Part shown: positions 1 to 64,000 of the stretch, piece after piece
Layout of the letters: each line of letters starts with the position of its first letter
Numbering within the stretch: position 1 is the first letter of the stretch
Assembly: GCF_003334815.1 (NCBI RefSeq)
Contig: NZ_QOWO01000007.1
Strand: one strand, 5' to 3'
DNA length: 64,000 bases
DNA from: Escherichia coli
GTDB taxonomy: Bacteria; Pseudomonadota; Gammaproteobacteria; Enterobacterales; Enterobacteriaceae
Notes under the pieces: model-generated
What the model was told of the DNA's origin: nothing
Databases searched by the model: none
Seen by the model: only the letters and a program-made list of their open reading frames with translations
Translations under genes and position numbers: made by a program

Positions 1-324
1 GCCCACGGTGAAGCTATCGTTAACTATCTTGCGCGTAAAGAGGCAGCAACACACAGTGGACGTCGGCGGAAAGGGGAAACACGGAAACTGGATTACGCGT
101 TGCTAGGTTGGGCTATATCGGCAAATTTGGGGAGGGAATGGGCGTTACGCATTGCCCCTTCGCTTTCTTCGGCGATTCGCGCTCCAGAGATTGCCCGTAA
201 CGGCGTTTTATTCTCATTACAGACGCACCTAAGTTGCGGGGCCAATACCAGTTTGTTGGGGCGAAGTTATTCCGGTGGTGGTGCTGGCGGCGGCGCGGGT
301 GGCGGAGGCGGTGGTGGCTGGTAA
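1..324 (+). CDS. yciQ: 3' end of a larger ORF open to the left window edge; membrane protein with Gly-rich C-terminal tail (DUF2207-type, YciQ-like)
   Basis: Frame 1 has no stop from base 1 to TAA 322-324. It ends ...SYSGGGAGGGAGGGGGGGW. Its position directly upstream of rluB matches K-12 order. The track ORF 100..324 is only the part after an internal start. Confidence 0.7.
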   Translation, partial: AHGEAIVNYLARKEAATHSGRRRKGETRKLDYALLGWAISANLGREWALRIAPSLSSAIRAPEIARNGVLFSLQTHLSCGANTSLLGRSYSGGGAGGGAGGGGGGGW

Positions 325-451
325 TTAAGCTGATGTTAATCGAAACAAGCTTTAACCATAAAGATAGTGTAGTATGTTGCGCCTCAAAGCCAGGCCGATA
401 AACGTCGAGTCGTTTACTTAAGGCCTGAAGAGTTCAAACAGACTTTACTAT

Positions 452-482
452 CAGTGAGTCAGATGTAAGTTCTGACTCACTG
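452..482 (+). other. Perfect 12-bp stem / 7-nt loop hairpin in the yciQ-rluB spacer (possible yciQ terminator or rluB leader structure)
   Basis: cagtgagtcaga-tgtaagt-tctgactcactg read directly. No T-run follows (ttgcacaaaag). Confidence 0.4.
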
Positions 483-534
483 TTGCACAAAAGCATATCA
501 GACGCCTGGGAAGGCGACACCAAAAGGAAGCTCT

Positions 535-1410
535 ATGAGCGAAAAGCTACAGAAAGTGCTGGCGCGTGCCGGCCACGGTTCTCGCCGTGAAATCGAATCT
601 ATTATTGAAGCCGGTCGTGTGAGTGTTGATGGCAAAATTGCTAAACTCGGCGATCGTGTTGAAGTTACCCCTGGATTGAAAATCCGTATCGATGGTCACC
701 TGATTTCGGTACGTGAGTCCGCTGAACAAATTTGTCGCGTTCTGGCCTATTACAAACCGGAAGGTGAGTTGTGTACCCGTAACGATCCGGAAGGACGTCC
801 AACGGTGTTTGACCGTCTGCCAAAACTGCGTGGCGCACGCTGGATTGCCGTGGGTCGCTTGGACGTTAATACCTGTGGTCTGCTGCTGTTCACCACCGAT
901 GGTGAACTGGCAAACCGTTTAATGCACCCAAGCCGTGAAGTTGAACGTGAATATGCCGTGCGTGTATTTGGTCAGGTTGACGACGCGAAACTGCGTGATT
1001 TGAGTCGTGGCGTGCAGTTGGAAGATGGTCCGGCAGCTTTTAAAACCATCAAGTTCAGCGGCGGCGAAGGGATCAACCAGTGGTACAACGTGACTCTGAC
1101 CGAAGGCCGTAACCGTGAAGTTCGTCGTCTGTGGGAAGCGGTTGGTGTGCAGGTGAGCCGCCTGATCCGTGTTCGTTACGGTGATATCCCACTGCCAAAA
1201 GGTCTGCCACGCGGTGGCTGGACGGAGCTGGACCTCGCCCAGACTAACTATCTGCGCGAACTGGTGGAGCTACCGCCAGAAACCAGCTCTAAAGTCGCTG
1301 TAGAAAAAGACCGTCGTCGCATGAAGGCGAATCAGATTCGTCGTGCGGTGAAACGTCACAGTCAGGTGAGCGGCGGTCGTCGTTCTGGCGGACGTAATAA
1401 TAACGGTTAA
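535..1410 (+). CDS. rluB: 23S rRNA pseudouridine synthase RluB
   Basis: 291-aa ORF with SD aaggaag upstream. It has an S4-like N-terminus ([18 protein letters not shown]), an RsuA/RluB core with [14 protein letters not shown], and a basic Arg/Gly tail. Confidence 0.95.
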
Positions 1411-1417
1411 TCAAAGT

Positions 1418-1444
1418 ATGCCGGACGTCATATCCGGCATTTTT
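1418..1444. terminator. Intrinsic terminator shared by convergent rluB and btuR
   Basis: atgccgga-cgtcata-tccggcat followed by tttt, located between two convergent stop codons. Confidence 0.75.
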
Positions 1445-1449
1445 ACAGA

Positions 1450-2040
1450 TTAATAATCGATCCCTATCTGCGCTTTTACACCGGCATCAAACGCATGTTT
1501 GACGGGGCGTAATTCACTTACCGTATCTGCCAGTTCAAGAATATCCCGATGACAACCACGACCCGTGATAATCACCGTCTGTTGATGTGGACGTTCATTT
1601 AACGCCTGCACCACTTCTTCCAGTGGCAAATAGTCATACGCCACCATATACGTCAGTTCATCAAGCAAAACCATATCCAGTGAGGAATCAGCAAGCATCC
1701 GCTTTGCATGTTGCCAGACTTCGCGGCAGGCGGCGGTATCAGACTCGCGGTTTTGTGTATCCCAGGTAAAGCCCGTTGCCATCACCTGAAACTCAACGCC
1801 ATGTGGCTCCAGCAGATTGCGTTCGCCATTAGGCCAGGTGCCTTTAATAAACTGCACGACGCCTACTTTTTTTCCGTGACCAACTGCGCGTGTTGCCGTA
1901 CCAAATGCCGCGGTGGTTTTGCCTTTTCCATTGCCGGTAAAGACGATGATAATACCGCGTTCATCCTGGGCCTGGGCCACACGAGCATCTACTTTTTCTT
2001 TCACTCGCTGCTGACGCTGTTGGTAGCGTTCATCACTCAT
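1450..2040 (-). CDS. btuR: Cob(I)alamin / cob(I)yrinic acid a,c-diamide adenosyltransferase
   Basis: 196-aa ORF with P-loop GNGKGKTT, CobA/CobO family. Its start overlaps the yciK stop (ATGA at 2037-2040). Confidence 0.93.
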   Translation of the reverse strand: MSDERYQQRQQRVKEKVDARVAQAQDERGIIIVFTGNGKGKTTAAFGTATRAVGHGKKVGVVQFIKGTWPNGERNLLEPHGVEFQVMATGFTWDTQNRESDTAACREVWQHAKRMLADSSLDMVLLDELTYMVAYDYLPLEEVVQALNERPHQQTVIITGRGCHRDILELADTVSELRPVKHAFDAGVKAQIGIDY

Positions 2041-2795
2041 TGGGAAATTCCTGGTTTACGGCCCGGTTGGGCGTCAAAGGTCATGCCGGTTTTACGGCGG
2101 CTGTCATCGCCCATCAGCCAGAGGTAGAGCGGCATGATATCAGCGGGTGTTTTAAGTTTCTGTGGATCTTCGGTCGGGAAGGCGCTGGCACGCATTGCGG
2201 TGCGCGTACCGCCTGGGTTAATGCAGTTGACACGCAGGCGCTGCTGATATTCATCGGCCAGTACCTGCATCATCCCTTCGGTGGCAAATTTCGACGCTGC
2301 ATATGCACCCCAGTTGGCTCGTCCCTGACGTCCAACGCTTGATGAAGTAAAGACCAGTGAACCGGCGTCCGATTTGAGTAATAAAGGAAGCAGTGCCTGG
2401 GTGAGCATAAAGGTGGCATTAACGTTGACCTGCATGACGTCCTGCCAGACCTGCGGATTTTGTTCGCTCATTGGGCAAACATCGCCGAGCAATCCGGCAT
2501 TATGCAAAACACCATCCAGACGCGGATAATTAACGGCAATGCGCTGTGCCAGTTGTTGGCAATTTTCGGACGTGCAGGTCAGCAAATCGAGAATAAACCA
2601 CTGTGGCTGACGCCCAGTTTCTTCGTTTATGTGGCTGGCTACCTGACGTAATTTTTCTTCATTACGGCCCAACAGAATCACTGTCGCACCATAGCGTGCA
2701 TACGTCATCGCGGCTTCACGACCAATACCATCGCTGGCTCCCGTCACCAGGATAATGCGATCATTGAGTAAATCTTGTTTTGGCTGGTAATGCAT
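2037..2795 (-). CDS. yciK: Short-chain dehydrogenase/reductase family oxidoreductase YciK
   Basis: 252-aa ORF with Rossmann motif TGASDGIG and catalytic YAASK. It is translationally coupled to btuR. Confidence 0.92.
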   Translation of the reverse strand: MHYQPKQDLLNDRIILVTGASDGIGREAAMTYARYGATVILLGRNEEKLRQVASHINEETGRQPQWFILDLLTCTSENCQQLAQRIAVNYPRLDGVLHNAGLLGDVCPMSEQNPQVWQDVMQVNVNATFMLTQALLPLLLKSDAGSLVFTSSSVGRQGRANWGAYAASKFATEGMMQVLADEYQQRLRVNCINPGGTRTAMRASAFPTEDPQKLKTPADIMPLYLWLMGDDSRRKTGMTFDAQPGRKPGISQ

Positions 2796-3014
2796 GGCTA
2801 CTCCTCAACGACGTTGTCTGTCGCGCTGCCAGTGTACTTTATGACTTTGGGGCTTTATGCCTGAAACAGAAGGGCATTTCAATCAGCCTGGGGCGATAAC
2901 ACCGCAAAATGGATACTTTGTCATACTTTCGCTGCAATAACATCTCTGCGAGACGGCTTAACATGCCTGTTGTAAACTGTGAGCCAAAGCGTTGTTTAAC
3001 CAAGGTGGGGACTC

Positions 3015-4064
3015 GTGGAATTGTTGTCTGAATATGGTTTGTTTTTGGCGAAAATCGTTACCGTTGTGCTAGCGATTGCGGCGATTGCCGCCATTATTGT
3101 CAATGTTGCTCAACGTAATAAACGCCAGCGTGGCGAGTTACGGGTCAACAATCTCAGCGAACAGTATAAGGAGATGAAAGAAGAACTGGCCGCGGCGCTG
3201 ATGGACTCACATCAGCAAAAACAGTGGCACAAAGCGCAGAAGAAAAAGCATAAGCAAGAAGCGAAAGCAGCAAAAGCGAAAGCCAAACTGGGCGAGGTGG
3301 CAACTGACAGTAAACCCCGCGTCTGGGTGCTGGATTTTAAAGGCAGCATGGACGCCCATGAAGTGAACTCGCTACGTGAAGAGATAACGGCTGTACTCGC
3401 AGCATTCAAACCGCAGGATCAGGTTGTGCTCCGTCTGGAAAGCCCTGGTGGCATGGTGCATGGTTACGGGCTGGCGGCTTCGCAACTGCAGCGTCTGCGC
3501 GATAAAAACATTCCTTTAACTGTTACGGTAGACAAAGTCGCTGCCAGCGGCGGTTACATGATGGCCTGTGTGGCGGACAAAATTGTTTCCGCACCGTTTG
3601 CTATTGTGGGTTCCATTGGCGTGGTGGCGCAAATGCCCAACTTTAACCGCTTCCTGAAAAGCAAAGATATTGATATCGAACTGCACACTGCCGGGCAGTA
3701 TAAGCGCACGCTGACGTTGCTGGGTGAAAATACCGAAGAAGGGCGGGAGAAATTCCGCGAAGAGTTGAACGAAACGCATCAGTTGTTTAAAGATTTTGTG
3801 AAGCGTATGCGTCCTTCTCTGGATATTGAACAGGTGGCAACGGGTGAACACTGGTACGGACAACAGGCGGTAGAGAAAGGCCTGGTTGATGAAATCAACA
3901 CCAGTGATGAAGTTATTCTTAGCCTGATGGAAGGCCGTGAAGTGGTCAATGTACGCTATATGCAGCGTAAACGACTCATTGACCGATTCACCGGCAGCGC
4001 GGCAGAGAGCGCCGATCGATTGTTGCTACGCTGGTGGCAGCGGGGTCAAAAGCCATTGATGTAA
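3015..4064 (+). CDS. sohB: Inner-membrane S49 (SppA-like) peptidase SohB
   Basis: 349-aa ORF with a GTG start. It has an N-terminal TM helix, a Lys/Ala-rich linker (KKKHKQEAKAAKAKAK) and a ClpP/SppA-type domain (VAASGGYMMAC). Confidence 0.93.
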   Translation: MELLSEYGLFLAKIVTVVLAIAAIAAIIVNVAQRNKRQRGELRVNNLSEQYKEMKEELAAALMDSHQQKQWHKAQKKKHKQEAKAAKAKAKLGEVATDSKPRVWVLDFKGSMDAHEVNSLREEITAVLAAFKPQDQVVLRLESPGGMVHGYGLAASQLQRLRDKNIPLTVTVDKVAASGGYMMACVADKIVSAPFAIVGSIGVVAQMPNFNRFLKSKDIDIELHTAGQYKRTLTLLGENTEEGREKFREELNETHQLFKDFVKRMRPSLDIEQVATGEHWYGQQAVEKGLVDEINTSDEVILSLMEGREVVNVRYMQRKRLIDRFTGSAAESADRLLLRWWQRGQKPLM

Positions 4065-4068
4065 AAGA

Positions 4069-4094
4069 CAAACGCGAGGCTAAGACCTCGCGTT
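4069..4094. terminator. Bidirectional intrinsic terminator between sohB and yciN
   Basis: aacgcgagg-ctaaga-cctcgcgtt followed by tttg, with an A-run on the other side. Confidence 0.75.
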
Positions 4095-4099
4095 TTGCT

Positions 4100-4351
4100 T
4101 TAATCAACCAGATGATATTTTTCTGAAAGCACATGGGCCAGGTGTTTGAACATATTAAACACCGCGGTGCTTTTGGCTGTTGGCAATCCTTGTTCATCTA
4201 AAAAGTAGTCGCCGGTAAATACCAGCACGCCATTACGCTGCGTGACGCCGGTGGCTTCAATCCCTGCGAGCGTATCCTCATGCTCACGAATGATTTTGTT
4301 GGCCTCTTTCAACAGCGTTTCGCGGTCGATGGGTTGTGTCTCTTTGTTCAT
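4100..4351 (-). CDS. yciN: Small conserved protein YciN (function unknown)
   Basis: 83-aa ORF recognised as YciN ([30 protein letters not shown]...). Confidence 0.88.
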
Positions 4352-4730
4352 TATTTACTCCTTAAACAAGGACATTAGTCTACGCCAGGCATGGCTTGCA
4401 GACAAATATACCACGCTGGTGGCAAGAGCGCCTTACTGGCAACTTTGGATTTTGCATGCTAATAAAGTTGCGTATCGGATTTTATCAGGTACAGTGTGAC
4501 GCTTTCGTCAATCTGGCAATAGATTTGCTTGACATTCGACCAAAATTCCGTCGTGCTATAGCGCCTGTAGGCCAAGACCTGTTAACTCAGTCACCTGAAT
4601 TTTCGTGAACAGAGTCACGACAAGGGGTTGATATCCGCAGAGAGCGAGTCCATATCGGTAACTCGTTGCCAGTGGAAGGTTTATCAACGTGCGACGCATT
4701 CCTGGAAGAATCAAATTAGGTAAGGTGAAT

Positions 4731-7328
4731 ATGGGTAAAGCTCTTGTCATCGTTGAGTCCCCGGCAAAAGCCAAAACGATCAACAAGTATCTGGGTAGTG
4801 ACTACGTGGTGAAATCCAGCGTCGGTCACATCCGCGATTTGCCGACCAGTGGCTCAGCTGCCAAAAAGAGTGCCGACTCTACCTCCACCAAGACGGCTAA
4901 AAAGCCTAAAAAGGATGAACGTGGCGCTCTCGTCAACCGTATGGGGGTTGACCCGTGGCACAATTGGGAGGCGCACTATGAAGTGTTGCCTGGTAAAGAG
5001 AAGGTCGTCTCTGAACTGAAACAACTGGCTGAAAAAGCCGACCACATCTATCTCGCAACCGACCTTGACCGCGAAGGGGAAGCCATTGCATGGCACCTGC
5101 GGGAAGTGATTGGGGGTGATGATGCGCGCTATAGCCGAGTGGTGTTTAACGAAATTACTAAAAACGCGATCCGCCAGGCATTTAACAAACCGGGTGAGCT
5201 GAATATTGATCGTGTTAATGCCCAGCAGGCGCGTCGCTTTATGGACCGCGTGGTGGGGTATATGGTTTCGCCGCTGCTATGGAAAAAGATCGCTCGTGGT
5301 CTGTCTGCCGGTCGTGTGCAGTCGGTGGCGGTTCGCCTGGTGGTCGAGCGTGAGCGTGAAATTAAAGCGTTCGTGCCGGAAGAGTTCTGGGAAGTCGATG
5401 CCAGCACGACCACGCCATCTGGTGAAGCGTTGGCGTTACAGGTGACTCATCAGAACGACAAACCGTTCCGTCCGGTCAACAAAGAACAAACTCAGGCTGC
5501 GGTAAGTCTGCTGGAAAAAGCGCGCTACAGCGTGCTGGAACGTGAAGACAAACCGACAACCAGTAAACCTGGCGCTCCTTTTATTACCTCTACGCTGCAA
5601 CAAGCTGCCAGCACCCGTCTTGGATTTGGCGTGAAAAAAACCATGATGATGGCGCAGCGTTTGTATGAAGCAGGCTATATCACTTACATGCGTACCGACT
5701 CCACTAACCTGAGTCAGGACGCGGTAAATATGGTTCGCGGTTATATCAGCGATAATTTTGGTAAGAAATATCTGCCGGAAAGTCCGAATCAGTACGCCAG
5801 CAAAGAAAACTCACAGGAAGCGCACGAAGCGATTCGTCCTTCTGACGTCAATGTGATGGCGGAATCGCTGAAGGATATGGAAGCAGATGCGCAGAAACTG
5901 TACCAGTTAATCTGGCGTCAGTTCGTTGCCTGCCAGATGACCCCAGCGAAATATGACTCCACGACGCTGACCGTTGGTGCGGGCGATTTCCGCCTGAAAG
6001 CACGCGGTCGTATTTTGCGTTTTGATGGCTGGACAAAAGTGATGCCTGCGTTGCGTAAAGGCGATGAAGATCGCATCTTACCAGCAGTTAATAAAGGCGA
6101 TGCTCTGACGCTCGTTGAACTTACACCAGCCCAGCACTTTACCAAGCCGCCAGCCCGTTTCAGTGAAGCATCGCTGGTTAAAGAGCTGGAAAAACGCGGT
6201 ATCGGTCGTCCGTCTACCTATGCGTCGATCATTTCGACCATTCAGGATCGTGGCTACGTGCGAGTAGAAAATCGTCGTTTCTATGCGGAAAAAATGGGCG
6301 AAATCGTCACCGATCGCCTTGAAGAAAATTTCCGCGAGTTAATGAACTACGACTTTACCGCGCAGATGGAAAACAGCCTCGACCAGGTGGCAAATCACGA
6401 AGCAGAGTGGAAAGCTGTACTGGATCACTTCTTCTCGGATTTCACCCAGCAGTTAGATAAAGCTGAAAAAGATCCGGAAGAGGGTGGTATGCGCCCGAAC
6501 CAGATGGTTCTGACCAGCATTGACTGCCCGACTTGTGGTCGCAAAATGGGGATTCGCACAGCGAGCACCGGGGTATTCCTTGGCTGTTCTGGCTATGCGC
6601 TGCCGCCGAAAGAGCGTTGCAAAACCACCATTAACCTGGTGCCGGAAAACGAAGTGCTGAACGTGCTGGAAGGCGAAGATGCTGAAACCAACGCGCTGCG
6701 CGCAAAACGTCGTTGCCCGAAATGCGGCACGGCGATGGACAGCTATCTCATCGATCCGAAACGTAAGTTGCATGTCTGTGGTAATAACCCAACCTGCGAC
6801 GGTTACGAGATCGAAGAGGGCGAATTCCGCATTAAAGGTTATGACGGCCCGATCGTTGAGTGTGAAAAATGTGGCTCTGAAATGCACCTGAAAATGGGGC
6901 GTTTCGGTAAATACATGGCCTGCACCAACGAAGAGTGTAAAAACACACGTAAGATTTTACGTAACGGCGAAGTGGCACCCCCGAAAGAAGATCCGGTGCC
7001 ATTACCTGAGCTGCCGTGCGAAAAATCAGATGCTTATTTCGTGCTGCGTGACGGTGCTGCCGGTGTGTTCCTGGCTGCCAACACTTTCCCGAAATCGCGT
7101 GAAACGCGTGCGCCACTGGTGGAAGAGCTTTATCGCTTCCGCGACCGTCTGCCGGAAAAACTGCGTTATCTGGCCGATGCGCCACAGCAGGATCCGGAAG
7201 GTAATAAGACCATGGTTCGCTTTAGCCGTAAAACCAAACAGCAATATGTCTCTTCGGAAAAAGACGGAAAGGCGACTGGCTGGTCAGCATTTTATGTTGA
7301 TGGCAAATGGGTTGAAGGAAAAAAATAA
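4731..7328 (+). CDS. topA: DNA topoisomerase I
   Basis: 865 aa from ATG 4731 (SD aaggtg). It has a Toprim N-terminus ([15 protein letters not shown]) and C-terminal zinc ribbons ([24 protein letters not shown]). The track start at 4689 is an upstream extension without support. Confidence 0.96.
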
Positions 7329-7357
7329 CCTTTAATTCTGTCAGGTTTTTATAAACA

Positions 7358-7383
7358 AAGGGTCGCGAAAGCGGCCCTTTTTT
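7358..7383 (+). terminator. topA intrinsic terminator
   Basis: aagggtcgc-gaaa-gcggccctt (one G-U pair) running into a T6 tract. Confidence 0.8.
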
Positions 7384-7513
7384 ATTGCATATTATTTTTT
7401 CTTCACACCTATACACTAAGGCTATAAATGATATAGTGGTTATAGTTAGCACCTTTTTTATTATTAAATCGTATTAGTCACCCGCCAGGTGTGACGAAAA
7501 AACGATGTTCTGA

Positions 7514-8512
<999 letters not shown>

Positions 8513-8528
8513 TTTCTTGCGTTATTTT

Positions 8529-8556
8529 CGGCACCTTTTATGTAGCGAAGGTGCCG
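8529..8556 (+). terminator. Possible cysB terminator hairpin
   Basis: cggcacc ... ggtgccg 7-bp stem with a 14-nt loop. There is only a weak T-rich tail further downstream. Confidence 0.4.
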
Positions 8557-8830
8557 GAATATATTCTCTTTTGTTACTTATTTCTATACCGTGCACAATA
8601 TTTTTATCCCTCATATTTATAGGGTAAATTACCTGTAAAGTAGTGTCTAATTACCCGCCTCGCAAACTCCAGTTTTCAAATATCTATTTCAGGTCAAAAG
8701 ATTGAATTATTCACTGGAGACGATTCGTAAATTCGCTGGATTTTTGACTAAAGTTTCTTTAGGATTTGTCTCATCGTATGATTAATTACACCAATCGTTC
8801 AACGTCTTGCTGATAAGTGATGGCGATTAT

Positions 8831-8971
8831 ATGAGGTTAGCAATGCCTTCTGGAAATCAGGAACCCCGCCGCGATCCTGAATTAAAACGTAAAGCCTGGC
8901 TGGCGGTTTTTCTTGGTTCTGCACTTTTCTGGGTGGTTGTCGCACTGCTGATTTGGAAAGTGTGGGGATAA
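8831..8971 (+). CDS. ymiA: Small membrane protein YmiA (46 aa)
   Basis: ATG 8831 to TAA 8969-8971, giving MRLAMPSGNQEPRRDPELKRKAWLAVFLGSALFWVVVALLIWKVWG with one clear hydrophobic helix. It is below the 60-aa cut-off of the ORF track. Confidence 0.75.
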   Translation: MRLAMPSGNQEPRRDPELKRKAWLAVFLGSALFWVVVALLIWKVWG

Positions 8972-8973
8972 CT

Positions 8974-9141
8974 ATGGTCGGTCAGGAGCAACTGGAGTCG
9001 TCACCATTATGCCAGCATAGTGACAATGAAACAGAAACGAAACGGGAATGTTCCGTCGTTATTCCAGACGACTGGCAACTAACATCGCAGCAGCAAGCCT
9101 TTATAGAACTGTTTGCTGAAGATGATCAGCCGAAACAATAA
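8974..9141 (+). CDS. yciX: Small acidic protein YciX (55 aa)
   Basis: ATG 8974 lies 2 nt after the ymiA stop, giving MVGQEQLESSPLCQHSDNETETKRECSVVIPDDWQL... The track ORF starts earlier at a TTG (8953). Confidence 0.7.
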   Translation: MVGQEQLESSPLCQHSDNETETKRECSVVIPDDWQLTSQQQAFIELFAEDDQPKQ

Positions 9142-9254
9142 TTATCATCATTCTTATTACCCATTTTTAATGAATTAAAGGGCTTTTAATACACCGCAGC
9201 AATAACAGCTTGAGTTATCTCAACACAAAATAATAACCGTTAAGGGTGTAGCCT

Positions 9255-9350
9255 ATGATCAACACAAATATGAAATATTGGTCCTGGATGGGCGCGTTTT
9301 CTCTGTCGATGCTCTTCTGGGCCGAACTCCTCTGGATCATTACTCACTGA
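9255..9350 (+). CDS. Candidate 31-aa hydrophobic small protein (YmiC-like)
   Basis: ATG 9255 to TGA 9348-9350, giving MINTNMKYWSWMGAFSLSMLFWAELLWIITH with one TM-like segment. A GC-rich hairpin follows at 9356-9374. I believe a small protein (ymiC) is annotated here in K-12 but cannot verify this. Confidence 0.45.
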   Translation: MINTNMKYWSWMGAFSLSMLFWAELLWIITH

Positions 9351-9355
9351 TCCTT

Positions 9356-9374
9356 GACCCCGCTGCGGCGGGGT
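9356..9374 (+). terminator. Hairpin after the small-ORF cluster
   Basis: gaccccgc-tgc-gcggggtt, followed by gtcatttg, which is a weak U-tract. Confidence 0.4.
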
Positions 9375-9513
9375 TGTCATTTGCTTTGCCACAAGGTTTC
9401 TCCTCTTTTATCAATTTGGGTTGTTATCAAATCGTTACGCGATGTTTGTGTTATCTTTAATATTCACCCTGAAGAGAATCAGGGCTTCGCAACCCTGTCA
9501 TTAAGGAGGAGCT

Positions 9514-12189
9514 ATGTCGTCAACCCTACGAGAAGCCAGTAAGGACACGTTGCAGGCCAAAGATAAAACTTACCACTACTACAGCCTGCCGCTTGCTGCT
9601 AAATCACTGGGCGATATCACCCGTCTACCCAAGTCACTCAAAGTTTTGCTCGAAAACCTGCTGCGCTGGCAGGATGGTAACTCGGTTACCGAAGAGGATA
9701 TCCACGCGCTGGCAGGATGGCTGAAAAATGCCCATGCTGACCGTGAAATTGCCTACCGCCCGGCAAGGGTGCTGATGCAGGACTTTACCGGCGTACCTGC
9801 CGTTGTTGATCTGGCGGCAATGCGCGAAGCGGTTAAACGCCTCGGCGGCGATACTGCAAAGGTTAACCCGCTCTCACCGGTCGACCTGGTCATTGACCAC
9901 TCGGTGACCGTCGATCGTTTTGGTGATGATGAGGCATTTGAAGAAAACGTACGCCTGGAAATGGAGCGCAACCACGAACGTTATGTGTTCCTGAAATGGG
10001 GAAAGCAAGCGTTCAGTCGGTTTAGCGTCGTGCCGCCAGGCACAGGCATTTGCCATCAGGTTAACCTCGAATATCTCGGCAAAGCAGTGTGGAGTGAATT
10101 GCAGGACGGTGAATGGATTGCTTATCCGGATACACTCGTTGGTACTGACTCGCACACCACCATGATCAACGGCCTTGGCGTGCTGGGGTGGGGCGTTGGT
10201 GGGATCGAAGCAGAAGCCGCAATGTTAGGCCAGCCGGTTTCCATGCTTATCCCGGATGTAGTGGGCTTCAAACTTACCGGAAAATTACGTGAAGGTATTA
10301 CCGCCACAGACCTGGTTCTCACTGTTACCCAAATGCTGCGCAAACATGGCGTGGTGGGGAAATTCGTCGAATTTTATGGTGATGGTCTGGATTCACTACC
10401 GTTGGCGGATCGCGCCACCATTGCCAATATGTCGCCAGAATATGGTGCCACCTGTGGCTTCTTCCCAATCGATGCTGTAACCCTCGATTACATGCGTTTA
10501 AGCGGGCGCAGCGAAGATCAGGTCGAGTTGGTCGAAAAATATGCCAAAGCGCAGGGCATGTGGCGTAACCCGGGCGATGAACCAATTTTTACCAGTACGT
10601 TAGAACTGGATATGAATGACGTTGAAGCGAGCCTGGCAGGGCCTAAACGCCCACAGGATCGCGTTGCACTGCCCGATGTACCAAAAGCATTTGCCGCCAG
10701 TAACGAACTGGAAGTGAATGCCACGCATAAAGATCGCCAGCCGGTCGATTATGTTATGAACGGACATCAGTATCAGTTACCTGATGGCGCTGTGGTCATT
10801 GCTGCGATAACCTCGTGCACCAACACCTCTAACCCAAGTGTGCTGATGGCCGCAGGCTTGCTGGCGAAAAAAGCCGTAACTCTGGGCCTCAAGCGGCAAC
10901 CATGGGTCAAAGCGTCGCTGGCACCGGGTTCGAAAGTCGTTTCTGATTATCTGGCAAAAGCGAAACTGACACCGTATCTCGACGAACTGGGGTTTAACCT
11001 TGTGGGATACGGTTGTACCACCTGTATTGGTAACTCTGGGCCGCTGCCCGATCCTATCGAAACGGCAATCAAAAAAGGCGATTTAACCGTCGGTGCGGTG
11101 CTGTCCGGCAACCGTAACTTTGAAGGCCGTATCCATCCGCTGGTTAAAACTAACTGGCTGGCCTCGCCGCCGCTGGTGGTTGCCTATGCGCTGGCGGGAA
11201 ATATGAATATCAACCTGGCTTCTGAGCCTATCGGCCATGATCGCAAAGGCGATCCGGTTTATCTGAAAGATATCTGGCCATCGGCACAAGAAATTGCCCG
11301 TGCGGTAGAACAAGTCTCCACAGAAATGTTCCGCAAAGAGTACGCAGAAGTTTTTGAAGGCACAGCAGAGTGGAAGGGAATTAACGTCACACGATCCGAT
11401 ACCTACGGTTGGCAGGAGGACTCAACCTATATTCGCTTATCGCCTTTCTTTGATGAAATGCAGGCAACACCAGCACCAGTGGAAGATATTCACGGTGCGC
11501 GGATCCTCGCAATGCTGGGGGATTCAGTCACCACTGACCATATCTCTCCGGCGGGCAGTATTAAGCCCGACAGCCCAGCGGGTCGATATCTACAAGGTCG
11601 GGGTGTTGAGCGAAAAGACTTTAACTCCTACGGTTCGCGGCGTGGTAACCATGAAGTGATGATGCGCGGCACCTTCGCCAATATTCGCATCCGTAATGAA
11701 ATGGTGCCTGGCGTTGAAGGGGGGATGACGCGGCATTTACCTGACAGCGACGTAGTCTCTATTTATGATGCTGCGATGCGCTATAAGCAGGAGCAAACGC
11801 CGCTGGCGGTGATTGCCGGGAAAGAGTATGGATCAGGCTCCAGTCGTGACTGGGCGGCAAAAGGTCCGCGTCTGCTTGGTATTCGTGTGGTGATTGCCGA
11901 ATCGTTTGAACGAATTCACCGTTCGAATTTAATTGGCATGGGCATCCTGCCGCTGGAATTTCCGCAAGGCGTAACGCGTAAAACGTTAGGGCTAACCGGG
12001 GAAGAGAAGATTGATATTGGCGATCTGCAAAACCTACAACCCGGCGCGACGGTTCCGGTGACGCTTACGCGCGCGGATGGTAGCCAGGAAGTCGTACCCT
12101 GCCGTTGTCGTATCGACACCGCGACGGAGTTGACCTACTACCAGAACGACGGCATTTTGCATTATGTCATTCGTAATATGTTGAAGTAA
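9514..12189 (+). CDS. acnA: Aconitate hydratase A
   Basis: 891-aa ORF with SD aaggagg. It belongs to the aconitase/IRP family, with Fe-S ligand regions [10 protein letters not shown] and [10 protein letters not shown]. Confidence 0.97.
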
Positions 12190-12195
12190 CAACTA

Positions 12196-12230
12196 TTTGC
12201 TTGCCGGTTATTTTGCTTCCGGCAAGCAAA
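12196..12230. terminator. Perfect 12-bp hairpin between convergent acnA and ribA
   Basis: tttgcttgccgg-(11 nt)-ccggcaagcaaa read directly. Confidence 0.6.
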
Positions 12231-12252
12231 TGAATTACACAATGCAAGAGGG

Positions 12253-12843
12253 TTATTTGTTCAGCAAATGGCCCATTTTCTCGGCTTTGGTATCGAGATA
12301 ATGTTCGTTATTGGGGTTACGACCTACAATCAATGGTACGCGTTCAACAATATTAATCCCTGCTTCGGTCAGAATTTCGACTTTTTTCGGGTTATTGGTT
12401 AACAAGCGGACTTCATTGACGCCAAGGAGTTTGAACATATCAGCGCAAAGAGTGAAGTCGCGCTCATCAGCGGCGAAGCCTAACTGGTGGTTAGCCTCTA
12501 CGGTATCGTAACCTTGATCCTGCAGTGCGTAAGCGCGGATTTTATTCAGCAGACCAATGTTACGACCTTCCTGACGGTGATACAGCAAAATACCACGGCC
12601 TTCCTCGGCAATTTGCGTCAATGCCGCTTCGAGCTGGAAGCCACAATCGCAGCGCAAGCTGAACAGGGCGTCACCGGTCAGACATTCGGAATGGACGCGC
12701 GCAAGTACCGGGGTATGCCCGGAAATATCGCCATAGACTAGCGCGACATGATCGTGTCCGGTTGCCAGTTCTTCAAATCCCACCATCAGGAAATCGCCCC
12801 ATGGGGTTGGCAGTTTGGCTTCTGCCACACGTTTAAGCTGCAT
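12253..12843 (-). CDS. ribA: GTP cyclohydrolase II
   Basis: 196 aa from ATG 12843 (SD ggagaa), starting [18 protein letters not shown]..., with zinc motif [18 protein letters not shown]. The track start at 12906 adds 21 unsupported residues. Confidence 0.95.
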
Positions 12844-13012
12844 GAAATTCTCCAGATAATGCTGGTTCTGTATTGGCTTATTTTGCCATAACGAGAAGGG
12901 GTTCACCTAATCACGACGCGTCGATCGTTCACGGAATGGCACAAATCTGTCAATTTTTCCTGGAACTGGCGTTTTCAGTTATGATTGTGGGACTTATCAA
13001 AAAGGAGAGGCC

Positions 13013-13777
13013 ATGCGTTCGATTGCCAGACGTACCGCAGTGGGAGCTGCACTATTGCTTGTCATGCCAGTAGCCGTATGGATTTCTGGCTGGCGTTGGC
13101 AACCTGGAGAACAAAGTTGGCTACTAAAAGCGGCTTTTTGGGTTACTGAAACTGTCACCCAGCCCTGGGGCGTCATTACACATTTGATTTTATTCGGCTG
13201 GTTTCTCTGGTGTCTGCGTTTTCGCATTAAGGCTGCCTTTGTATTATTTGCCATTCTGGCGGCCGCAATCCTTGTGGGACAAGGCGTTAAATCCTGGATC
13301 AAAGACAAAGTCCAGGAACCACGACCTTTTGTTATCTGGCTGGAAAAAACACATCATATTCCGGTTGATGAGTTCTACACTTTAAAGCGAGCAGAACGCG
13401 GAAATCTAGTGAAAGAACAGTTGGCTGAAGAGAAAAATATCCCACAATATTTGCGTTCACACTGGCAGAAAGAGACGGGGTTTGCCTTTCCTTCCGGTCA
13501 CACGATGTTTGCTGCCAGTTGGGCACTGCTGGCCGTTGGTTTGCTGTGGCCGCGTCGGCGAACGTTAACCATTGCTATCTTGCTGGTCTGGGCAACGGGA
13601 GTCATGGGAAGCCGCCTGCTGCTCGGGATGCATTGGCCACGCGATCTGGTAGTAGCTACGTTGATTTCGTGGGCGCTGGTGGCGGTGGCAACGTGGCTTG
13701 CGCAACGAATTTGTGGGCCATTAACACCACCTGCGGAAGAAAATCGCGAAATAGCGCAACGAGAACAAGAAAGTTAA
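13013..13777 (+). CDS. pgpB: Phosphatidylglycerophosphatase B (PAP2 family)
   Basis: 254-aa polytopic ORF with PAP2 motifs KDKVQEPRP, FPSGHT and SRLLLGMHWPRD. Confidence 0.95.
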   Translation: MRSIARRTAVGAALLLVMPVAVWISGWRWQPGEQSWLLKAAFWVTETVTQPWGVITHLILFGWFLWCLRFRIKAAFVLFAILAAAILVGQGVKSWIKDKVQEPRPFVIWLEKTHHIPVDEFYTLKRAERGNLVKEQLAEEKNIPQYLRSHWQKETGFAFPSGHTMFAASWALLAVGLLWPRRRTLTIAILLVWATGVMGSRLLLGMHWPRDLVVATLISWALVAVATWLAQRICGPLTPPAEENREIAQREQES

Positions 13778-13925
13778 CGCTGGTTGATTTTCCGAATTTA
13801 GCCCTTAAATCATCAACAATGCGTGTGGATGCCATTTCGCAGACGGCGCGAAAATGGTACTTTAAAGGGCTATTGCGGTAAGTTGACCATAATTTATTCG
13901 CTCTAACCACATAACGGGAAGTAAT

Positions 13926-14234
13926 GTGAAATATTTACTCATTTTCTTACTGGTGTTAGCGATCTTCGTGATTTCGGTCACGTTGGGTGCGCAGAACGAT
14001 CAACAGGTGACGTTTAATTATCTGTTAGCGCAAGGGGAGTACCGTATTTCCACATTGCTGGCGGTATTGTTTGCTGCGGGGTTTGCTATCGGTTGGTTGA
14101 TTTGTGGCCTGTTCTGGCTGCGAGTTCGTGTTTCCCTGGCGCGCGCTGAACGTAAAATAAAGCGACTGGAAAACCAGCTTTCACCCGCGACTGACGTGGC
14201 TGTAGTGCCGCACTCGTCAGCGGCGAAGGAATAA
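13926..14234 (+). CDS. lapA: LPS assembly protein LapA (YciS)
   Basis: 102-aa ORF with a GTG start and two TM helices. It lies immediately upstream of lapB. Confidence 0.9.
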   Translation: MKYLLIFLLVLAIFVISVTLGAQNDQQVTFNYLLAQGEYRISTLLAVLFAAGFAIGWLICGLFWLRVRVSLARAERKIKRLENQLSPATDVAVVPHSSAAKE

Positions 14235-14240
14235 CTTTCT

Positions 14241-15410
14241 ATGCTGGAGTTGTTGTTTCTGCTTTTGCCTGTAGCCGCTGCCTATGGCTGGTATATGGGC
14301 CGCAGAAGTGCGCAACAAAACAAGCAAGATGAAGCCAACCGCTTGTCGCGTGATTACGTAGCGGGGGTTAACTTCCTGCTTAGTAATCAACAGGATAAAG
14401 CGGTAGACCTGTTTCTCGATATGCTTAAAGAGGATACAGGCACCGTTGAAGCCCACCTTACGCTCGGAAACCTGTTCCGTTCGCGTGGCGAAGTTGATCG
14501 CGCTATTCGCATCCATCAGACCCTAATGGAAAGCGCCTCGCTGACCTATGAACAGCGTCTGTTGGCGATTCAACAACTGGGGCGTGATTACATGGCCGCC
14601 GGGTTATATGACCGCGCGGAAGACATGTTCAATCAGCTGACCGATGAAACTGACTTCCGCATTGGCGCGCTGCAACAGTTGCTACAAATCTACCAGGCTA
14701 CCAGTGAGTGGCAGAAAGCAATTGATGTTGCCGAACGCCTGGTGAAGCTGGGTAAAGATAAACAGCGCGTCGAAATTGCCCATTTCTACTGTGAGTTAGC
14801 CCTGCAGCATATGGCCAGCGACGATCTCGATCGTGCCATGACCTTGCTAAAAAAAGGGGCGGCGGCAGATAAAAACAGCGCCCGCGTATCCATAATGATG
14901 GGACGCGTGTTTATGGCGAAAGGAGAATACGCCAAAGCCGTCGAAAGTCTGCAACGCGTGATATCCCAGGACAGAGAACTGGTCAGCGAAACGCTGGAAA
15001 TGTTGCAAACCTGCTATCAGCAGTTGGGTAAAACTGCCGAATGGGCAGAATTCCTGCAGCGTGCGGTGGAAGAGAACACCGGTGCCGATGCTGAATTGAT
15101 GCTTGCTGATATCATCGAAGCGCGCGACGGTAGTGAGGCCGCACAGGTCTATATTACGCGCCAGCTTCAGCGTCATCCGACCATGCGTGTGTTCCATAAG
15201 TTAATGGATTACCACTTAAATGAAGCGGAAGAAGGGCGTGCCAAAGAGAGCCTGATGGTGCTGCGTGACATGGTTGGCGAGAAGGTACGTAGTAAGCCTC
15301 GTTATCGTTGCCAGAAATGTGGTTTTACCGCATACACCCTCTACTGGCATTGTCCGTCTTGTCGGGCCTGGTCAACCATTAAACCGATTCGCGGTCTTGA
15401 TGGCCTGTAA
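14241..15410 (+). CDS. lapB: LPS assembly / LpxC-degradation adaptor LapB (YciM)
   Basis: 389-aa ORF with an N-terminal TM helix, TPR repeats and a C-terminal rubredoxin-like CQKCGF...CPSC. Confidence 0.95.
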   Translation: MLELLFLLLPVAAAYGWYMGRRSAQQNKQDEANRLSRDYVAGVNFLLSNQQDKAVDLFLDMLKEDTGTVEAHLTLGNLFRSRGEVDRAIRIHQTLMESASLTYEQRLLAIQQLGRDYMAAGLYDRAEDMFNQLTDETDFRIGALQQLLQIYQATSEWQKAIDVAERLVKLGKDKQRVEIAHFYCELALQHMASDDLDRAMTLLKKGAAADKNSARVSIMMGRVFMAKGEYAKAVESLQRVISQDRELVSETLEMLQTCYQQLGKTAEWAEFLQRAVEENTGADAELMLADIIEARDGSEAAQVYITRQLQRHPTMRVFHKLMDYHLNEAEEGRAKESLMVLRDMVGEKVRSKPRYRCQKCGFTAYTLYWHCPSCRAWSTIKPIRGLDGL

Positions 15411-15603
15411 TTTTTAAAAAAAATCCGACTTTAGTTACAACATACTAATTATTAATGTTCCATTGTGCTCCGGCAACGACGGCGCAGAAAAAGCCTGCCA
15501 GGGGAGAAATCGCAACTGTTAATTTTTTATTTCCACGGGTAGAATGCTCGCCGTTTACCTGTTTCGCGCCACTTCCGGTGCCCATCATCAAGAAGGTCTG
15601 GTC

Positions 15604-16341
15604 ATGACGTTAACTGCTTCATCTTCTTCCCGCGCTGTTACGAATTCTCCTGTGGTTGTTGCCCTTGATTATCATAATCGTGATGACGCGCTGGCCTTTG
15701 TCGACAAGATCGACCCACGCGATTGTCGTCTGAAGGTCGGCAAAGAGATGTTTACATTGTTTGGGCCACAGTTTGTGCGCGAACTTCAACAGCGTGGTTT
15801 TGATATCTTTCTTGACCTGAAATTCCACGATATCCCCAACACTGCAGCGCACGCTGTCGCTGCTGCAGCTGACTTAGGCGTGTGGATGGTGAATGTTCAT
15901 GCCTCTGGTGGGGCGCGTATGATGACCGCAGCGCGTGAGGCACTGGTTCCGTTTGGCAAAGATGCACCGCTTTTGATTGCTGTGACAGTGTTGACCAGCA
16001 TGGAAGCCAGCGACCTGGTCGATCTTGGCATGACACTGTCACCTGCAGATTATGCAGAACGTCTGGCGGCACTGACGCAAAAATGTGGCCTTGATGGTGT
16101 GGTGTGTTCTGCTCAGGAAGCTGTGCGCTTTAAACAGGTATTCGGTCAGGAGTTCAAACTGGTTACGCCGGGCATTCGTCCGCAGGGGAGTGAAGCTGGT
16201 GACCAGCGCCGCATTATGACGCCAGAACAGGCGTTGTCGGCTGGTGTTGATTATATGGTGATTGGTCGCCCGGTAACGCAATCGGTAGATCCAGCGCAGA
16301 CGCTGAAAGCGATCAACGCCTCTTTACAGCGGAGTGCATGA
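15604..16341 (+). CDS. pyrF: Orotidine-5'-phosphate decarboxylase
   Basis: 245 aa from ATG 15604 ([12 protein letters not shown]...) with motif [10 protein letters not shown]. The track start at 15544 is an extension. Confidence 0.95.
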
Positions 16342-16667
16342 TGAGTGATTCCAACAGCCGTCTGGTCTACTCAACGGAAACCGGACGTATTGATGAGCCC
16401 AAAGCGGCCCCTGTACGCCCTAAAGGCGACGGTGTGGTGCGTATTCAGCGTCAGACCAGTGGACGTAAAGGTAAGGGCGTTTGCCTGATTACCGGTGTCG
16501 ATCTCGATGATGCCGAACTGACAAAACTTGCAGCGGAACTGAAGAAAAAATGCGGCTGCGGCGGAGCAGTTAAAGATGGAGTTATTGAAATCCAGGGCGA
16601 TAAGCGTGATTTATTAAAATCACTACTTGAAGCGAAAGGGATGAAGGTAAAACTCGCAGGCGGTTAA
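16341..16667 (+). CDS. yciH: SUI1/eIF1-family translation factor homologue YciH
   Basis: 108 aa from ATG 16341; an alternative ATG at 16338 forms an ATGA overlap with the pyrF stop. SUI1 fold sequence ...GKGVCLITGVDL...IEIQGDKRD. Confidence 0.9.
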   Translation: MSDSNSRLVYSTETGRIDEPKAAPVRPKGDGVVRIQRQTSGRKGKGVCLITGVDLDDAELTKLAAELKKKCGCGGAVKDGVIEIQGDKRDLLKSLLEAKGMKVKLAGG

Positions 16668-16672
16668 CATAA

Positions 16673-16698
16673 AAAGCCACGGATATATCCGTGGCTTT
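16673..16698 (+). terminator. pyrF-yciH operon terminator
   Basis: aaagccacgg-atatat-ccgtggcttt, a strong GC-containing stem flanked by an A-run and a T-run. Confidence 0.8.
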
Positions 16699-16792
16699 CG
16701 AATATTTTACTGTGCGTATTATTCAGTTATTTCGTACTGAACAGAATCAAGCGTATTATAATTGCGAGTCGATAATCGACATTTATTTACGA

Positions 16793-17011
16793 TTATTTAC
16801 CGACCTGGTGACCAATAACACCACCGACAGCTGCACCACCTAATGTACCCAACGTACTGCCATCGGTCAGTACTGCACCGCCTAATGCCCCTGCACCCGC
16901 GCCGATTGCGGTGTTGCGGTCCCGTTTAGACCAGTTAGAACAGGCACTCAGAGACATTGCCAAAGTAATTGCCAGAACAGCCGCGGTCATTTTTTTGCTC
17001 GTTACAAACAT
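16793..17011 (-). CDS. osmB: Osmotically inducible lipoprotein OsmB
   Basis: 72-aa ORF with a signal peptide and lipobox LSAC, and a Gly-rich mature part. Confidence 0.93.
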   Translation of the reverse strand: MFVTSKKMTAAVLAITLAMSLSACSNWSKRDRNTAIGAGAGALGGAVLTDGSTLGTLGGAAVGGVIGHQVGK

Positions 17012-17279
17012 AATACTCTCTCCTGAATTTATGATTCACGGAAGTAAGCTCTCTATAACTATAATAGCTAAGAATAAGCCTGGTGAAATTATTCCGTGAA
17101 ATCTGCTCGCGCGCAGGGTTATATCACGCAGGTGATAATGACTTCCTGTTATATCGCTGATAATAATTTTATATCTTGAGAGTGTTAATAACAGGTAAAT
17201 AGTCTTAATTATCAACCAGGAATCATCTTAGAGCGGATGATTTGCCAAACTGCAAATCATCCGTAGAGAAGGGAAATGG

Positions 17280-18029
17280 TTAAATGTCAACGACGTGAAC
17301 GGTGAGTTTACTGTGCTCAAGATGCATCAGATCGCTGGCGCGTATTTTCGAATCGGTAATCACGCGATTGAATCGCTCAACGGGACCGATGGAGTATGAA
17401 TGTACAGCACCAAATTTCGAGCTGTCAGTCAGGACTATCGCTTCGCACTCTTTTTCCAGCACGGCATTGACCACATCGGTACGCATCATATCGCGACCGG
17501 TAAATCCAGTTTCAGGTTGCCAGCCATCAATACCAATAAATGCTTTGCTGAAATGCACCTGTTGGATGCACTGGCGTGTCAAAGGGCCAACCATACTTTC
17601 GCTTTTTTTCTGATACACGCCACCGAGCAAAATAACTTCACAAGGCGCGTCTTTCAGCAAATGCGCGATGTAGCTGCTGACCGTGATGATAGTGACATTT
17701 TTCTTCTGCTCGCCCAGAGTCCGGGCGAGTAGGGCATTGCTGCTGCCATTTTCGATAAAGATGGTTTCGCCCGGTTGAACCAGCGACGCGGCAAACTCGG
17801 CGAGTTCACGCTTCAGCGTATAGTTGCTCATCATACGGGTTTCGACGTCATCACTATCAAGCGAAACAGCAAAGCCATGTGCACGGCGGAGGTAACTCAG
17901 TTTTTCGAGTGTGTTGAGATCCTGGCGAATGGTAACTTCAGAAACTCCAGTGGCTTTTGCCAGATCGGTTACGCTAACCTGACCCTGGTCAATGACCATC
18001 TGTAGAATAGTTTGTTGTCGGGAATTCAT
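17280..18029 (-). CDS. yciT: DeoR-family transcriptional regulator YciT
   Basis: 249-aa ORF with an N-terminal DeoR HTH ([38 protein letters not shown]) and a DeoR C-terminal sensor domain. Confidence 0.9.
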
Positions 18030-18118
18030 CGCTGTAATTCTTATAACGTTATAATACTTAATAAAAAAATACTGACGCGCCGGGCATCCTCAAATAGGAA
18101 AACCTGAAGGCACGATTG

Positions 18119-18292
18119 TTAAATCTCCCACGGTGCCTTCGGGATGTCTGGCGTAGATTCAGCAACCTGGCGCAAGAGTTCTGCTTTAAGTATCTCGAGA
18201 TTATGGATCGCAGAGTGGTAATCGCCTGCCACAAGGATATCTAACACAATATCAATACGTTCGGCAACGCGCTGGGCATCAAATTCAGACAT
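18119..18292 (-). CDS. yciZ: Small conserved protein YciZ (57 aa)
   Basis: ATG 18292 gives [42 protein letters not shown]... The track adds 3 upstream codons. Confidence 0.8.
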
Positions 18293-18439
18293 CAAGGACA
18301 TCCTTATAGCAAAAGGGGGAAAATGAATAATGCAAAAATTGCCGCTAAAAGAGAAGTGTTTAACAGCAACGGCTAATTATCATCCAGGAATACGATATAT
18401 AATGACGGGATATAGCGCTAAGTATATATATTCATCTAC

Positions 18440-20425
18440 TTATGCGCGCTTCAGATAGCGTTTATACCAGCGTTCGAAGGCGACGGCGGGCATCGGTTTG
18501 GCAAACAAAAATCCTTGCCGCTCATTGATCCCGTTCTTGGTTAAAAAAGCATCTTCCTTTGCACTCTCTACACCTTCGGCGATCACCTGAAGATTCAATG
18601 CCTGGGCCACAGCGACGATCGCCCGGACCAGTGACTGCGAGACAGGTTGTTTGTGAATATCTCGAACAAAAACCTGGTCAAGTTTGATGGCATCGATCGG
18701 AAAGCGCGCCAGTTGCGAAAGTGAAGAGTAGCCGGTACCAAAATCATCCAGATGCACTTGCGCACCTAGTTGGCTAAATTGTTGAATAACAGACAGTGCC
18801 AGTTCATCATTCTCAATCAGACAACTCTCTGTCAGTTCAACATCTATAGGGCAGTATTCAAAATTGAGTTCCTGGAGAACCTGTTTCAGGGCGGTGAAAA
18901 TGGTTTGATCGGCGAGCTGACGTGCAGAAATATTTACCGCCACTCGCAGGTTTATGCCTTTATCCCGCCACTTTGCCACCTGGCGTACGACATCGAGAAT
19001 CACCCAACGGCCTAAAGGCACAATTAGCCCTGACTCTTCGGCGTAGGAAATGAAGTCCAACGGTGGAATCAACCCACGTTCAGGTGACTGCCAACGTACT
19101 AGTGCTTCCAGACTGCGCACTTCGCCACGCCAGGTGATTTTCGGTTGATAGTGAATAACCAACTGATCGTTTTCCAGTGCTTTACGCAAGTTGGTATCCA
19201 GCCAGAGATATTCAAATACCCGTTGATTCATTTCTGGGGTAAAAACGCAAAATTGTCCTCGTCCGCCTTCCTTCGCTGTGTACATTGCTGTGTCGGCGTG
19301 ACGAATAATAGCCGTGCTGTCTGAACCATGTTCGGGAGAGAGTGCAATACCTACTGAACAGCTGGTATAAACTTCAATTAAACCAATGCGAAAGGGGAGC
19401 CGTAAGCGGGTCAAAATTCGTGATGCCATTGCTTCCAGCGCGCTTTGTGAGGTGTTGGATGCCAGTACCAGAAACTCATCCCCACCTGGACGCGCCAACA
19501 CCTGGTCATGTTCGAGACAGCTTAAAATAGCCAATGACACGTCGCGTAATAACTGGTCACCAAACAAATGCCCATAGGCGTCGTTGACCTTTTTGAAATT
19601 ATCCAAATCAAGATACACAACCCCAACTTTATTGTTATCTGCATGATTAATAGCGTGATCGATTAAATCCTGCATTGCGTTACGATTCGGCAGTCCGGTG
19701 ATACTGTCGGTATTTGCCAGAATACGCAGTCGCTCCTGAGCGCGGCGCTCTTCGGTAATGTCGGTGCCGGAACAGATTAAAAAAATCTCGTTTTTGCCAC
19801 TGCCGCTGTGGACAAATTTATTGCGAAACAGAAACAGCCGCTGGCCTTTACATGTTGGTATCCACAGTTCGACTTCATATGCATTGCCGCTTCGAAAAAA
19901 TACACGGTTATTGCGCCTGGATGCCGCAGCTTCACGACGGCTCATAAACAGTTTAAACACGCTTTGCCCAATGACGTCGTGTTCTTTCAACCCTGTGTAA
20001 TCTTCACATAACCGATTGAAGCGTTGGATATTCCCCCGGCTGTCGAGAATCACTATTGCGGAATGTGCTTCAGAAACTACCTGCTCAGCAAAGGAAAGCC
20101 CGTGTGATAAATCACGAGCAACCGCCGGTGTGTCATGCCATGCAGACGCGTTGCCAGCCCATTCCCGTTTATTGATTTTTCGTCCTACCAGATGCACAGA
20201 AAGATCGCTTTCATCGACGGTCAGACTCATCATCAGGCTGGAGGTGATGACCGTCATTTCCCTGATGCGAGCAGCCTGTTCGGCAGATAACTGCAATGTA
20301 CGATCAGGTTCTGTGGTTTCGGTGGTAGAAAAGCGCAAAACATCGCTGCTTTCCGTCAACCGCCAGTATGGATTGTGCGATCCGAGAAAGTTGTACAACG
20401 TTGTGGACTCCCTAACGGTTTTCAT
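18440..20425 (-). CDS. pdeR: c-di-GMP phosphodiesterase / trigger enzyme PdeR (YciR, Gmr): PAS-GGDEF-EAL
   Basis: 661-aa ORF with GGDEF motif RPGGDEFLV, EAL motif LEALVRW and a PAS region upstream. Confidence 0.94.
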   Translation of the reverse strand: MKTVRESTTLYNFLGSHNPYWRLTESSDVLRFSTTETTEPDRTLQLSAEQAARIREMTVITSSLMMSLTVDESDLSVHLVGRKINKREWAGNASAWHDTPAVARDLSHGLSFAEQVVSEAHSAIVILDSRGNIQRFNRLCEDYTGLKEHDVIGQSVFKLFMSRREAAASRRNNRVFFRSGNAYEVELWIPTCKGQRLFLFRNKFVHSGSGKNEIFLICSGTDITEERRAQERLRILANTDSITGLPNRNAMQDLIDHAINHADNNKVGVVYLDLDNFKKVNDAYGHLFGDQLLRDVSLAILSCLEHDQVLARPGGDEFLVLASNTSQSALEAMASRILTRLRLPFRIGLIEVYTSCSVGIALSPEHGSDSTAIIRHADTAMYTAKEGGRGQFCVFTPEMNQRVFEYLWLDTNLRKALENDQLVIHYQPKITWRGEVRSLEALVRWQSPERGLIPPLDFISYAEESGLIVPLGRWVILDVVRQVAKWRDKGINLRVAVNISARQLADQTIFTALKQVLQELNFEYCPIDVELTESCLIENDELALSVIQQFSQLGAQVHLDDFGTGYSSLSQLARFPIDAIKLDQVFVRDIHKQPVSQSLVRAIVAVAQALNLQVIAEGVESAKEDAFLTKNGINERQGFLFAKPMPAVAFERWYKRYLKRA

Positions 20426-20616
20426 GATGCATATCCTCCGGTTAACAGCGGAGTCCGCGGTTAAATAAAAGGAACAACATGACTTACATGAAATTAACGG
20501 CGGCTAAACGCATTGTTTTTTTTATATATTTATTTGTAATCCAGTTTTGGAAAAACGCCAGTTTTCAAACGAAAGTCAGTTAAAAAATCTGCCTGGATAT
20601 AACGAAGGTAGAGCGG

Positions 20617-20651
20617 GGAAATAAACGGCCCATCCATGAGGAATGGGCCGT
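20617..20651 (-). terminator. rnb intrinsic terminator
   Basis: On the minus strand: acggcccat-tcctcatgg-atgggccgt followed by ttatttcccc. Confidence 0.7.
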
Positions 20652-20660
20652 GAAAGGAGA

Positions 20661-22595
20661 TTACGCGACCGGGCGCGCAATAATGCTGCGGGTTTCCATG
20701 CGGACTTCGGCAATAGTGACGTCAATAACGTCAGTCACTTTGTAAACCGTTTCACCTTTAATTTGTACAGTGCCGTTTTCCTGGCTGCAAACCAGTTCAT
20801 CGCGCACAGCGTGTAAGAAAGGTGCCGGAATAAAGGCGATAGCGCCGTTATCAACCAAACGAACACGCATGCCGCCACGGCTGATATCGACAATTTCCGC
20901 TGCGAAACGGGTGTCGGTCCCGGCTTTGTCTTTCAGGAAGCGTGCGTATAACCAGTCACCAACATCACGTTCTGCCATCCGGTTGAGACGGCGACGCTCG
21001 GCCATTTGGACAGTGATTTCATCCTGTGGGCGCGTCGCAGTTTCGCCTTTGATAACCGCTTTCAGCAGACGGTGGTTGATCATGTCGCCATATTTACGGA
21101 TCGGCGAAGTCCAGGTGGCGTATGCTTCCAGACCGAGGCCAAAGTGAGGACCGGGTTCAGTGCTAATTTCAGCAAATGACTGGAAGCGACGAATGCGGCT
21201 GTCGAGGAAACCAGTTGGTTGCGCGTCCAGTTCACGACGCAGTTTGCAGAAACCGTCCAGCGTGAGCACTTCTTCGGCATCGACATGCAGACCGTGCGTT
21301 TTCAGCAACGCTGCCAGCGCGTCGGCATTCGCCGGATCAAAGCCCATATGCACGTTATAGATGCCAAAACCGAGCTTATCGCGCAGTACGCGGGCCGCAC
21401 AAATGTTAGCGGCAATCATCGCTTCTTCGACGATACGGTTGGCAATGCGACGAGGCTCGGCGACGATATCCAGCACTTCACCTTTTTCACCGAGAATAAA
21501 GCGGTAATCCGGGCGATCTTTAAACACCAGTGCGTGGTTATGACGCCACTCGCCGCGGCGTTGGCAAATTTGCGCTAGCAAACGGACTTGTTCGGCAATT
21601 GCTTCACTTTCAGGCTGCCAGTCACCGGTATTTTCCAGCCAGTCAGAAACCTGGTCATACACCAGCTTTGCTTTGGATTCGATGGTGGCGGCAAAGAATT
21701 CGATATTATCTTCAATGGTGCCATCAGCGGAGAGCGTCATGCGGCATGCCAGTACCGGGCGGACTTCATTGGCGCGCAGTGAGCAGAGATCGTCAGAAAG
21801 CTCGCGAGGCAGCATAGGGATGTTGAAGCCAGGCAGATAGTTGGTGAATGCGCGAATTTTCGCGGCTTTGTCCAGCTTGCTGCCTTCAGCAATCCACGCG
21901 GTTGGATCGGCAATCGCCACAATCAGCTGAAGTTTGTCATCCGGCAACGCCTTAGCGAAAAGGGCGTCATCCATATCTTCTGTGCTGGCACTGTCGATGG
22001 TGACAAAATCCAGCGCGGTCAGATCTTCACGAACCAGACCTTCATCGAGCATTTCGGTAGCGACGCCGTCTGGTGCTTCTTTTTCCAGATTATGGCGTGC
22101 AAGGGTAACCCACCACGGTACAAAGTGATCGTCACCAAAAGTGATGTATTGTGTCAGTTCTGCATAGAAAGAACGATCGCCTTTCAGCGGATGACGGCGC
22201 ATTTCGGCAACCGCCCAGTCGCCTTCTTTAAACTCGTGGTTCAGGCCACGGGCTGCGCGGCAAGGAATGGCGTCTTTTAAGAGTGGATGATCAGGAACGA
22301 TGGCCAGACGGTCATTTTTGCCCTGAACCTTACCCACGAAACGAGTCAGGAACGGTTCAACCAGTTCTTCTGGCTCTGCGGATTCACGTTCTTTTTCACT
22401 GTGGATCACCGCGATAATTCGGTCGCCATGCATGACTTTTTTCATCTGCGGCGGCGGAATGAAATAACTTTTTTGCGCGTCGACTTCCAGGAAGCCAAAG
22501 CCTTTTTCTGTGGCTTTTACCACCCCTTCAGCGCGTGGCGTCTGGGAATGCAGTTGCTGTTTAAGCTGCGCTAGCAGCGGGTTGTCCTGAAACAT
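20661..22595 (-). CDS. rnb: Exoribonuclease II
   Basis: 644-aa ORF with cold-shock-like N-terminal domains, an RNB catalytic domain and a C-terminal S1 domain. Confidence 0.96.
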
Positions 22596-22662
22596 AATTG
22601 TCTATTTTGGTGGCCATTAGAGCGGCTGACAGTTTTACGCGAATCTGTCTGACGCGGCAAGG

Positions 22663-23790
22663 TTAATATGTCTCACCCAACGCGATTTTTAAGCGATTTA
22701 TCCAGCCACACAGCCCGCTCCATACCAGCAGATTAATAATCTGCGTTGATGATTTTTCGTGTTCGAGTAAAGGGCTGAACTGGGCGGCGCTAAAGCGATC
22801 GGGTGCTCGGGTCAGCCATTGTATCGCCTGAACGGTAGCGCGCTCAACAGAATGACGGTCAGCCCATTGGTTAATTTCATTTTCGCCCTTGCGCATAAGG
22901 GTGCTGATTTTTTTATATTCATTTGATGAATCCATACAGGTGGCAAAACAAGCAGGACTGCCATTTATACGCGCGCATAACAACGCCGCAAGCTGATTAT
23001 CCGGCTGTGTATTGCCCCGTGTGCTGTTTAACAACTTTTCGAGAAGGGAAAGTGAAATAGGGTGGAGAGAGAGTATTTCGGCCAGTTGGCAAAGTTCTGC
23101 AGTTGAACTTTTTGTGTGCTCTTCAGGTAGTTTTTCCACCTCATAGCTGCTTCGCCAGCGTAATGATTCATCAGCAAACAGTGACGCGTCGGCGTAGTTT
23201 TGTATCTCCAGCCCGGGTAACCAGCGTACCGGATGCCCGAGATAAGCCTGAAATGTCGCAATTGTCCGCGCCTGAAAGCCAATAAAACCAATGATTTGGC
23301 TAATGATCACACAGTCCCAGGCAGTAAGACCGACGTCATTCAGATGCTGGCGCGATCGGTTGTCGATAATAGAAGGCGAGCTAGCCAGTTGGCGGGCATA
23401 TTGCGTGATTTGTGCCAACCGATGATTACTTTCCCTGGTGGAATCAGGCCCGGGGAGCGGCGTAAGTCGCGCCGAATAGTAGTTACATAACCGCTGGACG
23501 CCGCAAACCTGAGCAACCGTCAGGGCCGTCGACAAGCGTTCATAAGCGGTGAAGGTCTGTGAACGGGTCACGGTAAGCTGGTCAGGGAACAAATCCACTG
23601 CAAGAACACGCGCAGGGTCCAGCCATGAAAGGAAGGGGGCCAGCGTTTCTTTTTCAAGGATCACGTCGAGTAGAAAGGGATCGCTGACCTTTGCGGCTTC
23701 CGGGACCAGAGGCAGAACGTCATACTCCGTAGTACTGGATTGCGTTTCATGATACCAGTGGCTTTTGCCGGTGATGTGGCGTTGTTCCAT
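22663..23790 (-). CDS. yciW: YciW, AhpD/CMD-like protein of unclear function (linked to cysteine metabolism)
   Basis: 375 aa from ATG 23790, with a strong SD (aaggag, 5-nt spacer). The track start at 23868 is a TTG extension. Confidence 0.85.
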
Positions 23791-23895
23791 GGGCGCTCCT
23801 TGGTCGTAAAGGAAATCGTTATCCTGACGCAAGGCGGGAAGGGGAGAAAGACGGATCGGCGATAACAAATATCAGAAAGGTATAACAGAGATAAC

Positions 23896-23914
23896 GGGCG
23901 GCAGAACGCCGCCC
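23896..23914 (-). terminator. fabI terminator hairpin
   Basis: gggcggc-agaac-gccgccc, 20 nt downstream of the fabI stop. Confidence 0.6.
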
Positions 23915-23933
23915 ATCTTTACCAACAGAACGA

Positions 23934-24722
23934 TTATTTCAGTTCGAGTTCGTTCATTGCAGCAATGCTGAAACCGCCGTCAACGTGGACCACTTCACCG
24001 GAGATACCGGCAGAGAGATCGGAGCACAGGAATGCCGCAGAGTTACCCACATCTTCAATAGTAACGGTACGGCGAATCGGGGTAACGGCTTCGCAATGAG
24101 CCAGCATTTTGCGGAAGTCTTTGATACCGGAGGCCGCCAGAGTACGGATCGGACCAGCAGAGATGGCGTTAACACGCACACCTTCCGGACCCATCGCGTT
24201 CGCCATATAGCGCACGTTCGCTTCCAGAGACGCTTTTGCCAGACCCATAACGTTGTAGTTCGGGATAGCGCGCTCAGCGCCAAGGTAGGAAAGGGTCAGC
24301 AGGGCAGAACCCGGATTCAGCATGGAGCGGCAAGCTTTTGCCATTGCAACGAAGCTGTAGGAGCTGATGTCGTGGGCAATTTTGAAGCCTTCACGGGTAA
24401 CGGCGTTAACATAGTCACCATCCAGCTGATCGCCAGGTGCAAAACCAATAGAGTGTACGAAACCGTCAAATTTCGGCCAAACTTTCCCCAGTTCAGCGAA
24501 CATGGTGTCGATGCTGGCATCTTCTGCAACATCGCACTGCAGAACGATGTCAGAACCCAATTGAGCGGCAAATTCTTCTACGCGGCCTTTCAGTTTGTCG
24601 TTCTGGTAGGTGAATGCCAGTTCAGCTCCTTCGCGGTGCATCGCCTGAGCGATACCGTAGGCGATGGATAGTTTGCTGGCAACACCGGTTACCAGAATGC
24701 GCTTACCGGAAAGAAAACCCAT
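23934..24722 (-). CDS. fabI: Enoyl-ACP reductase (NADH) FabI
   Basis: 262-aa ORF starting [28 protein letters not shown]..., SDR-type, with catalytic Tyr/Lys region [13 protein letters not shown]. Confidence 0.97.
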
Positions 24723-24885
24723 AGCTTTAATCCTTATTGTTGATGCTTGTTGTGCCTGAAAATCAGGCGATTCGTCGTTTTAGTAAACAGTACGAACAGA
24801 TAAACGGTTATTATAATCAACCTGGCTGTGAGTAGCTATAGTTGCCAGGTCCGACCGGAGCAGGCTGCGGCAGGGGGGCGCTTTT

Positions 24886-24924
24886 CCCCTCACCCTAACC
24901 CTCTCCCCAGAGGGGCGAGGGGAC
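24886..24924 (+). repeat. Box C-like GC-rich palindromic repeat
   Basis: cccctcaccctaaccctctccccagaggggcgaggggacc, the intergenic repeat family I know as Box C in E. coli. The family name is from memory. Confidence 0.6.
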
Positions 24925-25001
24925 CGTATTGTGCAAATATTGTTACCCCAGCAACAAACAGGCTCATACAGCCCCTAACCCTTTCATGGCGATGGCTGGG
25001 A

Positions 25002-25040
25002 CGGTTCAGACCTTGCCGAATATTCTCCAGCACCGTCTCC
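25002..25040 (-). repeat. Remnant copy of the ycjD 3' coding region (35/39 identical to 25108-25146)
   Basis: Direct comparison by eye. The minus-strand reading gives ETVLENIRQGLNR versus ETVLENILQELNR in ycjD. Confidence 0.8.
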
Positions 25041-25075
25041 ATGTTTTCACCACAACAGCTATTCGGCTCGGTCTG

Positions 25076-25105
25076 CCCCCTCGCTCTTTCAGGGAGAGGG
25101 TGACC
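25076..25105 (-). repeat. Second Box C-like unit, inverted relative to 24886-24924; supplies the last codons and stop of ycjD
   Basis: The reverse complement ggtcaccctctccctgaaagagcgaggggg resembles aaccctctccccagaggggcgagggg. Confidence 0.55.
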
Positions 25106-25442
25106 GGCGGTTCAGTTCCTGCAGAATATTCTCCAGCACCGTCTCCTCATTACAATCAATCTCGTTATTCCAGAAACGCAGCACGGTCCAGCCCTGCGAC
25201 TCAAGCCAGCTAGTGCGCCTGGAATCATAGGCAACTGCTAAATCATGCTGCCCACCATCCAGCTCAACGACTACACGCGCCGAGCAGCAAGCAAAATCGA
25301 GAATGTAGCTCCCCACTGGATGTTGACGGCGAAATTTGAAATCACTAAAACGTCGGCTGCGAAGATATCGCCAGAGCTTTCGTTCCTGCAAAGTGAGATT
25401 GCGTCTTAAATCACGCGCATTTGATTTAATTTTATCTATCAC
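25089..25442 (-). CDS. ycjD: DUF559 (Vsr / restriction-endonuclease-like fold) protein YcjD
   Basis: 117-aa ORF with a GTG start. It carries DUF559-type motifs ...FRRQHPVGSYILDFAC...VVELDGGQHD...GWTVLRFWNNE. Confidence 0.85.
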   Translation of the reverse strand: MIDKIKSNARDLRRNLTLQERKLWRYLRSRRFSDFKFRRQHPVGSYILDFACCSARVVVELDGGQHDLAVAYDSRRTSWLESQGWTVLRFWNNEIDCNEETVLENILQELNRRSPSP

Positions 25443-25482
25443 CTCATTCTGACAAGATTTAATCTTTTGTCAGAATGAGGTG
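25440..25482 (-). terminator. Perfect 16-bp hairpin between sapF and ycjD (probable sap operon terminator); includes the ycjD GTG start
   Basis: cacctcattctgacaa-(11 nt)-ttgtcagaatgaggtg read directly. Confidence 0.55.
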
Positions 25483-25509
25483 AATAATCTGGAAGGAGGA
25501 TTCAGAAAA

Positions 25510-26316
25510 TTAGCGATCTTTACGCCACGCATCCGCCGTCAATGCCTCGCCAAAATGACCGGCAATCAGCCGTTTGGTGAGTTCATGCAGCGGCGATGCC
25601 AGCACATCCGCGGTGCTGCCTCGCTCGACAACCTCGCCCTGATGCATCACCAGCACCTGGTCGCTAATGTGCTTCATCATTCCGATATGCTGGGTAACAT
25701 AAATATACGAAATGCCCTGTTTTTCCTGTAATTCCAGCATCAGATTAATCAACTGCGAACGCATCGACATATCCAGTGAAGCGAGGGCTTCATCGGCAAT
25801 AATGACTTTTGGGCGCAATATCAGCGCGCGCGCCAGACCCAGACGCTGTTTTTGTCCGGGTGCCAACATATGCGGATAGTAACTGACGTGATCCGGTAGC
25901 AGCCCAACCATACGCATCGTTTCAATAATCTGTTTGCGACGCTGTTCCGGTTCCAGGTCGGTGTTCAGGCGCAGTGGAAAATCCAGAATTTGCGAGATAC
26001 GTTGACGGGGATTCAACGAGGTCGAAGGATCCTGAAAAATCATGCGAATACGCTGACTGCGGAAGGAATAATCGCCAAAATGCAGTGGATGATCGTCAAT
26101 CAATAACTCGCCGCTGGTAGGCTCTATCATTCCCGCCAGCATTTTTGCCAGCGTGGATTTACCCGAACCATTCTCGCCAATAATCGCCAGTGTCTGGCCT
26201 TCACGTAGCGTAAAGCTCAAGGGTTTTACCGCTTCTACGGTCTGACGACGAAACCAGCCGGTCCGGTAGCGGAACGTTTTACTTAAATTACGCACTTCAA
26301 GCAGCGTTTCGATCAT
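25510..26316 (-). CDS. sapF: ABC transporter ATP-binding protein SapF
   Basis: 268-aa ORF with Walker A GENGSGKST, a divergent signature-motif region APGQKQRLGLARAL and Walker B IIADEA. Confidence 0.93.
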   Translation of the reverse strand: MIETLLEVRNLSKTFRYRTGWFRRQTVEAVKPLSFTLREGQTLAIIGENGSGKSTLAKMLAGMIEPTSGELLIDDHPLHFGDYSFRSQRIRMIFQDPSTSLNPRQRISQILDFPLRLNTDLEPEQRRKQIIETMRMVGLLPDHVSYYPHMLAPGQKQRLGLARALILRPKVIIADEALASLDMSMRSQLINLMLELQEKQGISYIYVTQHIGMMKHISDQVLVMHQGEVVERGSTADVLASPLHELTKRLIAGHFGEALTADAWRKDR

Positions 26317-26317
26317 C

Positions 26318-27310
26318 TCACTCTTTCTCCATGTTCAGCGGGAAATGACAGGCATAGAGATGATTTTTCGCCCCCGTCAAACGTGGCGTCACAATGCATT
26401 CTCGTTGTGCATACGGGCAACGTGGCCCCAGACGACAACCAATCGGTAACTGTTCCAGCAGTGGGATAGCGCCGGGCAGCGTATTGAGGCGACTTTTATG
26501 CGGCATCGCGCTGCCGAAGTCTGGTATCGCGCGGATCAGCGCCTGGGTATAAGGATGATGTGGCATCGTCACCAACTCCTTACTCGGCGCGGTTTCCACT
26601 GTTTGACCGCAGTAAAGCACGTTAATTTTATCCGCCCATTGGCTAAGCATTTGTAAGTCATGGCTGATAAGCAAAATAGTGGTATTGCTGTTTTGGTTGA
26701 GACGCGTCAGCAGGCGAAAGATTTGCGCCTGGGTTGTTGGCTCCATTGAGTTGGTCGGTTCGTCAGCAATCAGCAGACGCGGTTGATTCGCCAGTGCAAT
26801 GGCTATCATCACTTTCTGACATTCACCTTCGGTCAACTCATAGGGAAAACTGCGCATCGCATCTTTGTGATCTTTAATCCCCACGCGGTGCAGCAGTTCA
26901 ATGGCACGGCGTTTGCGCCAGCCAAAACGCTGCCACCAACGGCCTTTATAGGTCCAGGCTGGGATGTTTTGCATCAACTGGCGGCCCACACGTTCTGAAG
27001 GGTCAAGACACGACTGCGGTTCCTGGAAAATCATCGACACGTTATGGCCAACCAGTTTGCGCCGTTCGCGTGCGGAGAGACGCAGCAAATCGATATCATC
27101 AAAACGCATACGGTCAGCAGTAACACGCCAGTTATCTTTATTCACCCCACAAATCGCTTTCGCAATCAAACTCTTGCCGGAACCGGATTCACCAACAAGA
27201 CCGCGGATTTCACCTTCGGTTAAGGTCATACTTACCCGGTCGACGGCTTTAACCCACTCATCACCGGTTTTAAATTCAATGGTCAGGTTACGAATATCGA
27301 GTAATGGCAT
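26318..27310 (-). CDS. sapD: ABC transporter ATP-binding protein SapD
   Basis: 330-aa ORF with Walker A GESGSGKS, Walker B LLIADEPT and an oligopeptide-type C-terminal extension. Confidence 0.93.
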
Positions 27311-28200
27311 TATTCCACCCCCGCAATAATCGCACGACGAACGCCATCGCCAAGGAGGTTAACCAACAACACGCTAATCATAATTGCCGCACCTGGCAGC
27401 ATGACAGTCCACGGGGCGACATAAATCAGTTCCAGCGCATCACCGAGCATCGCTCCCCATTCAGGCGAGGGGAGTTGTGCGCCGAGATCGAGAAAGCCCA
27501 GCGCGGCGATATCGAGAATTGCCATCGACAGTGCGCGGGTGATCTCGGTGACCAGCCCGGCGGTGATGTTTGGCATCACAGCAAACCAGAGAATATTCAG
27601 CGTTGATGCGCCATCCAGACGGGCGGCGATAACGTACTCTTTTTCCAGTTCGTCATGCACCATGCTGTAAATCGAACGTACCATACGCGGCAGCAATGCC
27701 AGCCAGACAGCAAACATAGCGTGGGACAAACTCGGTCCGGCAAACGCTACAACGATAATTGCCAACAGCAGCGAAGGGATCGCCAGTAAGGTATCCAGAA
27801 TATGGTTAAGCACCGCTGAGCGGAGGCCGTGTGTCGCCCCGGCGAAGGTGCCCAGTACCAGGCCACAGATCGTCGCGGCAAGCGTCACCACAAATGCGCC
27901 ACCCACGGTTGGCGCAGCTCCGCTCAGTAAACGGCTTAAAACATCGCGTCCGAGGTCGTCAGTCCCCAGGAAGAAAGAAACTTCGCCATAGCGCGACCAT
28001 GACGGCGGCAATAATTGATAACCGAGAAATTGCTGGTCGATGCCGTAAGGCGCAAACCAGCCGCCAAAAATACACAGTACAGCCAGCCCCGCGCAGCCGT
28101 ACAGGCCGACCATCGCAGAGGCGTCACTATAAAATTTGCGCCAGGCGGTACGCAGCGTGCCCGGCGGGCGCTTTTCGCTGTATACGCTATCGTAAGGCAT
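27310..28200 (-). CDS. sapC: ABC transporter permease SapC
   Basis: 296-aa polytopic ORF of the DppC/OppC type. It overlaps sapD by 1 nt and sapB by 14 nt. Confidence 0.92.
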
Positions 28201-29152
28201 ACCATTCCTTATGTTTCAGAGGGTTAGCCATGGCACCCAAAATATCAGAAATCACGTTAACAATAATGACCAGTGAGCCACACACCATCACTCCGGCGGA
28301 AATGGCTGCGTAATCCTGCTGGCGGATGGCGTTAATTAACCAGCGCCCTAAACCCGGCCAGCTAAAAACCATTTCGGTGATCATCGCCAGCGTCAGCATG
28401 GTGGAAAACTGTAAGCCCAGGCGAGGAATAACCGGCGGTAACGCGTTATGCAGAACGTGGCGACGCAAAATAGTAAAGCGCGACAAACCGCGGGTCGCCG
28501 CCGCTTTTACATAGTTCTGGTCATACACTTCGATAGTGCTGATACGCATCAGGCGGATCACTTCAGTTGTTGGCGCAACCGACAGGGTGATCACGGGCAA
28601 TATCATATGGCGGATTGCGCTCATGATCATTTCATCCCGCCATGGTGAGTCCGAAAGCCAGGCATCAATCAACGCAAAACCGGTAATCGGTTTCACTTCG
28701 TAGAGCAGATCGAAACGCCCTGAAACGGGCAACCAACCTAGCGTGAGTGAACAAAACAGCGTCAACAGAAGCGCCAGCCAGAACACCGGGATTGAAAAGC
28801 CCAGTAAGGCGATGGCGTTGATCAAGTTATCCTGCCACTTATGGCGCGTAATCCCGGCAATCATCCCCACGGGGATGCCAACAATCAGCGCAAAACCGAA
28901 GGCGAGGATGCACAGTTCCATCGTCGCCGGGAAGACCTCTTTTAACTGTTCGGCAATCGGTTGACCGTTAATGCTGGAAACACCAAAATCCCAGTGGATC
29001 AGGCCGTTAAACCAGAACACCCAGGCATTCCACAGTGACGCGCCTTGTAACGGCGCATGAGGGGTGAAATAGCTCAAGCTGAAGCCAACGAAGGTCAGCA
29101 GGAACAAGGTGACAATCAATAACAAAATGCGGCGTAAGGTGAAGATAATCAT
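28187..29152 (-). CDS. sapB: ABC transporter permease SapB
   Basis: 321-aa polytopic ORF of the DppB/OppB type. Confidence 0.92.
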
Positions 29153-30792
29153 GGTTTTTTCACCTCATCCTGTTTCTCGCGATACACCCCAGCAAAGGAG
29201 GCGTTACCAAACGGGCTAAGTACCAGACCTTTGATATCGTACCGATAGGCCTGCAAACGCAATGACGACGCCAGCGGCAAAATGGGCAATTCCTGCGCCA
29301 GAATACTCTGCGCTTCGTCATAGGCTTCAATACGCGCCGCCAGCTGCTGCGAAGAGAGCGCCTTACGCAATACGCTGTCGAATTTCGGATCGCACCAGTG
29401 GGCGAGGTTGGTCTGCGAATGAATTGCCGCGCAGCTCAGTAACGGACGGAAGAAACTGTCCGGGTCGTTACTGTCCGTCGCCCAACCGGATAACGTCAGA
29501 TCATGGCTCATATCCATCAACCGCGCCTCCTGAAAGCGACCTTCTACCGGCACAATCACCACTTTTACGCCAACCTGCGCCATATCCGCCTGAATCAGTT
29601 CGGCAGTTTTCAGTGGACTGGGGTTCCACGCCTGCGAACGTGTGGGCACCCACAGTTTCAGCGTTAAATTTTCCAGCCCCAACGACTTCAACTGTTCGCG
29701 CGATTTCGCCGGATTGTATTCAGTAATTTTAGCCTCGTTGTCATAGGCCCACGAGGCGCGCGGTAAAATAGAGGCCGCCGTTTCAGCCGTACCATAATAG
29801 ATGGATTGCATCAGGCGCTGGTTATTAATCGCCAGTGCCAGCGCATGGCGGACAGCGGGATTATTTAGCGGCGGTTTGGCGGTGTTAAATGCCAGATAGG
29901 CGACGTTCATCCCAGGACGCAGCGTTAAACGCAAGCGCGGGTCGTCACGCAAAATGGATAGCTGGCTGGCAGCAGGCCAGGCCAGAACGTCGCATTCCCC
30001 GGTCAGGAGTTTCGACAGACGTCCGGTGCCGCCGGAGCCTAAATCCACCACTACCTGCGGCATTAACGGTTTACCGCGCCAGAAGTCATCATGACGTTGT
30101 AGGCGAATAAATTGCCCGGCGCGGTATTCCGACAACTGATACGGACCGGTGCCGACCGGTTGACGGTCGAGTTGCTCCTGGCGATCTTCTTTCTCTAACT
30201 TCCGGGCATATTCTGCCGACATGACCGAAGCATAATGGGTTGCGAGGTGCCACAAAAAAGAAGCATCCGGCTGGGCGAGTCGGAACTCAACGGTATGATT
30301 ATCCAGTTTGCGGACGCTTTTCACGTTATCGGCAAATTGCAGGCTGTCGAAGTAGGGGAAGTTGCTGCCGTTGACGTTATGCCACGGGTTGTTGCGGTCA
30401 AAAATTCGCTGGAAGGTAAACACCACATCGTCGGCATTCATTTTACGAGTGGGAGTAAACCAGTCGGTTTTTTGAAACGGAACATCGCGACGCAGGTGGA
30501 AGCGATAGGTCGCGCCGTTGTCGAGTACTTCCCAGCTTTCGGCAAGTTCCGGCATCAGGCGATAGGTATAGGGATCGACATCCAGCAGTCGATCATAAAA
30601 CTGGGCGGCAAGGGTATCGACAATTAACCCACTGCTCGCTTTGGATGGGTTAAAGGTGTTGACTTGCCCGCTGACGCAATAGACAAAACCGCTGTCGCGG
30701 ATATCAGCATGCGGGGGAGATTCAGGCGCGGCGATTGCCTGACCACTCACAAGTCCAGCAATCACCAAAAGAGACGATAATACCTGGCGCAT
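29149..30792 (-). CDS. sapA: Periplasmic substrate-binding protein SapA (family 5, peptide/nickel type)
   Basis: 547-aa ORF with signal peptide [21 protein letters not shown]. It has a 4-nt overlap with sapB. Confidence 0.93.
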
Positions 30793-31040
30793 AATATTAA
30801 GGGATTTTATGTAAAGAGGCTATCTTACTAATATTTAATGACATTTGCCATTACCGTTTGTGTTCAGGGGTCGTAATGAGGGCCGTGTGGTTGGTCGTTG
30901 AACAGGTGACGTCGCCATCTGTTCAACATTCGTACCCGTGATTTCTCTATAACTATAACTCACAGAACAACTTAGCGAGGAGCAGAGCGGTACGATCGTG
31001 AGAAACCCATTAAAGCACGCTGCAGTGCGTGTCATTGTTA

Positions 31041-31072
31041 GCCAGATGCGGCGTGAACGCTTTATCCGGACA
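31041..31072. repeat. Degenerate REP element
   Basis: gccagatgcggcgtgaacgctttatccggaca matches the REP consensus GCCGGATGCGGCGTGAACGCCTTATCCGGC with a few changes. Confidence 0.6.
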
Positions 31073-31104
31073 ACGATACTGACCGATCGTCTGCAATTAA
31101 ATCA

Positions 31105-31350
31105 TTACTCATTACCCCATTGATTCAAAAACTCTGCGATCTCATCAATGCGTACGGGATTAATCCCCGCTTCAGCAGCCATTTCATGTTGGGCTTCTTC
31201 GCTGATCTCTTCATTGTTCATCAAACGGGTGAGCAGTAACTGGAAGTAGTGGGCCAGCGGTGTGCGTTCAGCCTCTGCGACAGGCTCTGCGCATTCGGTC
31301 GCGTACTCATCGGCAATATCAAAATATTTTAGCGGGATATCGTGGTTCAT
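31105..31350 (-). CDS. ymjA: Small acidic protein YmjA (function unknown)
   Basis: 81-aa [43 protein letters not shown]... Confidence 0.85.
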
Positions 31351-31483
31351 TATTTGCCCCTGGGGTTAATGCGCTAAGCATAAGGGCGGATGATAGCACT
31401 CGTGATCCGGGTCATACATCTTTTTATAGTTAATGGCGCGGCGCGTTACCCTCAGGCAGGATAATGCGCCGCGCATCCGACTA

Positions 31484-32869
31484 TTACGTTTCACTCACCG
31501 GCGTTCTGTCACCATCATACAACGGCACTTTGCGATAGCGGCGGATCAGATACCATAAATATGCGCCGCCTAACGAAGCCCATACCAGACCGAGTGTCAG
31601 TGACGTTGACTCGAGGTTAACCCACAGCACACCCACCGTCAGCGCGCCAACCAGCGGCATCAGCAAATAGTGGAAGTGATCCTTCCAGCTTTTATTCATT
31701 CCTTTACGCCGCCAGAAATGATTAAACACCGACAGATTCACGAAGGTAAACGCCACCAGAGCACCGAAGTTAATTAACGCTGTGGCGGTAACTAAATCGA
31801 AGAACAGCGCCGACAACGCGACAATCCCGACCATAATGACGTTGAGTGCCGGAGTCCGCCATTTTGGGTGCACATAGCCAAACACGCGCTCCGGAAACAC
31901 ATTGTCACGCCCCATCACATACAGCAGACGCGACACGCTGGCATGTGAAGCCAGGCCAGAGGCTAACGTGTTCACAAACGTGGTGCAGAGGAAAATCGAC
32001 TGGAAGAGCTTGCCGCCGACGTACAGCGCAATTTCAGGCAGTGCGGCATCCGGATCTTTAAAGCGGCTGATATCGGGAAAGAACAGCTGCATAAAGAACG
32101 ACGCCGCGATAAAGATAACGCCACCGTAGACCGCCGTCAGGAAGATGGCTTTCGGGATCACGCGTGCGGCGTCCGGCGTCTCTTCCGAAAGCGTGGTCAC
32201 CGCATCGAAACCGAGGAAGGAGAAACAGACAATCGTCGCCCCGGTAATAATCGGGATCAGGTGCGCGTTCTCGCTGATAAACGGCTGAAGTGACCAGACG
32301 GTGCCAACGCCTTCTCCTTTATGCAGTCCCTGAACTACCAGGAAGATAAACACCACCATGATGGAGATTTGCACCAGTACAAACAGGGTATTGAAGTTAG
32401 CGACCAGGTTGACGCTCTTCAGATTCGCGGCGGTTAAAATGGCGACGAAGGTTACCACCCACACCCACGGCGGCACTTCCGGGAAGAGGGCGGAGAGATA
32501 GATTTTCGCCAACAAGACGTTAATCATCGGCAAAAAGAGATAATCCAGCAGCGATGACCAGCCGACCATAAATCCGACGTGCGGGTTAATCGACTTTTGC
32601 GCGTAGGTATAGGCCGAACCGGCCTCCGGAAACTGGCGAACCAGTTTGCCGTAGCTGATAGCGGTAAACAGCACACCCGCCAGCGCCAGCAAATAGGACG
32701 CCGGAACGTGACCGTCGCTAATGCCGGAGACAATACCAAAAGTATCAAATACGGTCATCGGCGTGAGATAGGCCAGACCCATCATCACCACCTGCCACAA
32801 TTTCAGTGATTTTCGCAGACGGGTTTTGCCGGGTTGCGCAGCAATATTCAGTGGTGAATTAATAGCCAT
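31484..32869 (-). CDS. puuP: Putrescine importer PuuP (APC superfamily)
   Basis: 461 aa from ATG 32869 (SD ggagg), starting [31 protein letters not shown]..., 12-TM type. The track start at 32923 is an extension. Confidence 0.94.
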
Positions 32870-33156
32870 AATTGCTGCCTCCCCTGCGTAATAAGGTTTG
32901 CGGTCGTGTCGACCTGAAATCAAACCTGTTTAGCAAGGGAAGCAAAGGGGGCGGAGTCCAGTCAGTAGCAGGAGGGGCGCATACGCAGCCTCCCTCGCCA
33001 TGCGGGGATTTAATCATCGGCATTATCTCATTTCCTCGTCACAGTCTTAATCGTTAACGGAAGCCCGTTGCCGCCCGCGCTCCATAACGCGACATCCGGG
33101 AAATGTCTGGATTACCAGCAAATGTCAGGCCTGGCTCCGCTCAGGCCGATGAAACA

Positions 33157-33170
33157 ACCCCGCAAGGGGT
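33157..33170 (-). terminator. Short GC hairpin directly after the puuA stop (possible attenuator/terminator before puuP)
   Basis: Minus strand: accccttgcggggt followed by tgtttcat. A second stem, ggcctg...caggcc, lies at 33128-33147. Confidence 0.4.
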
Positions 33171-33171
33171 A

Positions 33172-34590
33172 TTACGCGTTTTTCAACATCCACTCAATTT
33201 CTGTTTCTGTGATGAGGCGCTCAAACTGCAACAGCTCATCATTTTTACAGGCGTGATAGACATGGCAGAAGCGTTCGCCTAAATAGCGGCGCAGGTGATC
33301 ATTCTCGATAAACTCACCCAGGGCATCGCTCTGGCGAATCGGAAAGGGTAAGCCTTCCTGTTCCAGCCCGTTGCCTTCGACTTCTTCCTGCAACGGCAGC
33401 TCGTTATCAAGGCCATGCAAAATACCGGCAAAAATCGCTGCCATCACCAGATATGGGTTGGCATCGGCACCCGCCACGCGATATTCCACGCGGTGATTAT
33501 GACGGTCGCCGCACGGAATACGCAGGGCGACGGTGCGGTTGTTATGGCCCCACGACGCCTGCGTCGGCACATACATTCCCGGCTGGAAGCGGCGATACGA
33601 GTTCACGTTTGGTGCCAGCAACGCCATCGACGACGGCATCAGGTCAATCATCCCGGCGAGCATCTTTTTCAGCAGCGGCGAATCTTCGCCTTCCGCGTCA
33701 GAAAGCACGTTCTCGCCACGATTATTTTGCATACTGATATGGATATGCATTCCGCTGCCCGCGTGCTCTTCATACGGCTTCGCCATAAAAGTGGCGTGCA
33801 TCTTATGCTTTTCTGCCATCAGACGCACCAGGCGTTTTAGTGCCAGCGCATCATCGCAGGCTTCCAGCACGTTATCAGTATGGTAAAGGTTGATTTCAAA
33901 CTGACCCGGCGAGGCCTCAGCGACCGCGCCATCTGCCGGAATCAGCTGTAACTGCGCCAGTTCATCAATATCATTGAGCACGTCGGCGAAGTGGTTGAGG
34001 TTATCAACGGAGTAAACCTGGCTTTGTGTATTGCGGTCATCGGTGCCAGGCGCGCAGGGCGGTTGCAGATACCCTTCAGCGTCGCGCTGGCGATCCAGTA
34101 AATAGAACTCCAGCTCTACCGCTACGACCGGGAACAATCCGCGCTGGCGCAGCTGCTGCCACAGGCGGTTAAGAACGTTCCGCGGCTCAACGTCAAAGGG
34201 AGCGCCATCTTCATCGACCATGGTCAGGAGCATCTGACCGATAAACTCTGGATCGGCGGCAGAAGGAGTTAAGGAACCGAGAACAGGAACACAGGTACGA
34301 TCCGGCTCGCCCATTTCCTGACCCAGACCTGCTTCTTCTACTACGTTGCCCAGAATATCCATTGCAAATACCGAGGCCGGGAAATAACACCCTTTCTCGA
34401 GCTTCTTCAGGCTTGAAACAGGAATACGCTTTCCACGGAAGCAACCATTTAAATCGGTAAGTAAAACATCAACATATTGCGTATTCGGGTAGCGCTCCAG
34501 GTAGCGTTTCACTTCCTGCGTAAAGGCGCTACCCCGCCTCTCTTCTGACTGCTGAACAAAGTTCTCTACTTCAACGATATTGGTTTCCAT
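33172..34590 (-). CDS. puuA: Gamma-glutamylputrescine synthetase PuuA (glutamine synthetase family)
   Basis: 472 aa from ATG 34590 (METNIVEVENFVQQSEERRG...), with a GS-type catalytic domain. The track start at 34668 is an extension. Confidence 0.95.
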   Translation of the reverse strand: METNIVEVENFVQQSEERRGSAFTQEVKRYLERYPNTQYVDVLLTDLNGCFRGKRIPVSSLKKLEKGCYFPASVFAMDILGNVVEEAGLGQEMGEPDRTCVPVLGSLTPSAADPEFIGQMLLTMVDEDGAPFDVEPRNVLNRLWQQLRQRGLFPVVAVELEFYLLDRQRDAEGYLQPPCAPGTDDRNTQSQVYSVDNLNHFADVLNDIDELAQLQLIPADGAVAEASPGQFEINLYHTDNVLEACDDALALKRLVRLMAEKHKMHATFMAKPYEEHAGSGMHIHISMQNNRGENVLSDAEGEDSPLLKKMLAGMIDLMPSSMALLAPNVNSYRRFQPGMYVPTQASWGHNNRTVALRIPCGDRHNHRVEYRVAGADANPYLVMAAIFAGILHGLDNELPLQEEVEGNGLEQEGLPFPIRQSDALGEFIENDHLRRYLGERFCHVYHACKNDELLQFERLITETEIEWMLKNA

Positions 34591-34633
34591 GATTCTTCGC
34601 CTTTGGTTTGTTTTCCGCTCGTTATCAAAGCGT

Positions 34634-34648
34634 AAAATATAATGACCA
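34634..34648 (+). promoter_or_regulatory. PuuR-type operator motif copy (aaaatataatgacca)
   Basis: 14/15 identical to the copy at 34806-34820. It lies in the puuA-puuD divergent control region, and a further related copy is at about 34731-34743 (aaaatattgaaca). Confidence 0.5.
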
Positions 34649-34801
34649 CCATTCGAATCTGTATGCAAACTAAATGTTTGTCAAATGTTAAATTGAGTTT
34701 GCAAAAATGAAAACCCACTGCTAGATTGAAAAAATATTGAACATAAAGGTCATTTAAAGCGCAGTAATGGCGATAATTTAGTCCACTTTGTGAGATTGAG
34801 C

Positions 34802-35566
34802 ATGGAAAATATAATGAACAATCCGGTTATCGGTGTCGTAATGTGCAGGAACAGGCTTAAGGGTCATGCGACCCAGACTCTGCAAGAAAAGTACCTGAAT
34901 GCCATCATCCATGCAGGCGGCTTGCCTATTGCGCTACCACATGCGCTGGCGGAACCGTCATTACTTGAACAACTTTTGCCGAAACTCGATGGCATTTATC
35001 TTCCTGGTAGTCCCAGCAATGTGCAGCCGCACCTATATGGTGAAAACGGCGATGAGCCTGACGCCGATCCCGGGCGTGATCTTCTGAGCATGGCGATAAT
35101 TAATGCCGCACTCGAAAGGCGCATCCCCATTTTCGCCATCTGCCGGGGTTTACAAGAACTGGTGGTGGCAACCGGTGGTTCGTTGCATCGCAAGCTGTGC
35201 GAACAGCCTGAATTGCTGGAACATCGGGAAGATCCCGAACTGCCGGTGGAACAGCAATATGCACCGTCGCATGAAGTTCAGGTTGAAGAGGGGGGATTAC
35301 TGTCTGCGTTGTTACCTGAATGTAGCAACTTTTGGGTAAACTCTCTACATGGACAAGGGGCGAAGGTCGTTAGCCCACGGTTGCGTGTTGAAGCTCGCTC
35401 GCCGGATGGCTTAGTTGAGGCGGTTAGCGTCATCAATCATCCTTTTGCGCTGGGCGTACAGTGGCACCCGGAATGGAACAGTAGCGAGTACGCGCTTTCG
35501 CGTATATTGTTCGAGGGCTTTATCACCGCTTGTCAGCACCATATCGCTGAAAAACAGCGACTCTGA
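34802..35566 (+). CDS. puuD: Gamma-glutamyl-GABA hydrolase PuuD (class I amidotransferase-like, C26)
   Basis: 254 aa from ATG 34802 (MENIMNNPVIGVVMC...), with nucleophile region FAICRGLQ and GVQWHPE. Confidence 0.94.
   Translation: MENIMNNPVIGVVMCRNRLKGHATQTLQEKYLNAIIHAGGLPIALPHALAEPSLLEQLLPKLDGIYLPGSPSNVQPHLYGENGDEPDADPGRDLLSMAIINAALERRIPIFAICRGLQELVVATGGSLHRKLCEQPELLEHREDPELPVEQQYAPSHEVQVEEGGLLSALLPECSNFWVNSLHGQGAKVVSPRLRVEARSPDGLVEAVSVINHPFALGVQWHPEWNSSEYALSRILFEGFITACQHHIAEKQRL
34806..34820 (+). promoter_or_regulatory. PuuR-type operator motif copy (aaaatataatgaaca) overlapping the first codons of puuD
   Basis: The exact string AAAATATAATGAACA is the sequence I recall as the published PuuR recognition motif. 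Confidence 0.5.
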
Positions 35567-35592
35567 CCACTACAGTTTAAGGAAATGCAAAT

Positions 35593-36150
35593 ATGAGTGA
35601 TGAGGGACTGGCGCCAGGAAAACGCTTGTCGGAAATCCGCCAGCAGCAGGGGCTTTCACAACGTCGTGCCGCCGAACTCTCCGGGCTGACTCACAGTGCT
35701 ATCAGTACGATAGAACAAGATAAAGTCAGCCCTGCCATCAGTACGCTGCAAAAGCTGCTGAAGGTGTATGGTCTGTCACTCTCGGAATTCTTTTCCGAGC
35801 CGGAAAAACCTGATGAGCCGCAGGTCGTCATTAATCAGGACGACTTAATTGAGATGGGTAGTCAGGGTGTGTCAATGAAGCTGGTTCATAACGGTAACCC
35901 GAATCGCACGCTGGCGATGATCTTTGAAACGTACCAGCCGGGCACAACCACTGGGGAAAGAATTAAGCATCAGGGTGAGGAAATAGGCACTGTACTGGAA
36001 GGTGAAATTGTTCTGACGATTAATGGTCAGGATTACCACCTCGTCGCGGGGCAAAGTTATGCCATTAATACCGGCATCCCGCACAGTTTCAGTAATACGT
36101 CGGCAGGTATTTGCCGAATTATCAGCGCCCATACGCCCACCACGTTTTAA
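35593..36150 (+). CDS. puuR: Repressor PuuR (XRE-type HTH + cupin sensor domain)
   Basis: 185-aa ORF with HTH LSEIRQQQGLSQRRAAELSGLTHSAISTIEQDK and a C-terminal cupin domain. Confidence 0.94.
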   Translation: MSDEGLAPGKRLSEIRQQQGLSQRRAAELSGLTHSAISTIEQDKVSPAISTLQKLLKVYGLSLSEFFSEPEKPDEPQVVINQDDLIEMGSQGVSMKLVHNGNPNRTLAMIFETYQPGTTTGERIKHQGEEIGTVLEGEIVLTINGQDYHLVAGQSYAINTGIPHSFSNTSAGICRIISAHTPTTF

Positions 36151-36195
36151 TCTTTTTGTTCTGTAAGCCGGGTAAGCGCAATGCGCCCGGCAATC

Positions 36196-36322
36196 TATAC
36201 ACAAAATCATTCAAGTTGCATCAAGGCGGCAAGTGAGCGAATCCCGATGAGCTTACTCAGGTAAGTGATTCGGGGGAGCGAACGCAGCCAAGGCAGAGGC
36301 GGCTTGAAGGATGAAGTGTATA
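36196..36322. repeat. ERIC / IRU element (about 127 bp) in the puuR-puuC spacer
   Basis: It has terminal inverted ends tatacac...gtgtata. The core gcgaatcccgatgagcttactcaggtaagtgattcgggggagcg matches the ERIC1R/ERIC2 primer regions (GTGAATCCCCAGGAGCTTACAT / AAGTAAGTGACTGGGGTGAGCG) at most positions. Confidence 0.8.
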
Positions 36323-36424
36323 TAAAGAATGTCGCCAGAAATAAACGGGCATACGGCCCGGGGATCTCTGCGCCCTGACGTTCACAAACTGCATATATCT
36401 GATAGACGTGAAACAGGAGTCATA

Positions 36425-37912
36425 ATGAATTTTCATCATCTGGCTTACTGGCAGGATAAAGCGTTAAGTCTCGCCATTGAAAACCGCTTATTTATTAACG
36501 GTGAATATACTGCTGCGGCGGAAAATGAAACCTTTGAAACCGTTGATCCGGTCACCCAGGCACCGCTGGCGAAAATTGCCCGCGGCAAGAGCGTCGATAT
36601 CGACCGTGCGATGAGCGCAGCACGCGGCGTATTTGAACGCGGCGACTGGTCACTCTCTTCTCCGGCTAAACGTAAAGCGGTACTGAATAAACTCGCCGAT
36701 TTAATGGAAGCCCACGCCGAAGAGCTGGCACTGCTGGAAACTCTCGACACCGGCAAACCGATTCGTCACAGTCTGCGTGATGATATTCCCGGCGCGGCGC
36801 GCGCCATTCGCTGGTACGCCGAAGCGATCGACAAAGTGTATGGCGAAGTGGCGACCACCAGTAGCCATGAGCTGGCGATGATCGTGCGTGAACCGGTCGG
36901 CGTGATTGCCGCCATCGTGCCGTGGAACTTCCCGCTGTTGCTGACTTGCTGGAAACTCGGCCCGGCGCTGGCGGCGGGAAACAGCGTGATTCTAAAACCG
37001 TCTGAAAAATCACCGCTCAGTGCGATTCGTCTCGCGGGGCTGGCGAAAGAAGCAGGCTTGCCGGATGGTGTGTTGAACGTGGTGACGGGTTTTGGTCATG
37101 AAGCCGGGCAGGCGCTGTCGCGTCATAACGATATCGACGCCATTGCCTTTACCGGTTCAACCCGTACCGGGAAACAGCTGCTGAAAGATGCGGGCGACAG
37201 CAACATGAAACGCGTCTGGCTGGAAGCGGGCGGCAAAAGCGCCAACATCGTTTTCGCTGACTGCCCGGATTTGCAACAGGCGGCAAGCGCCACCGCAGCA
37301 GGCATTTTCTACAACCAGGGACAGGTTTGCATCGCCGGAACGCGCCTGTTGCTGGAAGAGAGCATCGCCGATGAATTCTTAGCCCTGTTAAAACAGCAGG
37401 CGCAAAACTGGCAGCCGGGCCATCCACTTGATCCCGCAACCACCATGGGCACCTTAATCGACTGCGCCCACGCCGACTCGGTCCATAGCTTTATTCGGGA
37501 AGGCGAAAGCAAAGGGCAACTGTTGTTGGATGGCCGTAACGCCGGGCTGGCTGCCGCCATCGGCCCGACCATCTTTGTGGATGTGGACCCGAATGCGTCC
37601 TTAAGTCGCGAAGAGATTTTCGGTCCGGTGCTGGTGGTCACGCGTTTCACATCAGAAGAACAGGCGCTACAGCTTGCCAACGACAGCCAGTACGGCCTTG
37701 GCGCGGCGGTATGGACGCGCGACCTCTCCCGCGCGCACCGCATGAGCCGACGCCTGAAAGCCGGTTCCGTCTTCGTCAATAACTACAACGACGGCGATAT
37801 GACCGTGCCGTTTGGCGGCTATAAGCAGAGCGGCAACGGTCGCGACAAATCCCTGCATGCCCTTGAAAAATTCACTGAACTGAAAACCATCTGGATAAGC
37901 CTGGAGGCCTGA
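36425..37912 (+). CDS. puuC: Gamma-glutamyl-gamma-aminobutyraldehyde dehydrogenase PuuC (ALDH family)
   Basis: 495 aa from ATG 36425 (SD aggag), with ALDH catalytic Glu (LEAGGKSA) and Cys (GQVCIAGTR). The track start at 36329 lies inside the ERIC spacer. Confidence 0.94.
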   Translation: MNFHHLAYWQDKALSLAIENRLFINGEYTAAAENETFETVDPVTQAPLAKIARGKSVDIDRAMSAARGVFERGDWSLSSPAKRKAVLNKLADLMEAHAEELALLETLDTGKPIRHSLRDDIPGAARAIRWYAEAIDKVYGEVATTSSHELAMIVREPVGVIAAIVPWNFPLLLTCWKLGPALAAGNSVILKPSEKSPLSAIRLAGLAKEAGLPDGVLNVVTGFGHEAGQALSRHNDIDAIAFTGSTRTGKQLLKDAGDSNMKRVWLEAGGKSANIVFADCPDLQQAASATAAGIFYNQGQVCIAGTRLLLEESIADEFLALLKQQAQNWQPGHPLDPATTMGTLIDCAHADSVHSFIREGESKGQLLLDGRNAGLAAAIGPTIFVDVDPNASLSREEIFGPVLVVTRFTSEEQALQLANDSQYGLGAAVWTRDLSRAHRMSRRLKAGSVFVNNYNDGDMTVPFGGYKQSGNGRDKSLHALEKFTELKTIWISLEA

Positions 37913-37913
37913 A

Positions 37914-39194
37914 ATGACCGAACATACCAGCAGTTACTACGCCGCCAGTGCGAATAAATATGCACCATTCGACACGCTGAATGAGTCAATCACCTGCGAC
38001 GTTTGCGTGGTTGGCGGCGGCTATACCGGGCTCTCCTCCGCGCTGCATCTGGCGGAAGCGGGCTTTGACGTAGTGGTTCTCGAAGCCTCACGCATCGGCT
38101 TTGGCGCAAGCGGGCGCAATGGCGGACAGCTTGTGAACTCCTACAGCCGCGACATCGACGTGATCGAAAAAAGCTACGGCATGGACACCGCCCGTATGCT
38201 CGGCAGCATGATGTTCGAAGGTGGTGAGATCATCCGCGAACGTATCAAACGTTATCAGATTGACTGCGACTACCGCCCCGGCGGCCTGTTTGTGGCGATG
38301 AATGATAAACAGCTCGCCACACTTGAAGAGCAGAAAGAGAACTGGGAACGCTACGGCAATAAACAGCTGGAATTGCTGGACGCCAACGCCATTCGCCGTG
38401 AAGTAGCCAGCGATCGCTATACCGGTGCGCTGCTGGATCACAGCGGTGGGCATATTCATCCGCTAAACCTTGCCATTGGCGAAGCGGACGCCATCCGCCT
38501 CAACGGCGGGCGCGTGTATGAACTTTCTGCCGTGACGCAGATCCAGCACACCACGCCAGCCGTTGTGCGAACTGCCAAAGGTCAGGTGACGGCGAAGTAT
38601 GTGATTGTCGCCGGGAATGCGTATCTGGGCGATAAAGTAGAGCCGGAACTGGCGAAACGCAGCATGCCGTGCGGCACGCAGGTGATCACCACCGAACGGC
38701 TGTCGGAAGATTTAGCCCGTTCGCTGATCCCGAAAAACTACTGTGTGGAAGACTGTAACTATCTGCTTGATTACTACCGTCTTACCGCCGACAACCGCCT
38801 GCTGTACGGCGGCGGCGTGGTCTACGGCGCGCGCGACCCGGATGACGTTGAGCGCCTTGTGGTGCCGAAACTGCTGAAAACCTTCCCGCAGCTGAAGGGC
38901 GTGAAAATTGATTACCGCTGGACGGGCAACTTCCTGCTGACCCTGTCGCGTATGCCGCAGTTTGGTCGCCTCGATACCAACATCTATTACATGCAGGGCT
39001 ACAGCGGCCACGGCGTGACCTGTACTCATCTAGCCGGACGTTTGATTGCCGAACTGCTGCGCGGCGACGCCGAACGTTTCGATGCCTTCGCCAATCTGCC
39101 GCATTACCCGTTCCCCGGCGGGCGCACGCTGCGTGTGCCGTTTACCGCGATGGGCGCGGCGTATTACAGCCTGCGCGATCGTCTGGGCGTTTAA
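37914..39194 (+). CDS. puuB: Gamma-glutamylputrescine oxidase PuuB (FAD-dependent)
   Basis: 426-aa ORF with dinucleotide-binding motif VCVVGGGYTGLSSA, DAO family. Confidence 0.94.
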   Translation: MTEHTSSYYAASANKYAPFDTLNESITCDVCVVGGGYTGLSSALHLAEAGFDVVVLEASRIGFGASGRNGGQLVNSYSRDIDVIEKSYGMDTARMLGSMMFEGGEIIRERIKRYQIDCDYRPGGLFVAMNDKQLATLEEQKENWERYGNKQLELLDANAIRREVASDRYTGALLDHSGGHIHPLNLAIGEADAIRLNGGRVYELSAVTQIQHTTPAVVRTAKGQVTAKYVIVAGNAYLGDKVEPELAKRSMPCGTQVITTERLSEDLARSLIPKNYCVEDCNYLLDYYRLTADNRLLYGGGVVYGARDPDDVERLVVPKLLKTFPQLKGVKIDYRWTGNFLLTLSRMPQFGRLDTNIYYMQGYSGHGVTCTHLAGRLIAELLRGDAERFDAFANLPHYPFPGGRTLRVPFTAMGAAYYSLRDRLGV

Positions 39195-39231
39195 TTTCCG
39201 ATTAACCGTGAAGAGTCAAAAGGTGTGAAAC

Positions 39232-40497
39232 ATGAGCAACAATGAATTCCATCAGCGTCGTCTTTCTGCCACTCCGCGCGGGGTTGGCGTGATGTGTAAC
39301 TTCTTCGCCCAGTCGGCTGAAAACGCCACGCTGAAGGATGTTGAGGGCAACGAGTACATCGATTTCGCCGCAGGCATTGCGGTGCTGAATACCGGACATC
39401 GCCACCCTGATCTGGTCGCGGCGGTGGAGCAGCAACTGCAACAGTTTACCCACACCGCGTATCAGATTGTGCCGTATGAAAGCTACGTCACCCTGGCGGA
39501 GAAAATCAACGCCCTTGCCCCGGTGAGCGGGCAGGCCAAAACCGCGTTCTTCACCACCGGTGCGGAAGCGGTGGAAAACGCGGTGAAAATTGCTCGCGCC
39601 CATACCGGACGCCCTGGCGTGATTGCGTTTAGCGGCGGCTTTCACGGTCGTACGTATATGACCATGGCGCTGACCGGAAAAGTTGCGCCGTACAAAATCG
39701 GCTTCGGCCCGTTCCCTAGTTCGGTGTATCACGTACCTTATCCGTCAGATTTACACGGCATTTCAACACAGGACTCCCTCGACGCCATCGAACGCTTGTT
39801 TAAATCAGACATCGAAGCGAAGCAGGTGGCGGCGATTATTTTCGAACCGGTGCAGGGCGAGGGCGGTTTCAACGTTGCGCCAAAAGAGCTGGTTGCCGCT
39901 ATTCGCCGCCTGTGCGACGAGCACGGTATTGTGATGATTGCTGATGAAGTGCAAAGCGGCTTTGCGCGTACCGGTAAGCTGTTTGCCATGGATCATTACG
40001 CCGATAAGCCGGATTTAATGACGATGGCGAAAAGCCTCGCGGGCGGGATGCCGCTTTCGGGCGTGGTCGGTAACGCGAATATTATGGACGCACCCGCGCC
40101 GGGCGGGCTTGGCGGCACCTACGCCGGTAACCCGCTGGCGGTGGCTGCCGCGCACGCGGTGCTCAACATTATCGACAAAGAATCACTCTGCGAACGCGCG
40201 AATCAACTGGGCCAGCGTCTCAAAAACACGTTGATTGATGCCAAAGAAAGCGTTCCGGCCATTGCTGCGGTACGCGGCCTGGGGTCGATGATTGCGGTAG
40301 AGTTTAACGATCCGCAAACGGGCGAGCCGTCAGCGGCGATTGCACAGAAAATCCAGCAACGCGCGCTGGCGCAGGGGCTGCTCCTGCTGACCTGTGGCGC
40401 ATACGGCAACGTGATTCGCTTCCTGTATCCGCTGACCATCCCGGATGCGCAATTCGATGCGGCAATGAAAATTTTGCAGGATGCGCTGAGCGATTAA
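39232..40497 (+). CDS. puuE: 4-aminobutyrate aminotransferase PuuE (class III PLP enzyme)
   Basis: 421-aa ORF with class III aminotransferase motifs and PLP-Lys region DLMTMAKSLAGG. Confidence 0.94.
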   Translation: MSNNEFHQRRLSATPRGVGVMCNFFAQSAENATLKDVEGNEYIDFAAGIAVLNTGHRHPDLVAAVEQQLQQFTHTAYQIVPYESYVTLAEKINALAPVSGQAKTAFFTTGAEAVENAVKIARAHTGRPGVIAFSGGFHGRTYMTMALTGKVAPYKIGFGPFPSSVYHVPYPSDLHGISTQDSLDAIERLFKSDIEAKQVAAIIFEPVQGEGGFNVAPKELVAAIRRLCDEHGIVMIADEVQSGFARTGKLFAMDHYADKPDLMTMAKSLAGGMPLSGVVGNANIMDAPAPGGLGGTYAGNPLAVAAAHAVLNIIDKESLCERANQLGQRLKNTLIDAKESVPAIAAVRGLGSMIAVEFNDPQTGEPSAAIAQKIQQRALAQGLLLLTCGAYGNVIRFLYPLTIPDAQFDAAMKILQDALSD

Positions 40498-40515
40498 TAG
40501 CCCAAGGCAATAATG

Positions 40516-40597
40516 TCTGATGCGCTGCGCTTATCAGGCCTGCAAACGACGTATTGATTATGTATGCCGAATAAAGCATTCACGCCGCATCCGGCAA
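40516..40597. repeat. BIME: two inverted REP units downstream of convergent puuE and pspF
   Basis: The two units are tctgatgcgctgcgcttatcaggcctgc and atgccgaataaagcattcacgccgcatccggcaag (REP consensus in opposite orientation). Confidence 0.8.
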
Positions 40598-40616
40598 GTT
40601 GTATTGCTCAACTTCG

Positions 40617-41594
40617 CTAAATCTGGTGCTTTTTCAACAACGCGCGGAACTGATGATAAGTTAACCCCAGTAATTCAGCCGCGCGCTTCTGGTTATATTT
40701 CCCTTGTTGCAAACTGAGTTGCAGCAACTCTTTTTCCTGCTGCATCTGAAACTCACGTAAATCCAGCGGCAGTGTTGGAAGCGAGGTGGTTTCTGAAACG
40801 GCGATAGCGTCTTCAGGCGGACGCCGTTTAAAGGGATCAATAATGATGTCATCAAGCGGATAATCGCTGGTGCCGTGGCGATACACTGAACGTTCCACCA
40901 CGTTTTTCAATTCACGAATATTTCCCGGCCAACGATAATTCAGCAATGTTTCTCTGGCGCGCTCCGTAAACCCCGGGAACAGAGGCAGCTTGATTTCCCG
41001 ACACATCTGGATGGCAAAGTATTCTGCCATCAACATTATGTCGCTTTCGCGCTCGCGCAGTGGTGGCAGTTGTACAACATCAAAAGCCAGTCGGTCGAGC
41101 AGGTCAGCGCGAAAAGTGCCTTCATTGACCATCGCCGGGAGATCGGCATTCGTCGCGCATACCAACCGCACATTCACCTGCAATGGCTGGCTGCCGCCAA
41201 CGCGCTCCAGTTCACCGTACTCAATCACGCGCAATAATTTCTCCTGCACCATCATCGGTGCCGTAGCGAGTTCATCAAGAAATAGCGTACCGCCGTCGGC
41301 ACGTTCAAATCTCCCTGGATGACGTTTTTGCGCACCGGTAAACGCCCCCGCTTCGTGACCAAACAGTTCGGAATCCAGCAGATTTTCATTTAACGCCGCG
41401 CAGTTAAGGGAAATAAACGGCCCTTGCCAACGGGAGGAGAGATAATGCAGGCGGCTGGCAATCAGCTCTTTACCGGTGCCGCGTTCGCCGATGATGAGCA
41501 CCGGTTTGTCCAGCGGTGCGAGATGCGAAACCTGTTCCAGCACTTCGAGAAAGCTGTTCGCCTCACCAAGTAAATTATCTTTGTATTCTGCCAT
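40617..41594 (-). CDS. pspF: Sigma54-dependent activator PspF (AAA+ bEBP without receiver domain)
   Basis: 325 aa from ATG 41594 (MAEYKDNLLGEANSF...), with Walker A GERGTGKE, GAFTGA loop (EAGAFTGAQ) and a C-terminal HTH. Confidence 0.95.
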   Translation of the reverse strand: MAEYKDNLLGEANSFLEVLEQVSHLAPLDKPVLIIGERGTGKELIASRLHYLSSRWQGPFISLNCAALNENLLDSELFGHEAGAFTGAQKRHPGRFERADGGTLFLDELATAPMMVQEKLLRVIEYGELERVGGSQPLQVNVRLVCATNADLPAMVNEGTFRADLLDRLAFDVVQLPPLRERESDIMLMAEYFAIQMCREIKLPLFPGFTERARETLLNYRWPGNIRELKNVVERSVYRHGTSDYPLDDIIIDPFKRRPPEDAIAVSETTSLPTLPLDLREFQMQQEKELLQLSLQQGKYNQKRAAELLGLTYHQFRALLKKHQI

Positions 41595-41688
41595 GATGAA
41601 ATTCGCCACTTGTTAGTGTAATTCGCTAACTCATCCTGGCATGTTGCTGTTGATTCTTCAATCAGATCTTTATAAATCAAAAAGATAA

Positions 41689-42429
<741 letters not shown>

Positions 42430-42438
42430 TAACATCCA

Positions 42439-42460
42439 GGCGGCGTCCGAACGCGCCGCC
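42439..42460 (+). other. GC-rich stem-loop in the pspA-pspB spacer (intra-operon attenuator/stabiliser candidate)
   Basis: ggcggcg-tccgaacg-cgccgcc, immediately after the pspA stop. Confidence 0.5.
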
Positions 42461-42482
42461 GCTCATCGTCTAAGGAGTACTT

Positions 42483-42707
42483 ATGAGCGCGCTATTTCTG
42501 GCTATTCCGTTAACCATTTTTGTGCTGTTTGTTTTACCGATCTGGTTATGGCTGCATTACAGCAATCGTTCTGGTCGCAGTGAATTGTCGCAAAGTGAGC
42601 AGCAGCGATTAGCGCAACTGGCTGATGAAGCAAAACGGATGCGCGAACGTATTCAGGCGCTGGAATCTATTCTTGATGCAGAACATCCGAACTGGAGGGA
42701 TCGCTAA
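42483..42707 (+). CDS. pspB: Phage shock protein B
   Basis: 74-aa ORF with one N-terminal TM helix. Its stop overlaps the pspC start (TAATG). Confidence 0.95.
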   Translation: MSALFLAIPLTIFVLFVLPIWLWLHYSNRSGRSELSQSEQQRLAQLADEAKRMRERIQALESILDAEHPNWRDR

Positions 42708-43066
42708 TGGCGGGCATTAATCTCAATAAAAAATTATGGCGTATTCCACAGCAGGGCATGGTCCGCGGCGTCTGCGCCGGGATTGCCAACTATTTTGATG
42801 TACCGGTAAAACTGGTGCGTATCCTGGTGGTGCTGTCGATTTTCTTCGGTCTGGCGCTGTTTACCCTGGTTGCTTACATCATTTTGTCATTTGCGCTTGA
42901 TCCAATGCCGGACAACATGGCCTTTGGTGAGCAGCTACCTTCCAGCAGCGAATTGCTGGATGAAGTCGACCGTGAACTGGCGGCAAGTGAAACGCGTTTA
43001 CGCGAGATGGAACGTTATGTCACTTCCGATACTTTCACGTTACGTAGCCGTTTCCGTCAACTGTGA
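42707..43066 (+). CDS. pspC: Phage shock protein C
   Basis: 119-aa ORF with a PspC domain and a central TM helix. Confidence 0.95.
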
Positions 43067-43074
43067 GGAAAGTT

Positions 43075-43296
43075 ATGAATACTCGCTGGCAACAGGCCGG
43101 GCAAAAGGTAAAGCCTGGTTTCAAATTAGCAGGCAAGCTGGTACTTCTTACCGCACTGCGCTATGGCCCGGCGGGTGTGGCGGGCTGGGCGATAAAATCA
43201 GTTGCTCGCCGACCGCTGAAAATGTTGCTGGCTGTGGCGCTGGAACCGCTGTTAAGTCGGGCTGCTAATAAACTGGCACAGCGTTATAAAAGGTGA
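43075..43296 (+). CDS. pspD: Phage shock protein D
   Basis: 73 aa from ATG 43075 (SD gagga), starting [21 protein letters not shown]... The track begins 4 codons earlier at a GTG. Confidence 0.9.
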
Positions 43297-43370
43297 GGGG
43301 AGTTTCGCAAAAATTGTTAAATCTCAGGCGTATAATGGATGGCAATTTTCATCCATAGAAGGACGCTTAC

Positions 43371-43685
43371 ATGTTTAAAAAAGGCTTACTTGCTCTGGCA
43401 CTGGTGTTTTCACTGCCCGTTTTCGCCGCTGAACACTGGATCGATGTTCGTGTTCCAGAGCAGTATCAGCAAGAGCACGTTCAGGGGGCCATCAATATTC
43501 CCCTGAAGGAAGTGAAAGAGCGCATTGCCACCGCCGTTCCGGATAAAAACGACACCGTGAAAGTGTATTGCAATGCCGGACGCCAGTCAGGGCAAGCAAA
43601 AGAGATCCTTAGCGAGATGGGATATACCCACGTTGAGAACGCCGGTGGCCTGAAAGACATCGCAATGCCGAAGGTCAAAGGTTAA
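43371..43685 (+). CDS. pspE: Periplasmic rhodanese (thiosulfate sulfurtransferase) PspE
   Basis: 104-aa ORF with signal peptide MFKKGLLALALVFSLPVFA and active-site loop CNAGRQS. Confidence 0.95.
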   Translation: MFKKGLLALALVFSLPVFAAEHWIDVRVPEQYQQEHVQGAINIPLKEVKERIATAVPDKNDTVKVYCNAGRQSGQAKEILSEMGYTHVENAGGLKDIAMPKVKG

Positions 43686-43701
43686 AAGAATTCACCATGA
43701 G

Positions 43702-43727
43702 CGGCGCTTATGCGCCGTTTTTTTTTC
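43702..43727 (+). terminator. psp operon intrinsic terminator
   Basis: cggcgc-ttat-gcgccg followed by T10. Confidence 0.85.
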
Positions 43728-43833
43728 TGTCACACCTTATTTACATCCCCATAGATTATTTGCGTCAGCTCACAAATACGCTTTTTCCCTGGTAAAAAAT
43801 GATTTCCTGCGTGACTAAAACCCTTGTGCTCAA

Positions 43834-43862
43834 TTGACAGTTTATTTTCTGCGGAGTAGTCT
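43834..43862 (+). promoter_or_regulatory. Candidate sigma70 promoter of ycjM
   Basis: A perfect -35 TTGACA (43834-43839), a 17-nt spacer and a weak -10 TAGTCT (43857-43862). The operator-like 15-mer starts about 9 nt downstream. Confidence 0.4.
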
Positions 43863-43870
43863 CTCGTTTC

Positions 43871-43885
43871 ATGGGACCGCTACCA
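43871..43885 (+). promoter_or_regulatory. LacI-family operator candidate (YcjW site 1)
   Basis: ATGGGACCGCTACCA has a central CG and half-sites TGGGACC / TGGTAGC (5/7 symmetric). It is identical to 53799-53813 and ends 12 nt before the ycjM ATG. Confidence 0.6.
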
Positions 43886-43897
43886 CGGAAAGGCAAC

Positions 43898-45577
43898 ATG
43901 AAACAGAAAATTACGGATTACCTGGACGAAATCTACGGTGGAACATTTACCGCAACTCATTTACAGAAACTTGTAACGCGTCTTGAGAGTGCGAAACGAT
44001 TAATTACACAGCGACGTAAAAAACACTGGGATGAAAGTGATGTCGTGTTAATTACCTATGCCGATCAATTTCACAGCAATGATTTAAAACCATTACCCAC
44101 ATTTAATCAGTTTTACCATCAATGGCTGCAAAGCATTTTTTCACATGTTCATTTGTTGCCGTTTTATCCATGGTCATCTGATGATGGCTTTTCGGTAATT
44201 GATTATCATCAGGTCGCCAGTGAAGCGGGGGAGTGGCAGGATATTCAGCAACTCGGTGAATGCAGTCATTTAATGTTTGATTTTGTCTGCAACCATATGT
44301 CGGCAAAAAGTGAATGGTTTAAAAACTATTTACAACAGCATCCAGGTTTTGAAGATTTTTTTATTGCCGTTGACCCGCAAACCGATCTCAGCGCCGTCAC
44401 TCGCCCGCGTGCGTTACCGTTATTAACGCCATTCCAGATGCGCGATCATTCAACGCGCCATTTATGGACCACCTTTAGTGACGATCAAATTGACCTGAAT
44501 TACCGTAGCCCTGAAGTGTTGCTGGCGATGGTGGATGTTTTACTCTGTTACCTTGCGAAAGGTGCTGAGTATGTCCGCCTGGATGCCGTTGGCTTTATGT
44601 GGAAAGAGCCGGGAACAAGCTGCATCCATCTGGAAAAAACACATCTGATTATCAAACTGTTACGGTCGATTATTGATAACGTTGCGCCAGGTACAGTGAT
44701 CATTACCGAGACCAATGTTCCGCATAAAGACAACATTGCTTACTTTGGCGCAGGCGATGACGAAGCACATATGGTGTACCAGTTCTCGCTGCCGCCACTG
44801 GTGCTGCATGCGGTGCAAAAACAGAACGTTGAGGCGCTTTGTGCGTGGGCGCAAAACCTGACACTACCTTCCAGCAACACCACCTGGTTTAACTTCCTCG
44901 CCTCTCACGATGGCATCGGGCTAAACCCGCTACGGGGCTTGTTGCCTGAAAGCGAAATATTAGAGCTGGTCGAGGCGTTACAGCAGGAAGGTGCATTAGT
45001 AAACTGGAAAAATAATCCCGACGGTACACGCAGTCCGTATGAAATAAATGTGACCTATATGGATGCGTTAAGCCGCCGTGAGAGTAGCGATGAAGAACGT
45101 TGCGCCAGGTTTATCCTTGCCCATGCGATTTTGTTAAGTTTCCCCGGTGTGCCAGCGATATATATTCAAAGTATTCTTGGCTCGCGTAATGATTACGCAG
45201 GTGTCGAAAAAATCGGATATAACCGTGCGATTAACCGTAAAAAATATCACAGTAAAGAGATAACCCGAGAACTGAACGATGAAGCTACATTAAGGCATGC
45301 GGTATATCATGAGTTGTCGCGTTTAATTACACTTCGTCGCAGCCATAACGAGTTTCATCCGGATAATAATTTTACCATTGATACGATTAATTCATCCGTA
45401 ATGCGTATTCAAAGAAGTAACGCTGATGGTAATTGTCTGACTGGATTGTTTAATGTCAGTAAAAATATTCAGCATGTAAATATTACTAATCTGCATGGTC
45501 GGGATCTGATTAGTGAAGTTGATATATTGGGTAATGAAATAACGCTGCGCCCCTGGCAGGTTATGTGGATTAAATAA
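43898..45577 (+). CDS. ycjM: GH13_18 sucrose-phosphorylase-like enzyme YcjM (reported glucosylglycerate phosphorylase)
   Basis: 559 aa from ATG 43898 (MKQKITDYLDEIYGG...), alpha-amylase-family fold. The track start at 43871 lies within the operator-like sequence. Confidence 0.92.
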   Translation: MKQKITDYLDEIYGGTFTATHLQKLVTRLESAKRLITQRRKKHWDESDVVLITYADQFHSNDLKPLPTFNQFYHQWLQSIFSHVHLLPFYPWSSDDGFSVIDYHQVASEAGEWQDIQQLGECSHLMFDFVCNHMSAKSEWFKNYLQQHPGFEDFFIAVDPQTDLSAVTRPRALPLLTPFQMRDHSTRHLWTTFSDDQIDLNYRSPEVLLAMVDVLLCYLAKGAEYVRLDAVGFMWKEPGTSCIHLEKTHLIIKLLRSIIDNVAPGTVIITETNVPHKDNIAYFGAGDDEAHMVYQFSLPPLVLHAVQKQNVEALCAWAQNLTLPSSNTTWFNFLASHDGIGLNPLRGLLPESEILELVEALQQEGALVNWKNNPDGTRSPYEINVTYMDALSRRESSDEERCARFILAHAILLSFPGVPAIYIQSILGSRNDYAGVEKIGYNRAINRKKYHSKEITRELNDEATLRHAVYHELSRLITLRRSHNEFHPDNNFTIDTINSSVMRIQRSNADGNCLTGLFNVSKNIQHVNITNLHGRDLISEVDILGNEITLRPWQVMWIK

Positions 45578-45590
45578 AAAGGAACATCTC

Positions 45591-46883
45591 ATGATTAAAT
45601 CAAAAATCGTGCTGTTATCAGCACTGGTTTCATGCGCCCTGATTTCAGGCTGTAAAGAAGAAAATAAAACGAATGTATCCATCGAATTTATGCATTCTTC
45701 GGTGGAGCAGGAGCGCCAGGCCGTTATCAGTAAATTGATTGCCCGTTTTGAAAAAGAAAACCCTGGCATCACCGTTAAGCAAGTGCCCGTGGAAGAAGAT
45801 GCCTATAACACTAAAGTCATTACTCTTTCACGTAGCGGTTCGCTGCCGGAAGTGATCGAAACCAGCCATGACTACGCCAAAGTGATGGACAAAGAGCAGC
45901 TTATCGATCGCAAAGCGGTTGCCACAGTCATCAGCAACGTTGGTGAAGGCGCGTTTTACGATGGCGTACTGCGTATTGTGCGTACCGAAGATGGTAGCGC
46001 ATGGACCGGTGTTCCTGTCAGCGCCTGGATTGGCGGTATCTGGTATCGCAAAGATGTGCTGGCAAAAGCGGGGCTTGAGGAGCCGAAAAACTGGCAACAG
46101 CTGCTGGACGTTGCACAGAAACTGAATGACCCGGCGAATAAAAAATACGGCATTGCGCTGCCTACAGCAGAAAGCGTGTTGACGGAACAATCCTTCTCCC
46201 AGTTTGCGTTATCCAACCAGGCTAACGTCTTTAACGCCGAAGGCAAAATCACCCTTGATACACCAGAGATGATGCAGGCACTGACCTATTACCGCGACCT
46301 TGCTGCCAACACTATGCCGGGTTCTAACGACATCATGGAAGTGAAAGACGCCTTTATGAACGGCACCGCGCCGATGGCGATTTACTCCACCTATATCCTT
46401 CCGGCTGTGATTAAAGAAGGCGACCCGAAAAACGTCGGTTTCGTGGTGCCAACCGAGAAAAACTCTGCGGTCTACGGCATGTTGACCTCGCTGACCATTA
46501 CCGCCGGGCAAAAGACCGAAGAGACGGAAGCAGCAGAAAAATTTGTCACCTTTATGGAGCAGGCAGACAACATTGCCGACTGGGTGATGATGTCGCCAGG
46601 TGCTGCGCTGCCGGTGAATAAAGCGGTGGTGACTACCGCCACCTGGAAAGACAACGACGTTATTAAGGCGCTGGGTGAACTACCGAATCAGCTAATCGGT
46701 GAACTGCCAAATATTCAGGTTTTTGGCGCAGTAGGGGATAAAAACTTTACCCGCATGGGTGATGTGACGGGTTCTGGCGTGGTGAGTTCAATGGTGCATA
46801 ACGTCACCGTGGGTAAAGCCGATCTCTCTACTACGCTGCAAGCGAGCCAGAAAAAACTGGATGAACTGATCGAACAGCACTAA
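45591..46883 (+). CDS. ycjN: Sugar ABC transporter substrate-binding lipoprotein YcjN
   Basis: 430-aa ORF with signal peptide and lipobox LISGC, family-1 solute-binding protein. Confidence 0.92.
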   Translation: MIKSKIVLLSALVSCALISGCKEENKTNVSIEFMHSSVEQERQAVISKLIARFEKENPGITVKQVPVEEDAYNTKVITLSRSGSLPEVIETSHDYAKVMDKEQLIDRKAVATVISNVGEGAFYDGVLRIVRTEDGSAWTGVPVSAWIGGIWYRKDVLAKAGLEEPKNWQQLLDVAQKLNDPANKKYGIALPTAESVLTEQSFSQFALSNQANVFNAEGKITLDTPEMMQALTYYRDLAANTMPGSNDIMEVKDAFMNGTAPMAIYSTYILPAVIKEGDPKNVGFVVPTEKNSAVYGMLTSLTITAGQKTEETEAAEKFVTFMEQADNIADWVMMSPGAALPVNKAVVTTATWKDNDVIKALGELPNQLIGELPNIQVFGAVGDKNFTRMGDVTGSGVVSSMVHNVTVGKADLSTTLQASQKKLDELIEQH

Positions 46884-46903
46884 ACCCAGGACAGGAATCC
46901 GCA

Positions 46904-47785
46904 ATGAACAGGCTTTTTTCAGGTCGTTCCGATATGCCCTTTGCGCTGCTGCTTCTCGCGCCCAGCTTATTACTGCTGGGCGGTCTGGTGGCGTGGCCGA
47001 TGGTGTCGAATATCGAAATCAGTTTTTTACGTCTGCCGCTCAATCCCAACATCGAGTCAACGTTTGTTGGGGTGAGCAACTATGTGCGTATCCTCTCCGA
47101 TCCCGGCTTCTGGCATTCGCTGTGGATGACGGTCTGGTATACCGCGCTGGTGGTGGCGGGCAGCACCGTGCTCGGGCTGGCGGTGGCGATGTTTTTCAAC
47201 CGCGAGTTCCGCCTGCGCAAAACCGCGCGTTCGCTGGTGATCCTCTCCTACGTAACGCCGTCCATTTCGCTGGTGTTCGCCTGGAAATACATGTTCAACA
47301 ACGGCTACGGCATTGTTAACTACCTCGGCGTCGATCTTCTGCATCTCTATGAGCAGGCACCGCTGTGGTTCGATAATCCGGGCAGTAGCTTTGTGCTGGT
47401 GGTGCTGTTCGCCATCTGGCGCTACTTCCCGTATGCCTTTATCTCGTTTCTGGCGATTTTGCAGACCATCGACAAATCGCTGTACGAAGCGGCAGAGATG
47501 GATGGCGCTAATGCCTGGCAACGGTTTCGTATCGTCACGCTGCCCGCAATTATGCCGGTCCTGGCGACGGTGGTGACACTGCGCACCATCTGGATGTTCT
47601 ACATGTTCGCGGATGTTTATTTGCTGACGACCAAGGTCGATATTCTCGGTGTATATCTCTACAAAACCGCCTTTGCCTTTAATGATTTAGGAAAAGCGGC
47701 GGCGATCTCGGTGGTGCTCTTCATCATTATTTTCGCTGTCATTCTGCTGACCAGGAAACGGGTGAACCTCAATGGCAACAAATAA
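46904..47785 (+). CDS. ycjO: Sugar ABC transporter permease YcjO (MalF/UgpA type)
   Basis: 293-aa polytopic ORF with EAA-loop region LYEAAEMDGANAWQRF. Confidence 0.92.
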   Translation: MNRLFSGRSDMPFALLLLAPSLLLLGGLVAWPMVSNIEISFLRLPLNPNIESTFVGVSNYVRILSDPGFWHSLWMTVWYTALVVAGSTVLGLAVAMFFNREFRLRKTARSLVILSYVTPSISLVFAWKYMFNNGYGIVNYLGVDLLHLYEQAPLWFDNPGSSFVLVVLFAIWRYFPYAFISFLAILQTIDKSLYEAAEMDGANAWQRFRIVTLPAIMPVLATVVTLRTIWMFYMFADVYLLTTKVDILGVYLYKTAFAFNDLGKAAAISVVLFIIIFAVILLTRKRVNLNGNK

Positions 47786-48614
47786 ACGCACACTCAGTCG
47801 CATCGGTTTTTACTGCGAGCTGGCGCTGTTTCTCATCATCACGCTGTTTCCATTTTTTGTGATGCTGATGACCTCGTTCAAGGGCGCGAAAGAGGCGATC
47901 TCACTGCATCCTACGCTGCTGCCGCAGCAGTGGACGCTGGAGCATTACGTCGACATTTTTAACCCGATGATTTTCCCGTTTGTCGACTACTTCCGTAACA
48001 GTCTGGTGGTGTCTGTGGTTTCATCCGTGGTGGCGGTATTCCTCGGCATTCTTGGGGCTTACGCGCTTTCCCGCCTGCGCTTTAAAGGTCGGATGACCAT
48101 CAACGCCAGCTTTTACACGGTGTATATGTTCTCTGGCATTTTGCTGGTGGTGCCGCTTTTCAAAATCATCACCGCGCTTGGCATTTACGACACTGAGATG
48201 GCGCTGATCATCACCATGGTGACGCAAACTCTGCCCACCGCCGTGTTTATGCTGAAAAGCTACTTCGACACCATCCCCGATGAGATCGAAGAAGCGGCGA
48301 TGATGGATGGCCTCAACCGTCTGCAAATTATCTTCCGCATCACCGTGCCGTTGGCGATGTCCGGGCTGATATCCGTGTTCGTCTACTGCTTTATGGTGGC
48401 GTGGAACGACTATCTGTTTGCGTCGATTTTCCTCTCCAGCGCCAGCAATTTCACCTTACCGGTGGGCCTGAACGCGCTGTTCAGTACGCCAGATTACATC
48501 TGGGGACGGATGATGGCGGCCTCACTGGTGACCGCATTGCCGGTGGTGATTATGTATGCGCTTTCGGAACGTTTTATTAAGAGTGGTTTGACCGCCGGTG
48601 GCGTGAAGGGCTAA
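47772..48614 (+). CDS. ycjP: Sugar ABC transporter permease YcjP (MalG/UgpE type)
   Basis: 280-aa polytopic ORF with EAA loop IEEAAMMDGLNRLQIF. It overlaps ycjO by 14 nt. Confidence 0.92.
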   Translation: MATNKRTLSRIGFYCELALFLIITLFPFFVMLMTSFKGAKEAISLHPTLLPQQWTLEHYVDIFNPMIFPFVDYFRNSLVVSVVSSVVAVFLGILGAYALSRLRFKGRMTINASFYTVYMFSGILLVVPLFKIITALGIYDTEMALIITMVTQTLPTAVFMLKSYFDTIPDEIEEAAMMDGLNRLQIIFRITVPLAMSGLISVFVYCFMVAWNDYLFASIFLSSASNFTLPVGLNALFSTPDYIWGRMMAASLVTALPVVIMYALSERFIKSGLTAGGVKG

Positions 48615-48644
48615 AGCGGCCAGTTTCTTTACAAGGAGTTTTAA

Positions 48645-49697
48645 ATGAAAAAGTTAGTAGCCACAGCACCGCGTGTTGCTGCGCTGGTTGAGTATGAAGA
48701 TCGGGCGATTTTAGCTAATGAAGTGAAGATCCGCGTGCGTTTCGGCGCACCGAAACACGGAACGGAAGTGGTCGACTTCCGCGCCGCCAGCCCGTTTATT
48801 GATGAAGACTTTAACGGCGAATGGCAGATGTTCACTCCGCGTCCGGCAGATGCGCCGCGCGGCATTGAGTTTGGCAAATTCCAGCTTGGCAACATGGTGG
48901 TTGGCGACATTATCGAGTGCGGCAGCGACGTTACCGACTACGCGGTGGGCGACAGCGTATGCGGCTACGGCCCGCTCTCCGAGACGGTCATCATTAACGC
49001 TGTGAATAACTACAAGCTGCGCAAAATGCCGCAAGGCAGCTCCTGGAAAAACGCCGTCTGCTACGACCCGGCGCAGTTTGCCATGAGCGGCGTGCGCGAT
49101 GCCAACGTGCGCGTAGGGGATTTTGTGGTGGTGGTAGGGCTTGGCGCAATCGGTCAAATTGCCATCCAACTGGCTAAACGCGCTGGCGCTTCTGTGGTGA
49201 TTGGCGTCGATCCTATCGCCCATCGCTGTGATATTGCCCGTCGCCACGGCGCGGATTTCTGCCTTAACCCCATCGGCACTGATGTAGGTAAAGAGATCAA
49301 AACGCTGACCGGCAAGCAGGGTGCCGATGTGATTATCGAAACCAGCGGCTACGCCGACGCGCTGCAATCGGCGCTCCGCGGTCTGGCTTATGGCGGCACC
49401 ATCTCCTATGTCGCGTTTGCCAAGCCGTTTGCCGAAGGTTTTAACCTCGGACGCGAAGCGCATTTCAATAACGCCAAAATTGTCTTCTCTCGCGCGTGCA
49501 GCGAACCGAACCCGGATTATCCGCGCTGGAGCCGCAAGCGTATTGAAGAAACCTGTTGGGAACTGCTGATGAACGGTTATCTCAATTGCGAAGATTTAAT
49601 CGACCCGGTGGTGACCTTTGCCAATAGCCCGGAAAGCTATATGCAGTATGTCGACCAGCATCCGGAACAGAGCATCAAAATGGGCGTTACGTTTTAA
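48645..49697 (+). CDS. ycjQ: Zn-dependent medium-chain dehydrogenase YcjQ (reported D-guloside 3-dehydrogenase)
   Basis: 350-aa ORF, MDR family, with NAD-binding GLGAIG. Confidence 0.9.
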   Translation: MKKLVATAPRVAALVEYEDRAILANEVKIRVRFGAPKHGTEVVDFRAASPFIDEDFNGEWQMFTPRPADAPRGIEFGKFQLGNMVVGDIIECGSDVTDYAVGDSVCGYGPLSETVIINAVNNYKLRKMPQGSSWKNAVCYDPAQFAMSGVRDANVRVGDFVVVVGLGAIGQIAIQLAKRAGASVVIGVDPIAHRCDIARRHGADFCLNPIGTDVGKEIKTLTGKQGADVIIETSGYADALQSALRGLAYGGTISYVAFAKPFAEGFNLGREAHFNNAKIVFSRACSEPNPDYPRWSRKRIEETCWELLMNGYLNCEDLIDPVVTFANSPESYMQYVDQHPEQSIKMGVTF

Positions 49698-49715
49698 TTC
49701 AAAGGAATGAAAAAA

Positions 49716-50504
49716 ATGAAAATCGGCACACAGAATCAGGCGTTCTTTCCGGAAAACATTCTGGAGAAATTTCGTTATATCAAAGAGATGGGCTTCGATG
49801 GTTTTGAGATTGACGGCAAACTGCTGGTTAACAACATCGAAGAAGTCAAAGCGGCGATCAAAGAAACCGGTTTACCGGTGACCACCGCCTGCGGTGGCTA
49901 TGACGGATGGATTGGCGACTTTATCGAAGAGCGTCGTCTTAATGGCTTAAAGCAGATCGAGCGCATTCTCGAAGCGCTGGCAGAAGTGGGCGGTAAAGGC
50001 ATCGTCGTTCCGGCTGCGTGGGGCATGTTTACCTTCCGCTTACCGCCGATGACCTCGCCGCGTAGCCTGGACGGCGACCGCAAAATGGTGAGTGATTCCC
50101 TGCGCGTACTGGAACAGGTCGCCGCGCGTACCGGAACCGTGGTGTATCTCGAACCGTTAAACCGCTATCAGGATCATATGATCAACACCCTCGCCGATGC
50201 CCGCCGTTACATCGTCGAAAACGATCTTAAACATGTACAGATTATCGGCGATTTCTATCACATGAATATCGAAGAAGATAACCTGGCGCAGGCGCTGCAT
50301 GACAACCGCGACCTGCTCGGTCATGTGCATATTGCGGATAACCATCGCTACCAGCCGGGCAGCGGCACCCTGGATTTCCACGCGCTGTTTGAACAGCTGC
50401 GCGCGGATAACTATCAGGGCTATGTAGTGTACGAAGGGCGTATCCGGGCGGAAGATCCTGCCCAGGCGTACCGTGATTCGTTGGCCTGGTTGCGTACCTG
50501 CTAA
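49716..50504 (+). CDS. ycjR: Xylose-isomerase-like TIM-barrel epimerase YcjR (reported 3-keto-D-guloside 4-epimerase)
   Basis: 262 aa from ATG 49716. SD aaagga at 49701-49706 fits this start better than ATG 49707. Confidence 0.9.
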   Translation: MKIGTQNQAFFPENILEKFRYIKEMGFDGFEIDGKLLVNNIEEVKAAIKETGLPVTTACGGYDGWIGDFIEERRLNGLKQIERILEALAEVGGKGIVVPAAWGMFTFRLPPMTSPRSLDGDRKMVSDSLRVLEQVAARTGTVVYLEPLNRYQDHMINTLADARRYIVENDLKHVQIIGDFYHMNIEEDNLAQALHDNRDLLGHVHIADNHRYQPGSGTLDFHALFEQLRADNYQGYVVYEGRIRAEDPAQAYRDSLAWLRTC

Positions 50505-50513
50505 GAGGTCTTT

Positions 50514-51569
50514 GTGAAAAGTGCAATGACAAGCTCTCCGCTGCGGGTCGCGATAATAGGCGCAGGCCAGGTGGCGGATAAGGTTCATGCTTCGTACTAC
50601 TGCACCCGCAACGATCTGGAACTGGTGGCTGTCTGTGACAGCCGCCTTTCCCAGGCGCAGGCGCTGGCAGAAAAATACGGGAATGCATCCGTGTGGGACG
50701 ATCCGCAGGCCATGCTGCTGGCGGTGAAACCTGATGTGGTTAGCGTCTGCTCACCTAACCGTTTTCATTACGAACATACCCTGATGGCACTGGAAGCGGG
50801 CTGCCATGTGATGTGCGAAAAACCGCCCGCCATGACGCCAGAACAGGCGCGGGAAATGTGCGATACCGCGCGCAAACTGGGCAAGGTGCTGGCCTACGAC
50901 TTTCACCATCGTTTTGCGCTCGATACGCAACAGCTGCGTGAACAGGTGACCAACGGCGTTTTGGGAGAGATTTACGTTACCACCGCCCGCGCCCTGCGTC
51001 GCTGCGGCGTTCCCGGCTGGGGTGTCTTTACCAATAAAGAACTGCAGGGTGGTGGCCCGCTGATCGACATCGGCATTCATATGCTGGATGCTGCGATGTA
51101 TGTGCTGGGCTTTCCGGCGGTGAAAAGCGTGAATGCGCATAGCTTTCAAAAGATCGGCACGCAAAAGAGCTGTGGTCAATTTGGTGAGTGGGATCCGGCA
51201 ACTTACAGCGTCGAAGATTCGCTGTTTGGCACCATTGAATTTCATAACGGCGGCATTCTGTGGCTGGAAACGTCATTTGCACTCAACATCCGCGAACAGT
51301 CGATTATGAACGTCAGCTTTTGTGGTGATAAAGCTGGTGCGACGCTGTTTCCAGCACATATCTACACCGATAACAACGGTGAATTAATGACGCTGATGCA
51401 ACGGGAAATGGCAGACGACAACCGCCATTTGCGCAGCATGGAAGCCTTTATCAATCACGTACAGGGCAAGCCCGTGATGATAGCCGACGCCGAGCAGGGG
51501 TACATCATCCAGCAACTGGTGGCGGCGTTGTATCAATCCGCAGAAACAGGGACGCGTGTGGAATTATGA
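50514..51569 (+). CDS. ycjS: Gfo/Idh/MocA-family oxidoreductase YcjS (reported D-glucoside 3-dehydrogenase)
   Basis: 351-aa ORF with a GTG start and N-terminal Rossmann motif RVAIIGAGQVA. Confidence 0.9.
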   Translation: MKSAMTSSPLRVAIIGAGQVADKVHASYYCTRNDLELVAVCDSRLSQAQALAEKYGNASVWDDPQAMLLAVKPDVVSVCSPNRFHYEHTLMALEAGCHVMCEKPPAMTPEQAREMCDTARKLGKVLAYDFHHRFALDTQQLREQVTNGVLGEIYVTTARALRRCGVPGWGVFTNKELQGGGPLIDIGIHMLDAAMYVLGFPAVKSVNAHSFQKIGTQKSCGQFGEWDPATYSVEDSLFGTIEFHNGGILWLETSFALNIREQSIMNVSFCGDKAGATLFPAHIYTDNNGELMTLMQREMADDNRHLRSMEAFINHVQGKPVMIADAEQGYIIQQLVAALYQSAETGTRVEL

Positions 51570-53833
51570 CCAGGCCAGTAACGTTATCAGAACCCCATTT
51601 CAGCCAGCATACCCTGAACAAGTATGCATCGCTGATGGCGCAGGGGAACGGCTATCTTGGGCTTCGCGCCAGCCATGAAGAAGATTACACGCGCCAGACG
51701 CGAGGGATGTATCTGGCGGGGCTGTATCATCGGGCGGGAAAAGGTGAAATCAACGAACTGGTGAACCTGCCTGATGTCGTGGGGATGGAGATTGCCATAA
51801 ATGGTGAGGTTTTCTCGTTATCCCACGAAGCCTGGCAGCGTGAGCTTGACTTTGCCAGTGGCGAATTACGCCGCAATGTTGTCTGGCGTACCAGCAACGG
51901 CTCAGGTTACACCATCGCCAGCCGTCGCTTTGTTTCGGCAGACCAACTGCCGCTCATTGCGCTGGAAATCACTATTACGCCACTGGACGCCGACGCGTCA
52001 GTGCTGATTTCAACAGGCATTGACGCCACGCAAACCAATCACGGTCGCCAACATCTCGACGAAACCCAGGTGCGGGTGTTTGGTCAGCATCTGATGCAGG
52101 GGAGCTACACCACCCAGGATGGACGCAGTGATGTGGCCATCAGCTGTTGCTGTAAGGTGAGCGGTGATGTGCAGCAATGCTATACCGCCAAAGAGCGCCG
52201 TTTACTGCAACATACCAGTGCGCAGCTTCATGCAGGCGAGACAATGACGTTGCAAAAACTGGTGTGGATCGACTGGCGGGATGACAGGCAAGCTGCTTTA
52301 GACGAGTGGGGCAGCGCGTCGCTTCGCCAGCTTGAAATGTGCGCGCAGCAGAGTTACGACCAACTTCTTGCAGCATCAACAGAAAACTGGCGTCAATGGT
52401 GGCAGAAACGTCGTATCACGGTAAATGGCGGCGAAGCGCACGATCAGCAAGCGTTAGATTATGCGCTTTATCATCTGCGCATCATGACGCCTGCCCACGA
52501 CGAGCGCAGCAGCATTGCGGCAAAAGGCTTAACCGGCGAAGGCTACAAAGGCCACGTTTTCTGGGATACAGAAGTATTTTTGTTACCGTTTCATCTGTTT
52601 AGCGATCCGACGGTTGCCCGAAGTTTACTGCGTTATCGCTGGCACAACTTGCCAGGCGCGCAGGAGAAAGCGCGACGCAACGGCTGGCAGGGCGCGCTAT
52701 TTCCGTGGGAAAGCGCGCGCAGCGGCGAAGAAGAGACGCCGGAATTTGCCGCCATTAACATTCGCACCGGGCTGCGGCAAAAAGTGGCCTCGGCGCAGGC
52801 GGAACATCATCTGGTGGCCGATATCGCCTGGGCGGTTATTCAATACTGGCAGACCACGGGGGATGAAAGTTTCATTGCGCATGAAGGCATGGCGCTACTT
52901 CTGGAGACGGCAAAGTTCTGGATTAGCCGCGCGGTGAGAGTTAACGATCGTCTGGAAATTCATGATGTTATTGGGCCAGACGAATATACCGAACATGTCA
53001 ATAATAATGCATACACCAGCTATATGGCCCGCTACAACGTTCAACAGGCGCTGAATATTGCCCGCCAGTTCGGCTGTAGCGACGATGCGTTTATCCATCG
53101 CGCCGAAATGTTCCTCAAAGAGCTATGGATGCCAGAAATTCAGCCCGACGGCGTTTTGCCGCAGGATGATTCGTTTATGGCTAAGCCGGCGATTAATCTG
53201 GCGAAATACAAAGCGGCGGCGGGGAAGCAAACCATACTGCTGGATTATTCACGCGCAGAAGTGAACGAGATGCAGATCCTCAAACAAGCTGATGTGGTGA
53301 TGCTCAATTACATGCTGCCGGAGCAGTTCTCAGCGGCATCGTGTCTTGCCAATCTGCAATTTTATGAACCGCGCACTATTCACGACTCGTCATTAAGTAA
53401 AGCAATCCACGGCATTGTTGCCGCACGCTGTGGCCTGCTGACCCAAAGTTATCAGTTCTGGCGCGAGGGGACTGAAATCGATCTTGGTGCTGATCCGCAT
53501 AGTTGTGATGATGGTATCCATGCTGCCGCAACTGGCGCTATCTGGCTGGGGGCGATTCAGGGTTTTGCCGGGGTGAGCGTGCGTGACGGTGAATTGCATC
53601 TCAATCCGGCGTTACCTGAGCAGTGGCAACAGTTGTCTTTCCCTCTGTTCTGGCAGGGCTGCGAATTACAGGTCACTCTTGACGCGCAGCGTATTGCGAT
53701 TCGAACTTCTGCGCCCGTTTCACTGCGTTTGAACGGTCAGCTTATAACCGTGGCTGAAGAATCTGTTTTCTGTTTGGGTGATTTTATTTTGCCCTTCAAT
53801 GGGACCGCTACCAAACATCAGGAGGATGAATGA
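51566..53833 (+). CDS. ycjT: GH65 kojibiose phosphorylase YcjT
   Basis: 755-aa ORF of the GH65 maltose/kojibiose phosphorylase family. It has 4-nt overlaps with ycjS and ycjU. Confidence 0.93.
53799..53813 (+). promoter_or_regulatory. LacI-family operator candidate (YcjW site 2) inside the 3' end of ycjT
   Basis: ATGGGACCGCTACCA is identical to 43871-43885. It ends 16 nt before the ycjU ATG. Confidence 0.6.
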
Positions 53834-54489
53834 AACTGCAAGGGGTAATTTTCGATCTGGATGGTGTAATCACCGATACCGCGCATCTGCATTTCCAGGC
53901 GTGGCAGCAGATTGCCGCTGAAATTGGCATCAGCATTGATGCGCAGTTTAACGAATCCCTAAAAGGGATCAGCCGCGATGAGTCTCTGCGGCGCATTCTG
54001 CAACACGGGGGCAAAGAGGGCGACTTTAACTCGCAGGAGAGGGCGCAACTGGCGTATCGCAAAAATCTGCTCTATGTCCACTCACTACGCGAGTTGACGG
54101 TCAACGCTGTTCTACCCGGCATTCGCTCTTTGCTGGCAGATCTCCGTGCACAGCAGATCTCGGTTGGGCTGGCTTCTGTCTCCCTGAATGCGCCGACGAT
54201 TTTAGCGGCGCTGGAGCTGCGCGAGTTTTTCACCTTCTGCGCGGATGCTTCCCAACTTAAAAACTCGAAACCGGACCCGGAAATCTTTCTCGCCGCCTGT
54301 GCAGGGCTGGGCGTGCCGCCGCAGGCATGTATCGGCATTGAAGATGCGCAGGCGGGCATTGACGCCATTAACGCCAGCGGTATGCGCTCGGTGGGGATCG
54401 GCGCGGGCTTAACCGGGGCGCAATTACTGTTGCCTTCAACGGAATCACTCACCTGGCCGCGGTTATCGGCCTTCTGGCAAAACGTATAG
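53830..54489 (+). CDS. ycjU: Beta-phosphoglucomutase YcjU (HAD superfamily)
   Basis: 219-aa ORF with HAD motif [11 protein letters not shown]. Confidence 0.94.
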
Positions 54490-54502
54490 CAAAGGAATCA
54501 AC

Positions 54503-55585
54503 ATGGCTCAGCTTTCGTTACAACATATTCAAAAAATCTACGATAACCAGGTGCATGTGGTGAAGGACTTCAACCTGGAAATTGCCGATAAAGAGTTCAT
54601 CGTGTTTGTCGGCCCGTCGGGCTGCGGTAAGTCGACCACCCTGCGCATGATTGCCGGGCTTGAGGAGATCAGCGGCGGCGATCTGTTGATCGACGGCAAA
54701 CGAATGAATGACGTTCCAGCCAAAGCACGCAATATAGCGATGGTGTTCCAGAACTACGCGTTGTATCCGCATATGACGGTTTACGACAACATGGCGTTTG
54801 GTCTGAAGATGCAAAAAATCGCCAAAGAGGTGATTGATGAGCGGGTGAACTGGGCGGCGCAAATTCTCGGCCTGCGTGAGTACCTGAAACGTAAGCCGGA
54901 GGCGCTTTCCGGCGGGCAACGTCAGCGAGTGGCGCTTGGGCGGGCGATTGTACGCGAAGCGGGCGTGTTTTTAATGGATGAACCGCTCTCTAACCTTGAT
55001 GCCAAGCTGCGCGTGCAAATGCGCGCAGAGATCAGCAAGCTGCATCAGAAACTGAACACCACCATGATCTACGTGACCCACGATCAGACCGAAGCGATGA
55101 CCATGGCGACGCGGATTGTGATTATGAAAGACGGGATTGTTCAGCAAGTAGGTGCGCCGAAAACCGTTTATAACCAACCCGCGAATATGTTTGTTTCCGG
55201 ATTTATTGGATCACCAGCGATGAATTTTATTCGCGGCACGATCGATGGCGATAAATTCGTTACGGAAACGCTTAAATTAACCATTCCCGAAGAGAAATTA
55301 GCGGTTCTGAAAACACAGGAAAGTTTGCATAAGCCCATCGTGATGGGAATACGACCGGAAGATATTCATCCGGACGCGCAAGAGGAAAATAACATTTCCG
55401 CCAAAATTAGCGTGGCAGAATTAACCGGTGCGGAATTTATGCTCTACACCACGGTTGGGGGGCACGAGTTAGTGGTCCGTGCTGGTGCGTTAAATGATTA
55501 TCATGCAGGAGAAAATATCACTATTCATTTTGATATGACGAAATGTCATTTCTTTGATGCAGAAACGGAAATAGCAATTCGCTAA
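54503..55585 (+). CDS. ycjV: MalK/UgpC-type ABC transporter ATPase YcjV
   Basis: 360-aa uninterrupted ORF with Walker A GPSGCGKST, signature LSGGQRQR, Walker B FLMDEPLSNLD and a C-terminal TOBE-like domain. I recall pseudogene flags for this gene in some K-12 annotations, but the frame is open here. Confidence 0.88.
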   Translation: MAQLSLQHIQKIYDNQVHVVKDFNLEIADKEFIVFVGPSGCGKSTTLRMIAGLEEISGGDLLIDGKRMNDVPAKARNIAMVFQNYALYPHMTVYDNMAFGLKMQKIAKEVIDERVNWAAQILGLREYLKRKPEALSGGQRQRVALGRAIVREAGVFLMDEPLSNLDAKLRVQMRAEISKLHQKLNTTMIYVTHDQTEAMTMATRIVIMKDGIVQQVGAPKTVYNQPANMFVSGFIGSPAMNFIRGTIDGDKFVTETLKLTIPEEKLAVLKTQESLHKPIVMGIRPEDIHPDAQEENNISAKISVAELTGAEFMLYTTVGGHELVVRAGALNDYHAGENITIHFDMTKCHFFDAETEIAIR

Positions 55586-55629
55586 ATACAGGGGGAAGGC
55601 ATTCCCCCAGGATAATACAAGGAACAATA

Positions 55630-56535
55630 ATGAAAAAGTTATTACCCTGTACCGCACTGGTGATGTGTGCGGGAATGGCCTGCGCACAGGCCGAGGAAAG
55701 GAACGACTGGCACTTTAATATCGGCGCGATGTACGAAATAGAAAACGTCGAGGGTTATGGCGAAGATATGGATGGGCTGGCGGAGCCTTCAGTCTATTTT
55801 AATGCCGCCAACGGGCCGTGGAGAATTGCTCTGGCCTATTATCAGGAAGGGCCGGTAGATTATAGCGCGGGTAAACGTGGAACGTGGTTTGATCGCCCGG
55901 AGCTGGAGGTGCATTATCAGTTCCTCGAAAACGATGATTTCAGTTTCGGCCTGACCGGCGGTTTCCGTAATTATGGTTATCACTACGTTGATGAACCGGG
56001 TAAAGACACGGCGAATATGCAGCGCTGGAAAATCGCGCCAGACTGGGATGTGAAACTGACTGACGATTTACGTTTCAACGGTTGGTTGTCGATGTATAAA
56101 TTTGCCAACGATCTGAACACTACCGGTTACGCTGATACCCGTGTCGAAACGGAAACAGGTCTGCAATATACCTTCAACGAAACGGTTGCCTTGCGAGTGA
56201 ACTATTATCTCGAGCGCGGCTTCAATATGGACGACAGCCGCAATAACGGTGAGTTTTCCACGCAAGAAATTCGCGCCTATTTGCCGCTGACGCTCGGCAA
56301 CCACTCGGTGACGCCGTATACGCGCATTGGGCTGGATCGCTGGAGTAACTGGGACTGGCAGGATGATATTGAACGTGAAGGCCATGATTTTAACCGTGTA
56401 GGTTTATTTTACGGTTATGATTTCCAGAACGGACTTTCCGTTTCGCTGGAATACGCGTTTGAGTGGCAGGATCACGACGAAGGCGACAGTGATAAATTCC
56501 ATTATGCAGGTGTCGGCGTAAATTACTCGTTCTGA
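55630..56535 (+). CDS. ompG: Monomeric 14-strand outer-membrane porin OmpG
   Basis: 301-aa ORF with signal peptide MKKLLPCTALVMCAGMACAQA, alternating beta-strand pattern and a C-terminal ...GVGVNYSF. Confidence 0.95.
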   Translation: MKKLLPCTALVMCAGMACAQAEERNDWHFNIGAMYEIENVEGYGEDMDGLAEPSVYFNAANGPWRIALAYYQEGPVDYSAGKRGTWFDRPELEVHYQFLENDDFSFGLTGGFRNYGYHYVDEPGKDTANMQRWKIAPDWDVKLTDDLRFNGWLSMYKFANDLNTTGYADTRVETETGLQYTFNETVALRVNYYLERGFNMDDSRNNGEFSTQEIRAYLPLTLGNHSVTPYTRIGLDRWSNWDWQDDIEREGHDFNRVGLFYGYDFQNGLSVSLEYAFEWQDHDEGDSDKFHYAGVGVNYSF

Positions 56536-56548
56536 TAATGGGCTAAAT

Positions 56549-56624
56549 TGCCGGATGCGGCGCGAGTACTTTATCCGATCTATAAATGTAGGCCGGATAA
56601 GATGCGCTAGCATCGCATCTGGCA
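56549..56624. repeat. BIME: two inverted REP units between ompG and ycjW
   Basis: The two units are tgccggatgcggcgcgagtactttatccga and gtaggccggataagatgcgctagcatcgcatctggca. Confidence 0.8.
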
Positions 56625-56645
56625 TTCAGGCAAGGTAGCTGGTAT

Positions 56646-57644
56646 TTATTTCAGCGTCATATGCGTGGCAACGGTAATATTCTGTGGTGACGGTTTTCCA
56701 GAAATTAAGCGGAATAATAACTCGCAGCTTTGTTGACCTAACTCCTGCGTCGGAACATCGATGCCGCCCGGTGCAGGCGTTAAAATAAATGACAGCGTTT
56801 CATTGCTATAACCCACCACCGCTAACTGCTGCGGAATAGCAATATTTTTCTCTGCTGCCGCACGATAAATGCTCATTAATTTCAGGCTGTCAGTGGCAAA
56901 CACCGCCTCAGGCAACGGTGACTGGCTTAATAATTGCCGTGCTGCTTTTAATGCAGTTTCATGGGTATAACCGCCATCAACAATCCATTCATCACGCACT
57001 GCAATATTATGCGCAGCCAGGCTCTGCTTATAACCATTAACGCGATCAACCGAAACATGGACATCAAGCGGAGCATGCAGGCAGGCAATATTTTGATGCC
57101 CACTTTCAATTAATGCATCGGTCAACGCAATGCTGTCGCCAAAATTATCGGTATCGACAGAATAAACATGGGCATATTGACCTTCAACTTTGCCAATCAC
57201 CACCACCGGAATATCATATTTATCGAGTTGGGCAAAAAATGACTCATCCGCTGGCGAACTGAGCATAATAATGCCTTTAATCATTTTCTGCTTAATTTTG
57301 CTTTCGCATTTTTGCAGATCTTCTGCCGGATTGTGCGACGTTTGTAATATCACGTCGAAACCTTCTTCTTCAGCTTTGGCGGTGATGGCATGCAAAACTT
57401 CAGAGAAAAACGGATTACCCGCCGTAGTTTTGGTCGAACGGGTAGAAATCACCATAATGGCATCAAAACCCGAAGAGGTCAGCGCGCGGGCCAGCTTGTT
57501 TGGCTGATACTGTAATTCTTCAATGGCCCGTAACACTTTTTCGCGCGCTTCCGGGGAGATATTAGTTTGCTTATTCAGCACGCGTGATACGGTGGATTTT
57601 GATACGCCTGCAACCCTGGCAATATCATAAATAGTAGGGGACAT
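56646..57644 (-). CDS. ycjW: LacI-family repressor YcjW
   Basis: 332-aa ORF with [24 protein letters not shown] and a periplasmic-binding-protein-like sensor domain. Confidence 0.94.
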
Positions 57645-57717
57645 AGGTCAGGAACTCCGTCCGAACGTGAATGCTGCACATCTTATGGAGTTCGCCGGTC
57701 GATGACAACACGGGCAG

Positions 57718-57745
57718 TTGATAATCAATGGCCTGGCCCCCACAT
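57718..57745 (+). promoter_or_regulatory. Candidate sigma32 (heat-shock) promoter of ycjX-ycjF
   Basis: TTGATA, a 14-nt spacer, then CCCCACAT, which resembles CTTGAAA-N13-15-CCCCATNT. It lies 55 nt upstream of the ycjX ATG. Confidence 0.4.
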
Positions 57746-57799
57746 TCATATCCTTACGAATGATTTTTTTTCTGGTCTTCAGAGCAGCACAGGACAGCA

Positions 57800-59197
57800 A
57801 TGAAGCGACTTAAAAATGAACTCAATGCGCTGGTGAATCGGGGTGTCGACAGACATCTGCGCCTCGCTGTAACCGGACTTAGCCGCAGCGGCAAAACAGC
57901 GTTTATCACCGCGATGGTTAATCAGTTGCTTAATATTCACGCCGGAGCACGTTTGCCGCTGTTAAGTGCGGTGCGTGAAGAGCGCCTGCTGGGCGTGAAA
58001 CGCATTCCCCAGCGTGACTTTGGCATTCCGCGCTTCACCTATGACGAAGGGCTGGCGCAGTTATATGGCGATCCACCCGCCTGGCCAACGCCAACGCGCG
58101 GCGTCAGTGAAATCCGCCTGGCGCTACGTTTTAAATCGAATGATTCGCTGCTACGCCACTTTAAGGATACCTCCACGCTGTATCTGGAAATTGTGGATTA
58201 TCCCGGCGAATGGTTGCTCGACCTGCCGATGCTGGCGCAGGACTATTTAAGCTGGTCGCGCCAGATGACGGGCTTACTCAATGGTCAGCGCGGAGAATGG
58301 TCGGCGAAATGGCGAATGATGAGCGAAGGGCTGGACCCGCTAGCGCCTGCCGACGAAAACCGGCTGGCGGACATTGCCGCCGCGTGGACCGATTATCTCC
58401 ACCACTGTAAAGAGCAGGGGCTGCACTTTATTCAGCCTGGGCGCTTTGTCTTGCCGGGAGATATGGCAGGTGCGCCCGCGCTGCAATTCTTCCCGTGGCC
58501 GGATGTCGATACCTGGGGCGAGTCCAAACTGGCGCAGGCCGATAAGCATACCAATGCCGGAATGCTGCGCGAGCGCTTTAATTATTACTGCGAGAAGGTG
58601 GTGAAGGGGTTCTATAAGAATCATTTTCTGCGCTTTGACCGCCAGATTGTGCTGGTGGATTGCCTGCAACCTCTCAACAGTGGGCCACAGGCATTTAATG
58701 ATATGCGTCTGGCACTGACGCAGCTGATGCAAAGTTTTCACTACGGGCAGCGTACCCTGTTCCGGCGTTTGTTTTCGCCGGTTATCGATAAGCTATTGTT
58801 TGCTGCCACTAAAGCGGACCATGTGACCATCGATCAGCACGCTAATATGGTTTCATTACTGCAACAACTGATTCAGGATGCCTGGCAAAATGCGGCGTTC
58901 GAAGGGATCAGCATGGACTGCCTGGGGCTGGCGTCAGTTCAGGCGACCACCAGCGGCATTATTGATGTTAACGGTGAGAAAATCCCGGCGCTGCGTGGTA
59001 ATCGACTTAGCGATGGCGCACCGCTCACTGTTTATCCTGGCGAAGTTCCCGCACGTTTGCCTGGTCAGGCGTTCTGGGATAAGCAAGGCTTCCAGTTTGA
59101 GGCATTTCGTCCGCAGGTGATGGATGTCGACAAACCACTACCGCATATTCGTCTTGATGCTGCGCTGGAATTTTTAATAGGAGATAAATTGCGATGA
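57800..59197 (+). CDS. ycjX: P-loop NTPase YcjX (DUF463)
   Basis: 465-aa ORF with Walker A GLSRSGKT near the N-terminus. Its stop overlaps the ycjF start (ATGA). Confidence 0.9.
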
Positions 59198-60255
59198 CCG
59201 AACCGTTAAAACCACGTATTGATTTCGACGGTCCTCTGGAGGTCGATCAGAATCCTAAATTCAGGGCGCAGCAGACCTTTGACGAAAATCAGGCGCAAAA
59301 TTTTGCCCCGGCCACGCTCGACGAAGCGCAGGAAGAAGAGGGGCAAGTCGAAGCGGTAATGGACGCAGCGTTACGTCCGAAACGCAGCCTGTGGCGCAAA
59401 ATGGTGATGGGAGGGCTGGCTCTGTTTGGCGCAAGCGTTGTCGGGCAGGGTGTACAGTGGACAATGAATGCCTGGCAAACCCAGGACTGGGTGGCGCTGG
59501 GTGGATGTGCCGCTGGGGCATTGATTATCGGCGCTGGCGTAGGTTCTGTGGTAACAGAGTGGCGGCGCTTATGGCGCTTGCGACAGCGCGCCCATGAACG
59601 CGACGAAGCGCGTGATTTATTGCATAGCCACGGCACGGGCAAAGGCCGCGCATTTTGCGAAAAACTGGCGCAGCAGGCGGGTATTGATCAGTCGCATCCG
59701 GCGCTGCAACGCTGGTATGCCTCAATCCATGAAACGCAAAACGACCGTGAAGTGGTCAGCCTGTATGCGCATTTGGTCCAGCCAGTTTTAGATGCCCAGG
59801 CGCGGCGCGAAATCAGCCGTTCGGCGGCGGAATCAACGTTGATGATTGCGGTCAGCCCGCTGGCGTTGGTCGATATGGCGTTTATCGCCTGGCGCAATCT
59901 GCGTTTAATTAATCGCATCGCCACGCTGTATGGCATTGAACTGGGGTATTACAGCCGTTTGCGTCTGTTTAAGCTGGTATTGCTGAATATCGCTTTTGCC
60001 GGAGCCAGCGAACTGGTGCGCGAAGTGGGGATGGACTGGATGTCGCAAGATCTCGCTGCTCGTTTGTCTACCCGCGCAGCTCAGGGGATTGGTGCAGGAC
60101 TTCTGACGGCACGACTCGGGATTAAAGCTATGGAGCTTTGCCGCCCGCTGCCGTGGATTGACGATGACAAACCTCGCCTCGGGGATTTCCGTCGTCAGCT
60201 TATCGGTCAGGTGAAAGAAACGCTGCAAAAAGGCAAAACGCCCAGCGAAAAATAA
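59194..60255 (+). CDS. ycjF: Inner-membrane protein YcjF (UPF0283)
   Basis: 353-aa ORF with a hydrophilic N-terminus of about 70 aa followed by TM segments ([40 protein letters not shown], ...). Confidence 0.9.
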
Positions 60256-60314
60256 TGCAATATCGGGTGCTGACCGGATATCTTTACGCCGAAGTGCCCG
60301 TTTTTCCGTCTTTG

Positions 60315-60332
60315 TGTCAATGATTGTTGACA
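60315..60332. promoter_or_regulatory. TyrR box (autoregulatory) overlapping a -35 TTGACA
   Basis: TGTCAATGATTGTTGACA fits the TGTAAA-N6-TTTACA palindrome. It lies 71 nt upstream of the tyrR ATG. Confidence 0.75.
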
Positions 60333-60402
60333 GAAACCTTCCTGCTATCCAAATAGTGTCATATCATCATATTAATTGTTCTTTTTTCAGGTGAAGGTTC
60401 CC

Positions 60403-61944
60403 ATGCGTCTGGAAGTCTTTTGTGAAGACCGACTCGGTCTGACCCGCGAATTACTCGATCTACTCGTGCTAAGAGGCATTGATTTACGCGGTATTGAGAT
60501 TGATCCCATTGGGCGAATCTACCTCAATTTTGCTGAACTGGAGTTTGAGAGTTTCAGCAGTCTGATGGCCGAAATACGCCGTATTGCGGGTGTTACCGAT
60601 GTGCGTACTGTCCCGTGGATGCCTTCCGAACGTGAGCATCTGGCGTTGAGCGCGTTACTGGAGGCGTTGCCTGAACCTGTGCTCTCTGTCGATATGAAAA
60701 GCAAAGTGGATATGGCGAACCCGGCGAGCTGTCAGCTTTTTGGGCAAAAATTGGATCGCCTGCGCAACCATACCGCCGCACAATTGATTAACGGCTTTAA
60801 TTTTTTACGTTGGCTGGAAAGCGAACCGCAAGATTCGCATAACGAGCATGTCGTTATTAATGGGCAGAATTTCCTGATGGAGATTACGCCTGTTTATCTT
60901 CAGGATGAAAATGATCAACACGTCCTGACCGGTGCGGTGGTGATGTTGCGATCAACGATTCGTATGGGCCGCCAGTTGCAAAATGTCGCCGCCCAGGACG
61001 TCAGCGCCTTCAGTCAAATTGTCGCCGTCAGCCCGAAAATGAAGCATGTTGTCGAACAGGCGCAGAAACTGGCGATGCTAAGCGCGCCGCTGCTGATTAC
61101 GGGTGACACAGGTACAGGTAAAGATCTCTTTGCCTACGCCTGCCATCAGGCAAGCCCCAGAGCGGGCAAACCTTACCTGGCGCTGAACTGTGCGTCTATA
61201 CCGGAAGATGCGGTCGAGAGTGAACTGTTTGGTCATGCTCCGGAAGGGAAGAAAGGATTCTTTGAGCAGGCGAACGGTGGTTCGGTGCTGTTGGATGAAA
61301 TAGGGGAAATGTCACCACGGATGCAGGCGAAATTACTGCGTTTCCTTAATGATGGCACTTTCCGTCGGGTTGGCGAAGACCATGAGGTGCATGTCGATGT
61401 GCGGGTGATTTGCGCTACGCAGAAGAATCTGGTCGAACTGGTGCAAAAAGGCATGTTCCGTGAAGATCTCTATTATCGTCTGAACGTGTTGACGCTCAAT
61501 CTGCCGCCGCTACGTGACTGTCCGCAGGACATCATGCCGTTAACTGAGCTGTTCGTCGCCCGCTTTGCCGACGAGCAGGGCGTGCCGCGTCCGAAACTGG
61601 CCGCTGACCTGAATACTGTACTTACGCGTTATGCGTGGCCGGGAAATGTGCGGCAGTTAAAGAACGCTATCTATCGCGCACTGACACAACTGGACGGTTA
61701 TGAGCTGCGTCCACAGGATATTTTGTTGCCGGATTATGACGCCGCAACGGTAGCCGTGGGCGAAGATGCGATGGAAGGTTCGCTGGACGAAATCACCAGC
61801 CGTTTTGAACGCTCGGTATTAACCCAGCTTTATCGCAATTATCCCAGCACGCGCAAACTGGCAAAACGTCTCGGCGTTTCACATACCGCGATTGCCAATA
61901 AGTTGCGGGAATATGGTCTGAGTCAGAAGAAGAACGAAGAGTAA
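60403..61944 (+). CDS. tyrR: Aromatic amino acid regulator TyrR (ACT-PAS-AAA+-HTH)
   Basis: 513 aa from ATG 60403 (MRLEVFCEDRLGLTRELLDLL...), with Walker A GDTGTGKD and a C-terminal HTH. The track start at 60376 is an extension. Confidence 0.96.
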   Translation: MRLEVFCEDRLGLTRELLDLLVLRGIDLRGIEIDPIGRIYLNFAELEFESFSSLMAEIRRIAGVTDVRTVPWMPSEREHLALSALLEALPEPVLSVDMKSKVDMANPASCQLFGQKLDRLRNHTAAQLINGFNFLRWLESEPQDSHNEHVVINGQNFLMEITPVYLQDENDQHVLTGAVVMLRSTIRMGRQLQNVAAQDVSAFSQIVAVSPKMKHVVEQAQKLAMLSAPLLITGDTGTGKDLFAYACHQASPRAGKPYLALNCASIPEDAVESELFGHAPEGKKGFFEQANGGSVLLDEIGEMSPRMQAKLLRFLNDGTFRRVGEDHEVHVDVRVICATQKNLVELVQKGMFREDLYYRLNVLTLNLPPLRDCPQDIMPLTELFVARFADEQGVPRPKLAADLNTVLTRYAWPGNVRQLKNAIYRALTQLDGYELRPQDILLPDYDAATVAVGEDAMEGSLDEITSRFERSVLTQLYRNYPSTRKLAKRLGVSHTAIANKLREYGLSQKKNEE

Positions 61945-61949
61945 GCGCG

Positions 61950-61984
61950 AATATGCCTGATGGTGCAACACCATCAGGCATATT
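61950..61984. terminator. Perfect 16-bp bidirectional terminator hairpin between tyrR and tpx
   Basis: aatatgcctgatggtg-caa-caccatcaggcatatt read directly. Confidence 0.8.
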
Positions 61985-61987
61985 AAA

Positions 61988-62494
61988 TTATGCTTTCAGT
62001 ACAGCCAGAGCTGCTTCGTAATCCGGCTCGGTGGTGATTTCATCCACCAGCTGGCTGAAAATCACATTGTCATTTTCGTCAATAACCACAACGGCACGCG
62101 CTGCCAGACCTTTCAGTGGGCCATCAGCAATTGCCACACCGTAAGCTTGCAGAAATTCAGCGTTACGGAAAGTGGAGAGGGTGATAACGTTGTTCAGACC
62201 TTCTGCGCCGCAGAAACGAGACTGGGCGAACGGCAGATCGGCAGAGATACACAGCACAACGGTGTTGTCGATCTCAGTTGCCAGTTGGTTAAACTTACGT
62301 ACTGATGCGGCGCAAACACCGGTATCAATACTCGGGAAAATGTTCAGCACTTTGCGTTTACCCGCAAACTGACCGAGGGTGACGTCAGACAGATCTTTTG
62401 CCACGAGAGTAAAAGTCTGCGCTTTGCTACCCGCCTGCGGGATGGAATTGGCGACTGTAACCGGGTTGCCCTGGAAATGAACGGTTTGTGACAT
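61988..62494 (-). CDS. tpx: Thiol peroxidase Tpx (atypical 2-Cys peroxiredoxin)
   Basis: 168-aa ORF with peroxidatic Cys context SIDTGVCA and resolving Cys in RFCGAEG. Confidence 0.96.
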
Positions 62495-62602
62495 GATTAT
62501 CTTTCCTGTTTACATATAGTTAACGTCACACCTAGTTTATGCTAACTGTCAATAACACAGCAAACGCTATTTGCGCTTAATCCGCAGACCACCGCGACAA
62601 CA

Positions 62603-63552
<950 letters not shown>

Positions 63553-63578
<26 letters not shown>

Positions 63579-64000
63579 GATGCCAGCGCAGCAAGTTTGC
63601 CATCGCAAAGAGATATTTTTCGCTGGCTTCGTCGGAGGAGATGGGCGGAAACTCTGCGGTGATGCAATGCAAGTTCAGATCTGCACACCAACTGCCGAAA
63701 GAGCCAGGCGTTTCATAACCGACGCTGGTTACCAGAGGCAATTCAAACGCCTGAGCCAGCCATTCGCCTAATTCGCTGTGTCTGGGATCTTCAATACAGG
63801 CCAGTGGATCGTGGAATGAGACCACCCAGGCAGGTTGAATGCGGTGTATAAGCTGGCACAGCGCCTGGGTTTCAGGTTCGGAGCCAGGTTTGTCACCTGT
63901 CAGTAATACGACATCGCGTTCTTCAGCGGCGCTGTTCCAGCGATAAACGGTTTCACCTTCCTTCCAGTTCGCCGCCGGAAAGTTTCTGTTTAAATCCACA
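63553..64000 (-). CDS. mpaA: Murein tripeptide amidase MpaA (M14-like), C-terminal part; the 5' end lies beyond the window
   Basis: The frame is open to the right window edge and the first Met in the track ORF is internal. Sequence: ...VVSFHDPLACIEDPRHSELGEWLAQAFELPLVTSVGYETPGSFGSWCAD... Confidence 0.85.

Follow-up and report, generated by a model that had tools for sequence, protein, structure and literature searches.

YcjD-type DUF559 nuclease genes, including ycjD of Escherichia coli, are physically coupled to BoxC/PIT/TMECO triplex-motif (TM) repeats in many phyla. We analysed a 64,000-nucleotide stretch of E. coli DNA carrying ycjD (the window) together with 80 YcjD-type loci from many phyla, which were picked by protein motifs only. 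A C/G hairpin is located at the domain or 3' end in 75 of the 80 loci (94%), and 71 (89%) have an upstream C/G hairpin 20-220 nt from the gene. Of 381 control ORFs in the same loci, 5.5% carry such a hairpin 3' and 3.9% carry one 5'. Around the 3' end there are 6.0 hairpins per kb, versus 0.26 per kb elsewhere, and the flanking copies are inverted ('>' gene '<') in 36/80 loci. The downstream TM typically overlaps the stop codon and encodes a PSPxPSP tail; P-x-P tails also occur in 83/125 members of an independent sample of cluster representatives. The original prediction described ycjD as an orphan, which does not hold, since BoxC/TM repeats accompany YcjD-type genes constantly across phyla. 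Earlier publications already cover the gene and its fold, as well as the finding that strains carry either ycjD or the eefRABCD island. The link to the repeats appears to be new, as no connection of DUF559 to BoxC, PIT, or TMECO was found in the freely accessible papers searched.

The block sequences of the repeats differ by lineage, and the gene-adjacent TMs belong to a repeat family dispersed in the same genome. An exact 12-mer is common to far-flank hairpins and gene-adjacent TMs of the same locus in 40% of cases, versus 8% with a random other locus. Nearly all enterobacterial YcjD homologues, which are 60-67% identical, have the C-terminal tail PSPRPSP, which is a type-B TMECO in reverse complement. 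This tail is encoded by CCCTCACCC-CGG-CCCTCTCCC-TGA, i.e., the repeat read as codons. Enterobacterial copies have no upstream TM, and in E. asburiae and K. quasipneumoniae the order is gene, TM B, TM A, the same layout as in the window. The Neisseria gonorrhoeae gene for the solved structure 3HRL (NGO0050) is likewise flanked by TM-bearing repeats.

BoxC was described at the ycjD locus itself in 1992 (Bergler 1992, as cited in PMC4666352), and its later names were PIT and, after that, TMECO (Hoyne 2000, as cited in PMC4666352; Holder 2015). These elements form intrastrand triplexes in vitro, and TM loci are hot spots of variation and rearrangement (PMC4666352); the ycjD locus is variable in the same way. 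No function, means of spread, or mobilising agent is known for TMECO (PMC4666352). Published TMECO counts are 29 in E. coli 55989, 1 in IHE3034, none in Salmonella, and 143 in E. asburiae, with 143 or more copies in Enterobacter (Holder 2015, PMC4666352). No Salmonella protein is present among the organism-named entries of the best 120 YcjD homologues listed, many of which come without an organism name.

The ycjD CDS is located at 25089..25442 on the minus strand and encodes a YcjD-type DUF559 endonuclease of 117 aa with a Vsr/EDxHD fold, with a GTG start and the stop codon within these coordinates. Coordinates, length, start, and translation all agree with the original prediction, as does the placement between fabI and the sap operon (RefSeq annotates ycjD between fabI and sapF). 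ycjD is flanked by fabI, yciW, and rnb and, at its other end, by sapFDCBA; as predicted, methylase, ATPase, and antitoxin genes are absent among these neighbours. ycjD is a real gene for a full-length DUF559 protein. Its Pfam match to DUF559 (PF04480; E 1.4e-49, 167 bits vs a cut-off of 20.6) covers profile positions 2-109/109 (108/109 positions), and the NCBIfam YcjD equivalog PRK09767 matches residues 1-117/117 with 267.8 bits vs a cut-off of 218. The sole other Pfam match is to the related MTES_1575 restriction-endonuclease family.

In the AF2 model (pLDDT 91.7), the 117 residues of YcjD are taken up by the nuclease domain and a pair of short helices at the N-terminus. The closest solved structure by sequence is PDB 3HRL (E 1.1e-27), which also ranks first in Foldseek (E 2e-7), followed by the I-Bth0305I domain 3R3P (E 1.4e-5, Foldseek TM 0.69) and 1VSR (E 0.13, Foldseek TM 0.57). 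Residues E20, D49, D62, H66, and D73 are unchanged in an alignment of 20 diverse homologues. An hhalign pairing with Vsr, at a low probability of 29% (E 5.8e-4), matches E20/E25, D49/D51, D62/H64 (His to Asp), H66/H69, and D73/D97, with the position of H66 ambiguous inside the Vsr histidine run. Loss of the catalytic residues had been set beforehand as the result that would speak against this assignment; instead, the acidic and histidine positions are all present, and YcjD looks catalytically intact on the basis of these alignments. The Pfam, NCBIfam, fold, and catalytic-position evidence agrees with the expected stand-alone, Vsr/restriction-endonuclease-like DUF559 protein.

The gene was also predicted to be bracketed by repeats. 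This is correct on the 3' side, where there are three repeats, but not on the other, as K-12 has no upstream TM. The repeat nearest the gene is a truncated type-B motif (TM B') over the ycjD stop codon at 25076..25103 on the plus strand, which reads CCCCCTCGCTC-TTTCA-GGGAGAGGG and pairs with the complete TM as inverted repeat I1. In K-12 it contains only the first two blocks of the consensus, with mismatches, and it is complete in alleles that keep a further 12 nt. The third block is gone by a 12-nt deletion (indel ACCCTCACCCCA in the allele alignment), and because this deletion took the block, the K-12 protein has RRSPSP at its end in place of the SPSPQPSP of other alleles. A stable hairpin at the K-12 stop codon was ruled out by a DNA fold of -6.8 kcal/mol (z = -0.4), and K-12 TM B' is therefore degraded.

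Next to TM B', at 24962..25042 on the minus strand, a second DUF559 copy has left a remnant of its 3' end (ETVLENIRQGLN...), after which comes a decayed TM. The remnant forms direct repeat D1, in which 39 nt (25002-25040 vs 25108-25146; 90% identical) copy ycjD's own 3' end, and tblastn matches it to YcjD residues 98-114 with 76% identity. The remnant has a 13-nt indel polymorphism in the allele alignment, and it is missing from a divergent Escherichia allele (L101), in which the K-12 post-remnant sequence directly follows TM B. The remnant is a relic of allele replacement or partial duplication. The third repeat, at 24887..24922 on the minus strand, is a complete type-A motif, CCCTCGCCCC-TCT-GGGGAGAGGG-TTA-GGGTGAGGGG, and matches the BoxC/PIT/TMECO consensus CCCTCNCCC-N3-6-GGGNGAGGG-N3-GGGNGAGGG. 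A pattern search for complete TMECO gave 1 match vs 0.01 expected by chance, and this is the sole C/G hairpin of its kind across the 64-kb window. It corresponds to TMECO no. 9, whose Table 1 coordinates (1,351,204-1,351,239; PMC4666352) map to this position.

On the other side of the gene, a perfect 17-bp hairpin lies between sapF and ycjD (25439..25483, unstranded; inverted repeat I3 with arms 25439-25455 and 25467-25483). Its RNA fold of -30.1 kcal/mol (z = -6.8; 0/200 shuffles equally stable) matches the strong hairpin of the original prediction. A homologous hairpin is found at the eef-type O157:H7 locus, and since eef-type strains have it too, the hairpin belongs to the sapF flank. It contains a promoter-like palindromic match. 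Its reading as a classical intrinsic terminator was ruled out, because a T-run is absent after it on both strands. The ycjD start codon (25442-25440) sits in one arm of the hairpin. The predicted GTG start is present, but because other E. coli alleles read GTG-ATG-GAT and K-12 reads GTG-ATA-GAT in the allele alignment, it is the remainder after loss of the likely original ATG. Expression of K-12 ycjD is doubtful, because the ATG has been lost and a -30 kcal/mol hairpin encloses the start codon. With its missing upstream TM, ATG-to-ATA change, start within the sapF hairpin, and 12-nt TM loss, K-12 ycjD is a stranded, partly eroded member of its type.

Genome comparison places the strain-variable segment at 24846..25438 (unstranded), comprising TM A, the remnant, TM B', and ycjD. 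The full query of the locus is present in 3346/5426 E. coli genomes, and the remainder match only query positions 1-146 (window 24700-24845). In these ~38% of genomes, a ~7.9-kb eefRABCD island replaces the ycjD segment, as seen at the O157:H7 locus. This alternative has been published (PMC12817139), and the same paper reports the 12-nt-longer ycjD allele for ST69 and ST182. Each ycjD-carrying E. coli genome has one ycjD place. The large MG1655 deletion of strain ME5100 also covers ycjD.

The median number of TM places per E. coli genome is 16 with ycjD versus 3 without (Mann-Whitney p = 1.7e-9). However, eef-type genomes such as O157:H7 have about 10-17 TMs without ycjD, with about 12 in O157-type genomes, and the ycjD-positive A_5, with the 12-nt-longer allele, has about as many TMs as O157. 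Because O157:H7-type genomes keep TMs and A_5 resembles O157, the ycjD/TM correlation in E. coli is largely a phylogroup (B2) effect; a clean correlation was rejected, being significant overall yet inseparable from phylogroup in the present data. Five TM doublets are present in K-12, and in three of them the 27-nt spacers are homologous and conserved; the doublets are gene-less and REPIN-like. The 27-nt spacer was considered as a leftover DUF559 gene end, but in an ungapped comparison with nine enterobacterial genes it scored no better than shuffles (p = 0.28-1.0). A tblastn search of the surroundings of the K-12 TM doublets and of the eef locus in O157:H7 detected no DUF559 remnant other than the window's own.

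The chromosomal site of the YcjD-type gene differs among three enterobacterial lineages, and its neighbours at all three sites are housekeeping genes. Alleles that share a chromosomal site are far older than their flanks. At the hemW-yggN site, the gene is 64-76% identical vs 85-93% for the flanks, and in Escherichia the ycjD alleles are 87% identical vs 94.5-98% for the flanks. Remnants or truncated copies are found at the K-12 locus and at a second YcjD-type locus (L088). The protein is under purifying selection, with dN/dS of 0.07-0.18 between genera or lineages (~0.1 between genera and 0.18 vs the divergent Escherichia allele); within E. coli the values are 0.4-0.6, from 6-9 substitutions only. 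Among the three options of the original prediction, a selfish-element remnant is the best fit, but purifying selection indicates that YcjD is not merely a remnant. Carriage by plasmids or phages was rejected as a transfer vehicle, with matches in 34/72,556 plasmid records, many of them chromids or mislabelled chromosomes, and in 3 phage records. Because the gene is single-copy, long resident, and constrained in enterobacteria, a host or domesticated role would explain it there as well as a selfish one.

By analogy with RAYT/REPIN or homing, we give about an even chance that ycjD is a repeat-associated nuclease. It would belong to a widespread unit with two parts, the DUF559 gene and the hairpin repeats, with YcjD as the protein component. 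YcjD would recognise its cognate TM DNA as a duplex, extruded hairpin, or triplex and nick or cut it, after which break-induced repair and gene conversion would copy or replace the TMs and the gene itself. The process would resemble the maintenance of REPIN doublets by a single-copy RAYT or the spread of a free-standing homing endonuclease. Its action on TMs would also account for the instability of TM loci as rearrangement hot spots. The copy-making step is conjecture, because a Vsr-fold hydrolase cannot do strand transfer. Our fuller proposal is more tentative, and we would sooner doubt it than rely on it: YcjD-type DUF559 nucleases may be the missing protein partner of BoxC/PIT/TMECO, forming a second nuclease-repeat partnership that is independent of RAYT and spans many phyla. 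In it, a Vsr/EDxHD-fold nickase acting on structured C/G repeats would drive the spread or turnover of the repeats and of its own gene through break-induced copying, and would in this way cause the instability of TM loci.

YcjD could instead be a housekeeping Vsr-like mismatch nickase that acts in very-short-patch-type repair on behalf of an unlinked cytosine methyltransferase, with the flanking repeats incidental, which we think distinctly unlikely. The fold and the five conserved Vsr catalytic positions fit such a role, as do purifying selection and the long, single-copy residence in enterobacterial lineages. The same model has been proposed for Caulobacter VsrA, which carries a DUF559 domain and triggers the SOS response once the unlinked methyltransferase gene for ScmA has been removed. 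However, YcjD scores 13.9 bits vs a cut-off of 97.85 on the Vsr family model (TIGR00632 / PF03852), with residues 70-94 alone matching, and its predicted structure is nearer to the homing endonuclease than to Vsr. The Cys/His cluster that follows the HGCFWH strand of Vsr and binds zinc (PMC3239194) has no counterpart in YcjD; the aligned stretch, DGGQHD, is without cysteine, and hhalign places a 4-residue gap opposite Vsr WHHH. No C5-cytosine methyltransferase is linked to ycjD, which adjoins fabI and sapF, and the true dcm-vsr pair is elsewhere in the K-12 genome. Very-short-patch-type mismatch nicking is less likely given this low score, the absent zinc-site cysteines, the resident dcm-vsr, and the 38% of E. 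coli genomes without ycjD. A Vsr-like role would also leave two things unexplained: alleles that are much older than their flanks, and the hairpin frequency, which is 94% for 3' ends and 89% for 5' ends (controls 4-6%).

Another explanation, which we consider unlikely, is a different role for the protein, for example in restriction or defence or in processing unusual DNA structures to protect replication. The TMs would then be passive, as insulators or terminators for a potentially toxic gene or as co-inherited sequence, and solo TMs would spread separately. DUF559-type domains do serve as nuclease modules in defence proteins, UG26 reverse transcriptases sometimes adjoin COG2852 proteins, and YcjD has faint matches to the C-termini of ProA and Hhe. 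The placement of TMs on both sides of the gene is insulator-like, the gene is constrained and vertically stable, and O157:H7 keeps TMs without ycjD. However, the top PADLOC match, to the Hhe C-terminal end, is not significant (E 0.039), a PHROGs search of YcjD returned nothing significant for a system, and the neighbours at the three enterobacterial sites are housekeeping genes rather than a defence island. A terminator needs neither a third block nor sequence likeness across phyla, the gene-adjacent TMs match the dispersed family of the same genome, and Maher's group, as cited in PMC4666352, saw neither an in vivo effect nor terminator or promoter activity for PIT elements. Very unlikely, in our view, is that K-12 ycjD is a non-functional, unexpressed relic of an old insertion, kept as harmless. 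The ATA in place of ATG, a remaining GTG within the -30 kcal/mol hairpin and without good Shine-Dalgarno spacing, the partial TM deletion, and the within-E. coli dN/dS from few substitutions would all suit such a relic, and the gene is dispensable, being absent from eef-type strains and within the ME5100 deletion. Nevertheless, thousands of genomes have an uninterrupted reading frame, all catalytic positions are retained, dN/dS is low against the divergent Escherichia allele and between genera, and translation may still start at the in-frame GTG.

A partnership between YcjD-type nucleases and TMs would matter beyond this locus. DUF559 is a large nuclease family of no known function (25,064 cluster representatives in our search at E ≤ 1e-3), and the TM link merges this puzzle and that of the repeats into one testable hypothesis, namely that the nuclease cuts the repeat at its flank. 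If true, it would explain many spurious 'PLPxGEG' hypothetical proteins and add a non-HUH case to the few bacterial partnerships of a domesticated nuclease with a repeat.

A known partnership of this kind is that of REP-associated tyrosine transposases with REP doublets (RAYT/REPIN; Bertels & Rainey 2011, PMC3116915; Bertels et al. 2017, PMC5581495). By analogy only, the nuclease gene of either system is single-copy and mostly vertically inherited, and it has short palindromic repeats of its own on its flanks. In both, tens to hundreds of further copies of these repeats are scattered through the genome, many of them paired as inverted doublets around a short spacer, and lineages without the gene have fewer. 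The enzymes differ, as YcjD is a Vsr/EDxHD hydrolase and RAYT is an HUH Y1 (IS200/IS605-like) transposase with a covalent intermediate. The repeats here are C/G triplex motifs, not REPs, and the 3' repeat overlaps the CDS.

The best functionally characterised structural match to YcjD is the EDxHD homing endonuclease I-Bth0305I (PDB 3R3P; PMC3239194), which has the same catalytic residue set, with the I-Bth0305I/Vsr residue correspondence taken from PMC3239194. Like a free-standing selfish nuclease, YcjD occupies specific sites, its alleles predate their flanks, and copies that were replaced have left remnants. However, YcjD lacks the N-terminal NUMOD/HTH DNA-binding region of I-Bth0305I, and its gene is chromosomal and intergenic rather than in an intron, intein, or phage. 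The gene is also flanked by repeats and splits no conserved host gene. Vsr itself (E. coli b1960; PDB 1VSR, 1CW0) is in the same superfamily branch, with VSR, DUF559, and DUF2726 grouped together by Steczkiewicz 2012, and its E, D, H/D, H, and D positions align with those of YcjD. The two differ in that YcjD falls far under the family threshold, has neither the zinc site nor an adjacent dcm-type methyltransferase, and has weaker structural similarity to Vsr.

The closest solved relative, NGO0050 (PDB 3HRL), is a structural-genomics entry without published function. Caulobacter VsrA (CCNA_02930), compared here by its DUF559 domain alone, is the sole DUF559 protein for which we found a phenotype in vivo, namely DNA damage when the methylase is mutated. 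In the studies of BoxC/PIT/TMECO (PMC4666352), the motif is described as always intergenic and unlinked to neighbour function or mobile elements. Here, in contrast, the type-B copy is the 3' end of the DUF559 CDS in most relatives.

The ycjD gene occupies 25089..25442 on the minus strand and encodes 117 aa from a GTG start, and no partner methylase, ATPase or antitoxin is present among the neighbouring genes rnb, yciW, fabI and sapFDCBA, both as the original prediction had it. The gene order, rnb-yciW-fabI-ycjD-sapFDCBA, is that of K-12-like E. coli. In profile searches the protein aligns along the whole of Pfam DUF559 (E 1.4e-49), and with the E. coli YcjD equivalog of NCBIfam it scores 267.8 bits, above the cut-off of 218. 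The literature reports no function for ycjD, and the gene is dispensable, since the large MG1655 deletion in strain ME5100 takes it out. According to a 2026 paper (PMC12817139), the fabI-sapF interval of E. coli is occupied by ycjD in some strains and by the eefRABCD efflux operon in the others. We reproduced this either/or state, with the ycjD segment present in 3346 of 5426 complete E. coli genomes and replaced in O157:H7 by a ~7.9-kb island of TetR, RND, OMF and MFS genes. The gap spans 24846-25438 in the window versus 6256-14273 in the O157:H7 locus L003, where the RND gene of the island is frameshifted. Its fabI-side breakpoint coincides exactly with a complete triplex motif (TM), the C/G hairpin repeat also called BoxC, PIT or TMECO.

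The "strong hairpin" noted beside the gene was borne out: repeat search located an inverted repeat at 25439-25483 with perfect 17-bp arms, whose folding energy as RNA is -30.1 kcal/mol (z = -6.8). The GTG start of ycjD sits inside it. Because the hairpin is common to strains with different inserts, it is part of the sapF flank. The start region reads GTG-ATA-GAT in K-12 versus GTG-ATG-GAT in other alleles. Within the hairpin, a palindromic sigma-70-like match (25446-25476, both strands) comprises CTGACA, 16 nt and CAGAAT, with an upstream TG. Its predicted minus-strand start is the ATG of the non-K-12 alleles, where K-12 has ATA, and we speculate that this promoter-like match would give a leaderless AUG transcript in those alleles.

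YcjD has appeared in lists of PD-(D/E)XK, Vsr-related proteins for two decades, and Steczkiewicz et al. placed VSR, DUF559 and DUF2726 in one group, with structures 1CW0, 3HRL and 3R3P. Among solved structures, the nearest in sequence is 3HRL of Neisseria gonorrhoeae (E 1.1e-27). The AlphaFold model of YcjD, built with 20 homologues as input, is confident (pLDDT 91.7). Foldseek ranked 3HRL (N. gonorrhoeae NGO0050) first for this model (E 2e-7, TM-score 0.72), next the catalytic domain of homing endonuclease I-Bth0305I (3R3P; E 1.4e-5, TM-score 0.69), and then E. coli Vsr (1VSR; E 0.13, TM-score 0.57). When 20 diverse homologues are aligned, residues E20, D49, E60, D62, H66 and D73 are invariant; in a profile alignment with E. 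coli Vsr, E20, D49, D62, H66 and D73 fall opposite Vsr E25, D51, H64, H69 and D97. The catalytic residues are therefore kept, and the proposed nuclease reading, put to this test, was not refuted. In the same profile alignment the zinc-site cysteines of Vsr have no counterpart, and YcjD scores far under the Vsr family cut-off. Judged by sequence and model, YcjD looks like an active nuclease, and by sequence it is no Vsr orthologue.

Four elements succeed one another on the gene strand at the 3' end of ycjD. The gene ends in ...NRRSPSP*, with a truncated C/G hairpin (TM B) over the stop codon at 25076-25103. This is followed at 24962-25042 (-) by a remnant, recovered by repeat search and tblastn, in which a 39-nt, 90% copy of the last ycjD codons precedes a decayed hairpin. 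The fourth element, at 24887-24922 (-), is a complete triplex motif of the form CCCTCGCCCC-TCT-GGGGAGAGGG-TTA-GGGTGAGGGG, listed by Holder et al. 2015 (PMC4666352) as TMECO no. 9 in their Table 1; it is the sole hairpin of TMECO type in the 64-kb window. Alignment of alleles revealed a 13-nt indel in the remnant, and the third block of TM B, 12 nt (ACCCTCACCCCA), is absent from K-12 and one other lineage. In most type-A TMECOs of the same Table 1, the C1/G2 stem holds a conserved G.A mismatch (CCCTCGCCCC vs GGGGAGAGGG), which is intriguing given that the adjacent nuclease is of a family with a mismatch nickase among its relatives. ORFs across the TMs, at 24828-25103 (+) and 24890-25042 (-), encode PLPRGARG- or GRGLG-type peptides, and databases contain 134-160-aa read-through YcjD variants (P0004-P0016). 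TMs are likely a general source of spurious 'hypothetical proteins'.

Holder et al. (PMC4666352) reported in vitro triplex formation by these motifs and their presence at variable loci, and described them as 'always intergenic', with no tie to gene function or mobile elements. The tails of YcjD homologues contradict this. Of the relatives at 60-67% identity (Enterobacter, Klebsiella, Kluyvera, Lelliottia, Leclercia, Phytobacter and others), nearly all have the C-terminus ...PSPRPSP*; the underlying DNA, CCCTCACCC-CGG-CCCTCTCCC-TGA, is a type-B TMECO in reverse complement. The loci bear this out. In E. asburiae, a type-A TM lies 10 nt beyond the TM B at the gene end; in K. quasipneumoniae, three 62-nt tandem units separate the two. 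These units (L009, 4365-4560) each carry a CCCTCTCCC...GAGAGGG hairpin. At the hemW-yggN site, two DUF559 lineages (L017 and L021 vs L005 and L013) have opposite TM order: one ends in type B followed by type A, and the other in type A followed by type B, its ...PSP* tail using the TAA of the loop as stop codon. Types A and B always occur in pairs. An upstream TM is absent from enterobacterial copies altogether. We conclude that BoxC/TMECO repeats belong to the YcjD gene unit; in the literature searched, subscription-only journals excepted, nothing linked DUF559 to BoxC, PIT or TMECO.

The arrangement extends across phyla. A protein-motif scan, with one genome per species, gave 80 loci at ~46-99% amino-acid identity from Proteobacteria, Cyanobacteria/Melainabacteria, Planctomycetes, Nitrospirota, Dehalococcoidia, Elusimicrobiota and Dadabacteria. 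Hairpins, defined as an 8-nt C-rich pyrimidine arm, a 3-9-nt loop and a complementary arm with at most one mismatch, occurred from -30 to +200 nt of the domain end in 75/80 loci and upstream in 71/80 (-450 to +20 nt from the match start, with a peak 20-220 nt upstream of the gene); 68 loci had both. Density was 6.0 per kb near the 3' end versus 0.26 elsewhere in the loci, and control ORFs (n=381, >=150 aa) had hairpins at 5.5% of 3' ends and 3.9% of 5' ends. Far flanks (>1 kb away) held 0.135 hairpins per kb versus 0.03 after shuffling, and 40% of these had an exact 12-mer in common with gene-adjacent hairpins of the same locus versus 8% for a random other locus. In the commonest layout (36/80 loci), an upstream C1-loop-G2-G3 is matched by an inverted downstream C3-C2-loop-G1 over the stop codon; inverted repeats therefore bracket the gene, and an additional motif often lies farther out. 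The block sequence varies by lineage: CCCTCTCCC in many, CCTTCCCCC in Neisseria oralis and Methylophilaceae, CCCTCCCC in Elusimicrobiota and Lysobacter, and CCCCC...GGGGG-TYA-GGGGG in Picosynechococcus. Among independently sampled cluster representatives (50% identity), 83/125 had a P-x-P tail after the domain, and in 57 of these 83 the tail ran on into a GEG/GRG stretch. The 3HRL gene itself is flanked by two ~110-nt direct repeats with one TM in each, at about 190-310 and 950-1070 of the N. gonorrhoeae locus L105; the motif there is CCCCTCTCCC-TGT-GGGAAAGAG-TTA-GAGAGAGGG.

Enterobacterial copies occupy three sites: sapF-fabI in Escherichia, cysP-yfeX in Klebsiella and Kluyvera, and hemW-yggN in Enterobacter and Leclercia. 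The YcjD-type protein is constrained, with dN/dS of 0.07-0.18 in comparisons across genera or deep lineages. At hemW-yggN, gene identity is 64-76% and flank identity 85-93%; between K-12 and a divergent Escherichia allele (L101) the values are 87% and 94.5-98%. Since the gene is far more diverged than its flanks at a single site, with some gene pairs near saturation at synonymous sites, the comparison points to old alleles swapped into the same site. L101 has the order gene, TM B, 46-nt spacer, TM A and no remnant, and the sequence right after its TM B is that following the remnant in K-12; the K-12 remnant fits the allele-swap picture. In an Elusimicrobiota locus, a full DUF559 copy is followed by a truncated second copy. 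There (L088, 5660-6660, a MAG), the upstream region of the complete gene (5983-6315) is repeated after it, and the truncated copy, of the 5' half of the gene, lies within ORF 6342-6659. The gene is nearly absent from plasmids and phages.

Using a chimeric ycjD + TM query against the 5426 genomes, we counted TM places in an evenly spaced sample. Genomes with ycjD (n=37) had 11-28 (median 16) versus 1-17 (median 3) in those without (n=23), a contrast confounded by phylogeny (Mann-Whitney p 1.7e-9). It agrees with the TMECO counts of Holder et al. (PMC4666352): 29 in strain 55989, 1 in the B2 strain IHE3034, 0 in Salmonella and 143 in E. asburiae. O157:H7 retains about 12 TMs without ycjD.

We regard the association of YcjD-type DUF559 genes with BoxC-like triplex motifs as well established. 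That the nuclease acts on TMs, and that this explains both how they became dispersed and why TM loci are unstable, we put at about an even chance. Three main rivals bear on this second reading. YcjD may be a repair nickase of the Vsr kind, the role proposed for Caulobacter VsrA; its pairing with Vsr at five conserved positions favours this, and its lack of the zinc-site cysteines speaks against it. It may instead be a nuclease with an unrelated role, the repeats being passive; the persistence of TMs in O157:H7 without ycjD favours this. K-12 ycjD specifically may be an unexpressed relic; its ATA codon favours this, and the constraint on the family speaks against it.

Action of the nuclease on TMs is suggested by the anatomy of the loci, kinship to a homing endonuclease in structure, the signals of turnover and an analogy to RAYT/REPIN systems. 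K-12 has five TM doublets without the gene, which resemble REPINs. In three of them the 27-nt spacers are homologous and the outer flanks conserved (MG1655 L093, 624.55-624.71 kb; L094, 3045.96-3046.12 kb; L095, 3239.57-3239.73 kb). These three consist of type B, the 27-nt spacer and an inverted type A. Because spacers and outer flanks are shared, they represent a composite repeat of ~100 nt, similar to a REPIN.

Follow-up and report, generated by a model that had tools for sequence, protein, structure and literature searches.

Which compound do the products of ycjM-ompG take up and degrade, and do these genes serve one pathway at all? We addressed this question in a copy of the block from a 64,000-nucleotide stretch of Escherichia coli DNA (NCBI RefSeq assembly GCF_003334815.1, contig NZ_QOWO01000007.1), hereafter the window. 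The original prediction, made from the letters of the window, held that the activities encoded there form no single obvious pathway, and that both the natural substrate and the cargo of the transporter are undefined. The latter part agrees with the literature up to 2026, for the substrate as well as for the ligand of the binding protein YcjN. The lack of unity does not stand: comparative sequence analysis shows joint inheritance of the enzymes in more than one phylum, and a glycerate kinase within the operon, so that they almost certainly share one pathway.

Organization of the locus

The open reading frame listing and the RefSeq annotation of the ML35 chromosome, which like certain other E. 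coli chromosomes is 100% identical to the window over the block, agree on the predicted packed block of eleven genes at 43898-56535, all encoded on the + strand in the order ycjM-N-O-P-Q-R-S-T-U-V-ompG (Table 1). Intergenic gaps range from -14 to +44 nt, which amounts to operon-like packing. This is a known locus, an already named sugar uptake and breakdown operon of E. coli, with the same gene order and products as ycjMNOPQRSTUV-ompG / ycjW of K-12 (b1309-b1320). Every protein family named in the prediction was recovered with Pfam and NCBIfam, YcjM only to the level of GH13, and so was the convergent LacI-family repressor YcjW, whose gene faces ompG. The activities it listed agree with the RefSeq product names across the block, namely, glucosylglycerate phosphorylase, kojibiose phosphorylase, D-guloside 3-dehydrogenase, 3-dehydro-D-guloside 4-epimerase and D-glucoside 3-dehydrogenase. 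The ycjM start at 43898 is the annotated ATG; a longer frame from 43871 was rejected, as it starts within an operator and lacks conservation outside the genus. The pspE terminator sets the psp operon apart from the ycj genes, and the hairpin of the ycjV-ompG gap is followed by no T run on the + strand, as judged from the sequence and a terminator scan.

Table 1. Positions of genes and regulatory elements in the window.
Feature	Start	End	Strand	Description	Basis
pspE intrinsic terminator	43699	43729	+	GC-rich hairpin, then T run	Terminator scan, sequence
Candidate ycjM promoter	43834	43862	+	-35 TTGACA (43834-43839), 17-nt spacer, -10 TAGTCT (43857-43862)	
YcjW operator O1	43872	43885	+	TGGGACCGCTACCA	Pattern search
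ycjM	43898	45577	+	GH13 glucosylglycerate phosphorylase	Pfam/NCBIfam; activity from literature
ycjN	45591	46883	+	Lipoprotein substrate-binding protein of ABC importer	Pfam SBP_bac_1; PDB 8VQK is YcjN
ycjO	46904	47785	+	ABC permease	Pfam BPD_transp_1
ycjP	47772	48614	+	ABC permease	Pfam BPD_transp_1
ycjQ	48645	49697	+	Zn-dependent alcohol dehydrogenase, annotated D-guloside 3-dehydrogenase	Pfam/NCBIfam, RefSeq; activity from literature
ycjR	49716	50504	+	Xylose-isomerase-like TIM barrel; 3-keto-D-glucoside / 3-keto-D-guloside 4-epimerase	Pfam/NCBIfam
ycjS	50514	51569	+	Gfo/Idh/MocA D-glucoside 3-dehydrogenase	Pfam/NCBIfam, RefSeq name
ycjT	51566	53833	+	GH65 kojibiose phosphorylase	Pfam GH65 N, middle and C domains
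YcjW operator O2	53800	53813	+	Identical to O1	Pattern search
ycjU (pgmB)	53830	54489	+	beta-phosphoglucomutase	NCBIfam TIGR01990 equivalog
ycjV	54503	55585	+	MalK/UgpC-type ABC ATPase, 360 aa, intact	Pfam/NCBIfam
Hairpin in 44-nt ycjV-ompG gap	55591	55608	+	GC-rich, GGGGGAAGGCATTCCCCC	Sequence, terminator scan
ompG	55630	56535	+	Monomeric outer-membrane porin	Pfam Porin_OmpG, 328.8 bits
ycjW	56646	57644	-	LacI-family repressor, convergent with ompG	Annotation, Pfam/NCBIfam

One mobile unit in two phyla

Profiled over the Enterobacterales, the genes of the block proved to be inherited together, with the order M-N-O-P-Q-R-S-T-U-V-ompG-W invariant in about 78 of 80 species. At least nine of these carry it away from the ycjX/ycjF neighbourhood, and in most genera pspE is not adjacent to ycjM. 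In Aeromonas the block keeps its order and adjoins mobile-element genes. Beyond these groups, an M-N-O-P-Q-R-S-T-U core with a divergent LacI gene was found in Listeria (L. monocytogenes lmo2831-lmo2841), Planococcus, Bacillus and Priestia, as well as in 20 metagenome loci. Each gene of these loci shows 43-79% identity to the one in E. coli. The Bacillota cassettes carry the nine genes in E. coli order and likewise include a lipoprotein binding protein, an orthologous repressor (55-63% identical to YcjW) and, ahead of the genes, the same 14-nt operator, TGGGAGCGGTACCA. They differ from the E. coli block in lacking the porin and usually the ATPase gene, in having a cre-like site along with the operator and usually a glycerate kinase in the operon, and in the repressor gene, which is divergent and upstream rather than convergent and downstream. 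Even in a locus where the transporter has been swapped (L134), Q, R, S, T, M and U remain together, and plasmid-borne copies occur in both phyla. The fixed order, and the recurrence of core, repressor and operator in Bacillota and on plasmids, argue for one mobile system. On this comparative evidence the ycjM-ompG block is a single horizontally mobile unit; two independently acquired operons are excluded.

Glycerate as a very probable product

Of the 18 Bacillota-type loci that extend past the GH65 gene, 13 have a same-strand glycerate kinase gene no more than 2.5 kb away; in ten of these 13 it begins 20-28 nt past GH65, and in L. monocytogenes it overlaps the gene on either side. Limnobaculum, with a kinase between ycjT and ycjU (PF02595, 448 bits), is the sole case in the Enterobacterales; no in-operon glycerate kinase was found in the other Enterobacterales, nor in four of the Bacillota-type loci (L082, L092, L093 and L134). 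A kinase within the operon suggests that glycerate is a real product, and the breakdown products of the block very probably include it. Since a general association between glucosylglycerate phosphorylase genes and glycerate kinase had been known before (PMC7178133), this evidence proves the role of YcjM better than that of the whole block.

According to the literature, YcjM converts 2-O-alpha-glucosyl-D-glycerate and phosphate into alpha-glucose 1-phosphate along with D-glycerate. Pfam detects a GH13 alpha-amylase domain, and the top NCBIfam match, sucrose phosphorylase, falls under its cut-off. The TETN signature, a motif of glucosylglycerate phosphorylases (PMC7178133), is found at residue 270 and in all GH13 copies, including those of the Bacillota cassettes. 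The loci of the glucosylglycerate producers Allomeiothermus silvanus and Spirochaeta thermophila share a GH13_18-type phosphorylase, TETN and a frequent link to glycerate kinase (PMC7178133), but are often linked to the synthesis genes gpgS and gpgP and turn over the cell's own solute. In contrast, the E. coli block has an importer and a porin and no glucosylglycerate synthesis genes, which points to an external source of substrate.

Regulation by YcjW

The candidate ycjM promoter is conserved in 13 genera, with an invariant -35, a -10 of TAGTCT, TAGATT or, in one genus, TAGCCT, and a fixed distance to the operator. O1 is a near-palindrome with a central CG whose 3' end lies 12 nt ahead of the ycjM ATG, where a ChIP-seq peak and an EMSA probe for YcjW have been placed (PMC6599011); among 78 species of Enterobacterales, 77 have it 5' of ycjM. 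O2 sits in the final ycjT codons, ending 16 nt before the ycjU ATG, and coincides with the other ChIP peak, reported 'between ycjT and ycjU' (PMC6599011). It is kept in 74 of the 78 species although the adjoining ycjT codons diverge. YcjW represses the block and is released by kojibiose, which the authors of that study doubted to be the natural inducer (PMC6599011). In keeping with a catabolic role, ycjW mutants have been selected repeatedly in the mouse gut.

Enzymes, importer and porin

YcjT catalyses the reaction of an alpha-1,2-glucoside with phosphate to beta-glucose 1-phosphate and the acceptor, and its nearest solved structure is the Caldicellulosiruptor kojibiose phosphorylase (CsKP) 3WIQ (E = 1.7e-116). 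The kojibiose clusters of thermophiles (Thermoanaerobacter, Caldicellulosiruptor, Pyrococcus sp. ST04) also pair a GH65 kojibiose phosphorylase with a beta-phosphoglucomutase leading to glucose 6-phosphate; we know of no GH13 glucosylglycerate phosphorylase or dehydrogenase/epimerase trio linked to them. Whereas other characterised kojibiose phosphorylases act on longer alpha-1,2-glucans, YcjT is alone in reportedly being inactive on them, according to a 2024 review of GH65 (PMC11442529). Going by the title of Isono 2023, cited there, YcjT nevertheless glucosylates O2 of the glucose of sucrose; the acceptor glucose can therefore bear a small aglycone at its anomeric carbon. YcjU scored 274.8 bits against TIGR01990 (cut-off, 189.4).

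YcjR is 100% identical to the chain of PDB 6WN6, named '3-keto-D-glucoside 4-epimerase'. The nearest solved structures to YcjS are the C-glycoside 3-oxidases DgpA (E = 1e-60 to 1e-63), and a search for solved-structure relatives of YcjQ at E <= 1e-20 returned none.

The lipobox of YcjN, LISGC with Cys21, is conserved across phyla, and lipidation has been demonstrated (PMC11543891). In the same study, kojibiose, glucose, maltose and the other compounds screened gave no thermal stabilisation by nanoDSF, and the ligand 'remains unknown' (PMC11543891). Maltose and ethidium were claimed as transported compounds in 2025 (PMC13053599), but that claim is weak and does not settle the cargo. The permease genes ycjO and ycjP overlap by 14 nt, and their products share 82-100% identity across the Enterobacterales and 68-79% with those of the Bacillota. 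The ycjV of MG1655 (K-12), which departs from that of the window at two positions only, has lost 1 nt at nt 955 of 1083, a deletion that makes it a pseudogene; 369 of 4996 genomes have this allele. Kojibiose as the only carbon source does not support growth of MG1655 (PMC6599011), and the frameshift undermines such negative results in K-12. In the Enterobacterales and Aeromonas, ompG is always the final gene of the block.

Alternative explanations

A sharper version of our preferred reading would make the enzymes act in series on X-alpha-(1->2)-alpha-glucosyl-(1->2)-D-glycerate, X being glucose or a gulo-configured sugar: YcjQRS would first convert a terminal guloside to a glucoside, YcjT would remove it as beta-glucose 1-phosphate, YcjM would split the glucosylglycerate, and kinase and mutases would finish. 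We know of no natural compound of this type, and known glucosylglucosylglycerates are alpha-1,6-linked; we regard the series as unlikely. It does assign a step to all enzymes of this cassette, which is always passed on whole, and it is in line with the inactivity of YcjT on longer glucans, with its use of sucrose, and with its kcat/KM for kojibiose, which was reportedly low in the work of Mukherjee in 2018. The gene order Q-R-S-T-M-K-U of Bacillus JJ722 parallels the proposed reaction order, but gene order is weak evidence. Of similarly low probability is a tool-kit, in which the importer takes several unrelated small alpha-glucosides and gulosides, kojibiose and glucosylglycerate among them, each for a separate enzyme set, rather than feeding a linear pathway. 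Each in vitro activity is indeed self-sufficient (annotation; PMC11543891), YcjW is released by kojibiose alone (PMC6599011) and the kinase is missing from some Bacillota loci. However, strict co-inheritance over two phyla, even with a swapped transporter, is unexpected for independent functions, kojibiose does not stabilise YcjN, and MG1655 does not grow on it, although with a defective ycjV.

It is quite improbable that the block cleaves glycosides oxidatively, with YcjS oxidising C3, YcjR being the lyase or isomerase for the resulting 3-keto compound, and guloside chemistry as a side activity. The resemblance would be to the DgpA / DgpB-C C-glycoside system or to 3-keto-glycoside eliminases, and DgpA enzymes are indeed the nearest solved relatives of YcjS. 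DgpA, the levoglucosan enzyme Lgd and Bacteroides BT2158/BT2159 share the Gfo/Idh/MocA oxidation of C3, with a xylose-isomerase-like TIM-barrel enzyme acting next on the 3-keto sugar, and the partner enzymes of DgpA-like systems belong to the same superfamily as YcjR. In contrast, the name deposited for the YcjR structure implies epimerisation at C4 and no glycosidic cleavage, with YcjQ, which has no counterpart in those systems, reducing the epimer. YcjS also falls far under the scores that NCBIfam requires of a glycoside 3-dehydrogenase, a disaccharide 3-dehydrogenase or a levoglucosan dehydrogenase, and the module is always coupled to two phosphorylases, which require intact glucosides. Less probable still are three other roles: synthesis of glucosylglycerate as an osmoprotectant by phosphorylases in reverse, YcjNOPV as a maltose/ethidium transporter, and, as the main role, control of the H2S production that depends on PspE. 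Deletion of ycjM raises the glycerate titre of an engineered strain (PMC8788829), deletion of ycjN is reported to have maltose and ethidium phenotypes (PMC13053599), and deletion of ycjW derepresses pspE (PMC6599011). Nevertheless, importer, porin, catabolic repressor, the cre-like site of Bacillota and the in-operon glycerate kinase indicate catabolism. Moreover, maltose does not stabilise YcjN (PMC11543891) and the maltose work was done in K-12, with its frameshifted ycjV, while pspE has no YcjW site, ends in its own terminator before the ycj promoter and is absent from beside ycjM in most genera.

A proposed catabolic system for glycosides of glycerate

The reading that we prefer, and place just on the probable side, is that of a mobile catabolic system that breaks imported alpha-1,2-glucosides down to D-glycerate, the substrate being glucosylglycerate and/or a slightly larger glycoside of it. 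Against it count the failure of kojibiose, the YcjT substrate, to stabilise YcjN and the lack of an in-operon kinase in Enterobacterales other than Limnobaculum, and it offers YcjQRS no compelling purpose; D-gulosides are very rare in nature, and E. coli is not known to encounter glucosylglycerate in the gut. Under this model of glycerate glucoside catabolism, YcjW, known as a repressor, acts on the two identical operators located here, O1 spanning the ycjM transcript start and O2 just ahead of ycjU, until released by a kojibiose-like alpha-1,2-glucoside. OmpG would pass solutes of di- to tri-saccharide size through the outer membrane, and the YcjN lipoprotein with YcjO, YcjP and YcjV would import them. 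YcjQRS may turn gulo-configured or 3-keto glycosides, on which they act in vitro, into gluco-configured ones for the phosphorylases. YcjT would take off alpha-1,2-linked glucose as beta-glucose 1-phosphate, as it does in vitro with kojibiose, and a second cleavage, by an enzyme activity demonstrated in vitro, would follow. YcjU would convert beta-glucose 1-phosphate into glucose 6-phosphate, alpha-glucose 1-phosphate would go to the housekeeping Pgm, and glycerate to a glycerate kinase, which most Bacillota versions encode in the operon and E. coli at other genomic sites (garK, glxK). The combination of an ABC importer, a porin and a LacI-type repressor released by a disaccharide supports this import-linked catabolic role.

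Identity of the ycjM-ompG block and of its products

The original prediction had placed an 11-gene, same-strand block at 43898-56535, and the ORF listing of the window gave eleven plus-strand ORFs in this interval, with gaps of -14 to +44 nt. The ML35 annotation of the block agrees, with ycjM, N, O, P, Q, R, S, T, pgmB (ycjU), an ABC ATPase gene (ycjV) and ompG, flanked by pspE upstream, by ycjW on the opposite strand after ompG, and by ycjX and ycjF downstream. Several E. coli chromosomes match the 15 kb from 43000 to 58000 at 100% identity, and the eleven genes and their order are those of MG1655 b1309-b1320, between pspE and ycjW/ycjX; the locus itself is already known and named. The predicted ycjM start at 43898 is the right one, since a longer ORF from 43871 begins inside an operator and is not kept in other genera. 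Given that the ORFs, the annotation, and Pfam and NCBIfam, which concur with the family predicted for each gene, all agree, the block is confirmed at these coordinates. An Rfam search of 43000-58000 gave no match.

Coordinates of the block and of its associated sequence features in the window
Feature	Position	Strand	Basis or context
pspE terminator	43699-43729		terminator scan and sequence
Candidate ycjM promoter	-35 TTGACA 43834-43839, 17-nt spacer, -10 TAGTCT 43857-43862		sequence
YcjW operator O1, TGGGACCGCTACCA	43872-43885		nine bases past the -10; ycjM ATG at 43898
ycjM-ompG block	43898-56535	+	eleven ORFs
YcjW operator O2, identical 14-mer TGGGACCGCTACCA	53800-53813		in the last ycjT codons, ending 16 nt before the ycjU ATG
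ycjV, intact	54503-55585	+	
GC-rich hairpin without a T tail	55591-55608		between ycjV and ompG
REP-like palindromic sequence (gccggatgcggcg...)	56540-56625		between convergent ompG and ycjW
ycjW	56646-57644	-	LacI-family repressor

Judging from its sequence, YcjM is a putative glucosylglycerate phosphorylase (GGaP, GH13_18, EC 2.4.1.352), as it carries at residue 270 the TETN signature of these enzymes (PMC7178133), a motif also present in 15 of 15 YcjM homologues checked (14 Bacillota-type loci and an Aeromonas locus). Its score of 222.7 bits against the NCBIfam sucrose phosphorylase model, below the cut-off of 334.4, fits an enzyme other than a sucrose phosphorylase, and the E. coli GGaP is reported to be strictly phosphorolytic on 2-O-alpha-glucosyl-D-glycerate and inactive on sucrose (PMC7178133). 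YcjT, with GH65 N, middle and C domains (Pfam), fits a predicted kojibiose phosphorylase (EC 2.4.1.230), its closest solved relative being CsKP (3WIQ, E = 1.7e-116), with glucosylglycerol phosphorylase and maltose phosphorylase ranking behind. YcjU is a beta-phosphoglucomutase (TIGR01990, 274.8 bits against an equivalog cut-off of 189.4), and YcjR is 100% identical to PDB chain 6WN6, named 3-keto-D-glucoside 4-epimerase. YcjS oxidises glycoside C3, as do the glycoside/disaccharide 3-dehydrogenases and levoglucosan dehydrogenase, yet it lies outside those families, scoring 33.9, 37.9 and 75.3 bits against NCBIfam cut-offs of 750, 650 and 650 (BT_2158, BT_2159 and levoglucosan dehydrogenase families, respectively). 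YcjN, O, P and V make up a predicted CUT1-type carbohydrate ABC importer (Pfam), namely, one SBP_bac_1 protein, two BPD_transp_1 permeases and a MalK-like ATPase with OB/TOBE domains, and OmpG matches PF09381 (Porin_OmpG) with 328.8 bits over residues 25-299.

The RefSeq names in MG1655 are glucosylglycerate phosphorylase, kojibiose phosphorylase, beta-phosphoglucomutase, D-guloside 3-dehydrogenase, 3-dehydro-D-guloside 4-epimerase, D-glucoside 3-dehydrogenase and repressor YcjW. We found no paper up to mid-2026 that defines the substrate of the block, so that its earlier description as described but not closed still applies. In composition, ycjM is AT-rich (43-46% GC, 44000-46000) compared with ycjN-ycjV (51-57%, 46000-55000), and ompG and ycjW have 47-48% GC. 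Between genera, ycjM, ycjT, ycjU and ompG diverge faster (45-76% identity at the extremes) than ycjO, P, Q, R and V (76-97%).

Conservation and mobility of the cassette

The co-occurrence profiling proposed with the original prediction was carried out with a YcjR-alignment scan of one genome per species, which gave 212 species; the best 80 of these, all Enterobacterales, were examined for gene order by tblastn with the proteins of the window. In essentially all of these best 80 of 212 species the eleven genes run from ycjM through ycjV to ompG as in the window, and ycjW comes next on the other strand. Among the genera are Escherichia, Citrobacter, Salmonella (arizonae and diarizonae), Enterobacter, Lelliottia, Scandinavium, Buttiauxella, Dryocola, Atlantibacter, Budvicia, Limnobaculum, Rahnella and Serratia. 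In at least 9 species the block lies apart from ycjX and ycjF, and in Aeromonas allosaccharophila the full block adjoins genes of the sort typically seen in mobile islands (CbeA, RadC and DUF2787).

Some records depart from this picture. Siccibacter colletis (L053, 10804-13082), the only partial-block species in the set, has ycjM-ycjS, with ycjS cut to 313 aa, then an unrelated opposite-strand gene; ycjT-ycjW are absent. The metagenome contig ERZ773156.62 (L126) holds an Enterobacterales-type block with no tblastn match covering at least half of ycjO, P or Q between ycjN and ycjR; these genes may be deleted or may fall in a gap of the assembly. Two loci titled Enterobacter hormaechei B17-3 and B56 (L002 and L007) are mosaics, with Enterobacter-like ycjM, N, S, T and U (63-86% identity) and ycjO, P, Q and R identical or nearly so to E. 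coli (95-100%), and in L002 ycjX and ycjF too are identical to those of E. coli; such loci have either recombined with E. coli DNA or been assembled as chimeras. Records titled Chryseobacterium sp. 18061 (L065, flanked by ycjX and ycjF) and Vibrio cholerae (P0061) also contain a ycj locus or YcjR of Enterobacterales type (81-83% identity) and are probably mislabelled or contaminated.

For Bacillota, genomic context was taken from exact-protein look-ups, a metagenome scan with 419 matches, and a plasmid collection. The Bacillota-type loci have a divergent LacI gene and then M-N-O-P-Q-R-S-T-U as in E. coli, and the identities of their products, including the YcjR homologues, are given in the table below. 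The region upstream of the first gene contains 1-3 copies of TGGGAGCGGTACCA or of a variant differing at 1-2 bases, with a cre-like AGAAAGCGCTTTCT or close variant about 30 nt upstream in 10 of the 14 Bacillota-type loci examined. The binding-protein lipobox, followed by ..IEFMHSSVEQ, is kept in both phyla, which accounts for the unusual lipidated binding protein of E. coli, YcjN, acylated at Cys21 according to its crystal-structure paper (PMC11543891). This suggests a Gram-positive origin, and from the sequences we infer the direction of transfer accordingly. ycjV and ompG are additions present in the Gram-negative versions only.

Amino acid identity between Bacillota-type and E. coli products
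Gene	Bacillota-type product	Identity to E. coli
ycjM	GH13	40-56%
ycjN	binding protein	48-60%
ycjO	permease	69-78%
ycjP	permease	68-79% (metagenome locus L134, transporter replaced, left out)
ycjQ	Zn-dehydrogenase	71-79%
ycjR	TIM-barrel enzyme	69-73%
ycjS	Gfo/Idh/MocA enzyme	55-61%
ycjT	GH65	48-53%
ycjU	beta-phosphoglucomutase	40-56%
ycjW	LacI	55-63%

In Listeria monocytogenes H7858, lmo2834-lmo2837 (orthologues of YcjS, R, Q and P) appear in a list of genes whose expression is SigB-dependent under bile and acid conditions (PMC5808219), which hints that expression of the cassette in Listeria is stress-linked. Listeria ilorinensis has, about 4 kb downstream of its cassette (L082, 18728-20795), another LacI gene together with one for a GH94 beta-1,2-oligoglucan phosphorylase (SOGP domains), which place a beta-1,2-glucan cluster near an alpha-1,2-glucoside cassette.

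The cassette is also plasmid-borne, with 65 matching plasmids, 56 of them typed conjugative and 55 being Enterobacter plasmid records. In the one plasmid examined, pFJMB80011_1 of Enterobacter hormaechei (NZ_AP025783.1 205845-228866, IncHI2A, 369 kb), the captured chromosomal segment reads qnrB6, pspF, pspABCD, ycjN..ompG, ycjW, pspE, ycjX, ycjF, tyrR, tpx; ycjM is absent from the PLSDB gene table, which has a gap at 4064-5950. Since pspE after ycjW is the Citrobacter-type order, the ycj block was apparently carried along with qnrB6.

That the block might instead be two independently acquired operons had been named as a finding that would overturn its reading as one system. This alternative is excluded by the synteny evidence, which shows one unit: the gene order and the operator are shared across phyla, the cassette is carried on plasmids, and in L134, where an unrelated ABC system replaces the transporter, Q, R, S, T, M and U are still together.

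Operators of YcjW

O1 and O2, found by pattern search and attributed to YcjW by sequence and position, are 14-nt near-palindromes at the published ChIP-seq peaks of this repressor, before ycjM and between ycjT and ycjU (Luhachack et al., PMC6599011). An identical pair of 14-mers in 64 kb is not in itself significant, as it is not improbable by chance; the meaning of the operators comes from their position, their conservation and the published ChIP data, and not from the identity of the pair alone. Among the best 80 of 212 species, 74 of 78 Enterobacterales have both operators, O1 lying about 25 nt ahead of ycjM and O2 21-45 nt (mostly 26-30) ahead of ycjU, and Buttiauxella, Dryocola and Serratia have the variant TGGGAGCGGTACCA at both operators, in opposite orientations. 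The O2 14-mer is constant while the surrounding ycjT codons diverge, and the ycjM -35 hexamer is unchanged across 13 genera. Apart from the two operators, a repeat search of the block found repeats at chance level.

The ycjM promoter was not among the hits of the promoter scan, which also gave no convincing sigma-70 promoter before O2, and the conservation of GATTTTxTTT upstream of O2 may be just that of ycjT coding sequence. O2 could act either by controlling an internal ycjU-ycjV-ompG transcript or as an elongation roadblock. Deletion of ycjW strongly derepresses ycjM, ycjT, ycjU and ompG, and kojibiose at 0.5-1 mM frees YcjW from DNA, an effect that trehalose and sucrose lack (PMC6599011).

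A glycerate kinase gene within the cassette

Linkage between glucosylglycerate phosphorylase and glycerate kinase is known in general (PMC7178133). What is new is a kinase embedded in this cassette, between the GH65 and beta-phosphoglucomutase genes, an arrangement that ties glycerate-producing and kojibiose-type steps in one transcription unit. Of 18 Bacillota-type loci reaching at least 1.3 kb past the GH65 gene, 13, several of them near-duplicates, have a glycerate kinase gene (PF02595) on the same strand within 2.5 kb; with near-duplication removed, it is found in about 10 of 14 distinct lineages. The kinase starts 20-28 nt after the GH65 gene in ten loci, follows the beta-phosphoglucomutase gene in two, and lies between the GH13 and beta-phosphoglucomutase genes in one. 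The glycerate kinase gene annotated in L. monocytogenes NCTC7974 extends over the GH65 stop and pgmB start codons. Limnobaculum allomyrinae, the sole Enterobacterales case among the best 80 of 212 species, has a 379-aa glycerate kinase (448 bits to PF02595) between ycjT and ycjU, in the place that O2 occupies in most other Enterobacterales.

Distribution in E. coli and the K-12 ycjV lesion

At least 80% of the block is present in 4943 of 5426 complete genomes of E. coli, and a further 375 keep the flanks but lack any match to 43700-57700, so the block is nearly core yet dispensable. Some blocks carry IS insertions, examples being IS30 in CX04 and a split ycjM in strain 123636. Six E. coli matches to 43700-57700 lie on records labelled plasmids.

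MG1655 ycjV (13822-14903 of its locus), annotated as ycjV and ymjB, is a pseudogene, in which a 1-nt deletion at nt 955 of 1083 removes the last ~40 residues. Among 4996 E. coli genomes, 369 have this K-12 allele, and most of those are laboratory derivatives. The negative or ambiguous physiology that we checked (PMC6599011; PMC13053599) comes from K-12 strains, and the lesion is therefore a caveat on those results.

Substrate and possible mechanism

MG1655 fails to grow on kojibiose as sole carbon source, and the authors considered that kojibiose is perhaps not the natural inducer (PMC6599011). YcjN is not thermally stabilised by kojibiose, glucose, maltose or others screened, glucosylglycerate and glucosides being outside that screen (PMC11543891). 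A 2025 claim that YcjN transports maltose and ethidium, drawn from K-12 deletion-strain phenotypes (PMC13053599), is in our judgement weak, since it conflicts with the nanoDSF result and comes from indirect assays in a K-12 strain. For the YcjN orthologues in PDB 7V09 and 8ULA, we found no associated paper naming a ligand. In two independent mouse-colonisation studies ycjW mutations rise repeatedly, along with lacI and malI mutations, suggesting that a derepressed block pays off in the gut; the repeated selection of such loss-of-function mutants makes it probable that the substrate matters in the animal gut.

On balance, we lean towards the block importing and degrading alpha-1,2-glucosides that end in D-glycerate. 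The two phosphorylases could then work in series, YcjT taking an alpha-1,2-linked sugar off glucosyl-glycerate-based material before YcjM splits glucosylglycerate. In line with this, YcjT is reported to be inactive on longer kojioligosaccharides and, going by the title of Isono 2023, glucosylates sucrose at O2 of its glucose. An acceptor glucose bearing a small aglycone would thus be tolerated by YcjT. However, we know of no natural compound of this type, and for this reason we regard the serial scheme as unlikely. It is tempting to extend it to an undescribed small D-glycerate glycoside with an alpha-1,2-linked second sugar, degraded stepwise by a whole cassette that arose in Bacillota and reached Enterobacterales along with its operator and lipoprotein binding protein, ycjV and ompG being added there; taken together, this is a speculative and quite improbable proposal. 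The compound could be, for example, alpha-glucosyl- or alpha-gulosyl-(1->2)-alpha-glucosyl-(1->2)-D-glycerate from soil, plant or gut microbes. YcjQRS would convert its terminal sugar to glucose, YcjT would release that glucose as beta-glucose 1-phosphate, YcjM would cleave the leftover glucosylglycerate, and glycerate kinase and two phosphoglucomutases would complete the breakdown.

The weakest point of the mechanism is the role of YcjQRS. Their guloside-to-glucoside chemistry in vitro is established. However, gulosides are rare in nature, and the solved structures nearest to YcjS are those of DgpA C-glycoside 3-oxidases; these two facts keep alive the reading that a YcjS-containing module cleaves glycosides oxidatively, to which we give a low probability.

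Returning to glucosides ending in D-glycerate, the modest but useful additions of this analysis are the synteny across phyla (operator included), the glycerate kinase within the operon, the conservation of the two operators, the plasmid carriage and the K-12 ycjV lesion. The cassette moves between phyla, and in Enterobacter it is carried on IncHI2 resistance plasmids beside qnrB6. The block is among the largest E. coli operons with in vitro-characterised enzymes but no assigned physiological role, and the comparative results narrow the question to glycerate-bearing alpha-1,2-glucosides and to a strain with intact ycjV.

Follow-up and report, generated by a model that had tools for sequence, protein, structure and literature searches.

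What is the role of the ycjX–ycjF gene pair of Escherichia coli, and does it belong to the stress-response core of the cell or to the mobile machinery of biological conflict? The question arises in a 64 kb stretch of E. coli DNA (henceforth, the window), where ycjX (57800..59197, plus strand) is followed by ycjF (59194..60255, plus strand). The two genes, their pairing, their sigma32 control and their association with the psp locus have all been published already and are not new; what we address here is which account of their joint function best fits these features when they are taken together.

The YcjX and YcjF proteins

The open reading frame of ycjX encodes a soluble protein of 465 aa, of which residues 20–464 match the DUF463 profile (PF04317) over its full length (profile positions 1–443 of 443; E = 7e-181, 602.5 bits against a cut-off of 25). 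The 353 aa inner-membrane protein YcjF matches both TIGR01620 (E = 1e-129, 432.8 bits; cut-off 160) and DUF697 (PF05128; E = 1e-55, 188.1 bits; cut-off 27.7). The E-values of these three profiles show that neither gene is a chance ORF, and RefSeq gives the names ycjX and ycjF to identical DNA in other E. coli strains; hence, the profiles and the annotation bear out the identity assigned in the original prediction. A Pfam search of YcjX up to E = 10 gave no second family at a meaningful E-value, its only other line being a chance-level esterase match (E 0.12). For YcjF, a sub-threshold match to EcsC in the same range (E 0.027, Pfam E <= 10) was treated as noise. An Rfam search found no RNA family within ycjX–ycjF.

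YcjX displays the motifs of a G domain. Direct reading places the G1 or Walker A motif GLSRSGKT, which had been predicted near the N-terminus, at aa 26–33 (57875..57898, plus strand), and G26, G31 and K32 do not vary in an alignment of 22 YcjX proteins that reaches down to 36% identity. Alignment further identifies the G3 or Walker B motif DYPGE (aa 133–137; 58196..58210, plus strand), featuring a glutamate after the DxxG signature, and the guanine-specificity motif G4, TKAD (aa 337–340; 58808..58819, plus strand). The residues from D133 to W138, including E137, are invariant in both alignments that we made, whereas in G4 K338 and D340 are invariant and T337 is nearly so among the 22 aligned proteins. 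The protein is 47% identical over its full length (E = 1e-123) to the YcjX stress protein of Shewanella oneidensis (PDB 6NZ4, 6NZ5 and 6NZ6), a DUF463 member from a different host order that has all the G motifs in common with it; the structural work on that protein concerned YcjX alone, not the pair. This structure was reportedly described by Tsai et al. in J Mol Biol in 2019. A search of the PDB with a YcjX profile matched YcjX itself alone. These G motifs and the solved homolog lead us to infer that YcjX is a GTPase, and that the E. coli protein would bind and hydrolyze GTP.

YcjX has no hydrophobic segment (maximum KD19 1.14). Together with its crystallization as a lone protein, this would suit a reading wherein the two products are independent, with YcjX as a soluble stress GTPase whose target would lie in the cytoplasm, for instance the ribosome or a translation factor in the manner of the heat-shock GTPase HflX, and YcjF as an unrelated membrane protein sharing its transcript. 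Ribosomes are indeed the target of many bacterial TRAFAC GTPases, and the searchable literature yielded no data on a YcjX–YcjF interaction. We nevertheless regard such independence as quite unlikely given the comparative evidence on the gene pair presented below.

YcjF conforms to the architecture of its family, with an N-terminal TM hairpin and a C-terminal DUF697 domain. Its residues 1–66 are hydrophilic and acidic (14 D+E versus 7 K+R) and poorly conserved, with the commonest residue present in a mean of 26% of the aligned rows. Hydropathy marks helices at about 67–95 and 99–121 and a third hydrophobic stretch at 213–233. The AlphaFold2 model is all-helical (pLDDT 86, pTM 0.74), with helices at 66–95 and 99–144 predicted at pLDDT above 90, and together with hydropathy it defines a transmembrane helical hairpin at aa ~67–121 (59392..59556, plus strand). 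The third stretch is modeled as the non-spanning tip of a helix-turn-helix, the turn being formed by the near-invariant S221-P222. Thus, the roughly 70 aa hydrophilic N-terminus of the original prediction was recovered, whereas its several TM segments reduce to the two-helix hairpin, the third not being a spanning helix.

The DUF697 domain (aa 183–341; 59740..60216, plus strand) comprises two long helical hairpins and is the best-conserved part of YcjF, with invariant residues at D200, D227, R234, Y246, S292, G298 and R317. If the topology is predicted in the standard way, with three TM helices, this domain would fall in the periplasm and thereby out of the reach of YcjX. We consider it probable that it faces the cytoplasm, on two grounds: the AlphaFold2 hairpin spanning 196–245 and the arginine- and lysine-rich sequence there. 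Among other DUF697 proteins, GTPase domains occur as fusion partners; the longer YcjF relatives that we checked for extra domains or GTPase fusions had none. We found no solved structure of any YcjF relative, and structure searches with YcjF gave no functional analog. Staphylococcal and cyanobacterial proteins also carry DUF697 annotations, and the mentions of the domain that we found in the literature are incidental.

A coupled gene pair and its conservation

The two genes meet at a junction (59180..59197, plus strand) wherein a Shine-Dalgarno element for ycjF precedes a stop/start overlap. The ATGA at 59194–59197 combines the TGA stop of ycjX (59195–59197) with the ATG of ycjF (59194–59196), as the original prediction had read it, and the GGAG at 59180–59183 lies within the codons of the invariant C-terminal GDKL of YcjX. 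An arrangement of the form GG(A/G)GATAAA..ATG at this junction is common to four distant loci. Since such an overlap couples translation, YcjX and YcjF are expected to be made in matched amounts.

To gauge the depth of this arrangement, we considered two samples: the 80 closest matches in genome contigs, all from Enterobacterales (83–99% identity), and a wider set of eight distant YcjF representatives (28–39% identity) supplemented by tblastn searches against plasmid and chromid records. In the former, ycjF directly follows ycjX in every assessable species (79/79), with the 4-nt ATGA overlap in all but one (78/79); in the latter, a DUF463 gene overlaps the start of ycjF in 8/8 representatives. 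Overall, the genes are paired in 89 of the 89 assessable pairs from other genomes, ranging from Gamma- to Alphaproteobacteria, and overlap in 87 of them (86 by 4 nt and one by 7 nt). The alphaproteobacterium Sinorhizobium keeps both the pairing and the 4-nt overlap, Pasteurella has the pair, and the match coordinates in Azospirillum are consistent with adjacent ycjX and ycjF genes; the same adjacency is reported in Huvet 2011. The gene pairing that the prediction wanted surveyed across genomes is therefore held throughout, and the overlap it had taken to permit coupling is both present in the window and kept at 4 nt in 86/89 pairs.

This is the evidence that weighs against YcjX and YcjF being independent: the universal pairing and the 4-nt overlap persist from Alpha- to Gammaproteobacteria while the other neighbors change, and co-transcription alone rarely lasts over such distances. 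Moreover, the DUF463 and DUF697 families co-occur in the plasmid collection, in 102 versus 90 records from nearly identical taxa.

Transcriptional control and genomic neighborhood

A pattern search upstream of ycjX recovered a sigma32-type promoter motif, TTGATAA-N13-CCCCACAT (57718..57745, plus strand), that fits the consensus of CTTGAAA and CCCCATnT separated by 13–15 nt. Its -10 element ends about 54–55 nt ahead of the ycjX ATG, and the pattern TTGAWA-N12-15-CCCCAYNT has this single match in the 64 kb against an expectation of 0.03. In 80 upstream regions (79 related loci and the present window), a similar motif occurs in 56, as against 12% of shuffles, and in the relatives it most often ends about 42–53 nt before the ycjX ATG. 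Membership of ycjX in the sigma32 regulon is attributed to Nonaka 2006 in PMC3041696, and ycjX is among the heat-shock genes listed in PMC10044804. The statement in the original prediction that the pair is reported to belong to this regulon thus agrees with both the unique motif and the published assignment.

In the window, the pspABCDE operon (41761..43685, plus strand, from ORFs and annotation), the ancestral upstream neighbor, ends with pspE at 43685 and is followed by a sugar-utilization cluster of ~14 kb (ycjM...ompG-ycjW, about 43.9–57.6 kb), whose ycjW, just before ycjX, is divergently transcribed. The pair and the psp genes here accordingly do not form a contiguous same-strand run free of divergent genes, and the distance of ~14 kb from pspE, the divergent ycjW and the pair's own sigma32-type promoter together set it outside the psp operon in this genome. 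Elsewhere the picture differs: in 52 of 78 Enterobacterales species among the closest loci, ycjX comes immediately after the end of pspABCD(E), and where the gap shrinks to 7–64 nt it leaves no room for a separate promoter. The psp-adjacent state is hence that of the majority of Enterobacterales, and it is exemplified by the pspABCD-ycjXF operon of Yersinia enterocolitica studied by the Darwin laboratory, whose ycjX and ycjF are orthologous to the E. coli genes. Within E. coli itself, pspE abuts ycjX in 373/5426 genomes, and psp genes lie upstream in three of the eight distant loci. Ancestrally, then, the pair formed the end of the psp (phage shock) locus; it is not, however, a core Psp component. 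Huvet 2011 describes a loose psp linkage, gained and lost repeatedly, and notes that in E. coli psp and ycjXF answer different signals.

On the downstream side lies tyrR (60403..61944, plus strand, by annotation), the next gene after ycjF in 64 of 75 Enterobacterales loci. A plus-strand scan of 60255–60400 found no terminator between ycjF and tyrR, and RegulonDB, as cited in PMC3041696, lists a transcription unit ycjXF-tyrR. One might therefore propose that ycjXF are the leader genes of this operon and relay to TyrR-type regulators of the sigma54 family a signal from the membrane or from amino acids, all the more as a TyrR-like gene is also found after ycjF in 4/8 distant loci and in Pasteurella. 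Nevertheless, no such regulator lies near the pair in Pleionea, Sinorhizobium and others, and the 147-nt gap after ycjF contains an operator-like palindrome of tyrR itself, resembling a TyrR box (60311–60336), and presumably a promoter for that gene. Further, YcjX and YcjF are not known to take part in any TyrR input; we hold this proposal to be highly improbable.

Some of these features had been overlooked in the original prediction, namely the GTPase motifs and the solved homolog, the psp ancestry and the place of tyrR in the conserved neighborhood.

Conflict systems and the proposed role of the pair

Abortive-infection systems commonly combine an NTPase with a TM protein, which is also the layout of YcjX–YcjF, raising the prospect of an anti-phage module wherein YcjX, as a DO-GTPase-like sensor or switch, would control YcjF as a membrane-disrupting effector of abortive infection. 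In this regard, Ravi et al. 2024, whose authors partly overlap with those of Kaur et al. 2020, assigned the GTPase linked to psp to the "DO-GTPase family" defined in that earlier paper, and YcjX has the defining glutamate of that family after Walker B. The DO-GTPase/GAP1 conflict systems (Kaur, Burroughs, Iyer, Aravind 2020) likewise center on a TRAFAC-type GTPase with a conserved Walker B glutamate, corresponding to E137 of YcjX, and are frequently associated with TM proteins or the membrane, just as YcjX is paired with a membrane protein. The RNA and protein of both ycjX and ycjF rise during phiX174 infection, along with psp and heat-shock genes, and a Sulfurospirillum plasmid carries a degraded YcjX/DUF697 pair near Sir2, macro-domain, phosphoesterase and transposase genes.

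Against this stand the distribution and constancy of the system. It is present in 5416/5426 complete E. coli genomes, with a median of one place per carrying genome, and 5412 of its 5418 places are chromosomal; its synteny is kept across Enterobacterales. Neither YcjX nor YcjF matches PADLOC-DB 2.0 at E <= 0.01. No mobility genes flank the pair, the flanks being housekeeping genes, and its control by sigma32 or psp differs from a defense-island context. The copies on IncHI2A plasmids are passengers, carried along in a block of chromosomal DNA that exceeds 19 kb. Compared with the DO-GTPase/GAP1 systems, it shows neither a GAP1 partner (judged from gene content rather than with a dedicated profile) nor a paired paralogous second GTPase, variable effectors are absent and its distribution is not patchy: the gene downstream of ycjX always encodes DUF697, the GTPase gene is single and the housekeeping neighbors are constant. 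A mobile-defense reading was dropped on the strength of the near-universal chromosomal presence, the lack of PADLOC matches and the passenger status of the plasmid copies; we likewise consider a conflict role for the pair very unlikely. The view of the original prediction that this is a core module and not a mobile defense system has thus held up.

We favor, as a probable account, a membrane-anchored and stoichiometric YcjX–YcjF GTPase switch that acts in inner-membrane stress. In this account, YcjX is a soluble and presumably GTP-binding protein that combines a Ras-like G domain with helical regions, and YcjF is an inner-membrane protein with an acidic N-tail, a transmembrane hairpin and DUF697 helical hairpins that are probably cytoplasmic. 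The genes are co-transcribed, driven here by the sigma32 heat-shock promoter and, in many relatives, instead as the last genes of a psp operon controlled by PspF and sigma54. As the most likely mechanism, YcjF would anchor YcjX at the inner membrane in a putative complex, and the GTP/GDP cycle of YcjX would then switch the membrane domain of YcjF between conformations or assembly states. This switching would help the cell to respond to stress on the inner membrane or on protein folding, through a presumed effect on the membrane. The link to membrane stress draws on the psp adjacency and on the joint rise of ycjXF with psp and heat-shock genes during phiX174 infection, and published work shows the pair to be induced by heat as well as by phiX174 lysis.

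A bolder version, which we advance with considerable doubt, would have the pair constitute a split GTP-driven machine for membrane remodeling or repair, a second arm of inner-membrane repair beside PspA. Here, the DUF697 hairpins might dip into the cytoplasmic leaflet, comparable to reticulon- or atlastin-type hairpins or the dynamin paddle, and the GTP cycle of YcjX might drive their assembly or curvature. Among the closest systems to the pair are membrane-remodeling GTPases whose membrane parts are helical or form hairpins, such as the bacterial dynamin-like IniA and LeoA and the eukaryotic atlastin, and a repair role beside PspA, the bacterial ESCRT-III, would explain the recurrent psp linkage.

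In evolutionary terms, ycjXF is a pair of the E. coli heat-shock regulon that is conserved from Alpha- to Gammaproteobacteria. Should the model of a membrane-anchored GTPase switch be true, a nucleotide-driven component would join PspA in the management of inner-membrane stress, and DUF697 would gain its first function.

Identity and translational coupling of ycjX and ycjF

The ORFs at 57800-59197 (+, 465 aa) and 59194-60255 (same strand, 353 aa) are ycjX and ycjF, an already-known, annotated gene pair and no discovery of the present analysis; the sigma32 and psp associations of ycjXF and the structure of one homologue have likewise been published. The whole length of YcjX aligns with Pfam DUF463 ("YcjX-like family", E = 7e-181); YcjF is a member of DUF697 (E = 1e-55) and of NCBIfam TIGR01620 (E = 1e-129). 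E. coli chromosomes with RefSeq-annotated ycjX and ycjF carry an exact copy of the 2.8 kb stretch (100% identity). Of 5426 complete E. coli genomes, 5416 contain it, the median number of places per genome being one, and 5412 of the 5418 places are chromosomal.

As originally predicted, the ycjX stop overlaps the ycjF start (TGA and ATG sharing the ATGA at 59194-59197), with a GGAG Shine-Dalgarno 11-14 nt 5' of the ycjF ATG. Among 80 Enterobacterales species found through YcjX, the closest among the matches listed, ycjF directly follows ycjX in all 79 assessable loci (the remaining contig stops short), and the ATGA overlap recurs in 78 of these 79, the exception being a frameshifted ycjX. Reverse sampling from eight distant YcjF representatives (28-39% identical) recovered a DUF463 gene overlapping the ycjF start in every case, seven by 4 nt and one by 7 nt. 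The alphaproteobacterium Sinorhizobium (4-nt overlap), Azospirillum (judged from coordinates) and Pasteurella have the pair as well. Since the pairing is kept throughout these lineages, refutation through its loss, as set beforehand, fails; Huvet et al. 2011 (PMC3041696) reached the same conclusion on adjacency. This extreme conservation of the coupling also speaks against independent functions for the two proteins, which we regard as unlikely.

The C-terminal GDKL of YcjX is invariant, and its codons, GG(A/G)GATAAA, double as the ycjF ribosome-binding site in all lineages checked; in the window these are GGAGATAAATTG (59180-59191), with the Shine-Dalgarno inside. This double function extends to loci in which YcjF identity falls to 28-36%, and each of the two elements, protein motif and ribosome-binding site, may limit changes in the other.

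A predicted GTPase and its helical membrane partner

The N-terminal Walker A/G1 motif originally read in YcjX, GLSRSGKT, lies at aa 26-33. Across an alignment of 22 YcjX proteins, reaching down to 36% identity, G1 (GxxxxGK[ST]), the G3/Walker B DYPGEW and the guanine-specificity motif [TS]KxD vary little if at all, and these motifs narrow the proposed P-loop NTPase to a predicted GTPase. The glutamate after DxxG, a defining feature of the DO-GTPases (Kaur et al., 2020), is shared by YcjX (DYPGE), and the psp-linked GTPase was assigned to that family by Ravi et al. 2024. YcjX has no hydrophobic segment and shares 47% identity with the Shewanella "YcjX stress protein" (PDB 6NZ4, 6NZ5, 6NZ6). By sequence, the family stands alone: a YcjX profile found nothing in the PDB beyond YcjX itself, and no second Pfam family scored meaningfully in a search up to E = 10.

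The YcjF family is modest (1472 clusters at 50% identity, library-wide, E <= 1e-3), and no extra domains were found in its longer members. In an alignment of 67 diverse members, conservation is low in the N-terminal tail (commonest residue in 26% of rows on average) and concentrated in the DUF697 core (56%); D200, D227, R234, Y246, S292, G298 and R317 are invariant. The first 66 residues are acidic (14 D+E versus 7 K+R), with hydrophobic helices thereafter. An AlphaFold2 model (pLDDT 86, pTM 0.74) is all-helical: helices 66-95 and 99-144 pair as a transmembrane hairpin, and DUF697 adds two long hairpins (196-220/224-245 and 252-282/289-316), the first turning at the near-invariant S221-P222. 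The hydrophilic N-terminus of about 70 aa, then, holds up, as does a membrane-spanning region following it, but the expectation of several TM segments does so only in part: the stretch 213-233, usually taken for a third TM helix, is modelled as the tip of the first DUF697 hairpin.

Regulation and genomic neighbourhood

A sigma32-type motif, TTGATAA-N13-CCCCACAT, lies at 57718-57745, and nothing else in the 64 kb window matches (0.03 matches expected). Of 80 upstream regions (79 related loci among the matches listed, plus the window), 56 have a comparable motif, versus 12% of shuffles; these motifs most often end ~42-53 nt before the ATG. PMC3041696 places ycjX in the sigma32 regulon and describes a transcription unit ycjXF-tyrR; motifs and literature together are in line with the regulon membership originally proposed. 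In published work, ycjX and ycjF RNA and protein rise during phiX174 infection, along with psp and heat-shock genes. In Yersinia, where the operon is pspABCD-ycjXF, non-polar deletions gave robust phenotypes for pspF, pspA, pspB and pspC only, so none is attributed to ycjXF.

The window's gene order (pspF, pspABCDE, ycjMNOPQRSTUV, ompG, divergent ycjW, ycjX, ycjF, tyrR, divergent tpx, ycjG, mpaA) is the standard E. coli neighbourhood of ycjXF. In 52 of 78 species, what lies immediately upstream of ycjX, on the same strand, is the end of pspABCD(E), and pspE or pspD abuts ycjX in most Enterobacterales, both among the matches listed; Kluyvera, Kosakonia, Erwinia and Pantoea have just 7-64 nt between the two, too little for a separate ycjX promoter. 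In the window, a ~14 kb sugar-utilisation cluster (ycjM..ycjV, ompG, ycjW; ~43871-57644) separates pspE (end 43685) from ycjX, and in 373 of 5426 complete E. coli genomes this is absent and pspE abuts ycjX. In this comparison the cluster looks like an insert in an ancestral psp-ycjXF locus.

Some Citrobacter and Klebsiella loci (L006, L069) have ycjW directly upstream of pspE, so that only pspE lies between the sugar cluster and ycjX. The ycjV ORF (ABC transporter ATPase, 360 aa; 54503-55585) is intact in the window; the annotation of the K-12-like strain ER1709 shows it with a frameshift. A sub-threshold Rfam naRNA4 match in the ompG-ycjW gap (56591-56656, -; 35.9 bits against a gathering cut-off of 59.5) probably reflects a REP-type repeat. 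Two distant loci without a psp operon carry small unannotated ORFs just upstream of the DUF463 gene (L082, 4394-4615, 73 aa; L086, 2824-3009, 61 aa), neither with a Pfam match.

Downstream of ycjF, 64 of 75 Enterobacterales loci (among the matches listed), four of the eight distant loci and Pasteurella have a TyrR-type regulator. In the window, no terminator-like site was found between ycjF and tyrR; the intergenic inverted repeat TTTGTGTCAA/TTGACAGAAA (core TGTCAATGATTGTTGACA; 60311-60336), upstream of tyrR, resembles a TyrR box, and tyrR starts at the ATG at 60403 (the ORF list gives TTG at 60376 instead). In distant Gammaproteobacteria (L082, L084, L086, L088, L094), ycjXF is followed by a TyrR/PhhR-type sigma54-family regulator with Sigma54_activat and HTH_50 domains, with or without ACT/PAS; in L084 a phenylalanine hydroxylase gene intervenes. 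The linkage reaches far outside Enterobacterales. An accessory role of ycjXF for such regulators is very improbable, as pairs without such a neighbour exist.

Mobility and a proposed membrane-anchored switch

Neither protein matched the PADLOC defence models. This, the standard neighbourhood and the presence in 5416/5426 genomes agree with the original prediction of a core module rather than a mobile defence system. A defence or conflict module is accordingly highly improbable: ycjXF belongs to the core genome, and, judged from gene content, GAP1 and effectors are absent.

A chromosomal block of >19 kb (ycjQ..ompG, ycjW, pspE, ycjX, ycjF, tyrR, tpx, ycjG, mpaA, mppA) has entered 55 conjugative IncHI2A-type megaplasmids, as at 199812-219206 of the Enterobacter hormaechei plasmid pFJMB80011_1 (L091); in gene order (ycjW-pspE-ycjX) the block agrees with Citrobacter werkmanii (L006). 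Lying within so large a captured block, ycjXF travels as a passenger. A 38 kb Sulfurospirillum diekertiae plasmid, pSDIE1 (L093, 20549-30833), holds a fragmentary YcjX gene with a DUF697-like remnant beside Sir2, S24 peptidase, macro-domain, metallophosphoesterase and transposase genes, a conflict-island-like setting in contrast to the core-genome setting elsewhere.

The original interpretation is supported as a whole, its sequence observations being confirmed. We consider it reasonably probable that YcjX-YcjF is a stoichiometric, membrane-anchored GTPase switch; the gene-level facts are observed, and from them we infer the complex, its topology and its membrane effect. YcjF would tether YcjX at the inner membrane, and the nucleotide state of YcjX would determine which conformation or assembly DUF697 adopts. 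Production of the pair would occur under heat or protein-folding stress via sigma32 and, in many relatives, under membrane stress via the psp operon. More tentatively, and with rather low probability, ycjXF might be a split, dynamin- or atlastin-like membrane-repair machine beside PspA. The pair is a fair question for envelope-stress specialists.
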